Part shown: positions 1-64,000 of the stretch, one piece after another
Position numbering within the stretch: the first letter of the stretch is position 1
Layout of the letters: each line of letters starts with the position of its first letter
Source: Eutreptiella sp. 'Long Island Sound 2002'
Lineage: Eukaryota > Protista > Euglenida
Direction: 5' to 3'
Length of the DNA: 64,000 bases
NCBI GenBank assembly: GCA_964036045.1
Contig: OZ038379.1
Location: 2,108,001-2,172,000 of the forward strand
Notes under the pieces: generated by a model
The model's input: the letters and a program-made list of their open reading frames with translations, nothing else
What the model was told of the DNA's origin: nothing
Database searches by the model: none
Made by a program: the position numbers and the translations under genes

Positions 1-290
1 ACAGCCACTTACACCGGTGTATTCTGCAGTAGAGTAGTGATCAGCAGGTAGGACCAAACGCATGCATGCATGAGTCCATATCACCACCGTTGTTCACTTG
101 AGCTTGAGTATCGCGGTCATTTGATATACACATCATGGGATTAGGCACATTTAACATACAGACCACACCACATAGGTAGCACAACGTCAGGCGACAGGGC
201 AGGACATTGAAAGCTAGGCATCTCATATGCAAAAAACCTTTCCACATCCCAAAAGAATGCTGTCCCACAGGCTTGCTCCATATCTTGCTG

Positions 291-1536
291 TCATCGTTCC
301 ACAGGGACAGTGTACAGGCTGAGTTCATCCCATTTGTTCAGACCCTTTCTAAGATTTCCGGTCCACCATTGCTTAGGCATGTCTTTCCTATACAGGAGAC
401 TCAGGACCCTTTGCAGGTTCAACCTTTTCGTTTCCGGTGTAATCCAGTAGTGCAGACATTTTTTAATCACCGAAGGGATCCATGACTGTAGCATGCACTG
501 TGCATTGGGTGCAGTGGCATCTAACATCTTTTTCCACTGTGGCGGCGACGACCCCTGCATTGGTTGTTCAGCATAATTAGGCAGAGACAGCGGAATTGGT
601 CCACAAGGGGAGTTCAGCTCACACTCCAGGAAGGTTAGTTGTTGGCCCTGCTGCTCAATTGTGATTTCCATATCCGTCATGGTAGCAAAGCCTTGCTGGA
701 CTGTCGTAGTCCAGAGATCTAGTGAGAAATCATGCGTTGTGGGCTGGTGTAGAATAAGGAAATTATCTCTATAGCGCAACCACATCAGATCATTGAGCAC
801 AGCCGGCAAATCTCCCCTGAGTTCTCTATAGATCAAGACCAGTGAGGCTGCCTGCGCAGATGTTGAACCCCCAATGGGGATCCCAGTATTCTGTGACATC
901 ACTGAAGACAGGGAAACAAAAATGTCATTGAGATGTAATTCAAAGACCATGTAATGTACAACGTCATGAAATGTGAACTTATAAAAGAAATCTTTGGATC
1001 CGTGGGCTGTGTTGTCCATTTTGCGGTTCCCATCTTTTGCCAAGTAGAACTCCACAGGCCCCCTGGTTTTCTTTTTCTCTTTTAACTGGTCGTGAATCCA
1101 CACAAGAGCCGGGATAATGTCAGACCTCGGGATCTCAGGAAACATTTCCTTTACATCCATTTCAGTCCAGAAAGGCGACCCCGTCCCCGTAGACTTAGAC
1201 ACATCAATTCGTGACAACCATGCTTTTATGGTGTGTAGCATTTGGGGCATCGCAATCAGTTCACGTGATTTCAGCACATTAATTAATCGCCATTTTCCAC
1301 AACAAAGTGAGAGCACGGCCCATCAGCTTACATATCTGTTGGAATGGATGGCAGGCATAGGTTAGCACTTCCCTCATTTTGATGACAGGCGGGGATGCAC
1401 ATTCCTGACTCTTGTACTTCAACAGAAGTTGGCAGTTCGGTGCCGGCAGTGCCCGACAGCGTGCTTTCCCATGCCGACCGCCTGTCGTGTGGTACGATAC
1501 TGTAGGTGTCGCATAGCATTCACCGTCACGAACCAT
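291..1536 (-). pseudogene. Penelope-like element (PLE) reverse transcriptase, frameshifted relic
   Basis: ORF 291-1316 has PLE-type RT motifs: MDVKEMFPEIP (motif A), QNTGIPIGGSTSAQAAS (motif B), WLRYRDNFLI (motif C variant) and LTFLE. Upstream ORF 1279-1536, in another frame, has KMREVLTYACHPFQQICKLMGRAL, resembling the PLE R-P-I-I-S...P...L segment, so there is a frameshift near 1280-1316. Confidence 0.8.
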
Positions 1537-1748
1537 GTCCAGTGACCAAGCAACTCAAGAAGTGTTTAAACTACCGCCGACTGTCCACTGCATCTACTCC
1601 TGATCTAAATCTGAATCTGAATTTTGACTTAACACCAGAGCCCTGCCCTTTGGCTGGCAACCCTTTAAATACGTCCTGGAGCCCACAAGAATATTCAGGT
1701 TTGCCCTCTTTTTGATCGCTATGACACCATGAATACGTTTTCAGCACG

Positions 1749-1930
1749 CATGTAACCGTTGGGGTGTTACCCGGGTAACGTGTTGCCATACCCCCAGAGG
1801 TGAATACCTGTGTGTTACCGCCCATGTAACCCCTGGGGTGTTACCCGGGTAACGTGTTGCCATCCCCCCGGAGGTGAATACCTGTGTGTTACCGCCCATG
1901 TAACCCCTGGGGTGTTACCCCGGTAACGTG
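1749..1930. repeat. 74-bp tandem repeat, ~2.5 copies, GTTAC/GTAAC-rich
   Basis: CATGTAACC recurs at 1749, 1823 and 1897. Confidence 0.9.
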
Positions 1931-1993
1931 TCACCACACTGCCCCATTCACAAAACCAAGGGTACAAATAAAGAAACACACCCTTGCACATCA

Positions 1994-4062
1994 TCACATC
2001 GGCGTCTCATCGTCGGCCCCTGGCTGCTCCTCACCCGGTGTCTCCGACGGCGGAGGTCCTTGCGGCAGTGGCTGGGGTGGTGGATCCTGGGGCCGGTACC
2101 TGTACGGGTCGGACCCATACGGGAGGCTCCCGGAGCTCGAAGGCATCTCCGGATCCCGACCGGTGTCACCAGCATCCTCATCCTGCGTGAGCAGCGGTGC
2201 CCCCAGGGCCGGTGGTGGCGAGTAGACCTGTGTCAAAAACGGATGCACGATTGCTACGTTTTCTACGCATTGTGCGCATGTCATGTCAATGGAAGGCACT
2301 GCGCACACCACCACTTTGCTGTCCACGGTTGCCGATGGGGTGGATCCTTCGTCCTCGGCCTCGGCGTCTTCCTTGGCCTTGAGTTCCTCCTCGGCCTTGG
2401 GTTCCTCCGCATGGGCAGCCTCCCCGCTGCTCAACTCCCTCGCCGTCAGGGGTGAGTAGGCCTTTGCCCGCTTGCCTGCTTCACCTGAAAACATAGAGAG
2501 ACACACAGCGTTACCCAGAATTTTTGTTACCCGGGCTTTCGAAAGTGTTACCGCGTGTGTAACCGATGGGGTGTTACCCAGAATTTTTGTTACCCAGGCT
2601 TTCGAAAGTGTTACCGCGTGTGTAACCGTTGGAGTGTTACCCAGAAATGTTGTTACCCAGGCTTTCGAAAGTGTTACCGCGTGTGTAACCGTTGGGGTGT
2701 TACCCAGAATTGTTGTTACCCAGGCTTTGGAAAGTGTTACCGCGTGTGTAACCGTTGGGAATTTTTGTTACCCAGCAGCAACAGAGCACAAAAAACATAC
2801 CAAGGCTTGGTGGTCTGGCCTCCACTTCCATTGCCTGCACCCTCGCCCCCACCCTCGAGCCCCAATTCGGTTCACCATGACAGGGATGGCGATTCCCAAC
2901 CTACATGGGAACACAGTGGGGAACAGTGAGATGGCAGTTAAACATACCAATGTGCTGTTACCACGTGTGTAACCGTTGACCCGTTACCAGGGTAACACGA
3001 ACCACACACCTTCCAGTCAGTGCCCATCCAAAGCTTTCTCTTCTTCTTGCACTTGTGGCTCTGGGGTCTTCGGCCGCGTTGAGGGGGGTCCCATCTTCAG
3101 CCACAATGGCCGCACCTGTCACCCCCAGACACTGCTGGTAGTGGGTTGCAACCTGTTTGAGGCTGGACCCCAACTCTTCCCTGACATGGGACTTCGCCCG
3201 TTCAAGGTGTTGTAGGTAGGTTGTTGAAGTAAGAGTTTTTTCTGCCCTTGTGGGGCGGGCAGAGATGGACTTTGCCCCACCAGAAGCCGGCCCGGTAAAC
3301 ATAAAACTGGGGTGTGCCGTCTTCCCTTTCGCCTTTTTTGTTTTCCCCTTGGTTTGTGGTACTGGTTCGTCCTCCTCAGGGGTTCCTTCCTCCTGGACCA
3401 CCACCTCCTCGTCAGTCCCTGGTCCCTGGTCATCATCATCATCATCACTGTCCACCTCCTTGTCAACATCCATTTGGGACCTCTGCCGGACTGCCTTGGC
3501 TGCAACTGAAGCTGGGGTGAGTGTTCGGGTCTGTTTTGGGGGCTTCAAGGCTGATTTGGTGGGGGCTTTGCTGGCTGCTGCTGAATGACTGCCTGTTGCC
3601 TGCACCTCCTTGCCCCTGCCCTTCTCTTGCCCCCCTTTGTAAAATCCCCAGGTGTTCCCACACTCCTTTGCCTGAAAGGTCACTGGCCCGTGGAGGGTCT
3701 AGATGTCCAGACATTCCCCCTCATCAACGTCGTAGGCCAACGCCGTCTTCATGGTCAGGGCCGAATGGCTGCCCTTGGAAACCCAGCCGCAAACAAAGTT
3801 GGGCTGGCCTTGTTTCTTGGCCTTCAACTGCAAGGAAAGTAAGTGCAGTAAAAATGGGGGGTGTTACCACGTGTGTAACTGGTAACAGGTACGTGTTACC
3901 CAACCCGTTGAAAACAGGTCACAGCAAGCAATGGTGCAAAGGGGATACCTGAAGGACCACAGGAGCCCCGGCACGGGCAACATCACCCCAGCGGACACTG
4001 TACAACGTCGATCCGGCAGTCAGCTCCTTGTGAAACTTCTTGGGAACCGGCGGAAGGGGCAT
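1994..4062 (-). CDS. Spliced gene of unknown function (acidic/basic low-complexity protein), possibly pseudogenised
   Basis: ATG at 4062. Exon 4062-3949 (38 codons, CAG|GT) joins in phase 0 to an exon starting at 3827 (TTGCAG|). Further acceptors at 3671 (TTTCAG|) and 2484 (TTTCAG|) open ORFs 2958-3683 and 1994-2506. Phase across the last intron does not fit cleanly. Confidence 0.45.
2510..2775. repeat. 63-bp tandem repeat, ~4 copies (intronic)
   Basis: GTTACCCAGAA recurs at 2510, 2573, 2636 and 2699. Confidence 0.9.
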
Positions 4063-4100
4063 AATGAGGAAAAACAGGGCCCTAATGGGACATGATTGGC

Positions 4101-4282
4101 ATGTGTAGTGTTACCGCATGTGTAACCGCTGACCTGTTACCCAGGGAAAATGTTACCCAGAGTGAGAGATACCTCTGCAGATCTATTGGGCACATGTGTA
4201 GTGTTACCGCAGGTGTAACCGCTGACCTGTTACCCAGGAAAATTGTTACCCAGAGGGAGAGATGCCTCTGCAGCTCTATTGA
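4101..4282. repeat. 93-bp tandem repeat, 2 copies
   Basis: ATGTGTAGTGTTACCGCA occurs at 4101 and 4194. Confidence 0.85.
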
Positions 4283-5280
4283 GCACAATTTTAGGTTTGC
4301 AAGAAATAGGCACGTCAAATCAAGACAAAAAAATTCATTGTGGAGTGCAAGGGTGTTAAGATCAAACTGACAGGGTCGTGAAGGTCGCGTTTTCTTGAGG
4401 GAATTTTATTTTCAATTATTATTGCACCTCTGCCCATTTGGTTGTTGTTACCGCTGATGTAACCGCTATGGTGTTACCCCGTATACCTATTACCGCGAAA
4501 CTCAAGGCTTGCAGCAGAACACACGACGGGCAGGTAACACATTTGCGGTAACAACAAGCACAAAAAGGCAAACTTTGCAATTCTTCCTGTCACATGTGTT
4601 GAATGAGAGGGTGACACTATGTTACCAAGGTCAGGCACCTCAAAAAACCCCCATATAACCCAACTTGAAAAAAATGACCTGTTACCCCAAATTTGACCCT
4701 GTTACCGCCCTAGATAAAGGAATATAACTTATGACAACTCAGACACATGGGTTTCTCTCCTGACACGAACTCAGGTCCCTTGACGCCACACCTTGCAGGT
4801 GTTTTTGAATAACAATGCATTCTAATTTTCCACTATCTTTTCGCTGCTGTGGAGTATGGCCGACCCAGGGGCAGGAAACCCGGCTAACCACCGGGGCAGT
4901 ACACCCCACAGTAGGCCCAGAAACACAAAAGCAAACCACAAGTTTTCCACCGCCCCTCCAGCAGTTGACTGCATGGAAACAAACATGGAAAAACACACAG
5001 AAAGAAAAACACAGCCTGCACTCCCCAGTGCACCTGCATTTTTCTGTGCGAGCTGAACCCAGCCCCCTGCTTACAACAAGCCTCAGTGCAACCAATTCAT
5101 CACCAAAACCTACCAATCAATCTACACCAAGAAACCATCAGAGCCATCTTTTTCGCTTTCCTAGGCGAACCGCCTCCGTGATATATTCTGTACTCCAAGT
5201 AGTGTACATATTCTCACGAGGTCTTCCTTTGGGGGACGTCAGCCCCAGAACAAGTTGATGCGGTTAAGAACATTCAAAAA

Positions 5281-5364
5281 AAGGGTTTAAATGGTCGGTC
5301 CAAGGCTTTAGATGGTCGGCCCAGGGGTTTAAATGGTTGGCCCAGGGGTCTAAATGGTTGGCCC
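5281..5364. repeat. 21-bp minisatellite, 4 copies
   Basis: Unit ARGGGTTTAAATGGTYGGCCC at 5281, 5302, 5323 and 5344. Confidence 0.9.
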
Positions 5365-5399
5365 ACGGTTTACCATTATTGTTATACAGGATTTGGAAT

Positions 5400-6490
5400 C
5401 CCCTGCGAGCATGGGTTCCCTTGCACGGAGTGGCCAGATGGTCTACACACTTCAATCATTGTTGTCATGTGGCATTTGGACTCCCATGTGAGGATGCATT
5501 CAGCCGCAATGATTGTTGTTCTTTGGCATTTGGATTGCCCTGTTAGCATCAATTCACTTGCAATGAGTGGCTAGATGGTCTGCACACTGCAATCATTGTT
5601 GTTCTGTGGCATTTGGACTGCCCCGTGAGCATGAATACACTTGCACTGAGTGGCCGGATGGTGTGCACACTGCAAGCATTGTTTTTCTGCGACATGTGGA
5701 CTTCCTTGTGAGCATGCGCTCACTTGCACTAAATGGACAGATGGTCCGCACATTCCAATCATTGTTGTTATGTGGCATTTGCGCTGCCTTGTGTGCATGA
5801 ATTCACTTGCACTGAATGGCCGGATGGTCTGCACACTACAACCATTGTTTTTTTGTGGCATTGAACTCCGCTGTGAGCATGGCCATATCACGAGGTTTTC
5901 CTGACTCCCCACAGCCCCGCAAGCTGGGATCACTGCCACACAAGCGCATTCAGTCCTCAGGCAATGTCTGTGTTTTGTCGCGGCCAAGCGCACCGCTGCA
6001 TACTATTGTACAAATGTACACTGGGGTGCCTCTAGGGGCTAGCACGGTCATGGCCATCTTGCAGTGTGCCTGTTACCTTGGGAGGGAGGAGACCATCGTT
6101 TTTCTGTGGCATTTGGACTCCGTTGTGAGCATGGGATCACTTGCACCAAGTTGCCGCAATGTCTACATATTGCAACCCTTTTTGTTATGTGGCATTTGGA
6201 TTGCCCTGTGAGCATGGTTACACTGGTACTTATTGGCCGGATGGTCTGCACGTTGCAATGATTTTGTTTATGTGGCAATCCCAGTCCCGTGTGACCATGG
6301 GTTCACTTGCACTGAGTGGCCAGATGGTCTACACACTGCGATTATTGTGGTTTTGTGGCATTTGGCCTGCCTTGTGAGCATGAATTCACTTGCACTAAGT
6401 GGCCGGATGGTCTGCACACTGCAATCATTGTTGTTCTGTGGGGTTGGGAATCCACTGTGAGCATGGGTTCACTTCAACTAAGTGGCTGGA
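5400..6490 (+). repeat. 83-bp diverged satellite, two blocks separated by ~210 bp of unrelated sequence
   Basis: GAGCATG anchor at 5627, 5710, 5793, 5875 and at 6127, 6210, 6293, 6376, 6459. Confidence 0.9.
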
Positions 6491-7439
6491 TGTTTAATGT
6501 TATACACCCTGTGCCCCGGCCACATGCACGGGTCTAATCAATCACATTCGGGGTCGGCGAGGGTCCAGCCCCTTCCTTGCACCCCCCCCCCCAAAAGCCA
6601 CCCAGCAGGTTGCAGAGAGCACACTCATCAGCTAAGTGGGGGCTCATCTTGAATTCTTTGTCGGACTTGCTGAACCAAGCCAGGGATGGCATCTACTCGA
6701 TTCCAAGTGAAATCCGCTTGTTCTACCACTCTCTGGTATCCAACTTGGGATGTCTAGGCTTCGGCATGATCTCGATGGCAGCTGTTGAGGTTCTGGATCT
6801 CCAGGACATCACCACTTACCATTCAGTGAAAACATAGATTAAACAAAAACACATTCAGGCACGTGTGAATCATAGAATGCTAGTATTGTATAGGATTCAA
6901 GACAGAAACTCTAGTTTATCCGTAAACTTCAGCAGTCGTAGTTTGGTTAGCTTGTGTAGCCTATGTCGTTTCTTGGTGATGCATTCAACGACACGATGGA
7001 GCTCCAAAATAGGGGCATGGTTTGCACGGGTCGGGCAGACCGTCTCAGACGACGTTGAAGGAGGAAACCAATGTTTGACACATCGGGCTTATCAACAACG
7101 AAGGTGAATCGGGTCGCGTAACCAAAATGTGTTCCCGTAGTTTCGGAAGAATTGCATGCTGCAATAGTGCCCACACGGTAGGCATGCAATTATCCCCCTC
7201 CAAAATGATCGCATGCTGATGGGACACATTACATCGTTGTCCCTAATATGCTAGGAGCACGTTCGGTCAACCTCAAGGGAGGTCTGCAAGAAGAGCAAGT
7301 TGGGTATCAAGTCATGATCATCAGTATCATGTACGAGCCGAGGGAAGCGAGGCTGCAAGTTTTCTAGTTCCGGCTGCCATCGCAGTATGGATGCGGGCAC
7401 ATGATCATGCACAAAGACCTTGTTGAGAGCCACACCATG

Positions 7440-8223
7440 AGGCCACCTCTGTAAAGTGATGTGCGGTCTGTATCCATGGCCCAGTCTATTTTTTGGCAGC
7501 AAATGGATCGCCACTATCGCTGCAATGGTAGGCTCCTACTTTTCGCGGAGGAACTATTGGGAGCACACGTTGAAGCGTCGCACCCCAATTTGATATCCCC
7601 CGTATCCTTGCCCCAAGAGTACAAACGTAAGTTTCCGGAAAATCCCCTGCCTTGTTTGCGCGAGGAATGCCCACAGACCATCTTCCACTACAACGCGCAC
7701 CTGACCCTTTGCTTGATCCCAGCGGTCTGCGTATTGGAAATGCATGATTGTCATGAAGCTAGGATACCTGTGTGCACACGAGGTACTGCGCAATTGCATG
7801 GGATGTAAGATAGGTGGCCGATACCCGAACAAAATGTCAGCTTCTACGCCTCACAAGCGCATCAAGAAACCAGTCGGCATCCTTCTAACCCTGTCCCCGG
7901 AGTGCATTGCGAAACACCTCCCTTCCTCGTAGTTCTCTTCCTCCCCGAACCACAGTACACTTCAGTTTTACACTTACAAAAGAGGTAAACATTATCTGGG
8001 CATACTCTGTGCCATCCCGGGTTACAGTATACAGCATATATTGAAGTTCCTGCAGAAGGTATACACGTTGAAACTCCAGATAGAGTCCGTTGGACAAGTA
8101 TTGACCACGCTGGAGGCTGTGGTTGCATTGCATCCAGGTACAGAGCAGATCTCACTGTTTTGGAAACACAGAAACCCCCCGATGCCACACCCCAGTCAAA
8201 CGGTCATCCGCTTCGTCGATGCG
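7440..8223 (+). pseudogene. Second PLE reverse transcriptase, degenerate 5' part, interrupted by DIRS
   Basis: Degenerate motifs align in order with the RT at 291-1316: EYKRKFPENP (vs DVKEMFPEIP), GCKIGG (vs GIPIGG), FLVV (vs FLIL), LKLQIESVGQVLTTLE (vs MEITIEQQGQQLTFLE) and IRFVDA (vs KKMLDA). Confidence 0.7.
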
Positions 8224-8247
8224 GTACTGCGCTCGAGCCCCTTGACC

Positions 8248-8294
8248 CAAGTGAGGACCACTCTTCTCTGCCGGCGTGTTTGTCGGTTACTCTT
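8248..8294 (+). repeat. DIRS 5' inverted terminal repeat
   Basis: 47 bp, reverse complement of 14103-14149 with 1 mismatch. Confidence 0.95.
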
Positions 8295-8358
8295 TTCTTT
8301 GCCAGCGGTTGGCGGTCGCAGTCCCGTTTGTTCTGAATTGCAGTCAACTACAACAATT

Positions 8359-9438
8359 ATGGAGAATTATCAATTTATCGACGTGGATTCCTTGGTTTCA
8401 GACCTTCAAGAAGTATTGGGGCCAAAATTTCCGCTCGCCTGGGACCATTTATTCGAACGCCCTGAATTGTGGGCGTCCATTGCCCCTATTGGTTTGGAAC
8501 GTTGTAGAGAGCTCCTCAACACCGCGTTACAACACTGGAAGCCGTCTTTGAAGGTCAACAAATTGGCGTTGCTCATGCATCAACTTAGCGGCAAGGCTAT
8601 GGTTCATGGTGATAGTCAACCTTACCGAGACACCTTTTTGTACGCGTTGTCGTTGGTCTGGAACGTAGATTCGGTGGTGACTTTGGCGGACACTTTGGCG
8701 GAAGCAGCGTTCAATTTAGCTACGCGCGCAAACGGCGGTACCAAGACGGTCAATCAACCCAAGGCGGGAGATGAATTAAATGATATCAATAATGATGAGG
8801 ATGAAGTTGTCACCTTGCCGTATGATTCACCTACAATTGAGTTGCCACTTTGGTTTGAAGAGGCATGGAATCGTTCCCGGGACCCCGATGGAGAGAGATT
8901 TGACCTACGAAAGGTCTTAGAAGAATTGCCAATCGTGGCGCAAATTCCGAGGAAAGCGTACGACAATAATCACAACGCCGATGGTAAAGGATACTTGGAT
9001 AAATCCGTTAAGAGTTGGCAGCAAAAGCTTTTGCATGCATTGCGTATGTTAGGACACTTGTCCATTTCCGAAGGTGGCGAGGATTCATATGTTTCTTTAT
9101 TACATGTTTTTCACTTACTTGCAGAGTTAGAGCAATCATTGTGTGACTTTCGCAAGACTCAATCCGTTAAAGGTAGTGTCGCACACTCTAACCAACTTTT
9201 CACTAAGGAAGAACTTGCAAATGCTAATCTAGCGGCTAAGATCAACCGTCTTTCTTCCAAAGGATCTTCCAAAGGATCAAGAGGAAAAGGCAAAGGATTT
9301 CAATCATGGGGCAATTTTCGCCAATATGGCAAAGGCAAGTCCTACGGCCGAGGCTACGGACGAGGTTCTTATTCCTCTTACCCTCAATCCTCCACGCCTT
9401 CCGCCCACTCCGGTCCAAGAGGCCAAGGTTCTCAATGA
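8359..9438 (+). CDS. DIRS gag-like ORF1
   Basis: First ATG after the 5' ITR. 359 aa with an RG/GY-rich basic C-terminus; overlaps the start of the RT ORF. Confidence 0.75.
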   Translation: MENYQFIDVDSLVSDLQEVLGPKFPLAWDHLFERPELWASIAPIGLERCRELLNTALQHWKPSLKVNKLALLMHQLSGKAMVHGDSQPYRDTFLYALSLVWNVDSVVTLADTLAEAAFNLATRANGGTKTVNQPKAGDELNDINNDEDEVVTLPYDSPTIELPLWFEEAWNRSRDPDGERFDLRKVLEELPIVAQIPRKAYDNNHNADGKGYLDKSVKSWQQKLLHALRMLGHLSISEGGEDSYVSLLHVFHLLAELEQSLCDFRKTQSVKGSVAHSNQLFTKEELANANLAAKINRLSSKGSSKGSRGKGKGFQSWGNFRQYGKGKSYGRGYGRGSYSSYPQSSTPSAHSGPRGQGSQ

Positions 9439-11359
9439 CTCGCAAGTCCCTCTATATATGCGGTTAAGAAACCGGTTGCAATGGTGGGAACAACACGCCT
9501 CTCCGCTCGTTGTTTCTTTGATCAAACACGGGTTACCCGCCGATTGGATATTGCCACCCCCACGCCCTCGCCCACTTTTTCACGCTCACGCTACACAAGA
9601 AATACAAGACGCGTTGGCAATCATGCAAGAATATCTAGAGGTCAAAGCAGTTCGCCGCGTGAATCTTCACTCAGGCATGCATTTTGTTCCATGGTTCATG
9701 ATCTACAAACCAAAACCCCGGTTCATAAGTGCGTGCGTGGATATCAACGCAAGGTTGCGTCCGCCGCCTTATTTTCGTTTGCCCAATTGGGGAAAAATCT
9801 TTCCTTATTTGGTAAAAGGTCATTGGGCACTCAAGATAGACTTAAAGCACGCCTATTTTCACCTCGCGCTCAGCCCCGAGCTAAAAAGGTATTTCAATTT
9901 TCAAATAGGATCCAACGTGTTTCAATGCGATTCCGCGTGCTTCGGGCTCCATTACATCCCGTATTATTGGACACAGCTAATGAAAACGTTCTCAAGCAAG
10001 TGGAGAGCGTTGGGGATCGTGGTCTTTATATATCTAGACGACATCATAATCTTAGGCCCGTCGCGCCGTTACTTGCTCCGCGTGCGCCCTCTGATATTGA
10101 GAGACTTAGAAGCCAGTGGAGTGACCATCAATTTTCTCAAATCCGTGCTAGAACCATCCCAAGTTATAGACGCCCTAGGCTTCGTTGTGGATTTCACAAA
10201 AGGAGAACTATTGGTTCCCGCTTGCAAGCGCAAGGGCTACAGGAAGGAAGCAGGAAAAGTTTTGGTTTCACCCGTCATGACGCCCCGCAAGATGGCGGCC
10301 ATTTTAGGCCGTTTTCGGTCTCTACTCCCAGCCATGCCAGCGCTCCGCGCATTCACCGATTTACTCGTGCAGTTCGTGCGAAGAGTCGACGATGTCGGTT
10401 GGGACACGCCATGCGTAGTGCCAATCGAGTTGAAAAATCAAGTGCGCACCATCACAGGTTTGCTACATTCTTGGCCACGTCGCAAGTTTGTGACAAGCAA
10501 CCAACAACCCCAAAAACATTTGGCCTCCGACGCCACATTGTTTGCGTGGGGAGGTCTCAACGTGCAAGACCCCCGACAAATGGTGCACGATTTTTGGCGT
10601 TTCACAGGGCACATCAGCGACAAGGAATTAATAGCGGCGGTGAACACCACACAATCGCTAGCCAAACCCAACGAAATAGTGGCTTTGGATGTGGACAACG
10701 CCACCGTTTATTCTTATTTAACAAATCAAGGCGGCAAGGTTCCACGGTTGAACAACCTGCTAAGACCGTTTCTCATTTGGTTGACAATGCATCGCATCGA
10801 ATTGCGTGTTCGGCTCGTACCGTCACGCCAGATGTTAGCCGACCCCATCTCTCGTTGGTCATTCGACCCAAGCGAATATTCTCTCAACCCTCTCATCTTC
10901 AGACAGATTCAAGACAGGTTCAAAAAGTTTTGCAGGCCGAGCATAGACATGTTCGCTTCTCCGAGCAACGCCTTGCTGCCCCTCTTTTGTGCCAGGTGGC
11001 CGCATCACCAAGCGATCCTCACCGACGCTTTGGCATGCCCACTGGAGACCGTAAAGGTTTGCTTCGCGCACCCCCCTTGGTCACTGATAGCACAATGGCT
11101 ACACCGGCTCAGAGCGAACCCCCATGTGACCAGTCTCACGCTAGTTCCTTGGTGGGATTCCGAGTTATGGTGGCCCCTATTAACCTCCTTGCACGTGAAG
11201 GGAACGCCAGTGCTTCGCATTCGCCCACGGTGGGGCCTTTATCTGAACTGTCAAGATCATTGCATGAAGAAACCAAGATGGCCCCTTCTTTGCATAGTGT
11301 TATCCGGCAGCGCCTACTCGCCCGGAATTTCACCGAGATTCAGATTGAGCAGCATTTAA
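9326..11359 (+). CDS. DIRS reverse transcriptase-RNase H-adenine methyltransferase-like polyprotein
   Basis: RT motifs: IDLKHAYFHL, FGLHYIPYYW, FIYLDDIII. RNase H motifs: SDAT, KELIAA, DNATVYSY, ADPISR. DIRS MT-like domain: IDMFASPSN, FAHPPWSLI, VPWW. Confidence 0.95.
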   Translation: MAKASPTAEATDEVLIPLTLNPPRLPPTPVQEAKVLNDSQVPLYMRLRNRLQWWEQHASPLVVSLIKHGLPADWILPPPRPRPLFHAHATQEIQDALAIMQEYLEVKAVRRVNLHSGMHFVPWFMIYKPKPRFISACVDINARLRPPPYFRLPNWGKIFPYLVKGHWALKIDLKHAYFHLALSPELKRYFNFQIGSNVFQCDSACFGLHYIPYYWTQLMKTFSSKWRALGIVVFIYLDDIIILGPSRRYLLRVRPLILRDLEASGVTINFLKSVLEPSQVIDALGFVVDFTKGELLVPACKRKGYRKEAGKVLVSPVMTPRKMAAILGRFRSLLPAMPALRAFTDLLVQFVRRVDDVGWDTPCVVPIELKNQVRTITGLLHSWPRRKFVTSNQQPQKHLASDATLFAWGGLNVQDPRQMVHDFWRFTGHISDKELIAAVNTTQSLAKPNEIVALDVDNATVYSYLTNQGGKVPRLNNLLRPFLIWLTMHRIELRVRLVPSRQMLADPISRWSFDPSEYSLNPLIFRQIQDRFKKFCRPSIDMFASPSNALLPLFCARWPHHQAILTDALACPLETVKVCFAHPPWSLIAQWLHRLRANPHVTSLTLVPWWDSELWWPLLTSLHVKGTPVLRIRPRWGLYLNCQDHCMKKPRWPLLCIVLSGSAYSPGISPRFRLSSI

Positions 11360-14110
11360 AAGTGTTAACTAGGGGCGAGATTTCAGGACGATAATCGTTA
11401 ACTCCGTCTCGCGGGAGAGTTAACGATTATCGTCCCGAAATCTGGAGGGACCGAGCCAGAGTTAACGATTATCGTCCTGAAATCTGGGCCAACCGCCAAT
11501 TCACCTGGGGTTGTGACCAATCACTAAAACCGGCTTTTCAAGCCGGTTCCAATGAGCCTATCCGGAAGAATTTTCATTTTTCAACCGAAAAAACGTTTTC
11601 GTAACCGGCAATAACCACGGTTGTCATGATGACATCGTTATGACAAGAGGAATAAATAACAAAATAACTAGTTTGCATAGAGGAAGAAAACTGGGTAGTA
11701 TGATGATAGTTGGCGAATTCGGAAATTACTTTGGCGGATGCGGCAAAGTATTTGGGTGTTTGCCCCAAAACGCTGGGTGTGTACCATCGGGCTGCTTTGA
11801 ACACCACGAACCGGGCTGCAACTGTGTTGAGCACATACCAAGAGCCTGAGGAGAAACCGAAGGTTGCAGCAGAGCCCGTAAAGGAACCGGAGGTTAAGCC
11901 CGAAGTTGTAGCGCAGTCTTCTGTGGATAGGGATGTGCGTGCCTCGCAGTCCTCTCTTTGCTCTTCCTTGCAATCTTTGAAGGAGTATGTTGTGGCTGAG
12001 GCACACAACTCCCCAGCGAAGGACACAGTTGTCTCTGAGGACATGTTGCCTGAGGCACAGGAATCCCCAAGTAAGGGTAGCAATGTTTCCGAAGACATTC
12101 TGGCTAAGGGTAGTGTTGCTTCTGAGGCTTTGTCTATGGTCGAGTCTCTGGATGTCCTTGCTAATGACCCTGTGGTTGTTTCCTCAGACTCGGAGTGGGA
12201 TTATGAGGAGCGCCCATTGACACAGCTTTCTCTCAAAAGGTCCCTTGAGGAGGCTAGGGAAAGCTATCATGCATCCGCTTGGGCAGCTCCCGCAGCACCA
12301 GCAGGTTCCCCTGTGAATCAGGACTTGTCCAAATACTCCTCAGCCGTTTAAAAAAATGCGGCGACCGTGCTTTCCTCCTCGGACCGTTCCTCGCGAGAAC
12401 ATCTGCTACAAGTGTTCTAGGGAGATTTTCGTTTTGCGGCCATAGCGTGGTGGTAAGCGGACTTCTTGCAATGCTTGCAATGCCCCTTTTCATGAGAAAT
12501 GCTTCTACAGCTCTGTTGTGAAGCCAGAGGATGGGGTGGGCCCTTGTTGTCTTGAGGCACAGTAGTATGCCCATCAATCTATCTATATATCGATCTATAA
12601 AAATTGACATGTGCATTGTTGCATGTTGTTGTAGAGTGGGACTTTTTTTTCCCATACGGGTTTTTTTTCATGCCCAATGTGGTTTTCAAGCGTTCACTCA
12701 CTTTGCTTTGCCTTGCACGTGCTTGAGGAGGGATGGGGCATGTGGCGCTGATATGGAGTTAACGATTATCGTCCTGAAATCTCGCCCCTTGAGTTAACAC
12801 TTTTAGGTAATCGTTCAGTGTTAACGCTTATCGTCCTGAAATCTCGGCCCGTTCGCTTCGCTCCTACAGGGCCGAGATTTCAGGACGATAAGCGTTAACA
12901 CTGAACGATTATGTAATAGAAAGGGCTGGGGGCATTGAATAGATATCAAAATGCATTTGCATTGTTGTTCGCAATGGCGCTACGTGATGGCCTCACCATC
13001 AATTCACCTTTGGACGCTTTCGTTGGCTTATTGTTAGAATTACATGCTGTGTCTCCTTCCCAAGCTTGCAATGCATATTCGGCACTTTTGTTGGTGCCTG
13101 GATTTCATGATGTAAAGTATCACCCGCTTTTGAAGCAGGCTAAAAAGGCATGGAACAAGCATTCCCCGCGCTACGCCGCTTTCTGGGATCCCGTTCCTGT
13201 CTTCGTTGCATTTCTCAATACCTCATATGATGTAAAGTACATTGCGCATGCACGCATTCGTCTCATTTTGCTATGGCGTTTTTTGGGCTTGTTTAGGTCC
13301 ATCGACTTGAGCCGAACCAAGAGGCAGGTGTCCTCTATTGGTGAGCGCCGATTCGTAGTCGTCCAACGCAAAAACAAACCAGATTACCGATGGGAAGAGA
13401 TCTTGATGTTACATTTGCACGCATGGTCGCCGTGGCATGCCCTATGCACATATGTAGAGTTGACGGCGCCTTTGGTGGCGCCCGGCTCAGCGCTCTTGAT
13501 TGCGCTTCACCGTCCATATTTGCCGCTAACGGCTGATACCATTGGTTCCTTGACACGGCGCGAGTTGCAGCGCCTTGGTGTCGACACGTCTGTTTTCGGC
13601 CCACACACCACGCGTGGCGCCTTTGTAGAATTCTTTCGTTTTTTGCAGCTACCTTCCGAAGTGGTGGCCGCGCTGGGGCAATGGGACAATTTGGAGGCTT
13701 TTTGCAAGCATTACTTGCGCGTTGGCGCATCCGGTGAAGCCAGGCAGGCCTTGAATAATTTTTTGGAGCAAACAGTGCACAACTCCTCACTTGGGTCAAG
13801 GGGCTCGAGCGCAGTACCGCATACTCACCGGGAGCCTGTCTTGCAGGTAACCAGGGGAGGAAGTGGTACAAAGCGAGAGCACCAAGACACAAGTGAGCCC
13901 AACCCGCCCAAACCCAAAGCGCCTAAGCGTAAGAGATCTATAGAGCATTTCCAGAGCCAGAAGTTACCGCGAGTCGAAGGTATGTCATCCCGTGGGCGTT
14001 CCACGACACGCTTTGTGGTAAATGATAGCGACTCCTCCGAGGGTAGTGTATATGTACAATCAGAAGAGGACGAGAACTGCTCCTCACCAACCACCGTCAA
14101 TCAAGAGTAA
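9481..14110 (+). CDS. DIRS tyrosine recombinase ORF, interrupted by insertion 11362-12922; long N-terminal part overlaps RT
   Basis: Removing the insertion joins ...QIEQHLK to GLGALNRYQNAF... in frame. Catalytic motifs FRSIDL (R), HTTR (HxxR), LGQW and KHY (Y) lie in 12935-14110. Confidence 0.9.
11362..12922. mobile_element. Hairpin-ended inserted element of unassigned class
   Basis: Six copies of a ~27-bp motif (GAGTTAACGATTATCGTCCTGAAATCT or variant). 27-bp stem-loop at 11378-11443, 43-bp perfect stem-loop at 12808-12911, and ~50-bp inverted repeat 11357-11405 vs 12755-12805. AAA is shared at both junctions. Confidence 0.85.
11710..12351 (+). CDS. ORF in the hairpin element: N-terminal helix-turn-helix-like motif plus acidic low-complexity tail
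   Basis: ITLADAAKYLGVCPKTLGVYHR resembles the MerR/excisionase-like HTH pattern LT..EAA..LGVS..TL. There is no ATG at the 5' end (starts TTG directly after a TAG). Confidence 0.4.
   Translation: MANSEITLADAAKYLGVCPKTLGVYHRAALNTTNRAATVLSTYQEPEEKPKVAAEPVKEPEVKPEVVAQSSVDRDVRASQSSLCSSLQSLKEYVVAEAHNSPAKDTVVSEDMLPEAQESPSKGSNVSEDILAKGSVASEALSMVESLDVLANDPVVVSSDSEWDYEERPLTQLSLKRSLEEARESYHASAWAAPAAPAGSPVNQDLSKYSSAV
13785..13897 (+). other. DIRS internal complementary region (ICR), embedded in the YR coding sequence
   Basis: 13785-13822 is complementary to 8219-8256, and 13818-13897 is complementary to 14142-14221 (80 bp). The two halves overlap at CGCAT. Confidence 0.95.
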
Positions 14111-14149
14111 CCAACAAACACGCCGGCAGAGAAGAGTGGTCCTCACTTG
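14103..14149 (-). repeat. DIRS 3' inverted terminal repeat
   Basis: Reverse complement of 8248-8294. Confidence 0.95.
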
Positions 14150-14221
14150 TGTCTTGGTGCTCTCGCTTTGTACCACTTCCTCCCCTGGTTACCTGCAAGA
14201 CAGGCTCCCGGTGAGTATGCG

Positions 14222-14461
14222 TATTCTGTGAATTGCCGCATTGTCCTGCAAGGCATGGTGCCCAGCATGTTGGGTAAGTGCCTGTTTTATGCACATGACA
14301 GCAACGCCATGCATATCAATTGTGTACACCTCATACAGGAACTCACGTCTAAAGATTACCCCCAGTCCTGGTGGCTACCCATATTACGTGGCCGCCTGAC
14401 GGGAAAGGGCATACAGCCATCGGCCATAAAACATATCATCCATGCAGGAACGTCCAGCTAA
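14222..14461 (+). pseudogene. Second PLE reverse transcriptase, 3' part
   Basis: YSVNCRIVLQGMVPSMLGKCLFY...KDYPQSWW aligns with TAPNAQCMLQSWIPSVIKKCLHY...KDMPKQWW of the RT at 291-1316, and continues in frame from VDA at 8215-8223. Confidence 0.85.
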
Positions 14462-14974
14462 GTTCAACAGGTGGCACACACACGCCCTGCCCCACTGCAC
14501 TGCACTACAGTACAGTTTACACACCGATGCTCCTGTGTTTTATGGAGGTGCTATGGCACACGACGACCAGCACTGCTGGATTTTCCACACAGCTATGACC
14601 ATATGTGACGAAAAGCCAACCGCAGCGAACCCTATCGGCCCACCCCCTGTGGGTGGGCCGGTCCAAGGCAAGTTGTATTACACTTATGCTCTTCAGGCTT
14701 TTGTTTCATGGACCATTGCTCGTGCCGTGCTCCGTGGGACTTACACTGAGGAGACACTGTGGTCGTGAGGAAATATAACGTCCAATAAAACTTTCTCAGA
14801 TACACACCAATTAGGACAATGACAATGAGGAGGGAGGGGGAACCAAATGATAACATGATGATACCCGCATTTTTGCTATCCTTTCCCTCCTTCCACTTTT
14901 TTTTGTCCATCCGCATCTTGAGGTCCTGTGTACAGGCAGGCAACTGTGCAGGACGCCCATCTTGAGCTGATGTG

Positions 14975-15465
14975 CACCAAGTGAACCCATGCTCACAGTG
15001 GACGCCAAATGCCAAAAAACAACAGCCATTGTAGTGTGCACACGATTAGGCCACTTAGTGCAAGTGAACCCATGGTCACAGGGGAGTCGAATTGCCACAG
15101 AAACAAAATCATTGCAATGTGCAGACCATCCGGCCAATAAATACCAGTGAACCCATGCTTACAGGGCAGATGCCACACAACAACATGGATTGTAGTGTGC
15201 AAAACATACCGCCACTTAGTGCAAGTGAAGCCATGCTCACAGTGGATTCCCAACCCTACAGAACAACAAAGATTGCACTGTGCAGACCACCCGGCCACTT
15301 AGTGCAAGTGAATTCATGCTCACAAGGCAGCCCATATGCCACAAAACAACAATGATCGCAGTGTGTAGACCATCTGGCCACTCAGTGCAAGTGAACCCAT
15401 GGTCACACGGGACTGGGATTGCCACAGAAATAAAATCATTGCAACGTGCAGACCATCCGGCCACC
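14975..15465 (-). repeat. 83-bp satellite, inverted relative to 5400-6490
   Basis: 15464-15237 is nearly identical to 6233-6460. Confidence 0.9.
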
Positions 15466-16976
15466 CAATTGGAAGAGGCCTTTGATGGCCCGGCGGATGG
15501 GTGCCGGCGAGGTTCTTATAACGGTGGTTCAGGTCCCACCGCTTTTCCACAATGCCAAGGACTTGCAGTGCAGCCCCGAGTTGCCGTGTTGTTCCACAAT
15601 TCTACGGCGCAATTGGGTGTTGCTAGCTAGCCAACATTGTTGCACACCGGGCTGTGGGTACTCCCGGCAAGCAACGCTCCACATCACCCCATTGGCATGT
15701 TGCAACCATGGGCAGCCGACTTGCCATTCGGGTTTGAAACAACGCTTCTCGTTCTTGGCGGTTGGTGGGTGCACCCGTGGCCGGGGTGTGCATGCTTTGC
15801 ATACTACCTCCACACGGGGGGCGACATGCACTGCACACGTGGTATGCACCAGATGCTTGCATGTGTTGCATGCCCGCATGTCAGATCCAGGTGGTTGATT
15901 GCACACACGGCATACACATTTGAAGCAATGACCATGCTGCGTGCACAAGGCATGAACTTTGTGATTACAATTGGTACAACTGATGATATCCCCGAGCAGT
16001 TTGTCGTCACGGCAGGCAGATATGGGGAGGAAAGTGATAGGGCAGAAGGACAGGCGCGCTACCTTCGTATGAACTATCCTGGCTTTAGCCCCAAGTTTAT
16101 CCTCACCTAGGGAAGTCCCCCAAGTAGACCGCACTGGACCGCAAACCTTCCCTGCAATGCACGTTGCATAAGCCGAAATATGAGAATTCAACAACACAGA
16201 ATGTCACTCACAATGTGCTTAACAAACAATATTATTCCCACAAGTGTGGGTGTCAATACATTCAGCACAATAGTGCTCCTTACACTCACCACAAACTGTG
16301 ATAGTGGAGCGCTTGTGACAACACACCGCACACACTTCTGCCTCATCCTCTCCCTCATCGTGCGTGGCGGCCGAGTTGCTCTTGTCCGTCCAAACATGAG
16401 GCGGAACATGGTCCCATGGTCCATAAGGAGGGTGACGGACCTGCCTCCGAATGCAAAACTGAGAAAAATGCAATAAAATATGGACTGGCTGGTGCAACTC
16501 ATCGGGGCCACCACGCCAAATGGTTCCAAATGTCCCCAATGCCACAAGCGAGCAAACAACTGCTCAATGCGTGCCCGATACCACCCATGTACATCATTAT
16601 AGCATTGTTGCCGGCTGTCAAAGTTCCATTCTTTCGTCCAATGAATGGCACAATGACATGAATCCGGCCTTTATAAGCACCATCATGGCCCCCAACCTCA
16701 AAATCGAAGAAATCACCTCGGGTACAAGAAGGACCATACCCATCCCAAATGAGACCATGGTGGGGAGAGATCAATATGGCTACATCACCCTTGCCTTCTT
16801 GGAGTCCCCATGGTGGGGAGAAATCAACCTAGAAAGGAGTGGATGTGGTGGAAATGAGCAAAAAAATGTGTGAAAAAGGTCGAAAATGGGTGAAACCGGG
16901 GGCAAAAACGGTCATGGGTGGGGAACGGTCAAAAAAGTTTGCCCGGCGCGCGCCCGACGGACTAACACTCGCCCTA
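15465..16976 (-). mobile_element. Truncated hAT-family transposon (5' part)
   Basis: Terminus TAGGGCGAGTG at 16976. Encodes a TTF-type zinc finger typical of hAT transposase N-termini, and is cut off by the satellite before any catalytic core. Confidence 0.6.
15529..16545 (-). pseudogene. Cys/His zinc finger + PHD-like fingers + TTF-type zinc finger (hAT transposase N-terminus)
   Basis: CAVC..CGECKEHYCAEC..HTC (16219-16545). CTNC..HALC and CRVC..CNTC..HTTC..CKAC (PHD-like). FKPEWQVGCPWL..WSVAC..W..EQHGNSGLHCKSLALW (TTF-like). A stop at 15529 and a break between the ORFs. Confidence 0.65.
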
Positions 16977-17453
16977 GGTCTTAGGTCCATTTAAGTTCCT
17001 CAACTGGTGGCAGTTGGTGCTCTTGACTTTTCTGGTGGTGTCCTCCAGGCGTGCGCCGGGCAAACATTCCCCCCTGACCCACTGCCCACGCATCGAACCC
17101 ACCTGCAGGGCACCCCAAGAATGAAACCACAGCCAGGCCCCACCCTTACCCCAGCGAGGGAGGACAGGGATTGGAACATGCAAACTTTTGGCTGAACAAT
17201 GCCGGAAAGTGAACACGCAGCGGACTGAGTTGGCGATGAAGGTAGTGTGAACTCACGCGCAGCTGGAGCGAAGTGGCGGGTCCACACCTAACCTTTTGAG
17301 GCCATGAATGCCGGTCGGTTTGCTGCAGCTTGTTATGAGCCTCGCAGTATGAGCAGAGTTTGCAATGAGATCATGGCCCATCAGAACCGTGTAATGCAAA
17401 TGCCAAGGTTTTGGCGGCCGCTGCATTCTCATCCATTGTTTTCCAGTGGGGCC

Positions 17454-17931
17454 ATGACCCACATATTTGTGTGGCTAGTGTTATGCCTCATTCTTGATGT
17501 GCGGCCTGCTCCCACAGCAGACTTCTTGCCGACGGATCCCAAAGTGCGAAAGGTTGGCCGCTTCCAAGCACAGCCTGATGACTCCCTTCGGTTTGATCAT
17601 CCAGGGACAGAAATCCGCCTGTGGATTTCAGGGGCCACCCGTATTCACTTTGATCTGAGCCAGTATTTTCCCTCGCCGGCATGGAATGTCCAGCCACACT
17701 ACTTCGAGATGTTCGTGGATGGGGTCAAGATGATGGATGGGGCGGAGATCACGTATCATTCGACATCATCCGTAGGGCAAAGTGAGAGCACCTCCTTCAC
17801 ATACACGGTCCTGGGCTTGTCCGGGGCGGCCTCGCAGACCGTCGTCTTCTACAAATCTTCCGAAGCGCAATGGAATGAGGAGTCTGTGGGCACGAATTAC
17901 ATGACAATGGAGCTGATACGGTTGTTTCCAG
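17454..17931 (+). CDS. Giant receptor, exon 1: signal peptide + CE2 N-terminal domain
   Basis: MTHIFVWLVLCLILDVRPA is a hydrophobic leader. VGRF..FDHPGTEI..VDG..YKSSEA matches the CE2 N-terminal pattern. Donor CCAG|GTTGGC is in phase 1. Confidence 0.8.
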
Positions 17932-19565
17932 GTTGGCCCCCCTCCGCTTTCCAAGAGGTCAGGATCATGCTGGTTATTTCAAAACCTGACATCATGGCCT
18001 CCGCTTTCCAAGGGCCTTGGTGGTGGGTTAGGGTAGTGACCGCTGATAAAGCGACGTGCCATCGCCTGAGTGGTGAAATCAAGAGGCATTCGACACAGAC
18101 ACAGCCGAGGGAGACAGCGGATGGAACAGTCTGGTTAAACTTGAGTGGTTTAGTGTACTGATCACGGTCCCCACCAGACAAGAAGGCCTGGAGGTTTTAG
18201 AAACAGGTGTTTCTCTGAGTGTTGCTGCCCTGTGTCAGATGCTCTGACCTGCTGTGTGTCAGCATTCCTGGGCCTGGGGGCAGTCCATGAACCTGTTGTG
18301 CACCTTATGTTGGGGGGGGGATGATGCAAATGCGTAACCCCCCCCCCCCTTTGCGAGAGCAACACCCTTGTCAGAGCAACAGTAGGTGTTGTTTCCGCAA
18401 CTTTTGGAACCGTGGAATTTGGCGGTTCCATTTTCTGGTGCTGCATTAAGATCACGTTTTTTCGGTGATTTGAGGCTGGGGATGGTGTTTTAGGGATATT
18501 GGTTGCTGCCCTGCCACCCATTTTCACCCCTTCTTGTCCTTTGGAGGTGGAAATTGGGGAACCACCTGACGACTACTACATTCATGACGCAATAGTCACC
18601 TCTTGTGTTTTCTCACGGCGTGCACAAACAACGCCCTTGTCAGAGCAACAAGAGGTGTCGTTTCGGTCAAATTTTGGAACTTTAGTGATGCTCTCGCAAG
18701 GGGGGGGGGGTAATTTTGCATAATTTTGCATACGGGGCTTTGGGCATAATTTGCACAATTTTGCCCAACTGTGCAACCACGAATCTGGCGTTCGCCCCAT
18801 GTGTTGGCCCTTTGTTTGCTGTTGTGTGTGTTCACTTTTGCTGCAGCTGTTTGCCCTTTCATCAATGCATAAAATTTTGAAGCCACTGGTTGTCACCCAA
18901 CCACCATCAGATGAGCTTGACGATGATGACATTCATGAGTTTGATGGTGGTGACAGTGGGTAGCCGCACAGTATTGGACCGCGGCCATTGCGTTGCGTCA
19001 TACTTCTGAGCCCAGGGTGTCGTGCCTTGCTCTGCCTCTTCACTTGCATCATTTTGCATAGTTTTGCATAATTTTCCATGCACCGATACCCCCCCCCCTT
19101 TGATTATGTGTGTGCCTGTGGGGTACCCCAGCAGGCTTGTGCTCAGTGTGGCGTGCACCCTACCTTGGGGGGGGGGGGGGGGTCGAGGTACCTATGGTCT
19201 TTTAGGCCAATTTTGACGAGCCAATTTTCTTCCTGCGCTTTGTGCTGATCGCCTCTTGTGCACACGTGCATTAGCACAGGCTTCCTCCGGGGGGTCAGAG
19301 GCAAAAAAACAAGTTTGTGTACCTGAAATCGGCCTCCAATTTCGGGCTCCATTGATGAATCTTAAGTTTTTCCTGAGGACGACTTTGCTGATGTAGGTGG
19401 GCGGGTGGGTCGGCTGGGGGTTGGCCAGGGCCCCAAACGCCCGGGCTACTAAGCACAACCCTGTGACCCAGTCCGGGCAGCTCTCCATCCCGTGACCCCT
19501 GGGACCCCCACGGCTCCGGGACTCCCCGCCGTTCCATCCCACTGCCGCCCTCCGCCTCTCCATAG
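17932..19565 (+). other. GT-AG intron, 1634 bp
   Basis: GT at 17932; pyrimidine tract and CATAG ending at 19565. Splicing gives FPG-SAILLDPPAPPTRRIEFIGD, a continuous CE2/SGNH sequence in frame with ORF 19682-41155. Confidence 0.8.
18338..18710. mobile_element. MITE-like element, 373 bp, with poly-C/poly-G TIRs and TAA duplication
   Basis: C12-TTTGCGAGAGCA at the left end and TGCTCTCGCAA-G11 at the right end, with TAA at 18335-18337 and 18711-18713. Confidence 0.7.
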
Positions 19566-22500
19566 GGTCTGCCATCCTGCTGGACCCTCCGGCCCCACCG
19601 ACCAGGCGCATTGAGTTCATCGGGGACGCCACCACCGCGGGCTTCTGCAACCTCTGCCACCTCCAGCCCACGTTAAGCGGCGTGGCCGCTCAGAGCCACT
19701 TCGACGCCTGGCCCAATCACGTGTGCCAGTTCCTCGGCGCCGAATGCCACACCGCCGCCTGGAGCGGCTACGGGCTCCTGCGGAATCACACGATGCGGGA
19801 CGTGTTCTATCGTGGCGTGGCCTCGGTCACGGACGGCTCCGAGCCGTGGGATTTCACCCGATGGACCCCCGATGTGCTGGTGGCCAACCTCGGCACAAGT
19901 GACGAGCTCGAGAAGGGGCCCGAGGCATTCCGCACCGCCTTCAAGGCGGCCTATCAAGACTTCATCCTCAACGTCTCCGCTCTCTACCCCGGTGCCACCT
20001 TCTTCGTGGCCTGCGGCCCGGTGTCCGACGCGTACTGCCCGGAGGTCCAGGAGGTGGTCGCGGAGGTGACTGCGACCGGCACCGCGGCGCATTTCCTGGA
20101 CCACCGGGGCCTTCTGGCGCGGCCGTGCTGCGGGTACCCGAGCGTCGAGGACGGGGCCCGGATGGCTGCGCACGCGGCCGCGCAGATCGCCGCGACCGTC
20201 GGGTGGAGTGGGTACAGACCGGCCCGGCAGTGCCCCGTCGGGTCCGTGTTCGCGGCCGGCCAGCCCTACGGTGCCCACGCCGCCGCGATGGCCTTCGACG
20301 GCAGCAAGACCACGAAGTGGTTGGATGACACCGGGGGCGGGACGTCCTGGATCGGGATCACGTTCCCGACCCCCGTCCTCGTCAATGAGTACACGCTGAG
20401 CAGCGCGGACGACGTGGCGCGCGACCCCAAGATCTGGAAGGTCTACGGAGACGGGGTTGAGCTCCATGCGATCGGATGGTTCACGTTCTCCTCGCGGTAT
20501 GAGCCCGTCACCTGGGCCCTCAGCATTACCGGGGCGTACTCGACGTACCGGCTGGCGATCGCTGCGGCCTACGACGATGGCAGTGTGCACGCTCTGGCGG
20601 AGTTCCGTCTTCACTGCACGGAGGCCGGACTCGAACCGGCGCTCATTGGGACCGTTTCGGCCGCGGGCGACAACGGTCCTTTGGAGAGCAGGCACATGGC
20701 CTTTGACGGGCTGCTCAGCACGGCTTGGCGCCATGACACCACAGGGGCCACTGGTGAGGCGGGAACCTGGATCCAAGTGGCCTACCCTTTCCCCGTGACA
20801 GTCACCACGTACTCCATCAGTGCCGTCGCCGATTCCGCGGAGCACGACCCCAGAGCGTGGGACCTGCTGGGAAATGGGGGCGTGATCGACTCCCGCACGG
20901 ACGTCACGTTCAATAGGTCTCACACTCAAACTTTTGCAATCGCGGGCCCCGGCGCGTACTCGACGTACCGGCTGCACGTTTGGAATGCCACGGACGGCGG
21001 CACCATTTATGCGCTGTCGGAGTGGACATTTGGGTTTGCGACGACAACTCCGTCTGCCACAGCAACCGAAGTACCCACTTCAACCCCCATGCCCACATCC
21101 ACCCCATCCAAGTCACCAACCCCCTTGGACGGACCTGCAGGCGCCTCAGAAACCTCAACTAACACGCCGACACCCACTGCATCCGTAACACAGTCTCCTA
21201 CCGGCACAACATCTGAGAGTCCCTCGATTCCATCACCCACCGCATCCCCAACCCCATCGCCATCTACATCCACAACGTCATCGGCATCGGTAACGGCCTC
21301 ATGGGCACCCACGTCATCACCATCTGCCACCGCATCTGCCACCCCATCGGCATCCGCATCAGCATCGGCGTCGGGAAGTGTATCGGTGTCACCAAGTGCC
21401 TCGCCGTCTGCATCTCGATCCCAGACCCCATCACCAAGCCAATCCTCCACGCCATCTGTGACGCCACCCTCCACTCCGTCACCCACCACGTCCCCAACCC
21501 CATCGCCATCTACATCCACAACGTCATCGGCATCGATCACGGCTTCATGGACACCCACGTCATCTTCATCTGCCACCAAGACCGCTACAACAAGCACGAC
21601 GCCCACGCCATCAGCCACGCCAACCTCCACGTCCAGTATTTCTGGCACCACTTCCCCGACACCAACTGCATCTCCATCCACCACCGCATCTGCCACTCCA
21701 TCGGCATCGGCATCAGCATCGGCGTCGGGAAGTGTATCGGTGTCACCAAGTGCCTCGCCGTCTGCATCTGGATCCCAGACCCCATCACCAAGCCAATCCT
21801 CCACGCCATCTGTGACGCCACCCTCCACTCCGTCACCCACCACGTCCCCAACCCCATCGCCATCTACATCCACAACGTCATCGGCATCGGTCACGGCTTC
21901 ATGGACACCCACGTCATCTCCATCTGCCACCAAGACCGCTACAACAAGCACGACGCCCACGCCATCACCCACACCAACCTCCACGTCCAGTATTTCTGGC
22001 ACCACTTCCCCGACACCAACTGCATCTCCATCCACCACCGCATCTGCCACTCCATCGGCATCCGCATCAGCATCGGCGTCGGGAAGTGTATCGGTGTCAC
22101 CAAGTGCCTCGCCGTCTGCATCTGCATCCCAGACCCCATCACCAAGCCAATCCTCCACGCCATCCGTGACGCCACCCTCCACACCATCACCCACCACGTC
22201 CCCAACCCCATCGCCATCTACATCCACAACGTCATCGGCATCGATCACGGCTTCATGGACACCCACGTCATCTCCATCTGCCACCAAGACCGCTACAACA
22301 AGCACGACGCCCACGCCATCACCCACACCAACCTCCACGTCCAGTATTTCTGGCACCACTTCCCCGACACCAACTGCATCTCCATCCACCACTACATCTG
22401 CCAGCCCATCGGCATCAGCATCAGCATCGGCGTCGGGAAGTGTATCGGTGTCACCAAGTGCCTCGCCGTCTGCATCTGCATCCCAGACCCCATCACCAAG

Positions 22501-25500
22501 CCAATCCTCCACGCCATCCGTGACGCCACCCTCCACACCATCACCCACCACGTCCCCAACCCCATCGCCATCTACATCCACAACGTCATCGGCATCGGTC
22601 ACGGCTTCATGGACACCCACGTCATCTTCATCTGCCACCAAGACCGCTACAACAAGCACGACGCCCACGCCATCACCCACGCCAACCTCCACGTCCAGTA
22701 TTTCTGGCACCACTTCCCCGACACCAACTGCATCTCCATCCACCACCGCATCTGCCACTCCATCGGCATCGGCATCAGCATCGGCGTCGGGAAGTGTATC
22801 GGTGTCACCAAGTGCCTCGCCGTCTGCATCTGGATCCCAGACCCCATCACCAAGCCAATCCTCCACGCCATCTGTGACGCCACCCTCCACACCATCACCC
22901 AGCCCATCCCCAACCCCATCGCCATCTACATCCACAACGTCATCGGCATCGGTCACGGCTTCATGGACACCCACGTCATCTCCATCTGCCACCAAGACCG
23001 CTACAACAAGCACGACGCCCACGCCATCACCCACGCCAACCTCCACGTCCAGTATTTCTGGCACCACTTCCCCGACACCAACTGCATCTCCATCCACCAC
23101 CGCATCTGCCACTCCATCGGCATCGGCATCAGCATCGGCGTCGGGAAGTGTATCGGTGTCACCAAGTGCCTCGCCGTCTGCATCTGGATCCCAGACCCCA
23201 TCACCAAGCCAATCCTCCACGCCATCTGTGACGCCACCCTCCACACCATCACCCACCACGTCCCCAACCCCATCGCCATCTACATCCACAACGTCATCGG
23301 CATCGGTCACGGCTTCATGGACACCCACGTCATCTTCATCTGCCACCAAGACCGCTACAACAAGCACGACGCCCACGCCATCACCCACGCCAACCTCCAC
23401 GTCCAGTATTTCTGGCACCACTTCCCCGACACCAACTGCATCTCCATCCACCACCGCATCTGCCACCCCATCGGCATCGGCTTCAGCATCGGCGTCGGGA
23501 AGTGTATCGGTGTCACCAAGTGCCTCGCCGTCTGCATCTCGATCCCAGACCCCATCACCAAGCCAATCCTCCACGCCATCTGTGACGCCACCCTCCACAC
23601 CATCACCCACCCCATCCCCAACCCCATCGCCATCTACATCCACAACGTCATCGGCATCGGTCACGGCTTCATGGACACCCACGTCATCTCCATCTGCCAC
23701 CAAGACCGCTACAGCAAGCACGACGCCCACGCCATCACCCACACCAACCTCCACGTCCAGTATTTCTGGCACCACTTCCCCGACACCAACTGCATCTCCA
23801 TCCACCACCGCATCTGCCACTCCATCGGCATCGGCATCAGCATCGGCGTCGGGAAGTGTATCGGTGTCACCAAGTGCCTCGCCGTCTGCATCTGGATCCC
23901 AGACCCCATCACCAAGCCAATCCTCCACGCCATCTGTGACGCCACCCTCCACACCATCACCCACCCCATCCCCAACCCCATCGCCATCTACATCCACAAC
24001 GTCATCGGCATCGGTCACGGCTTCATGGACACCCACGTCATCTCCATCTGCCACCAAGACCGCTACAACAAGCACGACGCCCACGCCATCACCCACGCCA
24101 ACCTCCACGTCCAGTATTTCTGGCACCACTTCCCCGACACCAACTGCATCTCCATCCACCACCGCATCTGCCACTCCATCGGCATCGGCATCAGCATCGG
24201 CGTCGGGAAGTGTATCGGTGTCACCAAGTGCCTCGCCGTCTGCATCTGGATCCCAGACCCCATCACCAAGCCAATCCTCCACGCCATCTGTGACGCCACC
24301 CTCCACACCATCACCCACCACGTCCCCAACCCCATCGCCATCTACATCCACAGCGTCATCGGCATCGGTCACGGCTTCATGGACACCCACGTCATCTCCA
24401 TCTGCCACCAAGACCGCTACAACAAGCACGATGCCCACGCCATCACCCACACCAACCTCCACGTCCAGTATTTCTGGCACCACTTCCCCGACACCAACTG
24501 CATCTCCATCCACCACCGCATCTGCCACTCCATCGGCATCGGCATCAGCATCGGCGTCGGGAAGTGTATCGGTGTCACCAAGTGCCTCGCCGTCTGCATC
24601 TGGATCCCAGACCCCATCACCAAGCCAATCCTCCACGCCATCTGTGACGCCACCCTCCACACCATCACCCACCCCATCCCCAACCCCATCGCCATCTACA
24701 TCCACAACGTCATCGGCATCAGTCACGGCTTCATGGACACCCACGTCATCTCCATCTGCCACCAAGACCGCTACAACAAGCACGACGCCCACGCCATCAC
24801 CCACGCCAACCTCCACGTCCAGTATTTCTGGCACCACTTCCCCAACACCAACTGCATCTCCATCCACCACCGCATCTGCCACTCCATCGGCATCGGCATC
24901 AGCATCGGCGTCGGGAAGTGTATCGGTGTCACCAAGTGCCTCGCCGTCTGCATCTGGATCCCAGACCCCATCACCAAGCCAATCCTCCACGCCATCCGTG
25001 ACGCCACCCTCCACACCATCACCCACCACGTCCCCAACCCCATCGCCATCTACATCCACAACGTCATCGGCATCGGTCACGGCTTCATGGACACCCACGT
25101 CATCTTCATCTGCCACCAAGACCGCTACAGCAAGCACGACGCCCACGCCATCACCCACGCCAACCTCCACGTCCAGTATTTCTGGCACCACTTCCCCGAC
25201 ACCAACTGCATCTCCATCCACCACTAAATCTGCCACTCCATCGGCATCAGCATCAGCATCGGCGTCGGGAAGTGTATCGGTGTCACCAAGTGCCTCGCCG
25301 TCTGCATCTGGATCCCAGACCCCATCACCAAGCCAATCCTCCACGCCATCTGTGACGCCACCCTCCACACCATCACCCACCACGTCCCCAACCCCATCGC
25401 CATCTACATCCACAACGTCATCGGCATCGATCACGGCTTCATGGACACCCACGTCATCTCCACCTGCCACCAAGACCGCTACAACAAGCACGACGCCCAC

Positions 25501-28500
25501 GCCATCAGCCACGCCAACCTCCACGTCCAGTATTTCTGGCACCACTTCACCGACCCCAACTGCATCTCCATCCACCACTACATCTGCCACTCCATCGGCA
25601 TCGGCATCAGCATCGGCGTCGGGAAGTGTATCGGTGTCACCAAGTGCCTCGCCGTCTGCATCTGGATCCCAGACCCCATCACCAAGCCAATCCTCCACGC
25701 CATCCGTGGGGCCGCCCTCCACTTCGTCACCCACCACGTCCCCAACCCCATCGCCATCTACATCCACAACGTCATCGACATCGGTCACGGCTTCATGGAC
25801 ACCCACGTCATCTTCATCTGCCACCAAGACCGCTACAACAAGCACGACGCCCACGCCATCAGCCACGCCAACCTCCACGTCCAGTATTTCTGGCACCACT
25901 TCCCCGACACCAACTGCATCTCCATCCACCACTACATCTGCCACCCCATCGGCATCGGCATCAGCATCGGCGTCGGGAAGTGTATCGGTGTCACCAAGTG
26001 CCTCGCCGTCTGCATCTGGATCCCAGACCCCATCACCAAGCCAATCCTCCACGCCATCCGTGACGCCACCCTCCACACCATCACCCACCACGTCCCCAAC
26101 CCCATCGCCATCTACATCCACAACGTCATCGGCATCGGTCACGGCTTCATGGACACCCACGTCATCTTCATCTGCCACCAAGACCGCTACAACAAGCACG
26201 ACGCCCACGCCATCACCCACGCCAACCTCCACGTCCAGTATTTCTGGCACCACTTCCCCGACCCCAACTGCATCTCCATCCACCGCCGCATCTGGATCCC
26301 AGACCCCATCACCAAGCCAATCCTCCACGCCATCCGTGACGCCACCCTCCACACCATCACCCACCACGTCCCCAACCCCATCGCCATCTACATCCACAAC
26401 GTCATCGGCATCGGTCACGGCTTCATGGACACCCACGTCATCTTCATCTGCCACCAAGACCGCTACAACAAGCACGACGCCCACGCCATCACCCACGCCA
26501 ACCTCCACGTCCAGTATTTCTGGCACCACTTCCCCGACACCAACTGCATCTCCATCCACCACCGCATCTGCCACTCCATCGGCATCGGCTTCAGCATCGG
26601 CGTCGGGAAGTGTATCGGTGTCACCAAGTGCCTCGCCGTCTGCATCTGGATCCCAGACCCCATCACCAAGCCAATCCTCCACGCCATCCGTGACGCCACC
26701 CTCCACACCATCACCCACCACGTCCCCAACCCCATCGCCATCTACATCCACAACGTCATCGGCATCGGTCACGGCTTCATGGACACCCACGTCATCTTCA
26801 TCTGCCACCAAGACCGCTACAGCAAGCACGACGCCCACGCCATCACCCACACCAACCTCCACGTCCAGTATTTCTGGCACCACTTCCCCGACACCAACTG
26901 CATCTCCATCCACCACCGCATCTGCCACTCCATCGGCATCGGCATCAGCATCGGCGTCGGGAAGTGTATCGGTGTCACCAAGTGCCTCGCCGTCTGCATC
27001 TGGATCCCAGACCCCATCACCAAGCCAATCCTCCACGCCATCTGTGACGCCACCCTCCACACCATCACCCACCACGTCCCCAACCCCATCGCCATCTACA
27101 TCCACAACGTCATCGGCATCGGTCACGGCTTCATGGACACCCACGTCATCTCCATCTGCCACCAAGACCGCTACAACAAGCACGACGCCCACGCCATCAC
27201 CCACGCCAACCTCCACGTCCAGTATTTCTGGCACCACTTCCCCGACACCAACTGCATCTCCATCCACCACTACATCTGCCACTCCATCGGCATCAGCATC
27301 AGCATCGGCGTCGGGAAGTGTATCGGTGTCACCAAGTGCCTCGCCGTCTGCATCTGGATCCCAGACCCCATCACCAAGCCAATCCTCCACGCCATCTGTG
27401 ACGCCACCCTCCACACCATCACCCAGCCCATCCCCAACCCCATCGCCATCTACATCCACGACGTCATCGACATCGGTCACGGCTTCATGGACACCCACGT
27501 CATCTTCATCTGCCACCAAGACCGCTACAACAAGCACGACGCCCACGCCATCACCCACGCCAACCTCCACGTCCAGTATTTCTGGCACCACTTCCCCGAC
27601 ACCAACTGCATCTCCATCCACCACCGCATCTGCCACTCCATCGGCATCGGCATCAGCATCGGCGTCGGGAAGTGTATCGGTGTCACCAAGTGCCTCGCCG
27701 TCTGCATCTGGATCCCAGACCCCATCACCAAGCCAATCCTCCACGCCATCTGTGACGCCACCCTCCACACCATCACCCACCACGTCCCCAACCCCATCGC
27801 CATCTACATCCACAACGTCATCGGCATCGGTCACGGCTTCATGGACACCCACGTCATCTTCATCTGCCACCAAGACCGCTACAACAAGCACGACGCCCAC
27901 GCCATCACCCACGCCAACCTCCACGTCCAGTATTTCTGGCACCACTTCCCCGACACCAACTGCATCTCCATCCACCACCGCATCTGCCACTCCATCGGCA
28001 TCGGCATCAGCATCGGCGTCGGGAAGTGTATCGGTGTCACCAAGTGCCTCGCCGTCTGCATCTGGATCCCAGACCCCATCACCAAGCCAATCCTCCACGC
28101 CATCTGTGACGCCACCCTCCACTCCATCACCCACCACGTCCCCAACCCCATCGCCATCTACATCCACGACGTCATCGGCATCGGTCACGGCTTCATGGAC
28201 ACCCACGTCATCTCCATCTGCCACCAAGACCGCTACAACAAGCACGACGCCCACGCCATCACCCACGCCAACCTCCACGTCCAGTATTTCTGGCACCACT
28301 TCCCCGACCCCAACTGCATCTCCATCCACCACCGCATCTGCCACTCCATCGGCATCGGCATCAGCATCGGCGTCGGGAAGTGTATCGGTGTCACCAAGTG
28401 CCTCGCCGTCTGCATCTGGATCCCAGACCCCATCACCAAGCCAATCCTCCACGCCATCTGTGACGCCACCCTCCACACCGTCACCCACCGCGTCCCCAAC

Positions 28501-31500
28501 CCCATCGCCATCTACATCCACGACGTCATCGGCATCGGTCACGGCTTCATGGACACCCACGTCATCTTCATCTGCCACCAAGACCGCTACAACAAGCACG
28601 ACGCCCACGCCATCACCCACGCCAACCTCCACGTCCAGTATTTCTGGCACCACTTCCCCGACACCAACTGCATCTCCATCCACCACCGCATCTGCCACTC
28701 CATCGGGATCGGCATCAGCATCGGCGTCGGGAAGTGTATCGGTGTCACCAAGTGCCTCGCCGTCTGCATCTGGATCCCAGACCCCATCACCAAGCCAATC
28801 CTCCACGCCATCCGTGACGCCACCCTCCACTCCATCACCCAGCCCATCCCCAACCCCATCGCCATCTACATCCACAACGTCATCGGCATCAGTCACGGCC
28901 TCATGGACACCCACGTCATCTCCATCTGCCACCAAGACCGCTACAACAAGCACGACGCCCACGCCATCACCCACACCAACCTCCACGTCCAGTATTTCTG
29001 GCACCACTTCCCCGACACCAATTGCATCTCCATCCACCACCGCATCTGCCACTCCATCGGCATCAGCATCAGCATCGGCGTCGGGAAGTGTATCAGTGTC
29101 ACCAAGTGCCTCGCCATCCGCATCTGGATCCCAGGCCCCATCACCAAGCCAATCCTCCACGCCATCCGTGACGCCACCCTCCACTCCATCACCCACCCCA
29201 TCCCCAACCCCATCGCCATCTACATCCACAACGTCATCGACATCGGTCACGGCCTCATGGACACCCACGTCATCTCCATCTGCCACCAAGACCGCTACAA
29301 CAAGCACGACGCCCACGCAATCATCCACTCCAACCTCCACGTCCATTCTGAGCCTGCCCCCCACCCCAACTTGCACTCCCAGTTCCATGCCAACTCTGAT
29401 GTTCACCTACCTCCCAACGCCAGCGCCCTCACCTTCATTTGTGCTGTCATCCACATTAAGCCCAAGTACTTACGCATTTGTATCTCTCACCCGACCTGTG
29501 GCCCCCACCGAATATGCATCCCTGTGGCAGTCCCTTTCGCCAACTTCATCATTGTCACCATCGCAGACGATCACAGATCTCCGGAAACCCATTTCCTCTG
29601 CATTTGGTACCCAATTTGGAACAGCAACCACCAGGTCATCCACCAGCCTAAGCCCAACGGCCCCTCCAACCTCGCCACCCACCACGCCCCCCGACCCACT
29701 TCCTGCTGCACCTCCAAATGCCGCGCCGTCATGGAAACTGAAAATCGACCCCGTCCCGCAGCCCGTCCCCGCCCACGAACCCCTCCACCTCAGCGCCACG
29801 TTGACCGGACATGGGGGCCACCTCCTGACCTGTCGCAGCCCGACGTCGTCGGACTGGGCCGTCCACTGGGCGTCCTCCGCGCCAGCCCTGGCCGCGTCCC
29901 TCAACGCCTCCCGCACTCTGACCGCCGTCCTCCCCGCGCTTCCCGCCCCCTCCCTCACCATCCGCGTCACCGCCACGCACCCCGCCTCCGGGGCCGTCCT
30001 GCGCGACGCCGTCCGGCTGCAGGTCAACTACGCCCCCACGGGCCCCCCGGAGCCGGCGCTGACCCTCGACGCCCCCGCCGGGGTCCTCCTCGCCGGGCGG
30101 ACCCGCATCACCCTGTCGACCGCGGCATCGGCCTGGGCCCCCTTCCTGCCGGGGGGGCGGCCCCTGGAATACCTCTTCGCGGTTCAGCACCCGGACGGCG
30201 CCCTGACGACCCTCCCCGGCCACCCGGCCTTCACCCCGGCCCCGACCGTCTCCCTCGCGGCCCCATGGCTGCCGACGGCCTCCCCGGACCCGCAGCGCCC
30301 CCGCTTCGTGTTGTACGTGCGCGACGCCTTCGGGGCGCAGGCGGGGCCCTTTGCCGCGGCCCGGCCCGTCACGGTGCGGGCCGCGGCCCCGGCGTGCCCT
30401 TGGGACTGCGCGGCCCCGGGGACCCTGATGGAGGCCGCCGCCTGCCTCGCGTGCGCCGGCCCTCCCTCCGTCGCGGCCCTCAATCAGCTCATCGCCGCCC
30501 ACGTCCGCCAGCGGTCGCGGGCGCTCCCCCCGCACGCCCTCGCGTGGCTGCTGCGCGACGTCGCCTTCCTCACGCGGCTCTACCGACGCCCCGACCCCTC
30601 CCCCGTGGCCGCCCGCCTGCACTTGGCCGGCCTCCTCCTCAACGCCACGCGGCCCCACCTCCACGTGCCCCCCCTCCCGGCCCTCCTCCACGCCGCCCTC
30701 GCCGCCGTGCTGTACGCCCCCGCCCCCGCCGTGCCCTTCGCCGCCGTCCCCGCGGTGCTGCGCGTGCTGCACGCCGCCCGCGCCGCCCTGTGGGCCCCCT
30801 GGGGCGTTCGCTGCGCCCCGGCCCCCCTCCGTTTGCAGGGCCGGTGGCTGAGGATGTACGCGGCGCAGCTGCACAGCGCCGCCCTGCCCGCGGCCCTCGC
30901 CTCGGGCCCGGTGGCCGTGCACTTGCCCCCTGCTCTTGGGGCGGCGCTTGCCGTGCCGTTGTCGGGGGGTGGCCCGGTGCACGCCATCCTCGATGTCAGT
31001 CCCGTCGCAGACGGGCTGTTGGCGGAGCTGGTCACCCTCAGTTTCTTGGATCGCGCGAGCGGGAGGGAGCTGCCGGTGCAGGGGCTTGCAGAGCCCCTCA
31101 CGATTGTGTGGCCGGTGGCCAACTGGAGCGCCCTCCGGCTCCCGGTGACGGACTGGTATGAGTGCGTCTGGTGGGACGCGGGCAGCTGGAGCACCACGGG
31201 GACGTGGCTCGTGGTGCCTTCCGGAACCGAACCCGGTACCCTCGCGTGCAACACCACGCACCTCTCCGCATTTTCTATTCGGCCCATCGTGCGTGTTCTG
31301 GCGGTGTCCGGGCCAGGCTGGCTCCGCCCCCCAACCCTCCTCGACTGCCCCCTCCACTTCCCGGCGCTCACCGTGTCCGGCATCCACTTCGGCCCCTCCG
31401 GTGCCGCGGCTGCGCTGCGCGCCCCGGACGGCACGGCGGAGTGGACCCTCCGCAACGTCACCCACCAGCCCGGCCGGGAGGACGCCCGGCTCCTGTGTGC

Positions 31501-34500
31501 CCCCCCTGCGCCCCCTTTGCCACCCAGCCTCGCCGCGCGTTGGGTTGACCTCGAGGTCACCACGCGCTACGGCACCCGCCACCGCCTGCCGCGCGCGGTC
31601 CTGTTCAGCGCCCCGGCGGTCGCACGCGCCCTCGTCCGCCTGCCTTCCGTCGCCGCGTGTGCCGCTGCCACGCGCACGGCCCTCATCGCGTGCCCGCGGA
31701 CCGGCACGGCCTTTGGCGTCGTTGGGGAGGGGCTGCTGGGGTACGGCCCCACGTCGATCACCGTGGGCCCGTACCCGTGCCCCACGGTCCTCCCCATCAA
31801 CGGCTCCTACGTCGAGTGCCGAGGCCTCAGCGGCGAAGGGTTGGGGCACCCGGTCACCGTCGCGGTGGGCCCGGCCGCCGCGGACGGCCCCCTCACGCTC
31901 TCCTTCCGGAGCCCCTGCGCTTCGACGCGGGGCTTCTGGACGGGCCCCGCCTGCGACCGCTGCCACCCAGATTACCACGGCCCTGACTGCGCGGCGCTGT
32001 GCCCAGGGGCCCCGGGGCACGTGTGCACGGGGCATGGGGTGTGCGAGCGCCGCGGGTGCCGCTGCGCCGCGGACGGCACCCACGGGTACTGGGACGGCAT
32101 CGCCTGCGCGCGCTGCCGGGCGGGGTACGCGGGCCGAGGGTGCCGCGTGGCGTGCCCGGCGGCGGGCAACCGGACGTGCGCGGGGCACGGGGTGTGCGAC
32201 GAGGGGCTGGCGGGCACGGGGGCGTGCCGCTGTCTGGCGCCGTGGCAGGGCCCGGCGTGCGACGTGCTGTGCAGCGCGGCGGAGGCGCTCGTGCCATGCG
32301 CCGGCCACGGGGTCTGTGGCCGCGGCGCCGGGGCTTTGGGGGGCGGGACGTGTGCGTGCGCTGCGGACCCGGTGGCCGGGCATTGGGCCGGGCCTGCGTG
32401 CCTTTGGTGTGCGGAGGGCTGGGCTGGCCCCAACTGCACTGCCATGTGCCCGGGGGCGCCTGAGGGGCCGGCGTGCTCGGGACGGGGGCAGTGCGCGTGG
32501 AGGGGCGCGGCCGTGGCGTGCGAGTGCCGGGAGGGGTACGTGGGGGCCGCCTGCGCCGACCCCTGCCCTGTGGACTCTGCAGGGCGCGTCTGCGGTGGGC
32601 ACGGGGAGTGCTACGCCGACGGTCCCCGGGGCGCGCGGTGCCGGTGCGACGCCTCCACCGCCGCTGGGCACTGGGCGGGCTCCGCGTGCGGCGTCTGCGC
32701 GGCGGGCTACAGTGGGGCCGACTGCCGCATCCCGTGCCCCGGCTCCCGCAACGGGACGGTCTGCGGTGGGGCGGGGCGCTGTACGCAGGGGGTGTGCCGG
32801 TGCGACGCCGGGGCGTGCGGGGCCGCGTGCGAGGCCGCCGGCGCGGACTGCCGCCGGTGCGCCCCCGGCACGTGGGGCGCGGCGTGCGAGCACACGTGCC
32901 CCGGCGGGGCGCTGCCCCCCTGCAACGGCCACGGCTGGTGCCTGGACGGGATCATGGGCTCCGGGGAGTGCATCTGCGCCGCCGGCTACACCGGCCCTGA
33001 CTGTGCTCTGGCATGCCCCGCCGCATGTTCCGGGCACGGGATCTGCCGGCCCCCCGGGCACTGCGTGTGCGCGGCCGGGTACGCGGGCGCCGCGTGCGCG
33101 ACCGCCTGCCCCCGGTCTGCGATGGGACTCGTGTGCGGCGGGCCGTCCCGCGGGGCGTGCGCCCCCGGCGCCGGGACCTGCACGTGCGCGGGGGGGTATT
33201 CGGGGCCCGCCTGCGATGTGGCATGTGCCGGTGCCGAGCCCTGCACTGGGCACGGGGCGTGCTCGGCGGAGACCTCCGGCTGCGCCTGCACGGGGCACTG
33301 GGCGGGGCTGGCCTGCGACCTCTGTGCCGGCGGGTGGTACGGGCCCGACTGCGGGCGCCGGTGCCACGAGGGGGCGAGCGTTGCGCGGCTGTGCGTCTGC
33401 CGCCCCGGCTGGGCCGGCGAGGGGTGCGCCGTGCCCTGCCCGGAGGCCGTCGGCCGCGTGTGCGCCGGCCATGGCACCTGCAACGACACCCACGCGGGGG
33501 ACGGCGCCTGTGCCTGTGCGGCGGACTGGCGGGGGCCGGCGTGCGCGGTCCCCTGCCCCGGGGTGCTGACACACGGGCGCGCGTGCGGCGGACACGGGGC
33601 CTGCCTGGGGAATGCCACTTGCCAGTGCGCGACTGGGGCCACACAGGGCTACTGGGCTGGGCCGGCGTGCCTCGAGTGTGCGGAGGGCTACACAGGGCCC
33701 GGGTGCGCACAGGCGTGCCCGACGGGGAAGGCCGGGGCGGTGTGCAGTGGCCATGGGACATGCAGCCCCGAGGCGGAGGGCGGGTGCGTGTGCCACGCCA
33801 GCCCTACGGACGGGTACTGGGACGCGGCCCAGGGGTGTGCGGAGTGCCTGCCGGAGTACTGGGGCCCGCAGTGCCGGGCCCGGTGCCCCGGGGCGACCTG
33901 CGCGGTGTGCTCGGGGCATGGCCAGTGCGACGCTGGCACGCGCGGCACGGGGGCGTGCGCATGCGACCCCCAGTGGGCCGGACCGGCGTGTGCGGAGTGC
34001 GCGCCGGGCCGGTTCGGCCCGGCCTGTGCTGCCAGGTGCCCCTGGGGTGGGGGCGGTGCCGCGGCGGCGGTGTGCAGTGGGCACGGGCTGTGCCACGATG
34101 GACGCCATGGGACAGGGCGCTGCAACTGCACGGCGGCGGCAGTGGAGGGGCACTGGGTGGGGGCCGACTGCAGCGAGTGTCAGGCCGGGTACTGGGGGAC
34201 TGGCTGCCGGGGGTCGTGTCCGCGGGGCAGCTCTGGCGCTGTGTGCTCCGGCCGCGGCCGGTGCCGCGACGGCGTTGCGGGCGACGGCTGGTGCGCATGC
34301 GACCGCGGCTACGGCGGCGCGGCGTGCGGGCAGGCCTGCCCGGTCCACGCCAACGCCATCTGCAACGGCGTGGGCACATGCGACCCTGTCCGTCTCATGT
34401 GCAACTGCAGCGGTGCAACGGGGCACTGGCACGGGGTCGCGTGCGAGTCTTGCGTGGCGGGTTGGGTGGGCCCCGGCTGTGACATTGCCTGCCCCCGAAG

Positions 34501-37500
34501 CGGGGCCGCGCAGGCGGTGTGTTCAGGGGCGGGCATCTGCCTCATGGCTGGCCGCGATGGTGCCGCGGGGGCGCGCTGCGAGTGCTACGCCGGGTACGTG
34601 GGGCCCATGTGCGCGCGGCAGTGCCCCGGTGGCGCGCGGCTCCCGTGCCACGGGCACGGCCAGTGCGACCCCGCGGACGGACGCTGCGCCTGCGACGGAT
34701 CCGAGGCGCTGGGGCACTGGGCAGGGCCCGCGTGCGCGGAGTGCGCGGTCGGGTTCTCGGGCCCGCGCTGCCGCTCACGGTGTCCTGCGGGGGCGGGTGC
34801 GGAGCCGTGCTCGGGGTACCGCTGCGTGGATGGGGTGTGTGACTGCCGCGCGGGCGGGCCCGGCGTCTGCGGGCACGCCTGCCAAATCACGGGGGTTGAG
34901 GCGTGCGCGGCCCTCGCCTGCCAGACCGGCTGGTCGAAGGCGTGGTGCTCCACACGCTGCGCCACGGGGCCTGGCGCGGCGGTCTGCAGCGGGCACGGCC
35001 TGTGTCCGGAGGCGGTGTACGGGGACGGGCTGTGCCACTGTGACCCCGGGTACGCCGGTGAGAGCTGCAGCGTGGAGTGCCCAGGGGGGGCGGCGGCGCC
35101 GTGCTCCGGCTTGGGCGTGTGCGACCCCGCCACGGGGGCCTGCACGTGCTACCCGGGCTTTGCCGGGCCGGACTGCAGCGCGCCGTGCCCCTTCTCCGAG
35201 GGCCGGGTTTGCAGCGGGCATGGGCGCTGCAACGACACGGCCGCGGGGGACGGGACATGCGCGTGCGACCTGGGGTTTGCGGGGCAGGGCTGCGCGGTGC
35301 TGTGCCCCGGCGCCACTCCGGAGGACCCCCGCGGCTGCAGTGGGCACGGGCGGTGCGTCCAGGCCAGTGCGAAGTGCGTGTGCGTCGGTGACGCGGCCCG
35401 GGGGCACTGGGCTGGCACGGCGTGCGACGCGTGCGCGGACGGGTACTTCGGGCCGGGCTGTGACCGGGAGTGCGTGCACGGCCGCACCGCGGGGGCCGTC
35501 TGCGTCTGTCTGCCGGGGTACGGCACCGCCAACTGCAGCGCCGTGTGCCCGGGGCCCGCGGAGGCCCGCTGCCACGGGCACGGGGTGTGCCGGGACGGCC
35601 ACGCCGCGGACGGGACCTGCGCGTGCGACGCGCGGTGGTACACCGCCGACTGCTCGGTGCACTGCGACCCGGCCGCCTGCTTCAGGGGCCCGGCGTACCC
35701 GGAGCCCCACGCGCAGTGCCACCCCCGCACGGGGCAGTGCGAGTGCCTCCGGGACGATCGGGGGGGGCACTGGGCCGGGCCGGCGTGCACCGAGTGCCTC
35801 GTGGGGTACTGGGGCCTGCTCTGCGCCAAGCCCTGCCCCTGCCACGGCCACGGCGGGTGCGGGCGGCTCGACGGCGTGTGCGAGTGCTTCCGGGACGAGG
35901 GGCGGGGGTTCTGGGGCGGGCCGGAGTGCGGGGCGTGCGCCGAGGGGTACCTGGAGCCGGCCTGCAAGGCCCGGAATGTGGGGATCCCCCGGCCGCGCGA
36001 GGCGCTCCTGATGGCGGCCGGGGTGCGTGCGGTGGTGGCGGACCCGGCGTGGCGCCTGCTGTACACCGGGGGCACGCCGCTGCTGGTGCTCCACAGCGAC
36101 GACAGCCGCCCCGCCGCGGCGCTGCCGCTCAACGGGACTGTGCGGTCCGGGTTCGTCACCGCGGACTCGGTGGTGCTGATGGTGGTGGGGCCCGACGAGA
36201 TGGACGTGCGCGTGCACGCGATCAGCCGTGGGCCTGAGCCGACGGTGTTGAGCACGATCCCAGTGGAGCGGCCCCGGGAGCGGCCCATGGGGGCCCTCGC
36301 CGCTGCGCCGGACGCTCCCGTGGCCGCGGCCGGCGGGACCATGGAGACGTTCGAGCTGCACTCCCTCGTGCACGTTTTCCTGTTCCGCAGCGGCGTCGCG
36401 CGCGTCACCGTGTGGGCCCGCGACGGAGCCCTCGTCGACCGCCACGTGCTCACCGCCGCCGAGTTGCAGCTCGACACCATCCGCAGCCTCACGCTGCACG
36501 GGGCCGCAGGGGGGGCGCCGGGCCTCCTCCTCGCGGGCTCCCACGGCAATATGTGGCAGCTCACGCTGGTCCCACTGCCGCTGCCCGGCGCCCCCGTCCC
36601 CCTCCGGGCCTGGCTGTCCCTTCCGGTGTGCGCCCCGCCAACCCCGTGCCTGAGTGCCACTGCGGCAGCCCCCAGCCCCACGGGGGGCCTTTACGTGGCC
36701 CTCGAGCAGGCTCGCGGTTTGGTCGTCGCCAAGGTGGACCCCGCGACGCGCCGTGTGGACCGCAGCGTGGCGGTGGAGGGGGTGGGGCCCGGGGCCGGGG
36801 TGACGGGACTGGCGGTGGATCCCGTGACTGGGTCGCTGTTCGTGGCGGTGCGCGCGCGCGCGCTGCCCTCGGTGGTCTACAAGCTCAACGGGACGACACT
36901 GCTGCTGTACGGACTGCTGCGGCTGCGCTCCCGTGGGGGGCACGACGAGGCGGTGCACAGCCTGCACCCCGACGCCCCCCTGCGGCGGCTGTACGCCCTC
37001 GGCAGCCTCAATGCCCAGCCCCTCCTCATCACGCTTCTCATGTACGCCGTGTCGAGCGTCGACCCCCTGCTGGCGGATGCGCAGGGCGGGGCGCGGGTGC
37101 ATGTCACCGGGGAGGGCTTCGCGGACCTCGGCGATACCGCGTGCGTGTTTGCCCACGGGGCGGAGGCCCCCGCCACGGTGCTCTCCCCGCGCGCCGCGGC
37201 GTGCTACGCGCCTGCGACGAACGCGACTTCGGACGACTGCCAGGCGGAGGCGGTGGAGCTGCGGCTTGCGCCGGGGCTGCCAACCGACAACCGTGTGGGC
37301 CTGCGCCGGACCGCGACCCCATCCATCCTCGGCGTGTCGCCGGCGCGCGGGTACCACAGCGAGGCCCAGTGGGTGCGGGTCGAGGGCTACGGGTTCCTCC
37401 GGTCGCCTCAGATGCGGTGCCGGTTTGCGGCCGCACAGGGGCCCTCCGCCACGGTCCACGGCCCGGGGCATGTGCAGTACCTCTCGAGCACCGAGATCCG

Positions 37501-40500
37501 GTGCCGGCAGCCCGTCGTGGAGGGGCCGTTCCCGCTCCCCAGCGTTTTGGAGGTGTCGATGGATGGCCAGACCTTCACCAAAAGCCTCATCGCGTACGCC
37601 ATCGTGGGTCCCCCAGTGGCCCTGGAGGCCAGCCGCCCCGCCCTCACTGTAAAGGCCGCGTCGGCCACGGCCGTCCGCAACGTCACGGTCTACTCCCGCG
37701 ATCGCTGGGGCCACCGCGTCCTGGGGTACGACCGGGGGCGGGACCCCGCCCGCTGCGAGGTCCGCGCGCGCGCGAGCGGCGCCGTGCTGCCGGTTACCGG
37801 GGACATGGCGCGGTTTCAGGACGGGCGGGTCGCTTTCCCTGGGCTCACGCTGCGGCGGCCGAAGGTGGGGCAGTATGAGCTGCGCGTGACCTCCGCGCTG
37901 GGGAGCACGGAGCCCCCTGTGACGGTCTACGTCGTGGAAGGGGACCCCGTGGCGCTGCACGTTCTGCGGGAGCCATCCCCCGAGACCGACAGCGCGGGGC
38001 CGCTGGTGGACCAGCCGGTGTTGGAGCTGCGGGATGGGGCTGCAAATCCGGTGCTGAGCCCCGCGGCCCGAGCCCTGTCCGTGCACGCCCACGTGCGACC
38101 GGCCCCGGCCCCGGGGGCGCCGGCAGAGGCATTCTTCGTCGAGGGGGCGTTCCGGTTCCGGGGCGTCGCGGTCACCGCGGCGCACGGCGTCACGTACCGG
38201 CTGCTCTTCGCGCTGGCGACTGGCGGGTTGGCGCTGCCCAACGTCACGTCGCGCGCCATCCGGGCCAAGCCGTGCCCTGGGGACCGCTTCTTCATCGCGG
38301 GGCAGACCGCGTGCCGCGCGTGCCCCGACGGGGCCGTCTGCAACGGGACCGACGTATTGGTGACGCAGCCCAACCGCTGGCGGTCGGCCGGGACGCTGCA
38401 CTTCCTCCCCTGCGCCGATGTCGTGGGGGCCGCCGGCCCCCCCTGCCTCGCGGGGGTCCCCCACGCCGCCTGCTCCGCCGGGTTCACCGGCCCCCTCTGC
38501 GCCGTCTGCCGGCCGGGCCACGCCGGGGCGGCGTGCGCGGCGTGCCCCTCGGCGCCGGCCCTCGCCGTGATCGCGTCCCTCCTCGGCTTCAACGCGGTCC
38601 TCGCGGTGGTCACCCTCCAGGCGTTCCGCGCCGACCCGGCCGCGCGGAAGCACGCGGTCTCGGTCGTGTTCAAGATCGCGGTCACCTACGCCCAGACCCT
38701 CAGCATCCTCCACCCGGTCCTCCCCCAGCCCGCGGTCCGGCGCGCGTTCCGGGCGTTCGAGGGGCCCGCGAGCTTCCAGCTGCCGGCCACCAGCATCGCG
38801 TGCCTGTTCCCGGCCGTCGACACCTACGCGCTGTTCTACTGCAACATGGGGGTCCCGGTGCTGGGGGTGGCCCTGGCGCTGCTCGTGCTCTGGTACGACC
38901 GCTCCGTCGGCTGCGTGCACTCCCTGCGGCTCGCGGCCATGCACCCGGCCCAGCGCGCCAAGGCCCGGGGCCGGAGCTTCACGCGCGGCCGCGGGGTCCT
39001 CAGCATCCTCCTGCTGGCGCTCAGCGTGGCCCTGTACTTCCTCTACCCCTCCCTCATGCTGCAGAACATGCGGGTCCAGAAGTGCACCCGGTACGACTTC
39101 GGCGCGCCGGTCGCCGCCGGGCCGCAGCCGGGGCAGTGGTACAACGTGCGCCGGTTCCTTGCCACGGACCACTCTGTGGACTGCGACGGCCCCGGGTACC
39201 GGCGCCTGCGGGCGGTGAGCGGCCTCTTCATGGTCGGCTACGGGCTGGGGGTGCCCGCCGCCTTCTTCGCCGGGGGGCACTTCCTCCGCAAGGTCCGGGG
39301 GGGCCTGGAGCAGGAGACGTTCGCGTTCATAGTGGCGGGGTTCCGGCGGGAGTGCCGGTACTGGGAGGTCCTCCACATGGCCCGCAAGTCCCTCGTCATC
39401 GCCGCCGTGACGTTCGTGGCGGACGAGCGGCTGCGGATCTACTGCGCGATGTGGACGCTCGCGGCGTGCCTGGCGCTGCAGCACCGGTACCAGCCCTTTG
39501 AGGCGGCCGTGGCGAATCGGTTGGAGGCGGGGTCGCTCTGGGTGCTCACCATCACCCTCAACGCGAGTCTGCTGGCGCTCACGCCGTACCTGGCGGCCCG
39601 CGCGGACGGCGTCCTGGACGTCGCCCTCGCCGTGGGCGTCCTCGTCCTGCAGGGCGCGCTGCTGCTGGGGTTCGCCCTGGCGGTCTCCGTGGAACTCTGG
39701 GGGCTTCTGGTCGGGAAATGGAGGGCGTGGGCGGCCCAGAGGGATGCCGCCGCGCGCCGACCGGCGGCCACCCGCCCCCACAGCGCCGCCGCGCCGCCAG
39801 CGGTCGGTGCGGGAGTCGAACCGGCGCCACCCTCCGATGACGACGTCCCCAGACGCACGTCCACGAGCGACTTCGAGGCGCTCAACGTGCAGCTCCACGG
39901 GGCACAGTTCATGCGGACTTCCGCCGCTCGGGCCCTGAGGCTTTCAGAGATCGAGCTTGCGGGGGACCCGGCCAAGCGGCCCCTCCCCGATGCCGAACCC
40001 GGTGCCCCCGAACTGGCCCCCGGCACCTCCGCCGGCCCGTCGGATGCGTCCCATGCGCACGCGGAGCCGTCTCCGTCGAAGGGTCGACGGGGGTCCGGAG
40101 GTGGGGCCCCGAGTTATATCCGTGACTCCGCCCTGCCTTCGGGGCTGTCCCCAGTGGCCCCGGTCGGGGGGGCATGGGCAGGGGGAGGGGCCGGCCCAGT
40201 CTCCGGGGCAGACGCAGCCGCGAGCCCCGGCACAACGGACGCCCGCCGCCGCTGGAGTGCCCGGCCCGCCCCCTCCGAAGCGGCCCCCCGGGCCTCCAGC
40301 CCCGCCTCCAACTCGAGCACCAGCTCCTCCTGGTCCTCCGGGGGGGTCACGTGCTTCGAGGTCGCGCAGCTGCAGGACCTGCTGCCGGCCCTCGGGTGGT
40401 CCTGGAGCCCCCGGGCCTCTCCCTCCCGCTCGTGGGGCCGCAGGTCCTGGGCGCCACCCCTGTCATCCCGGCGCCCCGTGGACGTCGAGGGCCCGGGCCC

Positions 40501-41155
40501 CGCGGCGGCGGCGGGAGGCGGCCGGGGGGTCCCCCTGCACTTCTCCTCTCTGCCGGCATTCGACCGGCCCTGGGCCGGGGCCGGGCCGAGCCCCCCGGGC
40601 GCGCAGCCACCCGCAATGGCCGCCGCAGGCGCCGCCCGGCGGGCGGTCGCTGGCCCGCCGCCCTCGCCGCACGCGCGTTCCTGTCCGTCGTCCAGCCGGT
40701 CCGATTCGCCCCCATCGGCCCCGTGGGACTCGCCCGCGGCGTCGGAGGCGTCGCCGGTGCTGCCGCACTGCCCGGGAGGCGACCCGTGGGCCGGGCGCGT
40801 GCTGCCCCGCCCCCCGCTCGGCCCGGTCGTCCCATGGCTCCCCTTGGGGTCCAGTGCCCGGACCGGGGGGGCAGGCACCCCCTGCACCGGCAGCGCCGTG
40901 TTGCAGTCGGGCGCCTCCCCCGGGGGCCGCGCGTCTGGCGGCGGGGCCGCGGCGGTCGAGAGTGGCCGGTGGGCGCGGGACATGGCGGAGGCAAGCGGCA
41001 CCGCGGCGCTGTCGGGGTTTCCTGCTGCACTGCGGGAGTCCCTCCCCAGCCCCAGCGCGTGCGGCGTCGCCCGGCCCCGGTCCTCGCCACCCGGCCATCC
41101 GCTCTTGCGGTCCCCTCCCGTACCCCCTCTCTCTTCGTCCTCTCACTCTCTGTGA
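19566..41155 (+). CDS. Giant receptor, exon 2 (21,590 bp; total protein ~7355 aa): pseudo-SGNH, 2 discoidin, mucin, REJ-like/GPS, TIG, laminin-EGF array, Ig-like, ~9 TM, disordered tail
   Basis: Uninterrupted ORF with strong GC3 bias and ordered, recognisable domain motifs; ends at TGA 41153-41155. Confidence 0.92.
19605..20205 (+). other. SGNH/GDSL (CE2-like) domain with catalytic residues substituted
   Basis: RRIEFIGDATTAGF (block I), AWSGYG (block II), NLGTSD (block III), CCGYPSVED (block V). Confidence 0.85.
20230..21030 (+). other. Two discoidin/F5-8 type C (CBM32-like) domains
   Basis: AFDGSKTTKW..WIGITF..YTLSSA..RDPKIW and AFDGLLSTAW..WIQVAY..YSISA..HDPRAW. Confidence 0.8.
21230..29340 (+). 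repeat. 354-bp (118-aa) Ser/Thr/Pro mucin-like coding repeat, ~23 near-identical copies
   Basis: Period of 354 read from recurring positions (21585, 21939, 22647, 23001 and onward). One unit near 26285 is 78 bp shorter (in frame), and the first unit is also truncated. Confidence 0.95.
31160..31280 (+). other. GPS (GAIN) autoproteolysis motif
   Basis: CVWWD..W..G..CNTTHLSAF, with the H-L|S triad at 31259-31267. Confidence 0.8.
31910..35970 (+). other. Array of roughly 30 laminin-type EGF-like modules
   Basis: Repeated CPG..CSGHGxC..CxC..GxWxG..C..C..G.xG..C. Confidence 0.9.
38560..39715 (+). other. Multi-pass (~9 TM) membrane domain, TRP-like/Flc-like protist family
   Basis: Nine hydrophobic segments, with KIAVTYAQ and FIVAGFRRECRYWEVLHMARKSL motifs. 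Confidence 0.7.
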
Positions 41156-43438
41156 GGCTGTGGTGACGTCCAAATCCTGAGCAGTTTGAATACCTGCAGG
41201 TGGCGGATGAAGTGAAAAAAAGGAATGAACAATGAAATAGACCAAAAGAATAAATTGCCAAATAGACAGATAAAACAAAGTAAAGCCCATTCCCCATTCG
41301 CTGGTGGAAAACAAATTAGCGCATTTTGGCAGCTGCGCAAATGGACCTGCAAAACAACCCAGTGGCCAGTTTAAGACATGGATTTTGTTCTCGTTCGGGG
41401 TTCTTGTTGCGGCTATGTGTAGCGTTACCGACCCCGCGAAAGACCGCTCTGCTGTTTTGTGCTCGTGCAGAGCTGCGGGGCACTCCGCCACGGCCGAGTG
41501 TTTGCACTCCGCAATGAAGATTATTGCCTTGTGGTGGATCTTCGTGAGTGGCGAGAAGTCGATTGACGCCGCCTACTGCCAGTTGAGCAGCAACATCTGA
41601 GGGCTTTGTCCCAACACCCCCCCTCCCCCCCGCCGCCGCCCGCATCTCACGCCCACGGGAGGGGGTCTGGGAGGCCGGACCCAAGAAAGTGGACCCGTGG
41701 ACTTTGGGGGGGGGGACTTTGGGGGGGGGGGGGGGTTGAAAGATATTGCGAACCTCAATTTCACAGCCGAAGGCGGTGGAACATTGCGTTACCCCCCACT
41801 TGTGTATAGTCCAACGACGCGCTGATCATTTTGAGCCACATATCTGTTGGTGTCCCCCCCCCCCCCCCCCGCCCCCGAGTTCACACCGATCCCTGGAGCA
41901 CCAGCAGCCATCATGTCCCCACCATCAATGGGCAAGCAATGTGGAGAAGTTCGTGCCAAAAACCTGAACACCTGCGAACACCCGGATGTATGTGTATAGG
42001 GCAAAGTACAGGGTACAAACGACCATAAAGCATGCCATAGGACATTCTGTGAGTACTTCTCATTGGTTGTAGCTCTACCGACTGGAGAACTGTGATGTGC
42101 GCAATGCGAAGCGCAGTGGAGTTGGCAGGCAGACGGGATATGACAGATTCATCGGCATGACTCGTTTCGGCACGTGCTGATCTCCTCATTGCACAGCATG
42201 ACCCGTATGGGAATAGTCCCCCCCCCCCCCCCGAAAAGAGACGGCAATGACTTCGCACTGGTCGGTCATGCCGTTTCAAGGTCAAGCCTTTATGGTAACC
42301 TTGCCCCTTGCGCTCGCACCACCAGGCGGTGCTTTCGTCCGTTTTGGAACCATGACATTTGATGTTTCCAAATGGGGTTCCGAATGGCGAAGGGTTGTGG
42401 TCGTGGGACTCGTGAGCTGGGCTGCAGGGCTTGTTTTCATGCTCCAAGCGTTCCCATATTGTCTCCCACAGTGCAGGATCTCCGTCCTTCTGCCCGGGTG
42501 CCCTCTCAAGTGCACCACGTGAACCAGCGAGGGCATGGACGGTGTACTTGTGGGCCTCGGTCCTGTGCGCAAGCACCGCGTTGCGCGCAGGGCCACTGGG
42601 CGGCGATTCCGTCGTTTTTCGAGAAATTTTGGTGCCCAGGCTGGTTCTGTGCAACACTGGTCAGGGGCAAATCGTGATGTGCAGTCTGTCTTTGTGCTGC
42701 CGTGCTTTACATGGAGGTGTTTCTCTTAGAGTACACCTTGGGATTGCGTACGCACCCAATGTATCCCCCCAACGGCCGTCGGGTGCTGCCTGGTGTGCTG
42801 TGCATTCGGCGAGGAGGTAGAGGAGTAGGGTCCTCGTGGCACGTTCCTATCGGACCTCATAACAATGCCCTTGCGACGGGATGGTAACGTACGCAAGACT
42901 GCCGATGCTGCTTCAATGCTCAAAGAATGCTGATGGAGCTTTGATTCGCGGCCCGCGGCCGTGGGGCCAGAAGCTTGCGCTTTCGAGGCGACGAAGGGGG
43001 AACGAGGAGCCATGGGGGACCCAGCAAGGGCAGACAGTGCATGTGTCTGTCCTTGGCCTCCCGGCGGCAGCACACATACGCTTTCAGAGTTGGTCTGCTG
43101 AGGGATGGTCAGCAGGGTGGCAAGGTCATGATGCCAGTGAGTGGGCAGCCCTGAAATGGGGACCATCATCGCGGTAGCATCATGAGCAGGCTCCCCGCCT
43201 CTCACAGTCATTCTCTCTCCTACTCTCAGACATCGTCTGGTTTTCCCTAACAGACAACAATGATTTCATACTGGGCATTCATGCCGGTCTAAGGTGAAGC
43301 CTTTATGGCAGGCTCTGCCCCCCCCCCTCCATTAATTTTCCCCGGCTGTTGCGGTTAGCCGAGCAGGCTCCCCACCTCTCGCACTTTTTTTGAACCCGCC
43401 CCCTGCGCCGCCCAATGAGTGGACAACCAACCCACCTA

Positions 43439-43510
43439 CCCACGCATGGAGGATTCCCTCCTCAAAAGGTGAACACGTAAGTGCACCCGGAAGTACCAAC
43501 TGGCATACTC
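43439..43510 (-). repeat. ~70-bp interspersed repeat; other copies at 57263-57333 and 60867-60933 (+)
   Basis: Shared GAGTATGC..GTTGGTACTTCCGGGT..CACCTTTTGA.GAGGGAATCCTCCA. Confidence 0.75.
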
Positions 43511-45744
43511 TTTCAGCCTTTGTGGCAAGCTCCCCAACCCCCCACTATTCTCCCGCACCTGGTCACTTTGCCAGCGCTGGTCGAAACGCTTGGGGCGCTG
43601 TGAACTAGTTCGACTAGCCTGGCCGCTTCTGTTGTCTTGCACACCTGGATCAATCTGAATGGTTTGGGCTGGGAATCTGGTCGCTACCAACCCAATCCCC
43701 CCCCCCCCCCGGGCTGTTGGCTTGCGCGGATGCCTGGCCTCTCGGTGTGCTCAATCAAGCCATAGTGAAAACCACGATGGCCTTCTTCTCGAGTGGTTTG
43801 CTTTTCAATAAATTCATAGTCTTGGTCAAATGTTCCTTCAGCAAAGCACTGTGATTTCTTGATGAGAAGAACCGACATATGGTCTCAATAATCCAGCCAC
43901 GAATCTCCGCAAGATTCCACTTGTGCTGCAAGTGCTGAAATTTTCACAAACAGTCATGTTTTGCCTTTGTGTTTTTGGGGTTCGTGATATGTTCTTTCGC
44001 AGTCCTCTTTTCCTTGTCGTCGATTGGTTCACGACACAACTGGCACCACATACCGTCACCTGAACTTCCATCTCATCACAGAAGTGCTGTGTTCAAAGCA
44101 GTCATTTTGGCCCCATTGTTCCACTTTCATGGAAACTCACGGACGATCAGAGATTGGGTTCGGTCTGTCGGGGATTTCCCGTGGAGGATGGCAGTCAGGC
44201 AGCGTGAAAAGATGACTAGACAGCGGATTTCCAGTGCCTGGGGCGGATGTTCACCAGCTTTAGATCCAACAACCTGCCCTGTGATCGCACAGTGCATGTC
44301 CCCTGGTGGCACTGTCACTGTAGGTTTGGGGGCACCGTCACTTTTGCGGTGGTCCCCCACTGGGAACCGTTGCACGCTCCTTGGAACTTCCAATGTTCCG
44401 CCATCTGCTGCTGGGTGTGACCTGATGGACGCAGGTGTATTTTGTATGAATGCTTGATGTACCCCGCCCCCCCAGACATGATGTTCTGTTTTCTGTTTCA
44501 GACACAGTGTGTGTCTTGAGGTTCAACCAGGTTTGGCATAGAGAATAAAGATGCACTTATGCCTTACTGTGGAGTGCATTACCTCTGGTTTGCATTTGTC
44601 TGTTTTTTTTAATTAGGTCTCACCCCCCCCCTGTCCAGACTACGGTCTTGTCCAGACTACGAATGTTAGTGGCCCTCGCCTGCTTATGCATCTGAACTAT
44701 GAAAGTGAGGGGTTTAGTACGGATGTAAGCGACACGCGCCGGAAGCGTCGCAAGGGCAAGGGAGGGGTTAATCATGAGTAATTCTGATGTGCCTGAAGGC
44801 GCAGTTCTGACCTGAAACCCAATCGGTGGGGGCGCCAGTGGCGCATCTCTGAACAATTTGCACAATGTGTGTCGGCGCCGTACGGCGCCTTGCTGGACAG
44901 CTTGGACAACTTGTGCCGCGCCTCCGCTGCGATGAGACCTGTCGTACTGTTGAGAATGCCAGAGTGATTCTGGAGGGTGACGACCATCGTCGATCTATGG
45001 CCAGACTACTACGGTATTGTCCAAGCTACAGCGGGCACAGGGACCGTATTAATATGGGGCCTAATTTGATTCGGCACCAATTTTGCTGCAACCACATAAG
45101 ACAAGGGTTTGGGGTCAATATGGCACATTTGCGGGCTGAGGGACATTTGAGTTGTTCTTGCCTGCCCCTTGGTGCCCACAACTGCCCATCCTGACCCTTT
45201 GCTTGGAACCAGCACCACACTTCCCATTTCCATGTGCTGTGTGCAAGCTACGGCCTTGTCTAAGCTACAGTAGGTGTAGGGACTTTTGCGTAGCTACGAC
45301 AAAGGCGGCGGGCGGGGTCAAGGTTTCAGGGTAAAGGGTAAAGGTTGGCATCAATATCTGCATCCCACAGTGGGGCGGGGTATCTTCGGTGCCGGGGTGT
45401 CTGGGTGTCAAATGACGGTCCTCTTCAGATGCCTTTTGGAAGACAAGTTGTCATAAATATTGGCTCCAGCGTAACAGGTGCGATGCGGCGTTGTTGTATA
45501 AGGCAAGCACCTCATCACTACCAAAGCCATTGAAGTGAGCTGTGTTCTATAATACATCATTTTGCTCCTTGGCTTCTGGGAGGTGTGTTTTCCTGTTGAC
45601 CCCTTGGGCAATTACATGGTAATACATGCCCTCTCTGGCCGGACCCATGCACCTTGTAGCTGGGTTCGGTTTGTATCATGTGTAAGGATGCTTGATCTTG
45701 ATCTTCCCTTGATGACTGCACACGTACATGCACCTGAAAGACTT

Positions 45745-46253
45745 TGGAGTGGTGCATAAAGCGGCACAGCATCAGTTGTTTCGCAACAGTTTGATGTGCT
45801 CTGAAGACGACTGTTGGTATCAATGCGCATGAGGAAATCCATCTTTCTGTGTGGATCTGCTTAGACTGTTCCTTCTGCAGGTATGGCAGAGATCTCAGGC
45901 ATAGTGTCTTCTCGCTGCAATGGTTGTGTGGGTGAGGATGTGGGGAATTTAGGCGCCCGCACCAAACTCATGGTCAAGGGCTTTCACATCGGTGCAAAGA
46001 TCTTAAAGCTCTTTTTGTGCATTCTGTGTGGAAAACGGCTTTGCTGATGCATTGTTGGGATTATTGTGCCTCTGACATGAGCTGTGCATATTTTGGCATG
46101 GCTGCTGAAGGTGTGAAAGGTGTTAATGATTGATGCCTCTATTGTGGGAGAACGGTCCTCTTCAGGCTTTGTTTTTGCCCATGGGCTCTAATAACGCACG
46201 GTGCAGAGTGTAATGTGTGCATGCTCTTGGATTGCTGTGTGCTTGGTGGAGGC
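45745..46253 (+). repeat. 509-bp direct duplication, copy 1 (copy 2 at 46821-47329)
   Basis: Near-identical from TGGAGTGGTGCATAAAGCGG to GTGCTTGGTGGAGGC. Confidence 0.95.
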
Positions 46254-46798
46254 CCTTGCGCAAACAACGCCGATGTCCAATCCACGCGAGGTGTTGTTTC
46301 CGCAATTTTTGGAACCATTGAATTTGGTGGTTCCATTTTCTGGTTTTGGGTGACGGTCTAGGTTTTTCAGTGATTTTGGGGCTGGGGATGGTTGTCTTTC
46401 ACAGACGTTGTTTGCTGTGTTGTGTGTCATCAGAGCTGGCTTCATCAGAACTGCATTGGATCCCAAGCCTGCCCTCAAGCATGTGCAGAATTATGGTGTG
46501 CGGTGTATTTATGGCAAAGGCTTCACAGCTGAGCTTTTTTAGCATTTGAATGTTTTTCTGCAGGCTGCAGTGCCCCAACTGTGGGCCTTGTCAACAGATT
46601 GTGAACCGTACATGCCTATTTCAGGAAGCAACATTGCATGGGCCTCCACAGACATGAATGTCTCGACGTCAATGATGTACCCTTTCCTTTCACTGCTTGT
46701 GTCTTCTGAGGGCGCGTGTAGACAACACCTTTGTCCAAACAACGCGAGGTGTTGTTTCCGCAACTTTTTGGAACTTTACCTTTGTTTGCGCAGGGGGG
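46253..46798. mobile_element. MITE-like element related to 18338-18710
   Basis: Ends CCCTTGCGCAAACA and TGTTTGCGCAGGGGGG. Shares the internal AGGTGTTGTTTCCGCAA..TTTGGAAC segments. Confidence 0.55.
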
Positions 46799-46820
46799 TA
46801 TGATATTGCCCCTTGGCTTC

Positions 46821-47329
46821 TGGAGTGGTGCATAAAGCGGCACAGCGTCAGTTGTTTCGCAACGGTTTGATGTGCTCTGAAGAGAACTGTTGGTATCAAT
46901 GCGCATGAGGAAATCCATCTTTCTGTGTTGATCTGCTTAGACTGTTCCTTGTGCAGGTTTGGCAGAGATCTCAGGCATAGTGTCTTCTCGGCTGCACTGG
47001 TTGTGTGGGTGAGGATGTGGGGAATTTAGGCGCCCGCACCAAACTCATGGTCAAGGGCTTTCACATAGGTGCAAAGATCTTAAAGCTCTTTTTGTGCATT
47101 CTGTGTGGAAAACGGCTTTGCTGATGCATTGTTGGGATTATTGTGCCTCTGACATGAGCTGTGCATATTTGTCATGGCTGCTGAAGGTGTGAAAGGTGTT
47201 AATGATTGATGCCTCTATTGTGGGAGAACGGTCCTCTTCAGGCTTTGTTTTTGCCCATGGGCTCTAATAACGCACGGTGCAGAGTGTAATGTGTGCATGC
47301 TCTTGGATTGCTGTGTGCTTGGTGGAGGC
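46821..47329 (+). repeat. 509-bp direct duplication, copy 2
   Basis: Near-identical to 45745-46253. Confidence 0.95.
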
Positions 47330-48279
47330 ACATGATCACCACCAGAGCACCTGTGCCTGCATGTAGCTCCAAATTGGGCAAATCCTGCCTTTTGCGGCCA
47401 CAGCCCTTTTGCCATATGCGTTTCACCAACGCGCTTCCACACACTGGTGATGCCAAAATCAAGGCCTGCCACTTGGCGAGCCCAGGCTCATTTCAAGCCA
47501 ATATGGGGAACCCTGCTTGGCCCATAATTTCCAAACCCCGTTGTCAGACTTGTTTCACCGAGGCGACTCCACCCAAATCAAATCCCGGTCGAAATGTGCA
47601 CTTTTCTGCCCGTCGCCATGCATGCGCGTGGTGGCGAACCCAGGTCCTGTCGTTTGGCAAACCCAGGCTTTTTTTGCCTCCTTACCTGGTATGGATATTT
47701 CACCACAGGGAATCCAGCCTGGTGCACAATTGTCATACTTTTTGCACACCACCAAACTCCTGACCAAGTGCAGCCGGATCCCAAATTCTGTGGCCTGCAT
47801 AACTATGAGGGTGCTCTTGCCGATGCGCACGCAGTGCGCGCAATGTGCAAATTTTGGTATATCCGGGGACCCACAGGGACCGGTAGCACCCCTTTAGGGG
47901 GCAATAAACAAATGCTTGCTGTGCCCATTTGCTGCAGGTATGCTGTTTGCACATGAGGTGGTGTAGGTACTCAATTGTTGTTGTCTCTCTCAGCTCTGAA
48001 ACAACATGTCGTTGTCTTAGGTCGTCCCTGGCACCAACATTATCTATCATCATTCAAGCACATTGGAGAGAGTTCCTGCAGTTGTTGTGCTGGACGGTGA
48101 TTTCTTGAGCATCCAGTACGAGGTGAATGGCAAGACAATCACACATGATTGTGCTCCACTTCACCAGTTGGAGTTCTAGAAGCCCCCAAGAGATAACCGG
48201 AACCATCAAGAGGCCTCCAAGAAAGAACAAAAACTACCCAAAACCCTCCTAGAATTGCTCCGAGCGATGTCTCTCTTCG

Positions 48280-49347
48280 TTGAATTCCTTGACCTTTTGC
48301 TCGAATTCGGCTTCACGACGTTGCATGTCGACCTCAAACGATTTCTGCACAACCAACAGTTGGTCAATGCGTTGTCGCATTTTAGTCTCCAACGCAGCGA
48401 ACGGTGTTAGAAACTTGTCAACAGCTTCATACCCTGTCTACATTTTAGATACGATACTCTCCGTCCCTTGTTGGACTGACCTCTCAATTCTCTTGGGAAT
48501 TGCCTCCGTCGGCCGCTTCCATTCTTGTAGTCTTTGATTGACTGCTTTCAATTGTGACGGTGTGTAGCGTAGTTCGTCACTGATTTCTTCGGCTGAGCGT
48601 AGTGAATCTTTAATTTCTTCCTCAAAATGTAACATGCTTGCACATGTTAGCTCGCAGAAGTCTTCCATCACTTCGGCCTTTTGCAGCGCTGCTGCATGTA
48701 CTTCAGTTGCCTTGACTCTTTATGTCTCTTTGCGCAACTGTAGAAGGATACGGAAACCATCTTCCATCTGTTCTTCCTCCATTCTACAATGTTGCATTGC
48801 TTCTTTTGGTGAGCGAGTATCACTTGGTATAACATACCCAATACTCCAGATGTTGTGACTGCCCCCCGGAATGCATCATACTGCTGGCGAAGGTCCATGT
48901 ACGTCGTCGGCACTGTTCACCATGGCTCCAAGAAAACTCGGCACCGTTGTGCAAGTAATCTGAAACTCAAGTAATTTGTATTCTGGACTCCGTATCTTCC
49001 CGACGGCGGCCAGGCGGCGCATACTTGCTGCTGGTCTCCAGCTCCGCTGAATGTACTCTGGTGCATAGCTTCGTCTTGTTGCTTGCCCTCAGCTATACTG
49101 AGTCTACTTCTGTGTCGTGAGTCGCCGCGCCGACACGAAAGTCACACCTCCAAAATTCATTCAACTGGTCTTCTTGGTCTGGTTCATTCAACTTGTCTTC
49201 TGCTTGTCCTGGCAGGACTGTATTTTCAAAGAATGATTCTCGACTTTTTCGCACTCCCAATCGCAAACTGTTCGCCGCGGTCTCATCTTGATCTACAACT
49301 TCATCTGTGCTCGTATCGCACTTTTGAACTGTAATAGGATTTTTCAT
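48280..49347 (-). pseudogene. Degenerate coiled-coil protein coding sequence
   Basis: Successive E/K/R/Q-rich ORF fragments (49093-49347, 48668-48913, 48438-48671) broken by stops and frameshifts. Confidence 0.35.
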
Positions 49348-50126
49348 AATACTATTCTTCGATATTTTGAAATCAATTCAAAAATTGGCACATGCACGAG
49401 ATTGGCACAATACGAGTTGCTGAGATCAAAATTTGGAACCGCGAAAAAAGTATGCCAAAGCGGTTCAAAACTTATGCTGATACATTCTCTAAACAAAAGA
49501 AATCAACAATTATGCACAGTGAAAATTTTATGATAAAACTTTCTGCACTCTTTACTTCTGGCACTGTGCGCGCCCTTGTGTTATACACTGCATTACGCGG
49601 CGCGTCTTACCTGCACCAGCGCACTGTGCTAGCTTGTGGTGCCTTTCCTATTACAGAGTCTCCTTGCTGTAGATTCTTACACCATGAACAAGCAGTCGCT
49701 CACGCATGGAAAGCCTTATGAAGCGGCAATAAGACGATCAATTCGTGACGCAGCTTGATGCTATGGGACCTTTCTTTGTAAGGTAAAGAAGCCAGTTGTT
49801 GTACCAGGCACTAGTTCTTGTACCACGACATGAAAGTTGGAAAGAAGGTAGTTTTTTCCATACAAACTTAGGATAAGTGTGTTCAATAGTTGACAATAGA
49901 TTGTTTGAGGCTCCCTTTGTCTTCATATGTCATAGTTACCCATACTACCCTTGTTAGGGCCCCGCTGGGAGTGAAAGTGGAGGAGGCCAAGTTTGTTGTC
50001 CACTCCGCGCGGACAGATCGAGTGGCTTTGAGTACATATTGGTACATACATACATAAAATAAGGTATGCCAAATCAGTATTCTGTTCAAATTAAAATGTT
50101 CTGTCGTTAAAAATCAGCGTGCGCTA

Positions 50127-50168
50127 GTTCCGGAGGGAGTCGGCGCTTCCGTTAACTCCCTCCGGAAC
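50127..50168. other. Perfect 14-bp stem hairpin
   Basis: GTTCCGGAGGGAGT, then a 14-nt loop, then ACTCCCTCCGGAAC. Confidence 0.85.
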
Positions 50169-51581
50169 CTTTGCCAGGCCGATTTTATTTGGACGGCTCG
50201 ATGTTTTAAGGTTTTGACTGTTCACACCTATCAAGAGCGATGTAAATCAACCCCCTAGCCATCCAAAATCTTTCCGTTGGCAGATAAATTGTCCGATTTC
50301 TGGCGATTTTTGGCGCGTAAAGGCGCCGCTCCCTCCCGCGCCAAAGATTCAAGGTTTTCTTACCTGGCGGAATGTATTTGAATAATTCAAGGGTCAATTT
50401 CAGTGTTAAATTGTACCTTTCAAAGTTTGAAATACCACTATGTTCATCAATGCAATAAAACATTGATACACTAAGGTGGTACACAAAGTAGTCCACCCCG
50501 AAATAGCAGCGCCTACATGACGTCCCTTTATTTGTGAATTTCTCAGCTCCAAGGAAAAATTTTCAGCAAGTAAGATTTCATTTCAAACTTCAAGTTTTCT
50601 ACTTCCCAATGCAAACTTACGACCAAAAAACTCAAATGCTAGCTAATTGTTTCAAAGCATGCAAAATGGTACACCTATTGGCTTCCTTACCTTAACACAG
50701 AACATGTGCAGCGCGGCTCATTTCTTGCAATGATGCAAATTCTCGGAATGAATCATTTCCTTACTTTCACATGTGCGAATGGAAACTGGAGCTTGAGTTT
50801 CGGTATGTACCGCCACTCATCATGGTTGTGTTGGTGCATTTGTATGCAAAAGAGTTGAAGCTCTGGGACACCACATCAACGTAGCTTTTCCCTCTCGAGG
50901 TTGGTGTCGTAGGACATTTCTTGCCAAGCTATTTGGCATCATTGAGTTGCGCCGTGCCTCTCATGAAGATGTATTCATTAGATAAACTATGACACGTGGA
51001 AGAGGCGGCCCACAAAGAAGCAAAAAGTGGCCTAGAACATGTGCTTGACTCTTTGTTCTTCGACATTGTCAACGCACTTCTTTGATGTCGTTTTCGTGCT
51101 TTTGTATGTGTGTTGATGTGTCCTTTGTACAGCCTCATGAAATGCTCATCGAGGAGTGTCAAACAATCTTCAATGTGGGTGACGTGCGTGCTTCGCTGTC
51201 AAGTCTTGCATGTTGTTGATTTGAAAAAGGGTAGGTGCCGGATAAGCATGAACAGACAAACATGAACTTTTGTCATTTGCACTAAGGCATGGTACAACCT
51301 TTGGACGTCTAAGGTTTTCCGAGATTCATTGCACTCACAAAGATAAACATTTTGGTGTTCAATTGGTTTCCTTTACAACCCCAACAGGCCAGCCCTTAAC
51401 TTCCTTCGTAAAACAATCAGAACTCTCAATTTTGGAAAAAAGCTACCATAGCTCAATATGTAGACAACAACACATTTCATCAAGAATCTTACTTTCTTCC
51501 ACATTAAGGTTTGGAATCTATTTTTGGCGATTAATCGATTCATCGATTAATCGCCAATTATCGGCCATCCAAAAAAATTAA

Positions 51582-52409
51582 TTGCAATCGATCGATTATT
51601 TTGCTACCCGCCTTGAAATCGAATCGATTATTTTGCGTCGCAGCGGCGCCGCAGAGGGGAGTGTAATGGGATTGGCACAACAGAGTGCAGAATGCGCTAA
51701 TTTCAGAATTAGATCTGTAATTTCAGAATTAGATCTGAAAGCGGATTGCAGGTGTATACCTGAAATACCTGCAACAGTCATTACAGTTCAGAAAATTGCG
51801 CTGAACAAGGAGTTGGATCTGAGCGTACGGTACGATCAGAAAAGGCTTATGAAGAGCAGCGAGGCTACGAGTGGCAGCACGCCGGTGTTTCCTATTGCTT
51901 TCTCCAGTGAGGGCGAAGACGCCGCAGAGCAGTTAAGGGAGTTCCAGAACGAACTATATCGCTTGGAGTTGGAGGAGCACTGGGGACGACGTGATGTTGA
52001 GTCTGCACAAGACGCGCAGTATGTTCACTTGTCCGAAAGAGCTGTGCATGCCTCTTTTGCAGCTGACCACCGCGAGCAGCGCTTTCGAAGCTTGGAACGA
52101 CGCATGGAGCAGCTCTGTGGCCGTGTGCAGCGTTTGGAGAGCGGCGCCAGTGTGCAGGGCAAAAGGATTCCGGATGACGACGCTGCTGGTACCAATGCGC
52201 GACGCCAACAGGCAGTGCGTGACACTGCGGCGCGCCGTAACGTGCAAAAGCCCACTGCTCCGCAGGAACAGCGGCTCAGCTCTTCGCCAAGCTCGCCAAG
52301 CTCATCAGCTACGCCAGAGCGCACAAACACGCGCGGCAAACGAGGTGGTCGCCAAGTGCGGCAGCAGCGTGCTGTGCGAGCGCTATTGGAGGTCTTGCAA
52401 GCAGGATGA
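51582..52409 (+). CDS. Cargo ORF with a coiled-coil segment inside the hAT-like element
   Basis: 275-codon ORF including EQLREFQNELYRLELEE..RSLERRMEQLCGRVQRLE. No transposase motifs; start codon uncertain. Confidence 0.35.
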   Translation: MQSIDYFATRLEIESIILRRSGAAEGSVMGLAQQSAECANFRIRSVISELDLKADCRCIPEIPATVITVQKIALNKELDLSVRYDQKRLMKSSEATSGSTPVFPIAFSSEGEDAAEQLREFQNELYRLELEEHWGRRDVESAQDAQYVHLSERAVHASFAADHREQRFRSLERRMEQLCGRVQRLESGASVQGKRIPDDDAAGTNARRQQAVRDTAARRNVQKPTAPQEQRLSSSPSSPSSSATPERTNTRGKRGGRQVRQQRAVRALLEVLQAG

Positions 52410-52640
52410 CAAGGCCTAAGCGCTTTTGTGCTGTGCGACCAACGAGATGCTCGCCAAGTGTGGCAGCAGCGTGCTGTGCGAGCGCTACTGGAGGTCTTGC
52501 AAGCAGGATGACAAGGCCTCAGCGCTGTTGTGCTGTGCGGCAAGCGAGATGCTCACCAAGTGCAACAGCAGCGTGCTGTGTGAGGGTTGTTGGAGGTCCT
52601 GCAGCCTGAGTGCGACGACCTCGGCGCTATTGTGCTGCGA
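52349..52640. repeat. 102-bp tandem repeat, ~3 copies
   Basis: TCGCCAAGTG / TCACCAAGTG at 52349, 52451 and 52553. Confidence 0.9.
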
Positions 52641-55600
52641 GTCTCTTCTGAGGCTCAGTGGGCGAGTGTGGCGCTACTGAGCGCCGTAAGGAAGCTTCTA
52701 TAAGCCTGGTGTTTCAATTGCGCCATAGCAAGGCTCTGGGGCGCAGATTCACTTCAGATTTAGCCTGAATGTAAAAATTGACTTTCTGCTTAACGTCGCT
52801 TTTGACAGTTCAAGCGACACCAAGCGCTTTCACTTGTAGCGCTAATATATGGGCTTGCTTCTTTTTTTGTTCATATTGTGAGAGCACAAGGTGCTGACCC
52901 CCAGGCTGCTTGGTATTGGCCGAGCACTTGGGAAGTCCCTGTTTGGCAGCATACGCGCCAGCTGAATAGAGCACACAAAGAGCACAGCAAACATTTTCTG
53001 TCTTTTTTGTGCTGAGCCGTGGACCTTGGCTTGTTTGTTGTTGGGGAAACCTAAACAAGCAGCAGGGTGAGTGAGTAAAACTGTGCACGGTTTTCTCCTG
53101 GGTTTTCCCCTAGGAAAAACATTGGCCACTGTTTGAAAGCACCAGGCCTGTGGCCACTCAAAGCCTTATTTGGTGAAGCTTCATTTTAGTATTAAAGCTA
53201 AATCAAACCACAGTGGAATAACACAACAACTCAAAGGTGCAAAGGTGAAATCACAGAGATACAAAAATTGATGGAAAATCAAACAAATAATTGGCAATTA
53301 ATTGGTTATTTTGGGCAAAATAATCCGATTGAATCGGTTATTTTTAGGAAAATAATCGGGAAAACCGATTATTTTTGGTAAAACAATCATTTAAAACTGG
53401 TTCTTTTTGGTGCAAACCAATTCCGAACCTTATTCCACATAGTTGTAGGGTGGATGCACTAAGAGATTGAGAGAGTTCAAAAAATGCATTTTCAGTTGCG
53501 CTCCATGTTTTCATAGTCACTTCTATGACTAACTTGTCATAGAACAGAAATTGTTGCACAGCCAGCGAACACTATTGTTTAACATCGAATCAAAATCAAC
53601 GACGCACAGGGCACGAGCTGTGCAAAAAACGAAAATGTTCCCCTACAGCAAATATGCATCCATAAAGATGGCTGTTTATGGGGCCCATCTTTATTATTCG
53701 GATACCTTAAATTCAATGGGTGGCACGACTTGGCACATTTCCTTCATCTCACTTTTCCTGTACAATTCTTTTGGCAGTCCTCGGAGCTGCATCATTTTAC
53801 TTTGGTCAACAATCAATGTGTAATTCAGTTCAAACACTGCTCTCCTTTTTTGATACATTCTTCGCAACCGTCCATGTAAAGCCCTCCAAAATGATTCTTT
53901 TTCAATATGAATCATCTCAGGTCGTGCCGCAGCACCAACTGCAACTTCGGCTCTATGATATTTATCACTGTTTCAGAATGCATGCACAAATATCAATGCC
54001 AAGTATGCATCACCTAACCAAAACCATAACCCTAACATGGAGACACGCATCCCTTCATTGTTGTCGCTGTGTCGGATTGCTTTGTCTGAGCATGTCTCTT
54101 GCGGCAAACCACCTGCCTAAAGAGTTGCAGGAGCAAAATTGCTGATACAAACATACACATATTCGTTAAAAACATGCTTCAATCTTTCGCAATTGACGTC
54201 ATCTTCTTTCTGTGCAAAGTGGTCAAATGTGGTCAAATCACATATCGCACAGAGGAAAGCTGGAAACAGAAAATCCCACCGTGCATCAATATGAACAAAC
54301 ACACCTTTTTTGCACTGTGCATCCCCTCCATCCCCCGGGTGCTGGGGAACAAACACACCTGTTAAAAAAAAAATCATCTTTCACCTATTCTTTTTGATGA
54401 ACAAATTGTTGCAGAAATGTGCTTGTACCTGTCAGTTGCCACTAACATTTCAAAAGTCTGCTGAGAGCAGGGGTCTCAAATTTTTTTGTGTATCAAAAAC
54501 CCCGCAAACACTTCCGTTTGGTATTCAATATTGGCATGTACCATCAGTGGACTTGGGTAGCCCATGCAATTTCTCTCAGTCATTTTGATTGGTACAGCGT
54601 AGATTGATGGTTTTGGGGGACAACCTGGAATTTTGGATATCACGGGTCACAATGGTCCCTCAATACATAACAAAATCAGATGGGGAGCTGCACATTTCCT
54701 GTAATCGCACAACACTGGAACAGAGAAAACACTGCCACCACCCTGCGTCACCACAGAAAACAAAGAGGGACACAAAAATACATTACGCAACAGAACACAC
54801 TGGAAATCAGTGAAATTCAGTCAAAATCGGACAGAAAACATGTGAGTGTTGATCCCCAGGAAGAATGGCAGGATTGAATTTACAAGCATTGAATGTGAGG
54901 TGGATAAAATAATTGTACAAAATGCAACCACACCTTGCATGCCACCCGACCGATACACGGAATGGATCACTGGAGCTGGGAGCCAAACATCCAAGAGGAT
55001 CTTCTCCTCCTGAAATAGGATCACCCCAAAAACAGCTGGCAAGAACTTCTGAAGGCAATCCTGCCATGATTGAATCCCAAAAAAAAAGCACCCATCCTCA
55101 CCCAAAATAATGAGTTGCTGCAACATGGGAGGGGCTTCTATGCAGAACAGGTCACTCGTGTTTGCCTGCTGTTGCGTTCATTCAGTGCTCTGCAACTCAG
55201 CCCTGAGAAAATGACAGCCCAGAAGTATGAGAGCAGTTTTAAAGAAAACTCTTCCCGTTCCAGAAAAGCAGAAAAGCACACTGAACAGAATGTTGGACCT
55301 TCATGGGAGAATTCTCATCCGAGGTTGAAACTTCCGCAATGAGGGGAACCTGCGTGGTTTGGTGTACAGAGCTGTGGCTCGATTGCAGGACTCCTGGATG
55401 CAAATCCGGCAGGCTGTCGCATATCTACAATCTTGAGCACCTGAATTCAACTGGTACAAAACTTGAGCACTTGAACTCAGGTGCTCTCTAATTACAAATG
55501 TTCATGTTTCTGTGTGTGTCAAACTGTCAAAGGCCGTTGGGATGACAAGCGCCGTCAGAGGGCTGTTACCATCTTGCTCAATCGTCAAAGCGGAAAGAAT

Positions 55601-55895
55601 CATCACCATCGTCAGAATCATCCTGCACCTGCGAACAAAATGCAATTGGTGAAATCCTCTGAGGAGAACAAATTAATCGATGAAAATGCTGCTGCTGCCC
55701 TGCTCATGGCACCAAGAACATCGCAACCCTCCTGCCTTCGGATGGCAGAAATGAAGATTTCTCCTCCATTTCTACTTTCTTCATTTGTTGTTGTGTGCCT
55801 GCTAATCATTGCCTTTAAAAAACGTGCATTCTACAGTGGTGTGCCTTGTTGTAATTGCCTTTTGAGATGGTGAATTCTGTTGTTGCGTGCATTCT

Positions 55896-58800
55896 TCATT
55901 TGCCCTGTCGGGAATTCAAACCATCACTTGCTTTGGAGTTGTAGCAAGGGGATGAAAGGAGAGGATGAAAGGTTAAACAGGTTTCAATGTCGCACCATCA
56001 CCTTGAGCGGGAATAGCACACACCTGCTTCACCAGGCGCTTTTTGGTGGCTGGCGCCTTCGTGGATTTGGATTTAGATTTGGCAGGCACAACTTCTTCGG
56101 AGTCCACGTCATCATCATCACCATCTTCATCTTCGTCTTCATCCTCGTCTTCGGCATCGTCGTCAATGAAACTCTCCGAATCATTCAACGTATAGCTGAT
56201 GGGCTTACGTTCCCTTGTCGACCTTTGTGGTCCTGCACAACAGAAGGAAGCACTGGCACGTTAACTGTCAACGACTGAGGCAACGCTAGACGCACCATAT
56301 GACACTGCGTAGTTGAAGCGACACTTCCATGTCCTTAGCAGCCAGCACCCAAGGGGCAATCCAGTATTATCATACTGACAACTTCCTCAAAATCATCCTC
56401 GCTGCCATCGTCACCATCTGCGTCCGAATCATCCTCATCACTGTCGCTGCTGTACTTCTTCTTTGCAGGCTTCTTTGGTTTCGTCGCTGCCTTTGGTTGT
56501 GCTGGTCTCTTTGGAGGAGGCGGAGGCTTCCTTGCAGGTTCAGGCGGTGGAAACTCAAGCTCCATATCCTCGTCTGCGTCAACAGCCACGCTCTGAGGCT
56601 CGGCTGGCCTATGAATGATCGGAGGTGTCGAGGGAGGATAATGGACACTCATTGCACACAGCCACACAGCGCAGCAGCAAAGCGGTGCAAGAAGAAAACA
56701 GGACGAAATCGCAGCTGGGGGTCATGCCAGTTGTGACCAGGGGCGGGTCTGATCTGATGATCCTAGACTGCTGTTCTGGCCGGTGTATGTGCATGTTGGT
56801 TCACTCTAAGGCTCAACCTCACCGAAAAGAACAGTATGTAGCACCGGAGCTGAATCTGCTCTGCAGCATTGTGTGGCTCACCCCCCCCTGGGCAACACTG
56901 GATTCCAGCGAACTGGTACAGGTAGAAGCAAGCAGTGCACCTACATCCCACAAAATTCAGATGACTGAGTGAGGAGGCGCATAAATGTGGGTTGGGGGGG
57001 GGGGGGGGAACCTCATGTAGACATAAAATTAGCATGAAATGAAACGACAACCATTCCCACAGACCAGCATGCAATTGGTAATGTTGAAGAAAAAGCACTC
57101 CCTAACCTTACCAAAGTGCATCTTTCCTCCAATTCAGACTTGGTTAAATCTAAAACAAAATGATAAACATAAACAAACTTGAGGGGAGGGGGTGAGACTA
57201 CCTTTAAGTGAGCAGAATATAAAAGAAATGGCTTGAGGGGGGGGGTGCCAGAAAGGGTCTATGAGTATGCTGGTTGTTACTTTTGGGTGCATGTGCGCGT
57301 TGGCGTTTTGGAGAGGAAATCCTCCACTTGTGGTTGGGGCTGGAGAGGGTGGGTTCAAAAAAAATAACTGAGAGATGTGGGGAGTCCGCTCGGCTGCCGC
57401 TAACAGCTGGGGAAAATGAAATTGAACTGAGAGTGGCACAGTTGTCCCACCACTCACAAGTGATGCTTCCACCCCTTGGCATCCCTCCCACGCCGCCGGC
57501 ACGCTCCACCCAACGTGCGGTGGGGCCTAGGTGATACGTTACCAAGACCCTAGGTCGGTACCAGTGTGTGCGCCACCACCAGGGGGGGGTGAGACCTAAT
57601 GAAGAGATGAGTTGAATTGGTGAAACCACCAGGGGAGGGGGGGGGGGGGGGTTGCAACCCCCAAGGGCTGTCTGACTCGGGAGCCAGCCCCCCTCCCCAG
57701 TCTCACACATGTACTATCCCATGCCAACACTCAGTCCCACATCTTTTTGACCCTGGAACTGCACTAGATGCACATAAGATTGACCCTCAAGGCCCTTCTC
57801 TGGCACTCATACTGAGAAAATCAGTTTGCAGCCCTTGAAGCCCTTGAAGCACACGTGAAGCAGTGTGCAAAAGGGGATGCCTTTTCAAGCAGTGTGCACA
57901 CAGTTTTGCCAGTTTTGGTACTACAAGAATTATGGGTATCTCATTTCAAGCCTCACTCTGCTCTGTGTATGTAAACCAAGGGACGCCCCCCCTCCCAAGC
58001 GAAACTCCAATGGCCCCTGTTGCCCAACTTTGCAGCCTTTCACATTAGCGGCCCACTGAGCAATGACCAACATGATGGGCATGCTAGTATGAACTACCCA
58101 AGGGGCACAGAAGACTTGAACAAAAACTGCCATGGCAGCCCCTCCCCCAACAGCACTCTGGACCCTGAATCAGAGAGTGTTCTCATCAACCATGGATCTG
58201 GGGCGCAGATGCAAGTAAACATGACAGCACACTTCTTCTTGCTGAACATATCAGGAACGCGTTTGGCGGTAAGCTCACTTGGAGACGAGGGAGTAGAAGA
58301 TGTCTCAGAATTGGTTGTCGGCGTTGGGAACAGAGAGGTGAGTGTTGGCTGTGAGGCATCCCTGAAAACGAAGACAACCCGCATTTCTGATTGGGCACAC
58401 TAAGCCTTTGGGGGGCCTTGGAGCCCCTTTTCAGACACCTTCCCTGCTGATAGGGGCTCCCAGGGCTGGCCTCTTGATAATGATGCAACCCCCCCCCCCC
58501 CCCCCCCCTGAAATCTCCCCCAATGTCTCCCCCAATGTTGTGACGCTTCTCCCCAAAGGGGGAGGGAGGGGTCATGAATTGAGTGAAGGGAGCTGTACTT
58601 CCCTTTCCTTTCCCTTGGCCTTTCCCTCCATAGGCCGTGGTGCCCATCGGCCTCTCACCACTCCTTCACTTTCCATTCCCTTGGTCGGTTGTGCCAACAG
58701 AGCCCCGGACTTGCCCTGTTTTACTTCTCTGCGTCGCAGCAGGCAGGCAGACAGAAACACCCAGTTTCACTTTTTTTCAGTGGCAAGCTTGGCTTCGTGC

Positions 58801-61445
58801 GCTCGGGAGGATACATTCAGCCAGAACAAGCCACAGTCCAATGGTAATGCAGCTACCCGCAGGCTAGTATGTCGGCGGTTCGAATCCCACTCGGCCAACT
58901 GCCGGCCGCGTCAAAAAAGCTGCCGACTGGGACGAACCGCCAACCTGTCCATCAGCAGCCGGTTAGCCGGCACCCAATATTTGGCGTATTGAGGATGTGC
59001 TGGTTGTTGCCGGGGTCATTTGACTGTTCTTGCTGTCCACGCGCCTCTGTCCACAGGCCGTCCATCGCCTGCCTCGCTGTGGTTCTGTGTGCGTGAGGCT
59101 CAGGTGCCCTATTCCTCCACGTGTTGTCCCGGCCATCCACCATATGTCCTTTTCCCCCTCACGGCTGGTCTGCCCCTGATGGGCTCCCGCTCCTGTTGCG
59201 CAAACAGCCCATCTGGGCTGCGGGAGACACCCCCCACCTGATGCCGGTTGAGCAGGGATGGCCCTGGCACCCGGTAGCGACGGGGCTGGCCGGCCAGGCC
59301 ATCCCCTTTGTTATCGCTGCCTCCCATGTGCACGTTCTCCCATCCCCTCCATTCTGGTTCCCTATTCCCGTTGTTCTGGTTGCCTCTCCTGCCTTGCTGT
59401 GCCCCTCCTCCTTGTCTGCTATGCTCGCCCTTGTCCCTCCTAGTGTGGCTCCCGCGTTCTGTGTGTCTGTGTTGCCCCTCCCCCTGTCTGTGGACGCTAA
59501 TGGGTGCCCCTGCCCCCCCCCCCCCCCCCCCCCCAAAGTGTTATTCAGTTTCAAGGGATAGAGGCCTTAGAATCAAAAAATCCATTGGGGCATTGTCTTA
59601 TTGGACAAAATAATGATTTTACAAGGGGTTGGACATCAAATATCATGCCGTGGGGTATGCTACGCGAATGACCCCCAAAAAGGGGGGGTATACGACGCCC
59701 GCGCCTGCGCTTGATCTAACAACTTCTCTTCGAGGTGATTCCCGCGCACAGTCCTTCCTTTGGCGAGTGCAGCACAAACCCCCTACCCTCTCCTTCGTGC
59801 ATTTGCTGCGCGTGTTGTGTCCCCTTTCCCATGCAAGGTGCGCACGGGTGTGGGTTGTGGCGGGTGTTGTCTGTTGTTGGGTAGGAGTGTGTGGTCCCTC
59901 CTCATGGTGGGTGTTGGGTGGCGCAGTGGGTGCTGTAGGTTGAAGAGCTGGGAAGAGCTGATGCCCCACGGGCGGATGGGTGTTGGGAGGTGTGTGTGGG
60001 TGCATGGGGGTATACGTTGTAGCGGGTGTTGTGGGGTGGGCCAGTTGCCATGGTTGGCAGCCCACTTCTTGGCGCGACTCCCTGGACCACCTCCACATAG
60101 GAGCGAGTTGTTGCTGGGTGCAGATAAGATTAAATGTGTCCCCATCTTTAATAAGTGGCTGGACTGTACTGCACCCCACAGCCCCACTCTGGCTCCCAAA
60201 TGAGACCCATGGAGGCCTTGTGTAGCACACGCCGTGCAGAAACGAGCTTACTTCCCTTCAATCCATTTTGTGGAACGCTTAGAGAGGAAATAACCTTGCA
60301 GCCCTTGGAATCCCTTTCCCAAACGTCAAGCATCCCGCCAAGCATCCCTCCCCCCCGCCTCATTTTCCATTTTCCACCAGCCCTATCATGCTGGAGATGC
60401 CAGGATGACGGGAAAATCGTGGTCACTGCAACCCATCCGGTTTGGAGGGCGCTTGCCACCACAGCCAATCCAAGGCAATCAGCCGTGTCGTTCGCGGTCA
60501 CTCAAAGACGCAAGATGCAGAATCCGAATTTGGATGTCCCTGACAACTGTTTAGAGGATGAGTCTGAGGGACCTCATACGCACGGTGCGCAGGGGAGGGG
60601 AGGGGCACAACAAGCCTTTTCTCTGCAGTGCTGGTGGTAGAGAGTGCCGTCAAACCAATGACAGCCAGCCTGCTTTGATTGTGGGACAACGCCCATGATG
60701 GACTGACATTGCAAGCAGACCCTCACGCACATGCTGCATCCTGCCGAAATACATCCAGCACACACAGTAACACAGCAGACCCTTATGAGAAGGATGACAC
60801 GGTCGTCTGGCTACTCTCTGGCTCTTGGAGGGGGGGTTTCCGCAGGTGTGCCAGGAAAGCTGAGTGAGTATGCTGGTTGGTACTTCCGGGTACACTTGTT
60901 CACCTTTTGAAGAGGGAATCCTCCACTCATGGGACGCAGCGGGGGTTGACACATACGCACACACGTACGCACGCATGCACACTTCTCTTCCTTGACAGTC
61001 TTCTTCCTCCTCTTCGGAGCATTTTCGTCATCTTCACCCTTCAGAGCCCGCTTCAATTCTCGCTCCTAATACACACATGGTAGTCAATATCACCGAAGGA
61101 GCATTCCATGGCAGCAACAGAGGCATAATGATCATCGCCACTGGAAACGCAAAAAAGAATGTGCGGATTACAGATCTGTGTTATCATCTGTCACCTGACT
61201 CATCACACATTGGGAGTCCGTGGACTTATTCCTTGAGCTCCAATGGTGACGTACAGAAGAGGCGTGGTGGCAATATGAAAGCGCCAAAGGGAATCCTATT
61301 GAATGAAGAGGTGCAATCCCAAGCGTGCACTGATATCTCAGTGACACCAACAGCCTTAAACTAGGCCACAGTGTGTCCACACCTCTTTCCGCTTGGCAGC
61401 CTCCTCCGCTTTTGCTTGCTTGGCAGCATGCTCCTCTGACAGTTT
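55896..61445 (-). CDS. 3' exons of a multi-exon gene for a charged, low-complexity, probably nuclear protein
   Basis: Phase-consistent GT-AG exons: 61445-61383 (0-0), 61065-60983 (0-2), 58361-58233 (2-2), 56608-56376 (2-1), 56232-56024 (1-0) and 55904-55896 (GK-stop). They read KLSEEHAAKQAKAEEAAKRKE-ERELKRALK..PKRRKK..QPTLTSLF..RPQRSTRERKPISY..acidic tracts. The 5' exons are not resolved. Confidence 0.7.
58830..58897 (+). other. Degenerate tRNA-like sequence (probable SINE head or tRNA pseudogene)
   Basis: A-box-like GTCCAATGGTAA and B-box GGTTCGAATCCC at tRNA-like spacing. The anticodon and acceptor stems do not pair properly. Confidence 0.4.
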
Positions 61446-61786
61446 CTGTGGACAGGATCAACGAGGGTAAAAGCCATCACCATGCCCATCCCCATCCAGA
61501 TTCTTACTGGTGCACATTGGACCCAAGAAATATTAAAGCACAGGCACTACTCCCAAAGAGGCCCAAAATCTCAGCCTTCACCAAAAGTCTCACCATTGGG
61601 GGAATCCACGCGCTGCGTGCACTGCACGCTGTCTTTTGCATGCTGTTTGTCATACTTTCCAGGGATTTTCAGGTTGGCTTCCACAGAGGAGCGGTATCAA
61701 TCTAATTGTCTAATCCTCGTTCTCATCCAGCACACCTCAACAAGTGAAAGAGACAACGCCCAAAAGACAGCGCACCGCCATATATC

Positions 61787-62726
61787 GCACGAAGTCGCCC
61801 CCCCCTACCTTGGAGGTAGGGGGGGGGGGTTGGGGGGGGGTAGGGGGGGGAGGTAGGTGGGGGAGGTAGGGGGGGGGGGTAGGGGGGGGTCGAGAAGGTA
61901 GGGGGGGGTATGGGGGGGAGGTAGGGGGGGGGGTCGAGAAGGTAGGGGGGGGTATGGGGGGGGAAGGCGGTGCACACACAAGGCGGAACACACGAAAGGC
62001 GGCCTGTGGCCACCGCAGGAGTCTTGTTATTTAAGGGGCCACAGGCAAGGCGGTGCACACAGAAGGCGGTGCACACACAAGGCGGAACACACAAAAGGCG
62101 GTCTGTGGCCACCGCAGGAGTCTTGTTATTTAAGGGGCCACAGGCAAGGCGGTACACACAGAAGGCGGTGCACACACAAGGCGGAACACACAAAAGGCGG
62201 TACACACAAAAGGCGGCCTGTGGCCACCGCAGGAGTCTTGTTATTTAAGGGGCCACAGGAAAGGCGGTACACACAGAAGGCGGTGCACACACAAGGCGGA
62301 ACACACAAAAGGCGGTCTGTAGCCACCGCAGGAGTCTTGTTATTTAAGGGGCCACAGGCAAGGCGGTACACACAGAAGGCGGTGCACACACAAGGCGGAA
62401 CACACAAAAGGCGGCCTGTGGCCACCGCAGGAGTTTTGTTATTTAAGGGGCCACAGGCAAGCCGGTACACACAAAAGGCGGTGCACACACAAGGCGGTGC
62501 ACACAAAAGGCGGTCTGTGGCCACCGCAGGAGTCATGTTATTTAAGGGGGGTGCGGGGGCTGGCCCCCGCGTCGAGCGAAGCGAGCCGTCTGTCGAGCGA
62601 AGCGAGCCGAAGGTAGGGGGGGGAGGTAGGGGGGGGGAGGTAGGGGGGGGGGTTGGGGGGGGGGTAGGGGGGGGGTAGGGGGGGGGGGTAGGTAGGGGGG
62701 GGAGGTAGGGGGGGGCGACTTCGTGC
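61787..62726. mobile_element. 940-bp element with perfect 24-bp TIRs, G-rich tracts and an internal 99-bp tandem array
   Basis: GCACGAAGTCG-C8-TACCT at the left end and its exact reverse complement ending at 62726. No clear TSD. Confidence 0.75.
61965..62545. repeat. 99-bp tandem repeat, ~6 copies, with 16-17-bp AAGGCGG..ACAC subunits
   Basis: GCCACCGCAGGAG at 62009, 62108, 62223, 62322, 62421 and 62520. Confidence 0.92.
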
Positions 62727-64000
62727 ATACTATCGCACCGCGTATGGTGGCTCCCGCATTGACCAGAGAAATCACGACTTGCCAACTTGTAGCCCCCATG
62801 CTGTACCCTGCCCTATTTGGAGATTCAGCCGTTCTGCGCCTTGTACCCTTACACCTCTTTCCACAAACCTGTCGCCCTGCTGGACTGCCCTCTTATATCA
62901 AAAACCTGCGCATATCTACACCCTTCCTTTTTATAATAGCTGTCCGGAAAGAATGTTGGTGGTGGTGCTAAGCACCTCTTTATCAACACTTTGCGCCACT
63001 TTGCGCCTCAGCCAGTCCGACTTTTAAGTGGGTCCAACAGAAATGTTTCAGGTGCTCACTTTATTAAACCATTGGTTGGTGGACCCCTTAATTGCGCAGC
63101 CAGACTTGGCACCAGTGTGACGCAGACCCCACGTCAGCACACGTGCGGGATGTGCTGGTGGGACACCGCCAGATGCCACCAGACAGCAGCCACACGCCAT
63201 TGCAAAAATGTTGGGCACCTCGAAAATTTCGGTGTGGTGCAGGTGCAGCGGTCACACGTTGGCACCCCCCCCCTTGTCACAGGGTGTCAATGCCTAGTAT
63301 ATCAGGCTATGTATGGTTACTGGAAACCTCATGGGTGGCCCAAGCCCATGAGGTGGCAGGCAATGCTCACAATCACAACGCTTTTCAAGACTTCCTTCAA
63401 TACAGGCTTGTGCCCACCAAAGTACTCAGAGGATGAAAGCGCAATGGAGGTGAATGCTGAAAAGGTCCCCACAGCAGTTCCAACTCCGGAGGTGGACATG
63501 GCATCCAACATACCCCCTCTGCCCAAGCTTGGCTGTCACAATCCAAGCCTGTGTTGGAACCATACATCAATGCCATGATATGCGATAGGTGGGACACTGT
63601 GGATACCCTTCGACACATGACCCCTGAAATATGGCAGCCTGCCAAGAGCTAATGGATTGCAGCCACTCAAAAGCACATAACTTCAAAGAGGAGTGGGAAG
63701 GAAGGACAACGCAATTTGGTAACAACATACTACCCAAATGCGCTGTCAAAGCAAGAACCTACTGCATTTGAGAACCTACTGCATTTCAGCTTGTTGTCTG
63801 CATACACACAGCTCAGCAGCAAGAGAGTGTTGTGGGTGCTCAATACATTCGATGGGGTAATCAACACCATGCAGCACATTTTAAACAGGGGGGGGGTGCC
63901 GTAAAGATTGCCTAGCACTGGTTGGTACGTCGAAGTGTACGCACTGGTTTGGATTTTTTGGAGGAAACTGTCTGTGTTTCTTGTTCGTGGGTGGTGGGGG

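Follow-up and report, generated by a model that had tools for sequence, protein, structure and literature searches.

The 1561-bp insert that interrupts a DIRS-like tyrosine-recombinase gene in the 64-kb stretch of DNA analysed here (the window) is a discrete, recently transposed, defective mobile element that landed without leaving a scar. In our view it probably arose by deletion from a hairpin-ended DNA transposon, is non-autonomous and is mobilised in trans; the complete relatives are predicted, from alignment and a structural model, to encode a single protein, a Crypton-like tyrosine recombinase (YR) ending in a PHD-type zinc finger (YR-PHD). The element and its host gene lie as follows.

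11278 to 11357, + strand: start of the host DIRS-like tyrosine-recombinase ORF (MAPSLH...EQHL)
11358 to 12918, + strand: whole element, 1561 bp; host neighbours T 11357 and G 12919 in the DIRS recombinase gene
12919 to 14110, + strand: rest of the host DIRS-like tyrosine-recombinase ORF (nearest Atlas clusters Phage_integrase/ALOG, 0.96-0.97)

The outer ends were set by full copies at three other loci (L002, L003 and L004) and by empty-site contigs joining 11357 to 12919; four further copies and the empty-site contigs place the 5' end (AAAAGTG...) at 11358 and the 3' end (...GTAATA) at 12918. An earlier, sequence-only reading of this DNA had the length right but put the ends at 11362 and 12922, four bases too far to the right, because of an AAAA/GAAA ambiguity. 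It had also claimed that removal of the insert restores the host frame, and taking out the 1561 bp indeed gives ...EQHLK/GLGALNRY (a slash marks the insertion point or a joint throughout), the insertion having split a Leu codon (TT/G). Empty DIRS copies, found in runs from two organisms, read CATTT/GAAAGGG. Insertion is at T^(G)AA, in one orientation and with no target-site duplication: the 5' flank ends in a host T in 10 of 10 independent copies and the 3' flank begins with A or GA in nine of nine, while the element itself begins AAAA. Several candidate duplications were tried and set aside. Duplication of TA predicts a wrong, out-of-frame empty site in place of the one observed; duplication of AAA or AAAA fails because the 3' flank varies and the 5' AAAA never does; and TTAA is not present at the right end. 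The junction sequences predicted by a microhomology crossover in AAAG or TAAAAG were not observed.

The three other loci, all from one public assembly, hold the complete unit at 99.0-99.9% identity within unrelated flanks, and the k-mer depth of the element is 10-30x that of the DIRS flanks in four runs. Further copies are truncated in the 3' hairpin (L005) or too decayed for full ends to be read (L001, L006), a 78%-diverged subfamily retains the order subterminal inverted repeat (subTIR), hairpin, TGTAATA, and the exact head-to-tail junction GTAATA/AAAAGTG occurs twice in locus L008. The empty DIRS copies and the copies at unrelated loci thus bear out the view that this is a multicopy non-autonomous element and not a native part of DIRS, and there is neither a standard TIR-superfamily signature nor a target-site duplication. 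The repeated motif described below was absent from JGI metagenome contigs in an exact-pattern scan, and none of the loci examined combines these exact termini with an intact YR-PHD gene in one complete copy.

The element has asymmetric termini (AAAAGTGTTAAC ... GATTATGTAATA) and the following parts.

11358 to 11369, + strand: conserved 5' terminal 12-mer AAAAGTGTTAAC, in all copies and subfamilies examined, with A/G at position 11 and always preceded by a host T
11357 to 11410 versus 12750 to 12805, + strand: subTIR of ~50 nt, 40 nt at 95% plus 14 nt at 100%; arms annotated as 11358-11410 (5') and 12750-12804 (3')
11378 to 11443, + strand: 5' hairpin, arms 11378-11404 and 11417-11443, 27 nt, 96% complementary, 12-nt loop
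11415 to 11490, + strand: two 42-nt tandem units, one F motif each (repeat spacing 42; three units in subfamily L007)
12808 to 12911, + strand: fully paired core of the 3' hairpin, 43-51-bp stem, 18-nt loop, F and R motif
12912 to 12918, + strand: 3' tail TGTAATA, conserved terminus, unchanged across 11 ends of several subfamilies

A 25-nt motif, GTTAACGATTATCGTCCTGAAATCT, occurs six times with 0-1 mismatch per copy, at 11378(-), 11419(+), 11461(+), 12758(+), 12820(+) and 12875(-); outside the element the 64-kb window holds no copy, against a chance expectation of 0. The 5' hairpin is made of an R and then an F motif, its 5' arm nested in the 5' subTIR, and the arms of the 3' hairpin extend to 12800-12850 and 12869-12919 (51 nt, 94% complementary); folding z-scores are -9.2 and -16.5, respectively. 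In subfamily L007 the 3' hairpin has a stem of just 9-10 bp on the same conserved base, TAATCGTT...AACGATTA. These measurements confirm both stem-loops, the subterminal inverted repeat and the six motif copies that had been described from the letters alone. When the single strand is folded, the subTIRs base-pair with each other and are stacked on the 3' hairpin. Read on the other strand, the 3' subTIR and the left arm of the 3' hairpin form a degenerate head-to-tail (3' end to 5' end) junction, and this internal pseudo-junction, ...GAACGATTACCT/AAAAGTGTTAAC..., is common to all copies. When joined, the ends give a ~107-bp hairpin that has the junction within an internal loop.

Between the structured ends lies the element's only ORF, a remnant that matches the 3' part of a YR-PHD gene.

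11710 to 12351, + strand: ORF remnant, 213 codons, no ATG; its first ~45 residues align as the C-terminal end of a tyrosine-recombinase domain
12350 to 12356, + strand: A7 run, reading-frame shift relative to intact relatives (compared with P0006, P0011 and P0013)
12356 to 12565, + strand: remnant of a nuclear localisation signal and PHD/C1-like zinc finger, broken by the stop at 12443-12445 and a frame change

The window copy is dead as a gene. Its start had been taken for an excisionase- or MerR-like helix-turn-helix (HTH), yet all HTH matches are below threshold (14-17 bits for HTH_17, where the cut-off is 27), and the segment instead aligns with the tyrosine-bearing C-terminus of the YR-like domain; by this alignment, the "HTH" is predicted to be the final ~45 residues, catalytic Tyr among them, of a Crypton-like YR ending in a PHD-type finger. 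The Tyr lies in VYHR (codon 11782-11784) and is followed by an acidic linker and a conserved SEWDYEERPLTQ block. The suggestion that an HTH protein made here binds the element's own motif must also be given up, because the ORF in the window's subfamily has no ATG and carries a frameshift and a stop. The zinc-finger remnant was read against the intact fingers of P0006, P0011 and P0013, with Pfam scores for C1_1 and PHD just under cut-off. Comparison of subfamilies, with dN/dS of 0.25-0.45 at dS ~0.6, shows the imprint of past purifying selection on the ORF. An exact-sequence look-up of the 213-aa ORF in public collections returned no match, an Atlas feature search gave nothing above 0.9, and an AlphaFold model of the ORF itself (pLDDT 48) was too poor for a fold search.

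The assignment to tyrosine recombinases comes from its relatives, represented by 80 clusters in a profile search. Alignment A3 places the start of the ORF on the C-terminal end of the domain conserved in P0046, P0089, P0093 and an intact 651-aa ORF at locus L009; P0046, P0089 and the L009 ORF are full-length relatives. For an AlphaFold model of P0089:115-405, of modest quality (pLDDT 58), the top 50 Foldseek matches, weak at E >= 0.03, and the top 20 of an exhaustive VIA search (Z <= 7.1) consist only of tyrosine recombinases and topoisomerase IB; the best VIA match is the QRICH1 Crypton-derived domain (Z 7.1), and Ndc10 is also in the list. These matches, weak and uniform, suggest for the full-length, multicopy relatives a fold shared with Cre, Xer, topoisomerase IB and QRICH1. 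Pfam searches with the relatives found neither a recombinase nor DUF3504, and PDB sequence-profile searches gave weak PHD matches and no recombinase. Of the catalytic residues, Arg I, Lys, Arg II and Tyr are retained across the alignment, while K replaces His II in 13 of 14 sequences and every sequence has V, L or I in place of His III; recombinase activity is predicted only, because both canonical catalytic histidines are replaced.

The gene keeps company with structured ends. At L009 a compact 2.15-kb element (~1815-3975) has an intact YR-PHD, the 651-aa ORF at 1818-3773, as its sole gene, bounded by palindromic motif arrays of its own and by a hairpin with 51-nt arms. At L001 a decayed YR gene of nearly full length, which of all relatives is closest to the window ORF (52% identity), is followed by the window family's 25-nt motif and subTIR. 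In each of three different families, namely L009-A, L014 and that of the window, a YR-PHD gene or remnant goes together with end motifs particular to the family, and no reverse transcriptase lies next to the full-length relatives at L009, L013 and L014.

We propose that a complete relative would supply the YR-PHD enzyme, which would bind the repeated motifs and excise or copy the element as a circle, with GTAATA joined to AAAAGTG. The circle junction and the internal inverted pseudo-junction could then form the long hairpin, with the crossover point in its small internal loop, and the enzyme would recombine this hairpin site with A-rich targets, possibly by exchange of a single strand followed by replication. 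Single-strand exchange with replication would account for the constant 5' AAAA, the absence of a duplication and the lack of any heteroduplex trace. Classical tyrosine recombination proceeds through a 6-8-bp overlap, under which the target version would be expected at the 5' junction in about half of the copies; it is present in 0 of 10, which counts against the recombinase reading. At integron attC sites and the CTX-phi attP, tyrosine recombinases act on folded single-stranded, hairpin-forming sites that carry the crossover point, with a minimal target requirement and with the defined polarity and absence of duplication expected from one-strand exchange and replication. Those systems are bacterial and use canonical IntI/XerCD enzymes; for the window family, single-stranded intermediates are a conjecture by analogy with them.

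Among eukaryotic elements the comparison is with Cryptons, DNA transposons whose only enzyme is a tyrosine recombinase (Goodwin 2003; Kojima and Jurka 2011, PMC3212892) and which have been described as lacking TIRs or structured ends and as bearing 4-6-bp terminal direct repeats (PMC3212892). The complete YR-PHD relatives likewise appear to have one YR-type protein as their whole coding content, with no reverse transcriptase; they would be expected to move through a circular intermediate, and the closest structural match is QRICH1's Crypton-derived domain, with Ndc10 listed beside it. Nor is there a true target-site duplication, although the AAAA start and the (G)AAA of the 3' flank are comparable, if imperfectly, to the 4-6-bp repeats. 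In contrast to Cryptons, the window family carries subTIRs of ~50 nt, a hairpin at each end and family-specific motif arrays, and the YR-PHD proteins have a PHD-type finger in place of GCR1_C as C-terminal module, lack the complete R-K-H-R-H/W-Y set through replacement of both catalytic histidines, and match no Pfam recombinase or DUF3504. It is conceivable, though we hold it with considerable doubt, that YR-PHD elements form a superfamily of eukaryotic DNA transposons in their own right, as yet undescribed, in which, by analogy with the bacterial systems, a histidine-less recombinase would act on the folded hairpin of joined ends by one-strand exchange.

The anatomy can also be read as that of a non-autonomous rolling-circle element of Helitron2/Helentron type (HINE/DINE-1-like), moved by the Rep-helicase of an autonomous partner and carrying the recombinase-PHD fragment as captured cargo, which we consider unlikely but worth serious attention. 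HINE/DINE-1 elements have subTIRs, of which the 5' one contains the 5' arm of an inverted repeat, internal tandem repeats and a 3' stem-loop near the end, and insert without modifying the target, with a host T at the 5' junction (PMC4067079). The window family, with its asymmetric termini, follows this layout point by point, including a 3' stem-loop 7 nt from the end that is conserved in two subfamilies, so that the likeness pointed out in the sequence-only reading agrees with the published anatomy (PMC4067079). Insertion without target modification at CATTT/GAAAGGG fits as well, as do precise head-to-tail junctions, which are expected of rolling-circle elements (PMC5876387), and the invariant 5' end without heteroduplex trace, which fits one-strand transfer. 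However, none of the 14 loci examined (~120 kb) has a RepHel gene, and none is linked to the element ends; the 3' flank is (G)AA, unlike the T of a T^T insertion within a TT dinucleotide, which has T runs at both boundaries. The subTIRs measure ~50 nt versus 12-15 nt, repeats and hairpins being several times longer in the window family, and the internal ORF, apparently derived from a tyrosine recombinase, was under purifying selection. Random gene capture does not predict that YR-PHD would be paired with end motifs of its own in three families. Replitrons, with short direct terminal repeats and a Rep HUH gene (PMC10288648), were also considered and set aside: the sequences of the ORF family, as read, contain no HUH motif, and the element's termini are not short direct repeats.

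Two further accounts were weighed. The proposal that a TA-flanked TIR element (11359-12803) inserted independently beside a separate 114-bp hairpin element looks possible in a single copy, given a 12-nt perfect inverted repeat (11358-11369 versus 12793-12804) with adjoining TA dinucleotides, but we give it practically no credence: three other loci hold the complete composite with identical outer ends in unrelated flanks, the 78%-diverged subfamily has the same order of subTIR, hairpin and TGTAATA, and a TA duplication would leave an out-of-frame empty site where CATTT/GAAAGGG is observed. The composite moves as a single unit, which refutes the two-insertion reading. It is likewise very improbable that the element is spliced from the DIRS transcript, as a GT-AG or euglenid non-conventional intron, with the host gene still working. 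Splicing from GT at 11362-11363 to AG at 12918-12919 of the window copy would keep the frame and add a single Lys, and the element ends can pair, like those of non-conventional introns; yet the AG takes its G from the host, a base missing in L002 and L004, and GT-AG splicing is for that reason no family-wide property. The Euglena non-conventional intron code, 5'-N3-CDG...CHG-N5-6/R with paired ends (PMC12501133), is absent at both ends (AAA-AGT, ...ATG-TAATA), only the exon-start purine fitting, and one metatranscriptome showed no element-skipping RNA contig, which is weak evidence because its coverage omits the junction-proximal DIRS flanks. The intron alternative is thus unsupported.

If the proposed one-strand recombination of hairpin sites by a YR-PHD enzyme is true, it would yield Helitron2-like anatomy together with scar-free, oriented insertion, and some passengers called 'Helitron2/Helentron-like' by their anatomy, here and perhaps elsewhere, would really be recombinase-driven. 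The anatomy by which such passengers are called may not by itself identify rolling-circle transposition. Little is understood of Cryptons, whose ends have been described as featureless and for which no test of a mechanism is known. The present family offers handles in its sharp ends and exact empty site, its copies at 99% identity and its genomic end-to-end junctions, as well as in end motifs that change together with the recombinase gene, and the 25-nt motif, the junction hairpin and the compact 2.15-kb intact relative may serve as substrates for biochemistry.

The nesting of the element in a DIRS tyrosine-recombinase gene appears incidental. The DIRS-like host differs from the YR-PHD family in having a reverse transcriptase (the ORF upstream of its recombinase carries RVT_1) and a recombinase without detectable similarity to the family, BLASTP of P0046 against it finding none. 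Use of a tyrosine recombinase is common to both, and YR elements are numerous in the genome.

The 1561-bp hairpin-ended insert in the tyrosine recombinase (YR) gene of the DIRS-like retroelement is probably a non-autonomous deletion derivative of a hairpin-ended, Crypton-like DNA transposon whose recombinase ends in a PHD-type zinc finger (YR-PHD), mobilised in trans. When contigs from four public runs were aligned to 10400-13900, the k-mer depth of the element was 10-30 times that of the DIRS flanks, with the element ends deepest. Fifteen protein clusters are homologous to the element ORF; every one comes from a single ENA assembly, and the contigs that encode them were fetched for copies.

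Copies of the element at fetched loci
L002, L003, L004: complete copies in unrelated flanks; identity to the window copy 99.0-99.9% over 1561-1562 bp
L005: copy that breaks off within the 3' hairpin; also a 297-bp miniature derivative
L006, L007: subfamily with about 78% identity to the window copy
L008, L009: rearranged copy clusters

All complete copies begin AAAAGTGTTAAC (position 11 being A or G) and terminate ...AACGATTATGTAATA. Because these outer ends are identical in every one, the element spans 11358-12918, and its terminal inverted repeat (TIR) part and 3' hairpin travel together; the sequence-only reading had the structure right and the exact ends, 11362-12922, slightly wrong. L008 contains two exact head-to-tail junctions, GTAATA|AAAAGTG. 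Both lie at L008:3340-4980, where whole, miniature and inverted family copies are densely packed and one copy has an inverted 5' end as its right end. At 12 positions (11639-12694) the window copy has a base not shared with any of the three full ENA copies; nine of these are C-to-T or G-to-A in the window, perhaps through deamination of methylated sites or because the strains differ.

The flanking host ORFs belong to a DIRS-like element, with RVT_1 upstream and a 391-aa ORF downstream whose nearest clusters are Phage_integrase/ALOG. Uninterrupted DIRS copies do exist: contigs of two organisms join 11357 directly to 12919, giving the empty site CATTT|GAAAGGG, and in a diverged DIRS copy the sequence is CATTTA|AAAGGG. 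The interrupted Leu codon varies among DIRS siblings (TTG vs TTA), so the DIRS family has multiple diverged copies, and the insertion belongs to the lineage of the window's DIRS copy alone. The 5' flanks end in T in 10/10 independent cases, nine of them in TT (all T by chance, P ~2e-6 at a T frequency of ~0.27), and all nine 3' flanks have A or GA first, then A or T. Across these 10 5' and nine 3' flanks there is no target-site duplication, the 5' AAAA being invariant and the 3' flank variable. The proposal that two separate insertions lie side by side is refuted by the complete copies, which hold both parts between common outer ends, by the empty site and by the ~78%-identical subfamily; intron-like removal, also proposed, is unsupported.

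The previously described structural features are all present in 11340-12930. All six copies of the 25-nt motif in the window lie within the element, oriented R,F,F...F,F,R (chance expectation, 0 copies).

Features of the window element and its subfamily's ORF
5' hairpin: 27-nt arms, 96% complementary
3' hairpin: 51-nt arms, 94% complementary
Subterminal inverted repeat (subTIR): about 50 nt
ORF lesion: in-frame ATG absent
12350-12356: ORF lesion, frame shift at an A7 run
12443-12445: ORF lesion, stop

As single strands, the hairpins fold far better than shuffled sequence (z = -9.2 for the 5' and -16.5 for the 3' hairpin). The 3' subTIR and the left arm of the 3' hairpin, read on the opposite strand, constitute a degenerate head-to-tail junction (...GAACGATTACCT|AAAAGTGTTAAC...) that is found in all copies of both subfamilies. 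In single-strand folds computed with RNA energy parameters, base-pairing between the two subTIRs, stacked on the 3' hairpin, brings both termini together, and the joined ends form a ~107-bp hairpin with the junction within a small internal loop. In the L007 subfamily the hairpin base and the TGTAATA tail are retained, with a stem of only 9-10 bp. From one subfamily to another the motif goes from GTTAAC to GGTAAC/GTTACC, on both arms alike, which preserves pairing. Relative to the 3' terminus, the 18-nt loop of the 3' hairpin is found in either orientation ('flip' or 'flop') among copies (window 12851-12868; L005 4860-4877; L008 3395-3412 and 3739-3756; L009 5239-5256), which could arise by recombination or template switching between the long arms.

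The ORF had been read as an excisionase-like helix-turn-helix (HTH) protein, a reading that fails, as HTH families match below threshold only. A profile search of 1.84 billion representatives returned 80 clusters, several of them matching the "HTH" part alone and reaching further upstream. Alignment A3 places window ...KLANSEITLADAAKYLGV..TLGVYHR against the end of a conserved ~270-residue domain.

Carriers of the ~270-residue domain
P0046: 507 aa, on a 1.8-kb Logan contig
P0089: 405 aa, at L014, 21 cluster members
P0093
L009: intact 651-aa ORF

Active-site positions in the alignment
Arg I: conserved (R in 5/6; C in one decayed copy)
Beta-hairpin Lys: conserved
His II position: Lys in 13/14
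Arg II: conserved
His/Trp III position: Val, Leu or Ile
Catalytic Tyr: conserved

With a structure model of P0089:115-405 (pLDDT 58), the best 50 Foldseek matches were only tyrosine recombinases, type IB topoisomerases and QRICH1, all at E >= 0.03, and the same families filled the best 20 of an exhaustive VIA search (QRICH1 Crypton-derived domain, Z 7.1; topoisomerase IB, XerH, XerD, Tn1549 Int, Cre, Ndc10 and lambda Int); for this predicted fold, the matches are uniform across both searches. Intact relatives, including that of L007, carry a full tail of acidic linker, SEWDY(D/E)E(R/H)PLTQ block, basic stretch and a PHD/C1-like zinc finger that scores just below Pfam cut-offs. The lesions are common to the 99%-identical siblings (P0001 ends at the same stop, with zero variable sites there), so the gene was already dead while the subfamily spread. 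Comparisons between subfamilies give dN/dS of 0.25-0.45 at dS ~0.6, and close pairs up to ~0.8; the gene was under constraint earlier in the history of the family. In the window, a 222-codon ORF (15529-16197, minus strand) has many PHD-type Cys/His patterns (CxxC...HxxC), and tblastn with the YR-PHD proteins left it unmatched.

Relatives of this gene recur beside end motifs. L009:~1815-3975 is a compact 2.15-kb element with an intact 651-aa YR-PHD gene (minus strand) between its own palindromic motif copies (CCGGGTTATATAACCCGG), a bounding hairpin (51-nt arms) and a 97% inverted repeat of 30 nt, and is a good candidate for an active autonomous element. The P0089 gene of L014 is flanked by other motif arrays, and at L001 a near full-length decayed YR gene, the closest relative of the window ORF, is followed by the window family's motif and subTIR. 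In three families, then, a YR-PHD gene or what remains of it goes with end motifs specific to that family. Downstream of the P0089 gene, L014:9840-12890 holds long GGTAACAC/GGTTACAC arrays resembling the window family's terminal GTTAACAC, and a 415-bp miniature family copy (L014:6378-6793) lies 1.2 kb upstream of it.

The main rival, that the element is a passenger of the Helitron2/Helentron type, strikes us as unlikely: its anatomy fits and the behaviour of the junctions is one-strand-like, but no link to a Rep-helicase (RepHel) was found at the fetched loci. The HINE/DINE-1 layout (PMC4067079), to which the insert had been likened, is the same as that of the window element, whereas the 3' flank and scale differ. 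As a YR-PHD derivative, the element would form a circle, its motif would be bound by the YR-PHD enzyme, and that enzyme would perform the recombination chemistry. The family would then represent a branch of the tyrosine-recombinase DNA transposons with structured ends and a PHD finger, its recombinase lacking the catalytic histidines.

Elsewhere in the window, 19682-41155 is a single 7157-codon ORF, and composition is extreme over 22000-40000: GC skew is about -0.45 to -0.5 between 22 and 30 kb, and GC content is 74-79% between 30 and 40 kb.

Follow-up and report, generated by a model that had tools for sequence, protein, structure and literature searches.

A predicted pseudo-esterase of CE2 fold forms the head of a giant surface protein in Eutreptiella

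Introduction

What role is left for an esterase fold that forms the outermost part of a giant membrane protein and has its catalytic residues replaced? The question is raised by a gene in the window, the whole stretch of 64,000 nucleotides of DNA from Eutreptiella sp. 'Long Island Sound 2002' that was analysed here. The gene encodes a surface protein of about 7,350 residues, the first approximately 375 of which constitute a CE2-type head. An earlier note on this DNA had proposed that the head is a candidate enzyme-derived lectin that binds through its active-site cleft, that three coordinated substitutions had converted it and that the module may have come from bacteria.

Results

Gene model and protein layout

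The frame of exon 2 is open from position 19496 to the stop codon and holds an unbroken ORF of 7,195 codons, and the intron has a GT donor at 17932 and an AG acceptor at 19564-19565 (Table 1). The one-piece homologue P0001 aligns to exon 1 with residues 14-141 and to exon 2 with residues 153-370, and the 11 residues between these stretches equal the 11 residues modelled across the splice junction of the window gene. Since P0001 is colinear with both exons and matches the length of the junction, we conclude that the splice model holds. The intron contains repeats that are bounded by poly-G and poly-C runs, and nothing CE2-like and no CE2-like frame was found in its 1,634 nt. An alternative splice that restores the GDS motif, which the earlier note had allowed for, was rejected since the GDA motif is located 60 nt inside exon 2, in the same strand of the fold as the adjacent conserved RRIEFIG, and the intron offers no CE2-like alternative.

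Upstream of exon 1, an AG at 17445-17446 is located behind a pyrimidine run and could be a spliced-leader acceptor. Transcript or protein evidence for the gene was looked for and none was found. Likewise, no giant orthologues were recovered by a word search with region 1-480 of the 7,195-aa frame, and no orthologue of the gene was seen among the top 150 matches of a full protein search.

Table 1. Positions of the features of the gene and its product in the window.
Feature	Position	Strand	Comment
Exon 1	17454..17931	+	Signal peptide (~residues 1-21) and CE2 N-terminal jelly-roll domain
Intron	17932..19565	+	GT-AG, conventional, phase 1, 1,634 nt
Exon 2	19566..41155	+	Carries the SGNH domain; continues to the stop at 41153-41155
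SGNH (CE2 catalytic-type) domain, predicted catalytically dead	19566..20212	+	PDB sequence and fold matches
Block I, GDATT	19622..19636	+	Ala (GCC, 19628-19630) in place of the Ser nucleophile
Block II, WSGYG	19760..19774	+	Oxyanion Gly kept; following loop shortened, NCCGG motif of relatives missing
Block III, GTSD	19892..19903	+	Ser (AGT, 19898-19900) in place of the oxyanion Asn
Block V, CGYPS	20129..20143	+	Tyr (TAC, 20135-20137) in place of the catalytic His
Two predicted discoidin (F5/8 type C, CBM32-like) domains	20225..21046	+	~20225-20626 and 20627-21046
Ser/Thr/Pro-rich mucin-like stalk	21044..29800 (end approximate)	+	TRF; composition in 200-residue windows
Remaining ectodomain	29801..38560	+	Cys-poor region, many teneurin-type EGF repeats, IPT/TIG
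Multi-pass transmembrane module	38561..39715	+	At least 5 hydrophobic helices, ORF residues ~6332-6716 (Kyte-Doolittle scan)
Cytoplasmic tail	Downstream of the transmembrane module to the stop at 41153-41155	+	

The layout of the product agrees with the earlier description of a head held far from the membrane beside two discoidin-like domains: the head is N-terminal in a giant membrane protein and stands above a long stalk. The discoidin region is weak in Pfam (F5_F8_type_C, 24.6 bits against a cut-off of 28.2), though it matches 7NSN in the PDB in two stretches (E 1.6e-12) and both domains recur in a paralogue on contig C22 (the C22 paralogue) at 41-50% identity; the two domains are probably real. 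The stalk covers roughly 2,900 residues of which about 80% are Ser, Thr or Pro, and its core consists of approximately 22.7 copies of a 354-nt (118-aa) repeat with 97% identity, as identified with TRF. Beyond the stalk, the ectodomain matches EGF_TEN (1.3e-25), EGF_Teneurin (2.7e-23) and TIG (1.2e-6) in Pfam. A genome-wide search with the transmembrane module yielded 76 matches, many of them within open frames of 3,700-8,200 aa. The protein is a member of a family of giant receptor-like proteins with many different ectodomains on one membrane module, which suggests that heads are shuffled.

A complete two-domain CE2 fold

Exons 1 and 2, and also the three exons that encode the SGNH domain in the C22 paralogue, were each used singly in searches, fold predictions and the tree. 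Exon 1 matched the Pfam model CE2_N with 23.3 bits (E 7e-5), below the cut-off of 27.9, and P0001 with an E-value of 1e-9 in tblastn, where P0001 itself matches CE2_N above the cut-off. The AF2 model of exon 1 had a pLDDT of 88.4, and its top match in Foldseek was the N-domain of CjCE2A (2WAA, E 8e-7); further CE2 structures and CBM35/CBM6 modules came next.

For the SGNH part, no match to the Pfam models Lipase_GDSL and Lipase_GDSL_2 was obtained at E<=1, which we attribute to the models leaning on the motifs that are lost here. The family of this part was instead settled by searches of sequence and fold. A phmmer search of the PDB identified 2WAB (5.6e-15), 2WAO (1.5e-14) and 4XVH (8e-14), and the AF2 model (pLDDT 82.8, pTM 0.83) gave CE2 chains as all of the best 11 Foldseek matches, with TMq values of 0.74-0.81. 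An N-terminal CE2_N jelly-roll is thus followed by a C-terminal SGNH alpha/beta domain, and the head is a complete two-domain CE2 fold. The CE2/SGNH assignment of the earlier note was confirmed by both the PDB searches (E 6e-15) and the predicted structures (TM 0.8 to solved CE2 esterases).

Replacement of the catalytic residues

The substituted codons, all located within the open frame of exon 2, were read directly as GAC-GCC at 19625-19630 (GDA), ACA-AGT-GAC at 19895-19903 (GTSD) and GGG-TAC-CCG at 20132-20140 (GYP). A HMMER alignment to the CE2 enzyme of Clostridium thermocellum, CtCE2 (2WAO/2WAB, E 6e-15), aligned Ala with Ser-612, Ser with Asn-705 and Tyr with His-791, in agreement with the three replacements listed in the earlier note, and Gly-658 of block II is kept in the window. 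Here, the chain index plus 481 gives the residue numbering of PMC2661963.

We compared these positions with 155 relatives from a library of 1.84 billion proteins. Of the relatives aligned at each position, 127 of 130 had the Ser, 145 of 147 the Asn and 127 of 130 the His, or about 98%. The residues G, D, G, T, D and P next to these positions are still present in the window copy, and the loss of three near-invariant residues from within such a conserved context appears, from this comparison, far from chance. In CtCE2, either of the mutations S612A and H791A abolishes the activity, and the Ser-His dyad was reported in 2009 to be invariant across CE2 (PMC2661963). The head lacks the GDS serine of block I, the histidine of block V and the oxyanion asparagine of a CE2 enzyme, with only the oxyanion glycine left, and the changes from Ser to Ala, Asn to Ser and His to Tyr are predicted to rule out ester hydrolysis by the Ser-His mechanism of the family. 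The prediction of a folded and retained pseudo-esterase is well supported.

Paralogues and constraint

At least 5 CE2 copies are present in the same genome, some with spliceosomal introns. Three stand-alone paralogues (on contigs C1, C24 and C6) have intact catalytic residues, with both Ser and His kept, and are apparently active. The C22 paralogue is built like the window gene, from signal peptide, CE2_N and dead SGNH domain through two discoidins to an S/T/P stalk, and is 41-55% identical to it, but carries Thr, Asp and Arg at the positions where the window copy has Ala, Ser and Tyr. The substitutions are thus not the same among the paralogues, and a difference of this kind indicates that the former catalytic positions do not constitute a conserved new site. 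In both copies each of the codons is a single step away from Ser, Asn or His, whereas the codons of the two copies are two steps apart at the second position (AGT/GAT) and the third (TAC/CGC), which suggests that Asn and His were lost independently. Such paths fit separate decay after the activity had become dispensable rather than a designed new site, and do not support the coordinated substitutions of the earlier note.

The structural residues of blocks I-III and V (G, D, G, G-T-x-D and P) persist in the two dead copies. Both have also deleted the NCCGG loop beside block II and have in common, behind block I, a CH(L/V)QPTL loop seen in few family members; these shared loops point to a common, putatively remodelled cleft. 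The dN values per exon in comparison with C22 were 0.34-0.46 for the SGNH exons and 0.44-0.60 for the discoidins, so that the SGNH domain is no higher. The values were lower than dS, yet since dS was 0.6-1.4 and near saturation the dN/dS ratio provides only a rough guide. In the family tree, the terminal branch of the window sequence was 0.51 against a median of 0.53. The ORF is intact, the models are confident, dN is below dS, the branch is of ordinary length and a dead paralogue exists at 41-55% identity; by these measures the fold has been retained under constraint after the catalytic loss, although its conservation, being seen across two sequences, could partly reflect slow decay.

Origin of the head

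Among the nearest relatives, those with a named source are protists: the diplonemid Diplonema japonicum (a EukProt entry) and the dinoflagellate Alexandrium monilatum. Like the window head, the sequences from D. japonicum (EP01064 P012069; P0009) and A. monilatum (A0A7S4UA24; P0053) are of a protist-type, Cys-rich CE2 class. Its closest members resemble the window head in their two-domain layout and in the cysteine motifs CNLC, ACGP..YC and CCG-x-PS. Identities to the window head were 42-50% for the C1 paralogue and the protist sequences nearest to it and 35% for C24, C24 and C6 being more distant. Unlike the receptor heads, these relatives are free proteins of 350-450 aa with intact GDS, GTND and GHP motifs, and they keep the NCCGG loop which both receptor heads lack. 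P0053 has the His-to-Tyr change only, in contrast to the triple loss in the window.

A quick IQ-TREE analysis of 74 rows left 40 of the 71 inner branches open, so that the tree neither places the origin of the head nor separates a bacterial donor. GC3 shifts from 0.64 in exon 1 to 0.88 in exon 2, and as this step is also present in the C22 paralogue we consider it a property of the gene rather than a foreign signature. Given this shared step, the protist source of the named relatives and the multiple copies in the genome, a recent bacterial transfer, as one reading of the origin suggested in the earlier note, was rejected; any bacterial origin of the CE2 module would be ancient.

Discussion

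We consider it probable that the CE2 head of this giant surface protein is a constrained pseudo-enzyme, derived from a resident CE2 subfamily, that now functions in ligand binding or adhesion and not in catalysis. According to this proposal, the head would descend from the resident protist-type, Cys-rich subfamily, of which stand-alone and apparently active members persist in the genome, and would have been duplicated together with the receptor to yield the C22 paralogue. Catalysis may have become dispensable, whereupon the catalytic positions would have decayed separately in the two copies. The CE2 fold and the two discoidins would form the distal head of a receptor-like protein on a mucin-type stalk of about 2,900 residues, with EGF/TIG repeats and then the multi-pass membrane module below. 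The role of such a head is probably one of binding or of structure, and the putative ligand is most plausibly a glycan, given the CE2 ancestry and the discoidin neighbours.

Alternatively, the head could be a true lectin, with a dead cleft in which Ala, as in the tighter-binding S612A mutant, allows a possibly O-acetylated polysaccharide to be held uncleaved. The active-site cleft of CtCE2 binds cello-oligosaccharides, and S612A does so 8-fold more tightly (PMC2661963). The window head keeps the backbone positions of the oxyanion hole, has a Ser for Asn that is still an H-bond donor, is joined to discoidins and has cleft-flanking loops that are conserved between the dead copies. However, cellulose is bound by CtCE2 via an aromatic platform of Tyr-665, Trp-746 and Trp-790 in the cleft, the H791A mutation reduces binding 20-fold, and cellulose binding was called unique to CtCE2 within CE2 (PMC2661963). 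None of the three platform residues is conserved in the window, where they correspond to a His in the shortened loop, a deletion and a Gly, respectively, and the His is replaced by Tyr or Arg in the dead copies. The pocket residues also differ between the paralogues, and the Asp that stands in for Asn in C22 would be repelled by a carbonyl. Cleft binding in the manner of CtCE2, as put forward in the earlier note, is therefore rather unlikely.

The absence of the known binding platform and the free drift of the catalytic positions between paralogues are also consistent with a structural relic, in which the CE2 fold remains only because it caps or spaces the head stably or helps the head to fold and be secreted, and any ligand is bound by the discoidins; a receptor family that combines many different ectodomains with one membrane module, indicative of shuffled heads, fits with this. 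A structural relic is nonetheless rather unlikely since the domain matches the discoidins in its degree of conservation, is retained by two paralogues at about 50% identity and has the loop features common to the dead copies near the cleft. Dead cholinesterase domains are located at the tips of neuroligins, and by analogy the head might mediate protein-protein adhesion, with downstream EGF and TIG repeats that are typical of adhesion proteins. This we regard as very unlikely, as it has neither a partner nor a surface conserved in more than two sequences in its favour, and as the CE2 ancestry and discoidin neighbours point to glycans. Thr can be the nucleophile in other hydrolases, and the C22 copy has a Thr at that position, but catalysis by non-canonical residues is at odds with the Ala and the missing His of the window copy and with the inactivity of both S612A and H791A in CtCE2. 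A non-functional or mis-modelled locus would agree with the lack of transcripts but not with an open frame of 21.6 kb and a colinear splice model, and we consider either of these two explanations exceedingly improbable.

If the favoured reading of a constrained, non-catalytic module is taken a step further, the dead CE2 and double-discoidin head could be a substrate-trapping reader of (O-acetylated) polysaccharides that couples glycan sensing at the tip of the mucin stalk to the multi-pass module. A large family of giant receptors would then exchange its ectodomains, this head being one of the types, and an SGNH/CE2 pseudo-esterase would for the first time be seen as a receptor lectin, a scenario that we rate as unlikely and speculative. 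More immediately, the genome provides a natural comparison of three apparently active stand-alone CE2 genes with two dead receptor heads that followed different paths of loss, which makes it directly testable what stays conserved after catalytic loss. It also offers a first handle on what giant mucin-stalked surface proteins might sense, albeit one of limited value as long as function, expression and ligand are inferred.

The reuse of pseudo-enzymes as binding modules is already a well-known theme. GH18 chitinase-like lectins (e.g. CHI3L1/YKL-40) and cholinesterase-like adhesion molecules (neuroligins) have kept a hydrolase fold, lost catalytic residues and taken on extracellular binding. CHI3L1 has been named a pseudo-enzyme (PMC13637049). 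These proteins differ from the head in fold and lineage, and experiments have shown that they bind, whereas binding by the head described here is a proposal. In the literature searched, work on Euglena CE2 and on SGNH/CE pseudo-enzymes or lectins yielded no specific precedent, neither an SGNH/CE2 pseudo-enzyme reused as a binding module nor one on a receptor.

The closest known system is Clostridium thermocellum Cel5C-CE2 (2WAO; S612A mutant 2WAB), which is the best match in both sequence and fold (E 6e-15, TMq 0.81) and has the jelly-roll plus SGNH architecture in common with the window head. The head carries naturally the Ser-to-Ala change that was engineered in S612A. With its Ser-612/His-791 dyad, CtCE2 is active as an esterase and belongs to a cellulosomal enzyme, whereas the head has none of the residues Ser, Asn and His and is set in a eukaryotic membrane receptor. 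CtCE2 nevertheless sets a precedent for non-catalytic glycan binding by the cleft of a CE2 domain.

Gene model and splice junction

The window gene was modelled as two exons separated by a GT...AG intron (see table). For the searches, folds and tree, exon 1 and exon 2 were each taken singly, as were the three SGNH exons of a paralogue on contig C22 of the host assembly (the host is called Euglena here). We compared the junction with P0001, a one-piece homologue of 371 aa in which Pfam CE2_N and Lipase_GDSL_2 both score above cut-off. Its residues 14-141 align with 17529-17906 and residues 153-370 with 19574-20206, and the 11 residues between the aligned stretches match the 11 residues that the splice model gives at the junction. 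There was no in-frame ATG from the upstream stop (19493-19495) to the SGNH domain, and no second CE2-like frame inside the intron. An alternative splice restoring GDS, considered in the earlier note, is ruled out because GDA lies 60 nt inside exon 2, right behind the conserved strand RRIEFIG, and the intron holds no such frame.

Judged from sequence, the AG at 17445-17446, which follows a pyrimidine run 5' of the ATG at 17454, may be a spliced-leader acceptor. A second in-frame ATG lies further 5' at 17304 (segment 17304-17453) and would drop out if the spliced leader were added at this AG. The window is nuclear DNA of Euglena. The 24-nt Euglena spliced leader had 3,309 exact matches in the 2.28-Gb assembly, and its reversed control had 0; the SSU rRNA genes of the host are about 2.2 kb in size. 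Within the intron, poly-G and poly-C runs bound an inverted repeat (arms 18340-18365 and 18685-18710, 92% complementary), accompanied by 36-nt direct repeats and clusters of a ATTTTGCATA unit; the block (18298-19175) probably represents a small insertion of the hairpin or MITE-like type.

Features of the window gene and of CE2 copies elsewhere in the host assembly (G000); plain coordinates are window positions
Feature	Location	Strand	Details
Signal-peptide-like segment	opened by ATG at 17454	+	MTHIFVWLVLCLIL...
Exon 1	17454-17931	+	
Intron	17932-19565	+	GT...AG, phase 1, 1,634 nt
Exon 2	from 19566; stop 41153-41155	+	7,195 open codons
Nucleophile position	19628		CtCE2 Ser-612; window Ala (GCC)
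Oxyanion position			CtCE2 Gly-658; window Gly, kept
Oxyanion position	19898		CtCE2 Asn-705; window Ser (AGT)
Base position	20135		CtCE2 His-791; window Tyr (TAC)
Ser/Thr/Pro stalk	3' of discoidin pair	+	~2,900 residues, ~80% S/T/P
Teneurin-type EGF repeats + IPT/TIG	3' of stalk		
Multi-pass membrane module	within 38165-39964		ORF residues ~6332-6716
Stand-alone CE2, L003	C1:181083628-181084824		44% identity; GDS, GTND, GHP
Stand-alone CE2, L006	C24:33300760-33301992		35% identity; GDS, GTNR, GHP
Stand-alone CE2, L001	C6:119027193-119028500		435-aa ORF with GDS
C22 paralogue, multi-exon	G000:C22:24745330-24772000		loci L009, L005, L007, L004, L010, L011

A CE2 head with replaced catalytic residues

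Exon 1 scored 23.3 bits against Pfam CE2_N, below the cut-off of 27.9. Its model was all-beta and confident (pLDDT 88.4), with the N-terminal domain of Cellvibrio CE2A as the top solved match (2WAA, E 8e-7); further CE2 structures and jelly-rolls of CBM35/CBM6 ranked next. In exon 2, the first 215 residues gave no Pfam GDSL match, and by sequence they matched the solved CE2 esterases 2WAB (5.6e-15), 2WAO (1.5e-14) and 4XVH (8e-14). The 11 best fold matches of the AF2 model of this SGNH domain (pLDDT 82.8, pTM 0.83) were CE2 chains (TMq 0.74-0.81), with other SGNH hydrolases ranking lower. Taken over both exons, the head is thus a complete two-domain CE2, and the CE2/SGNH fold read in the earlier note stands on these PDB sequence and fold matches.

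Residues were numbered after the CE2 module of Clostridium thermocellum Cel5C-CE2 (CtCE2); adding 481 to the chain index of the HMMER alignment gives the numbers used by Montanier et al. 2009 (PMC2661963). Activity of CtCE2 is abolished by S612A and also by H791A, and the Ser-His dyad is reported to be invariant throughout CE2 (PMC2661963). When 1.84 billion representative proteins were searched in full with HMMER, 2,678 relatives were obtained. In a set of 155 relatives the aligned columns contained Ser in 127 of 130, Asn in 145 of 147 and His in 127 of 130 cases. Around these positions the window protein retains G, D, G, T, D and P. The codons, the alignment and the near-invariant columns confirm the three replacements noted earlier (GDA, GTSD, GYP), which are not due to chance.

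The exceptions were few. Sporadic single losses were seen in P0053 from the dinoflagellate Alexandrium monilatum (A0A7S4UA24; His to Tyr) and in the metagenome protein P0119 (Ser to Ala), and P0033 has Met for Asn. The homologue P0128 reads GGS/GLED/GFP and is likely to be another dead CE2. The remaining exceptions were two fragments, both exons of the C22 paralogue.

CE2 copies in the same genome and loss of the catalytic residues

Searching the host assembly with the SGNH domain and with CE2_N yielded two groups, stand-alone genes and the C22 paralogue. The three stand-alone genes, each one open frame with the catalytic Ser and His retained, are predicted to be active and would offer a natural, active comparison for the dead heads. 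The C22 paralogue contains, in the order seen in the window gene, an exon with signal peptide and CE2_N, a three-exon SGNH, two discoidin domains and a Ser/Thr/Pro stalk, and then another large ORF of the ectodomain; no membrane module was located in it. Compared with the window gene, its first intron is placed a few codons upstream. Its SGNH, 46-55% identical to that of the window over the three exons, is also dead, with different residues (Thr/Asp/Arg; GDT, GTDD, GRPS), and a dead CE2 head was seen in these two genes only. Missing from both is the NCCGG loop found after block II in close, Cys-rich relatives, at the place of the CtCE2 cleft residue Tyr-665, and both have, behind block I, a CH(L/V)QPTL loop rarely seen among family members. 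The family-invariant positions lost in both are exactly the Ser, the adjacent Ile, the Asn and the His.

At the catalytic positions the window has the codons GCC/AGT/TAC and the C22 paralogue ACC/GAT/CGC, and a single change separates each of them from Ser (TCC), Asn (AAT) or His (CAC). Two steps are needed between AGT and GAT, and likewise between TAC and CGC, with the canonical residue as one of two possible intermediates. The simplest reading would be that Asn and His were still in place when the receptor was duplicated and were then lost separately in each copy, as expected once activity had become dispensable. Such separate loss, favoured by the codon paths and the differing C22 residues, speaks against the earlier proposal of three coordinated substitutions making a new site.

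The dN values between the two receptor heads, calculated per exon, were 0.34-0.46 in SGNH, 0.42 in CE2_N and 0.44-0.60 in the discoidin pair, and dS was 0.6-1.4 and near saturation, so that dN/dS is a rough guide only. In the family tree, largely unresolved, the window end branch was 0.51 against a median of 0.53. The window frame runs for 21.6 kb without a break, in agreement with the unbroken ORF of the earlier note. By these sequence measures the CE2 fold is retained and not decaying.

Receptor family and origin

The stalk core is a 354-nt unit in about 22.7 copies with 97% identity (21315-29345); the repeat is also the source of spurious long ORFs in other reading frames as well as on the minus strand (e.g. 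21007-29406, 2,799 aa). The membrane module has 76 matches across the assembly (e.g. C14:13743328, C24:13416228 and C3:173627307), many within open frames of 3,700-8,200 aa and often at the frame end. The window gene is a member of a large giant-receptor family with varied ectodomains, and Euglena seems to have many such receptors, with exchangeable ectodomains. No transcript evidence for the window gene was found, and neither a word search for giant proteins nor the best 150 of the full HMMER search gave an orthologue.

Relatives with a source name were protists (Diplonema japonicum, another EukProt entry and Alexandrium monilatum), and these share with the Euglena copies the cysteine motifs CNLC, ACGP..YC and CCG-x-PS, which are absent from the aligned bacterial members. 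At least five CE2 copies are present in Euglena, and spliceosomal introns interrupt some of them. In exon 1 (17454-17930) GC3 is 0.64, and it increases to 0.88 in exon 2 (19568-20212) and 0.91 deeper in the ORF, and the C22 paralogue has the same step. Given the protist relatives, motifs, copies, introns and shared GC3 step, the bacterial origin that had been suggested for the module is unsupported as a recent event, and any such origin would be ancient.

A probable non-catalytic binding function

Overall, the giant Euglena surface protein very probably bears a catalytically dead, retained CE2 head, and a role in binding or adhesion without catalysis is, with modest confidence, the best explanation of it. 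A lectin role is suggested by the CE2 ancestry and the two discoidin neighbours, which reached 24.6 bits in Pfam, under the cut-off, and matched PDB 7NSN in two stretches (E 1.6e-12). One version of the binding reading, in which the former active-site cleft works as a lectin, appears rather unlikely. CtCE2 holds cello-oligosaccharides via Trp-746, Trp-790 and Tyr-665, and binding is abolished if any one is mutated, 20-fold weaker in H791A and 8-fold stronger in S612A; the authors describe it as unique to CtCE2 (PMC2661963). In the window, a loop of reduced length has His at the place of Tyr-665, a deletion covers Trp-746, and Gly aligns with Trp-790. CtCE2 is a precedent for a glycan in a CE2 cleft; its binding residues are absent from the aligned window protein. 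Pseudo-enzymes that serve as binding modules are a known theme, and the literature searches brought up no pseudo-esterase of the SGNH/CE2 type in such a role.
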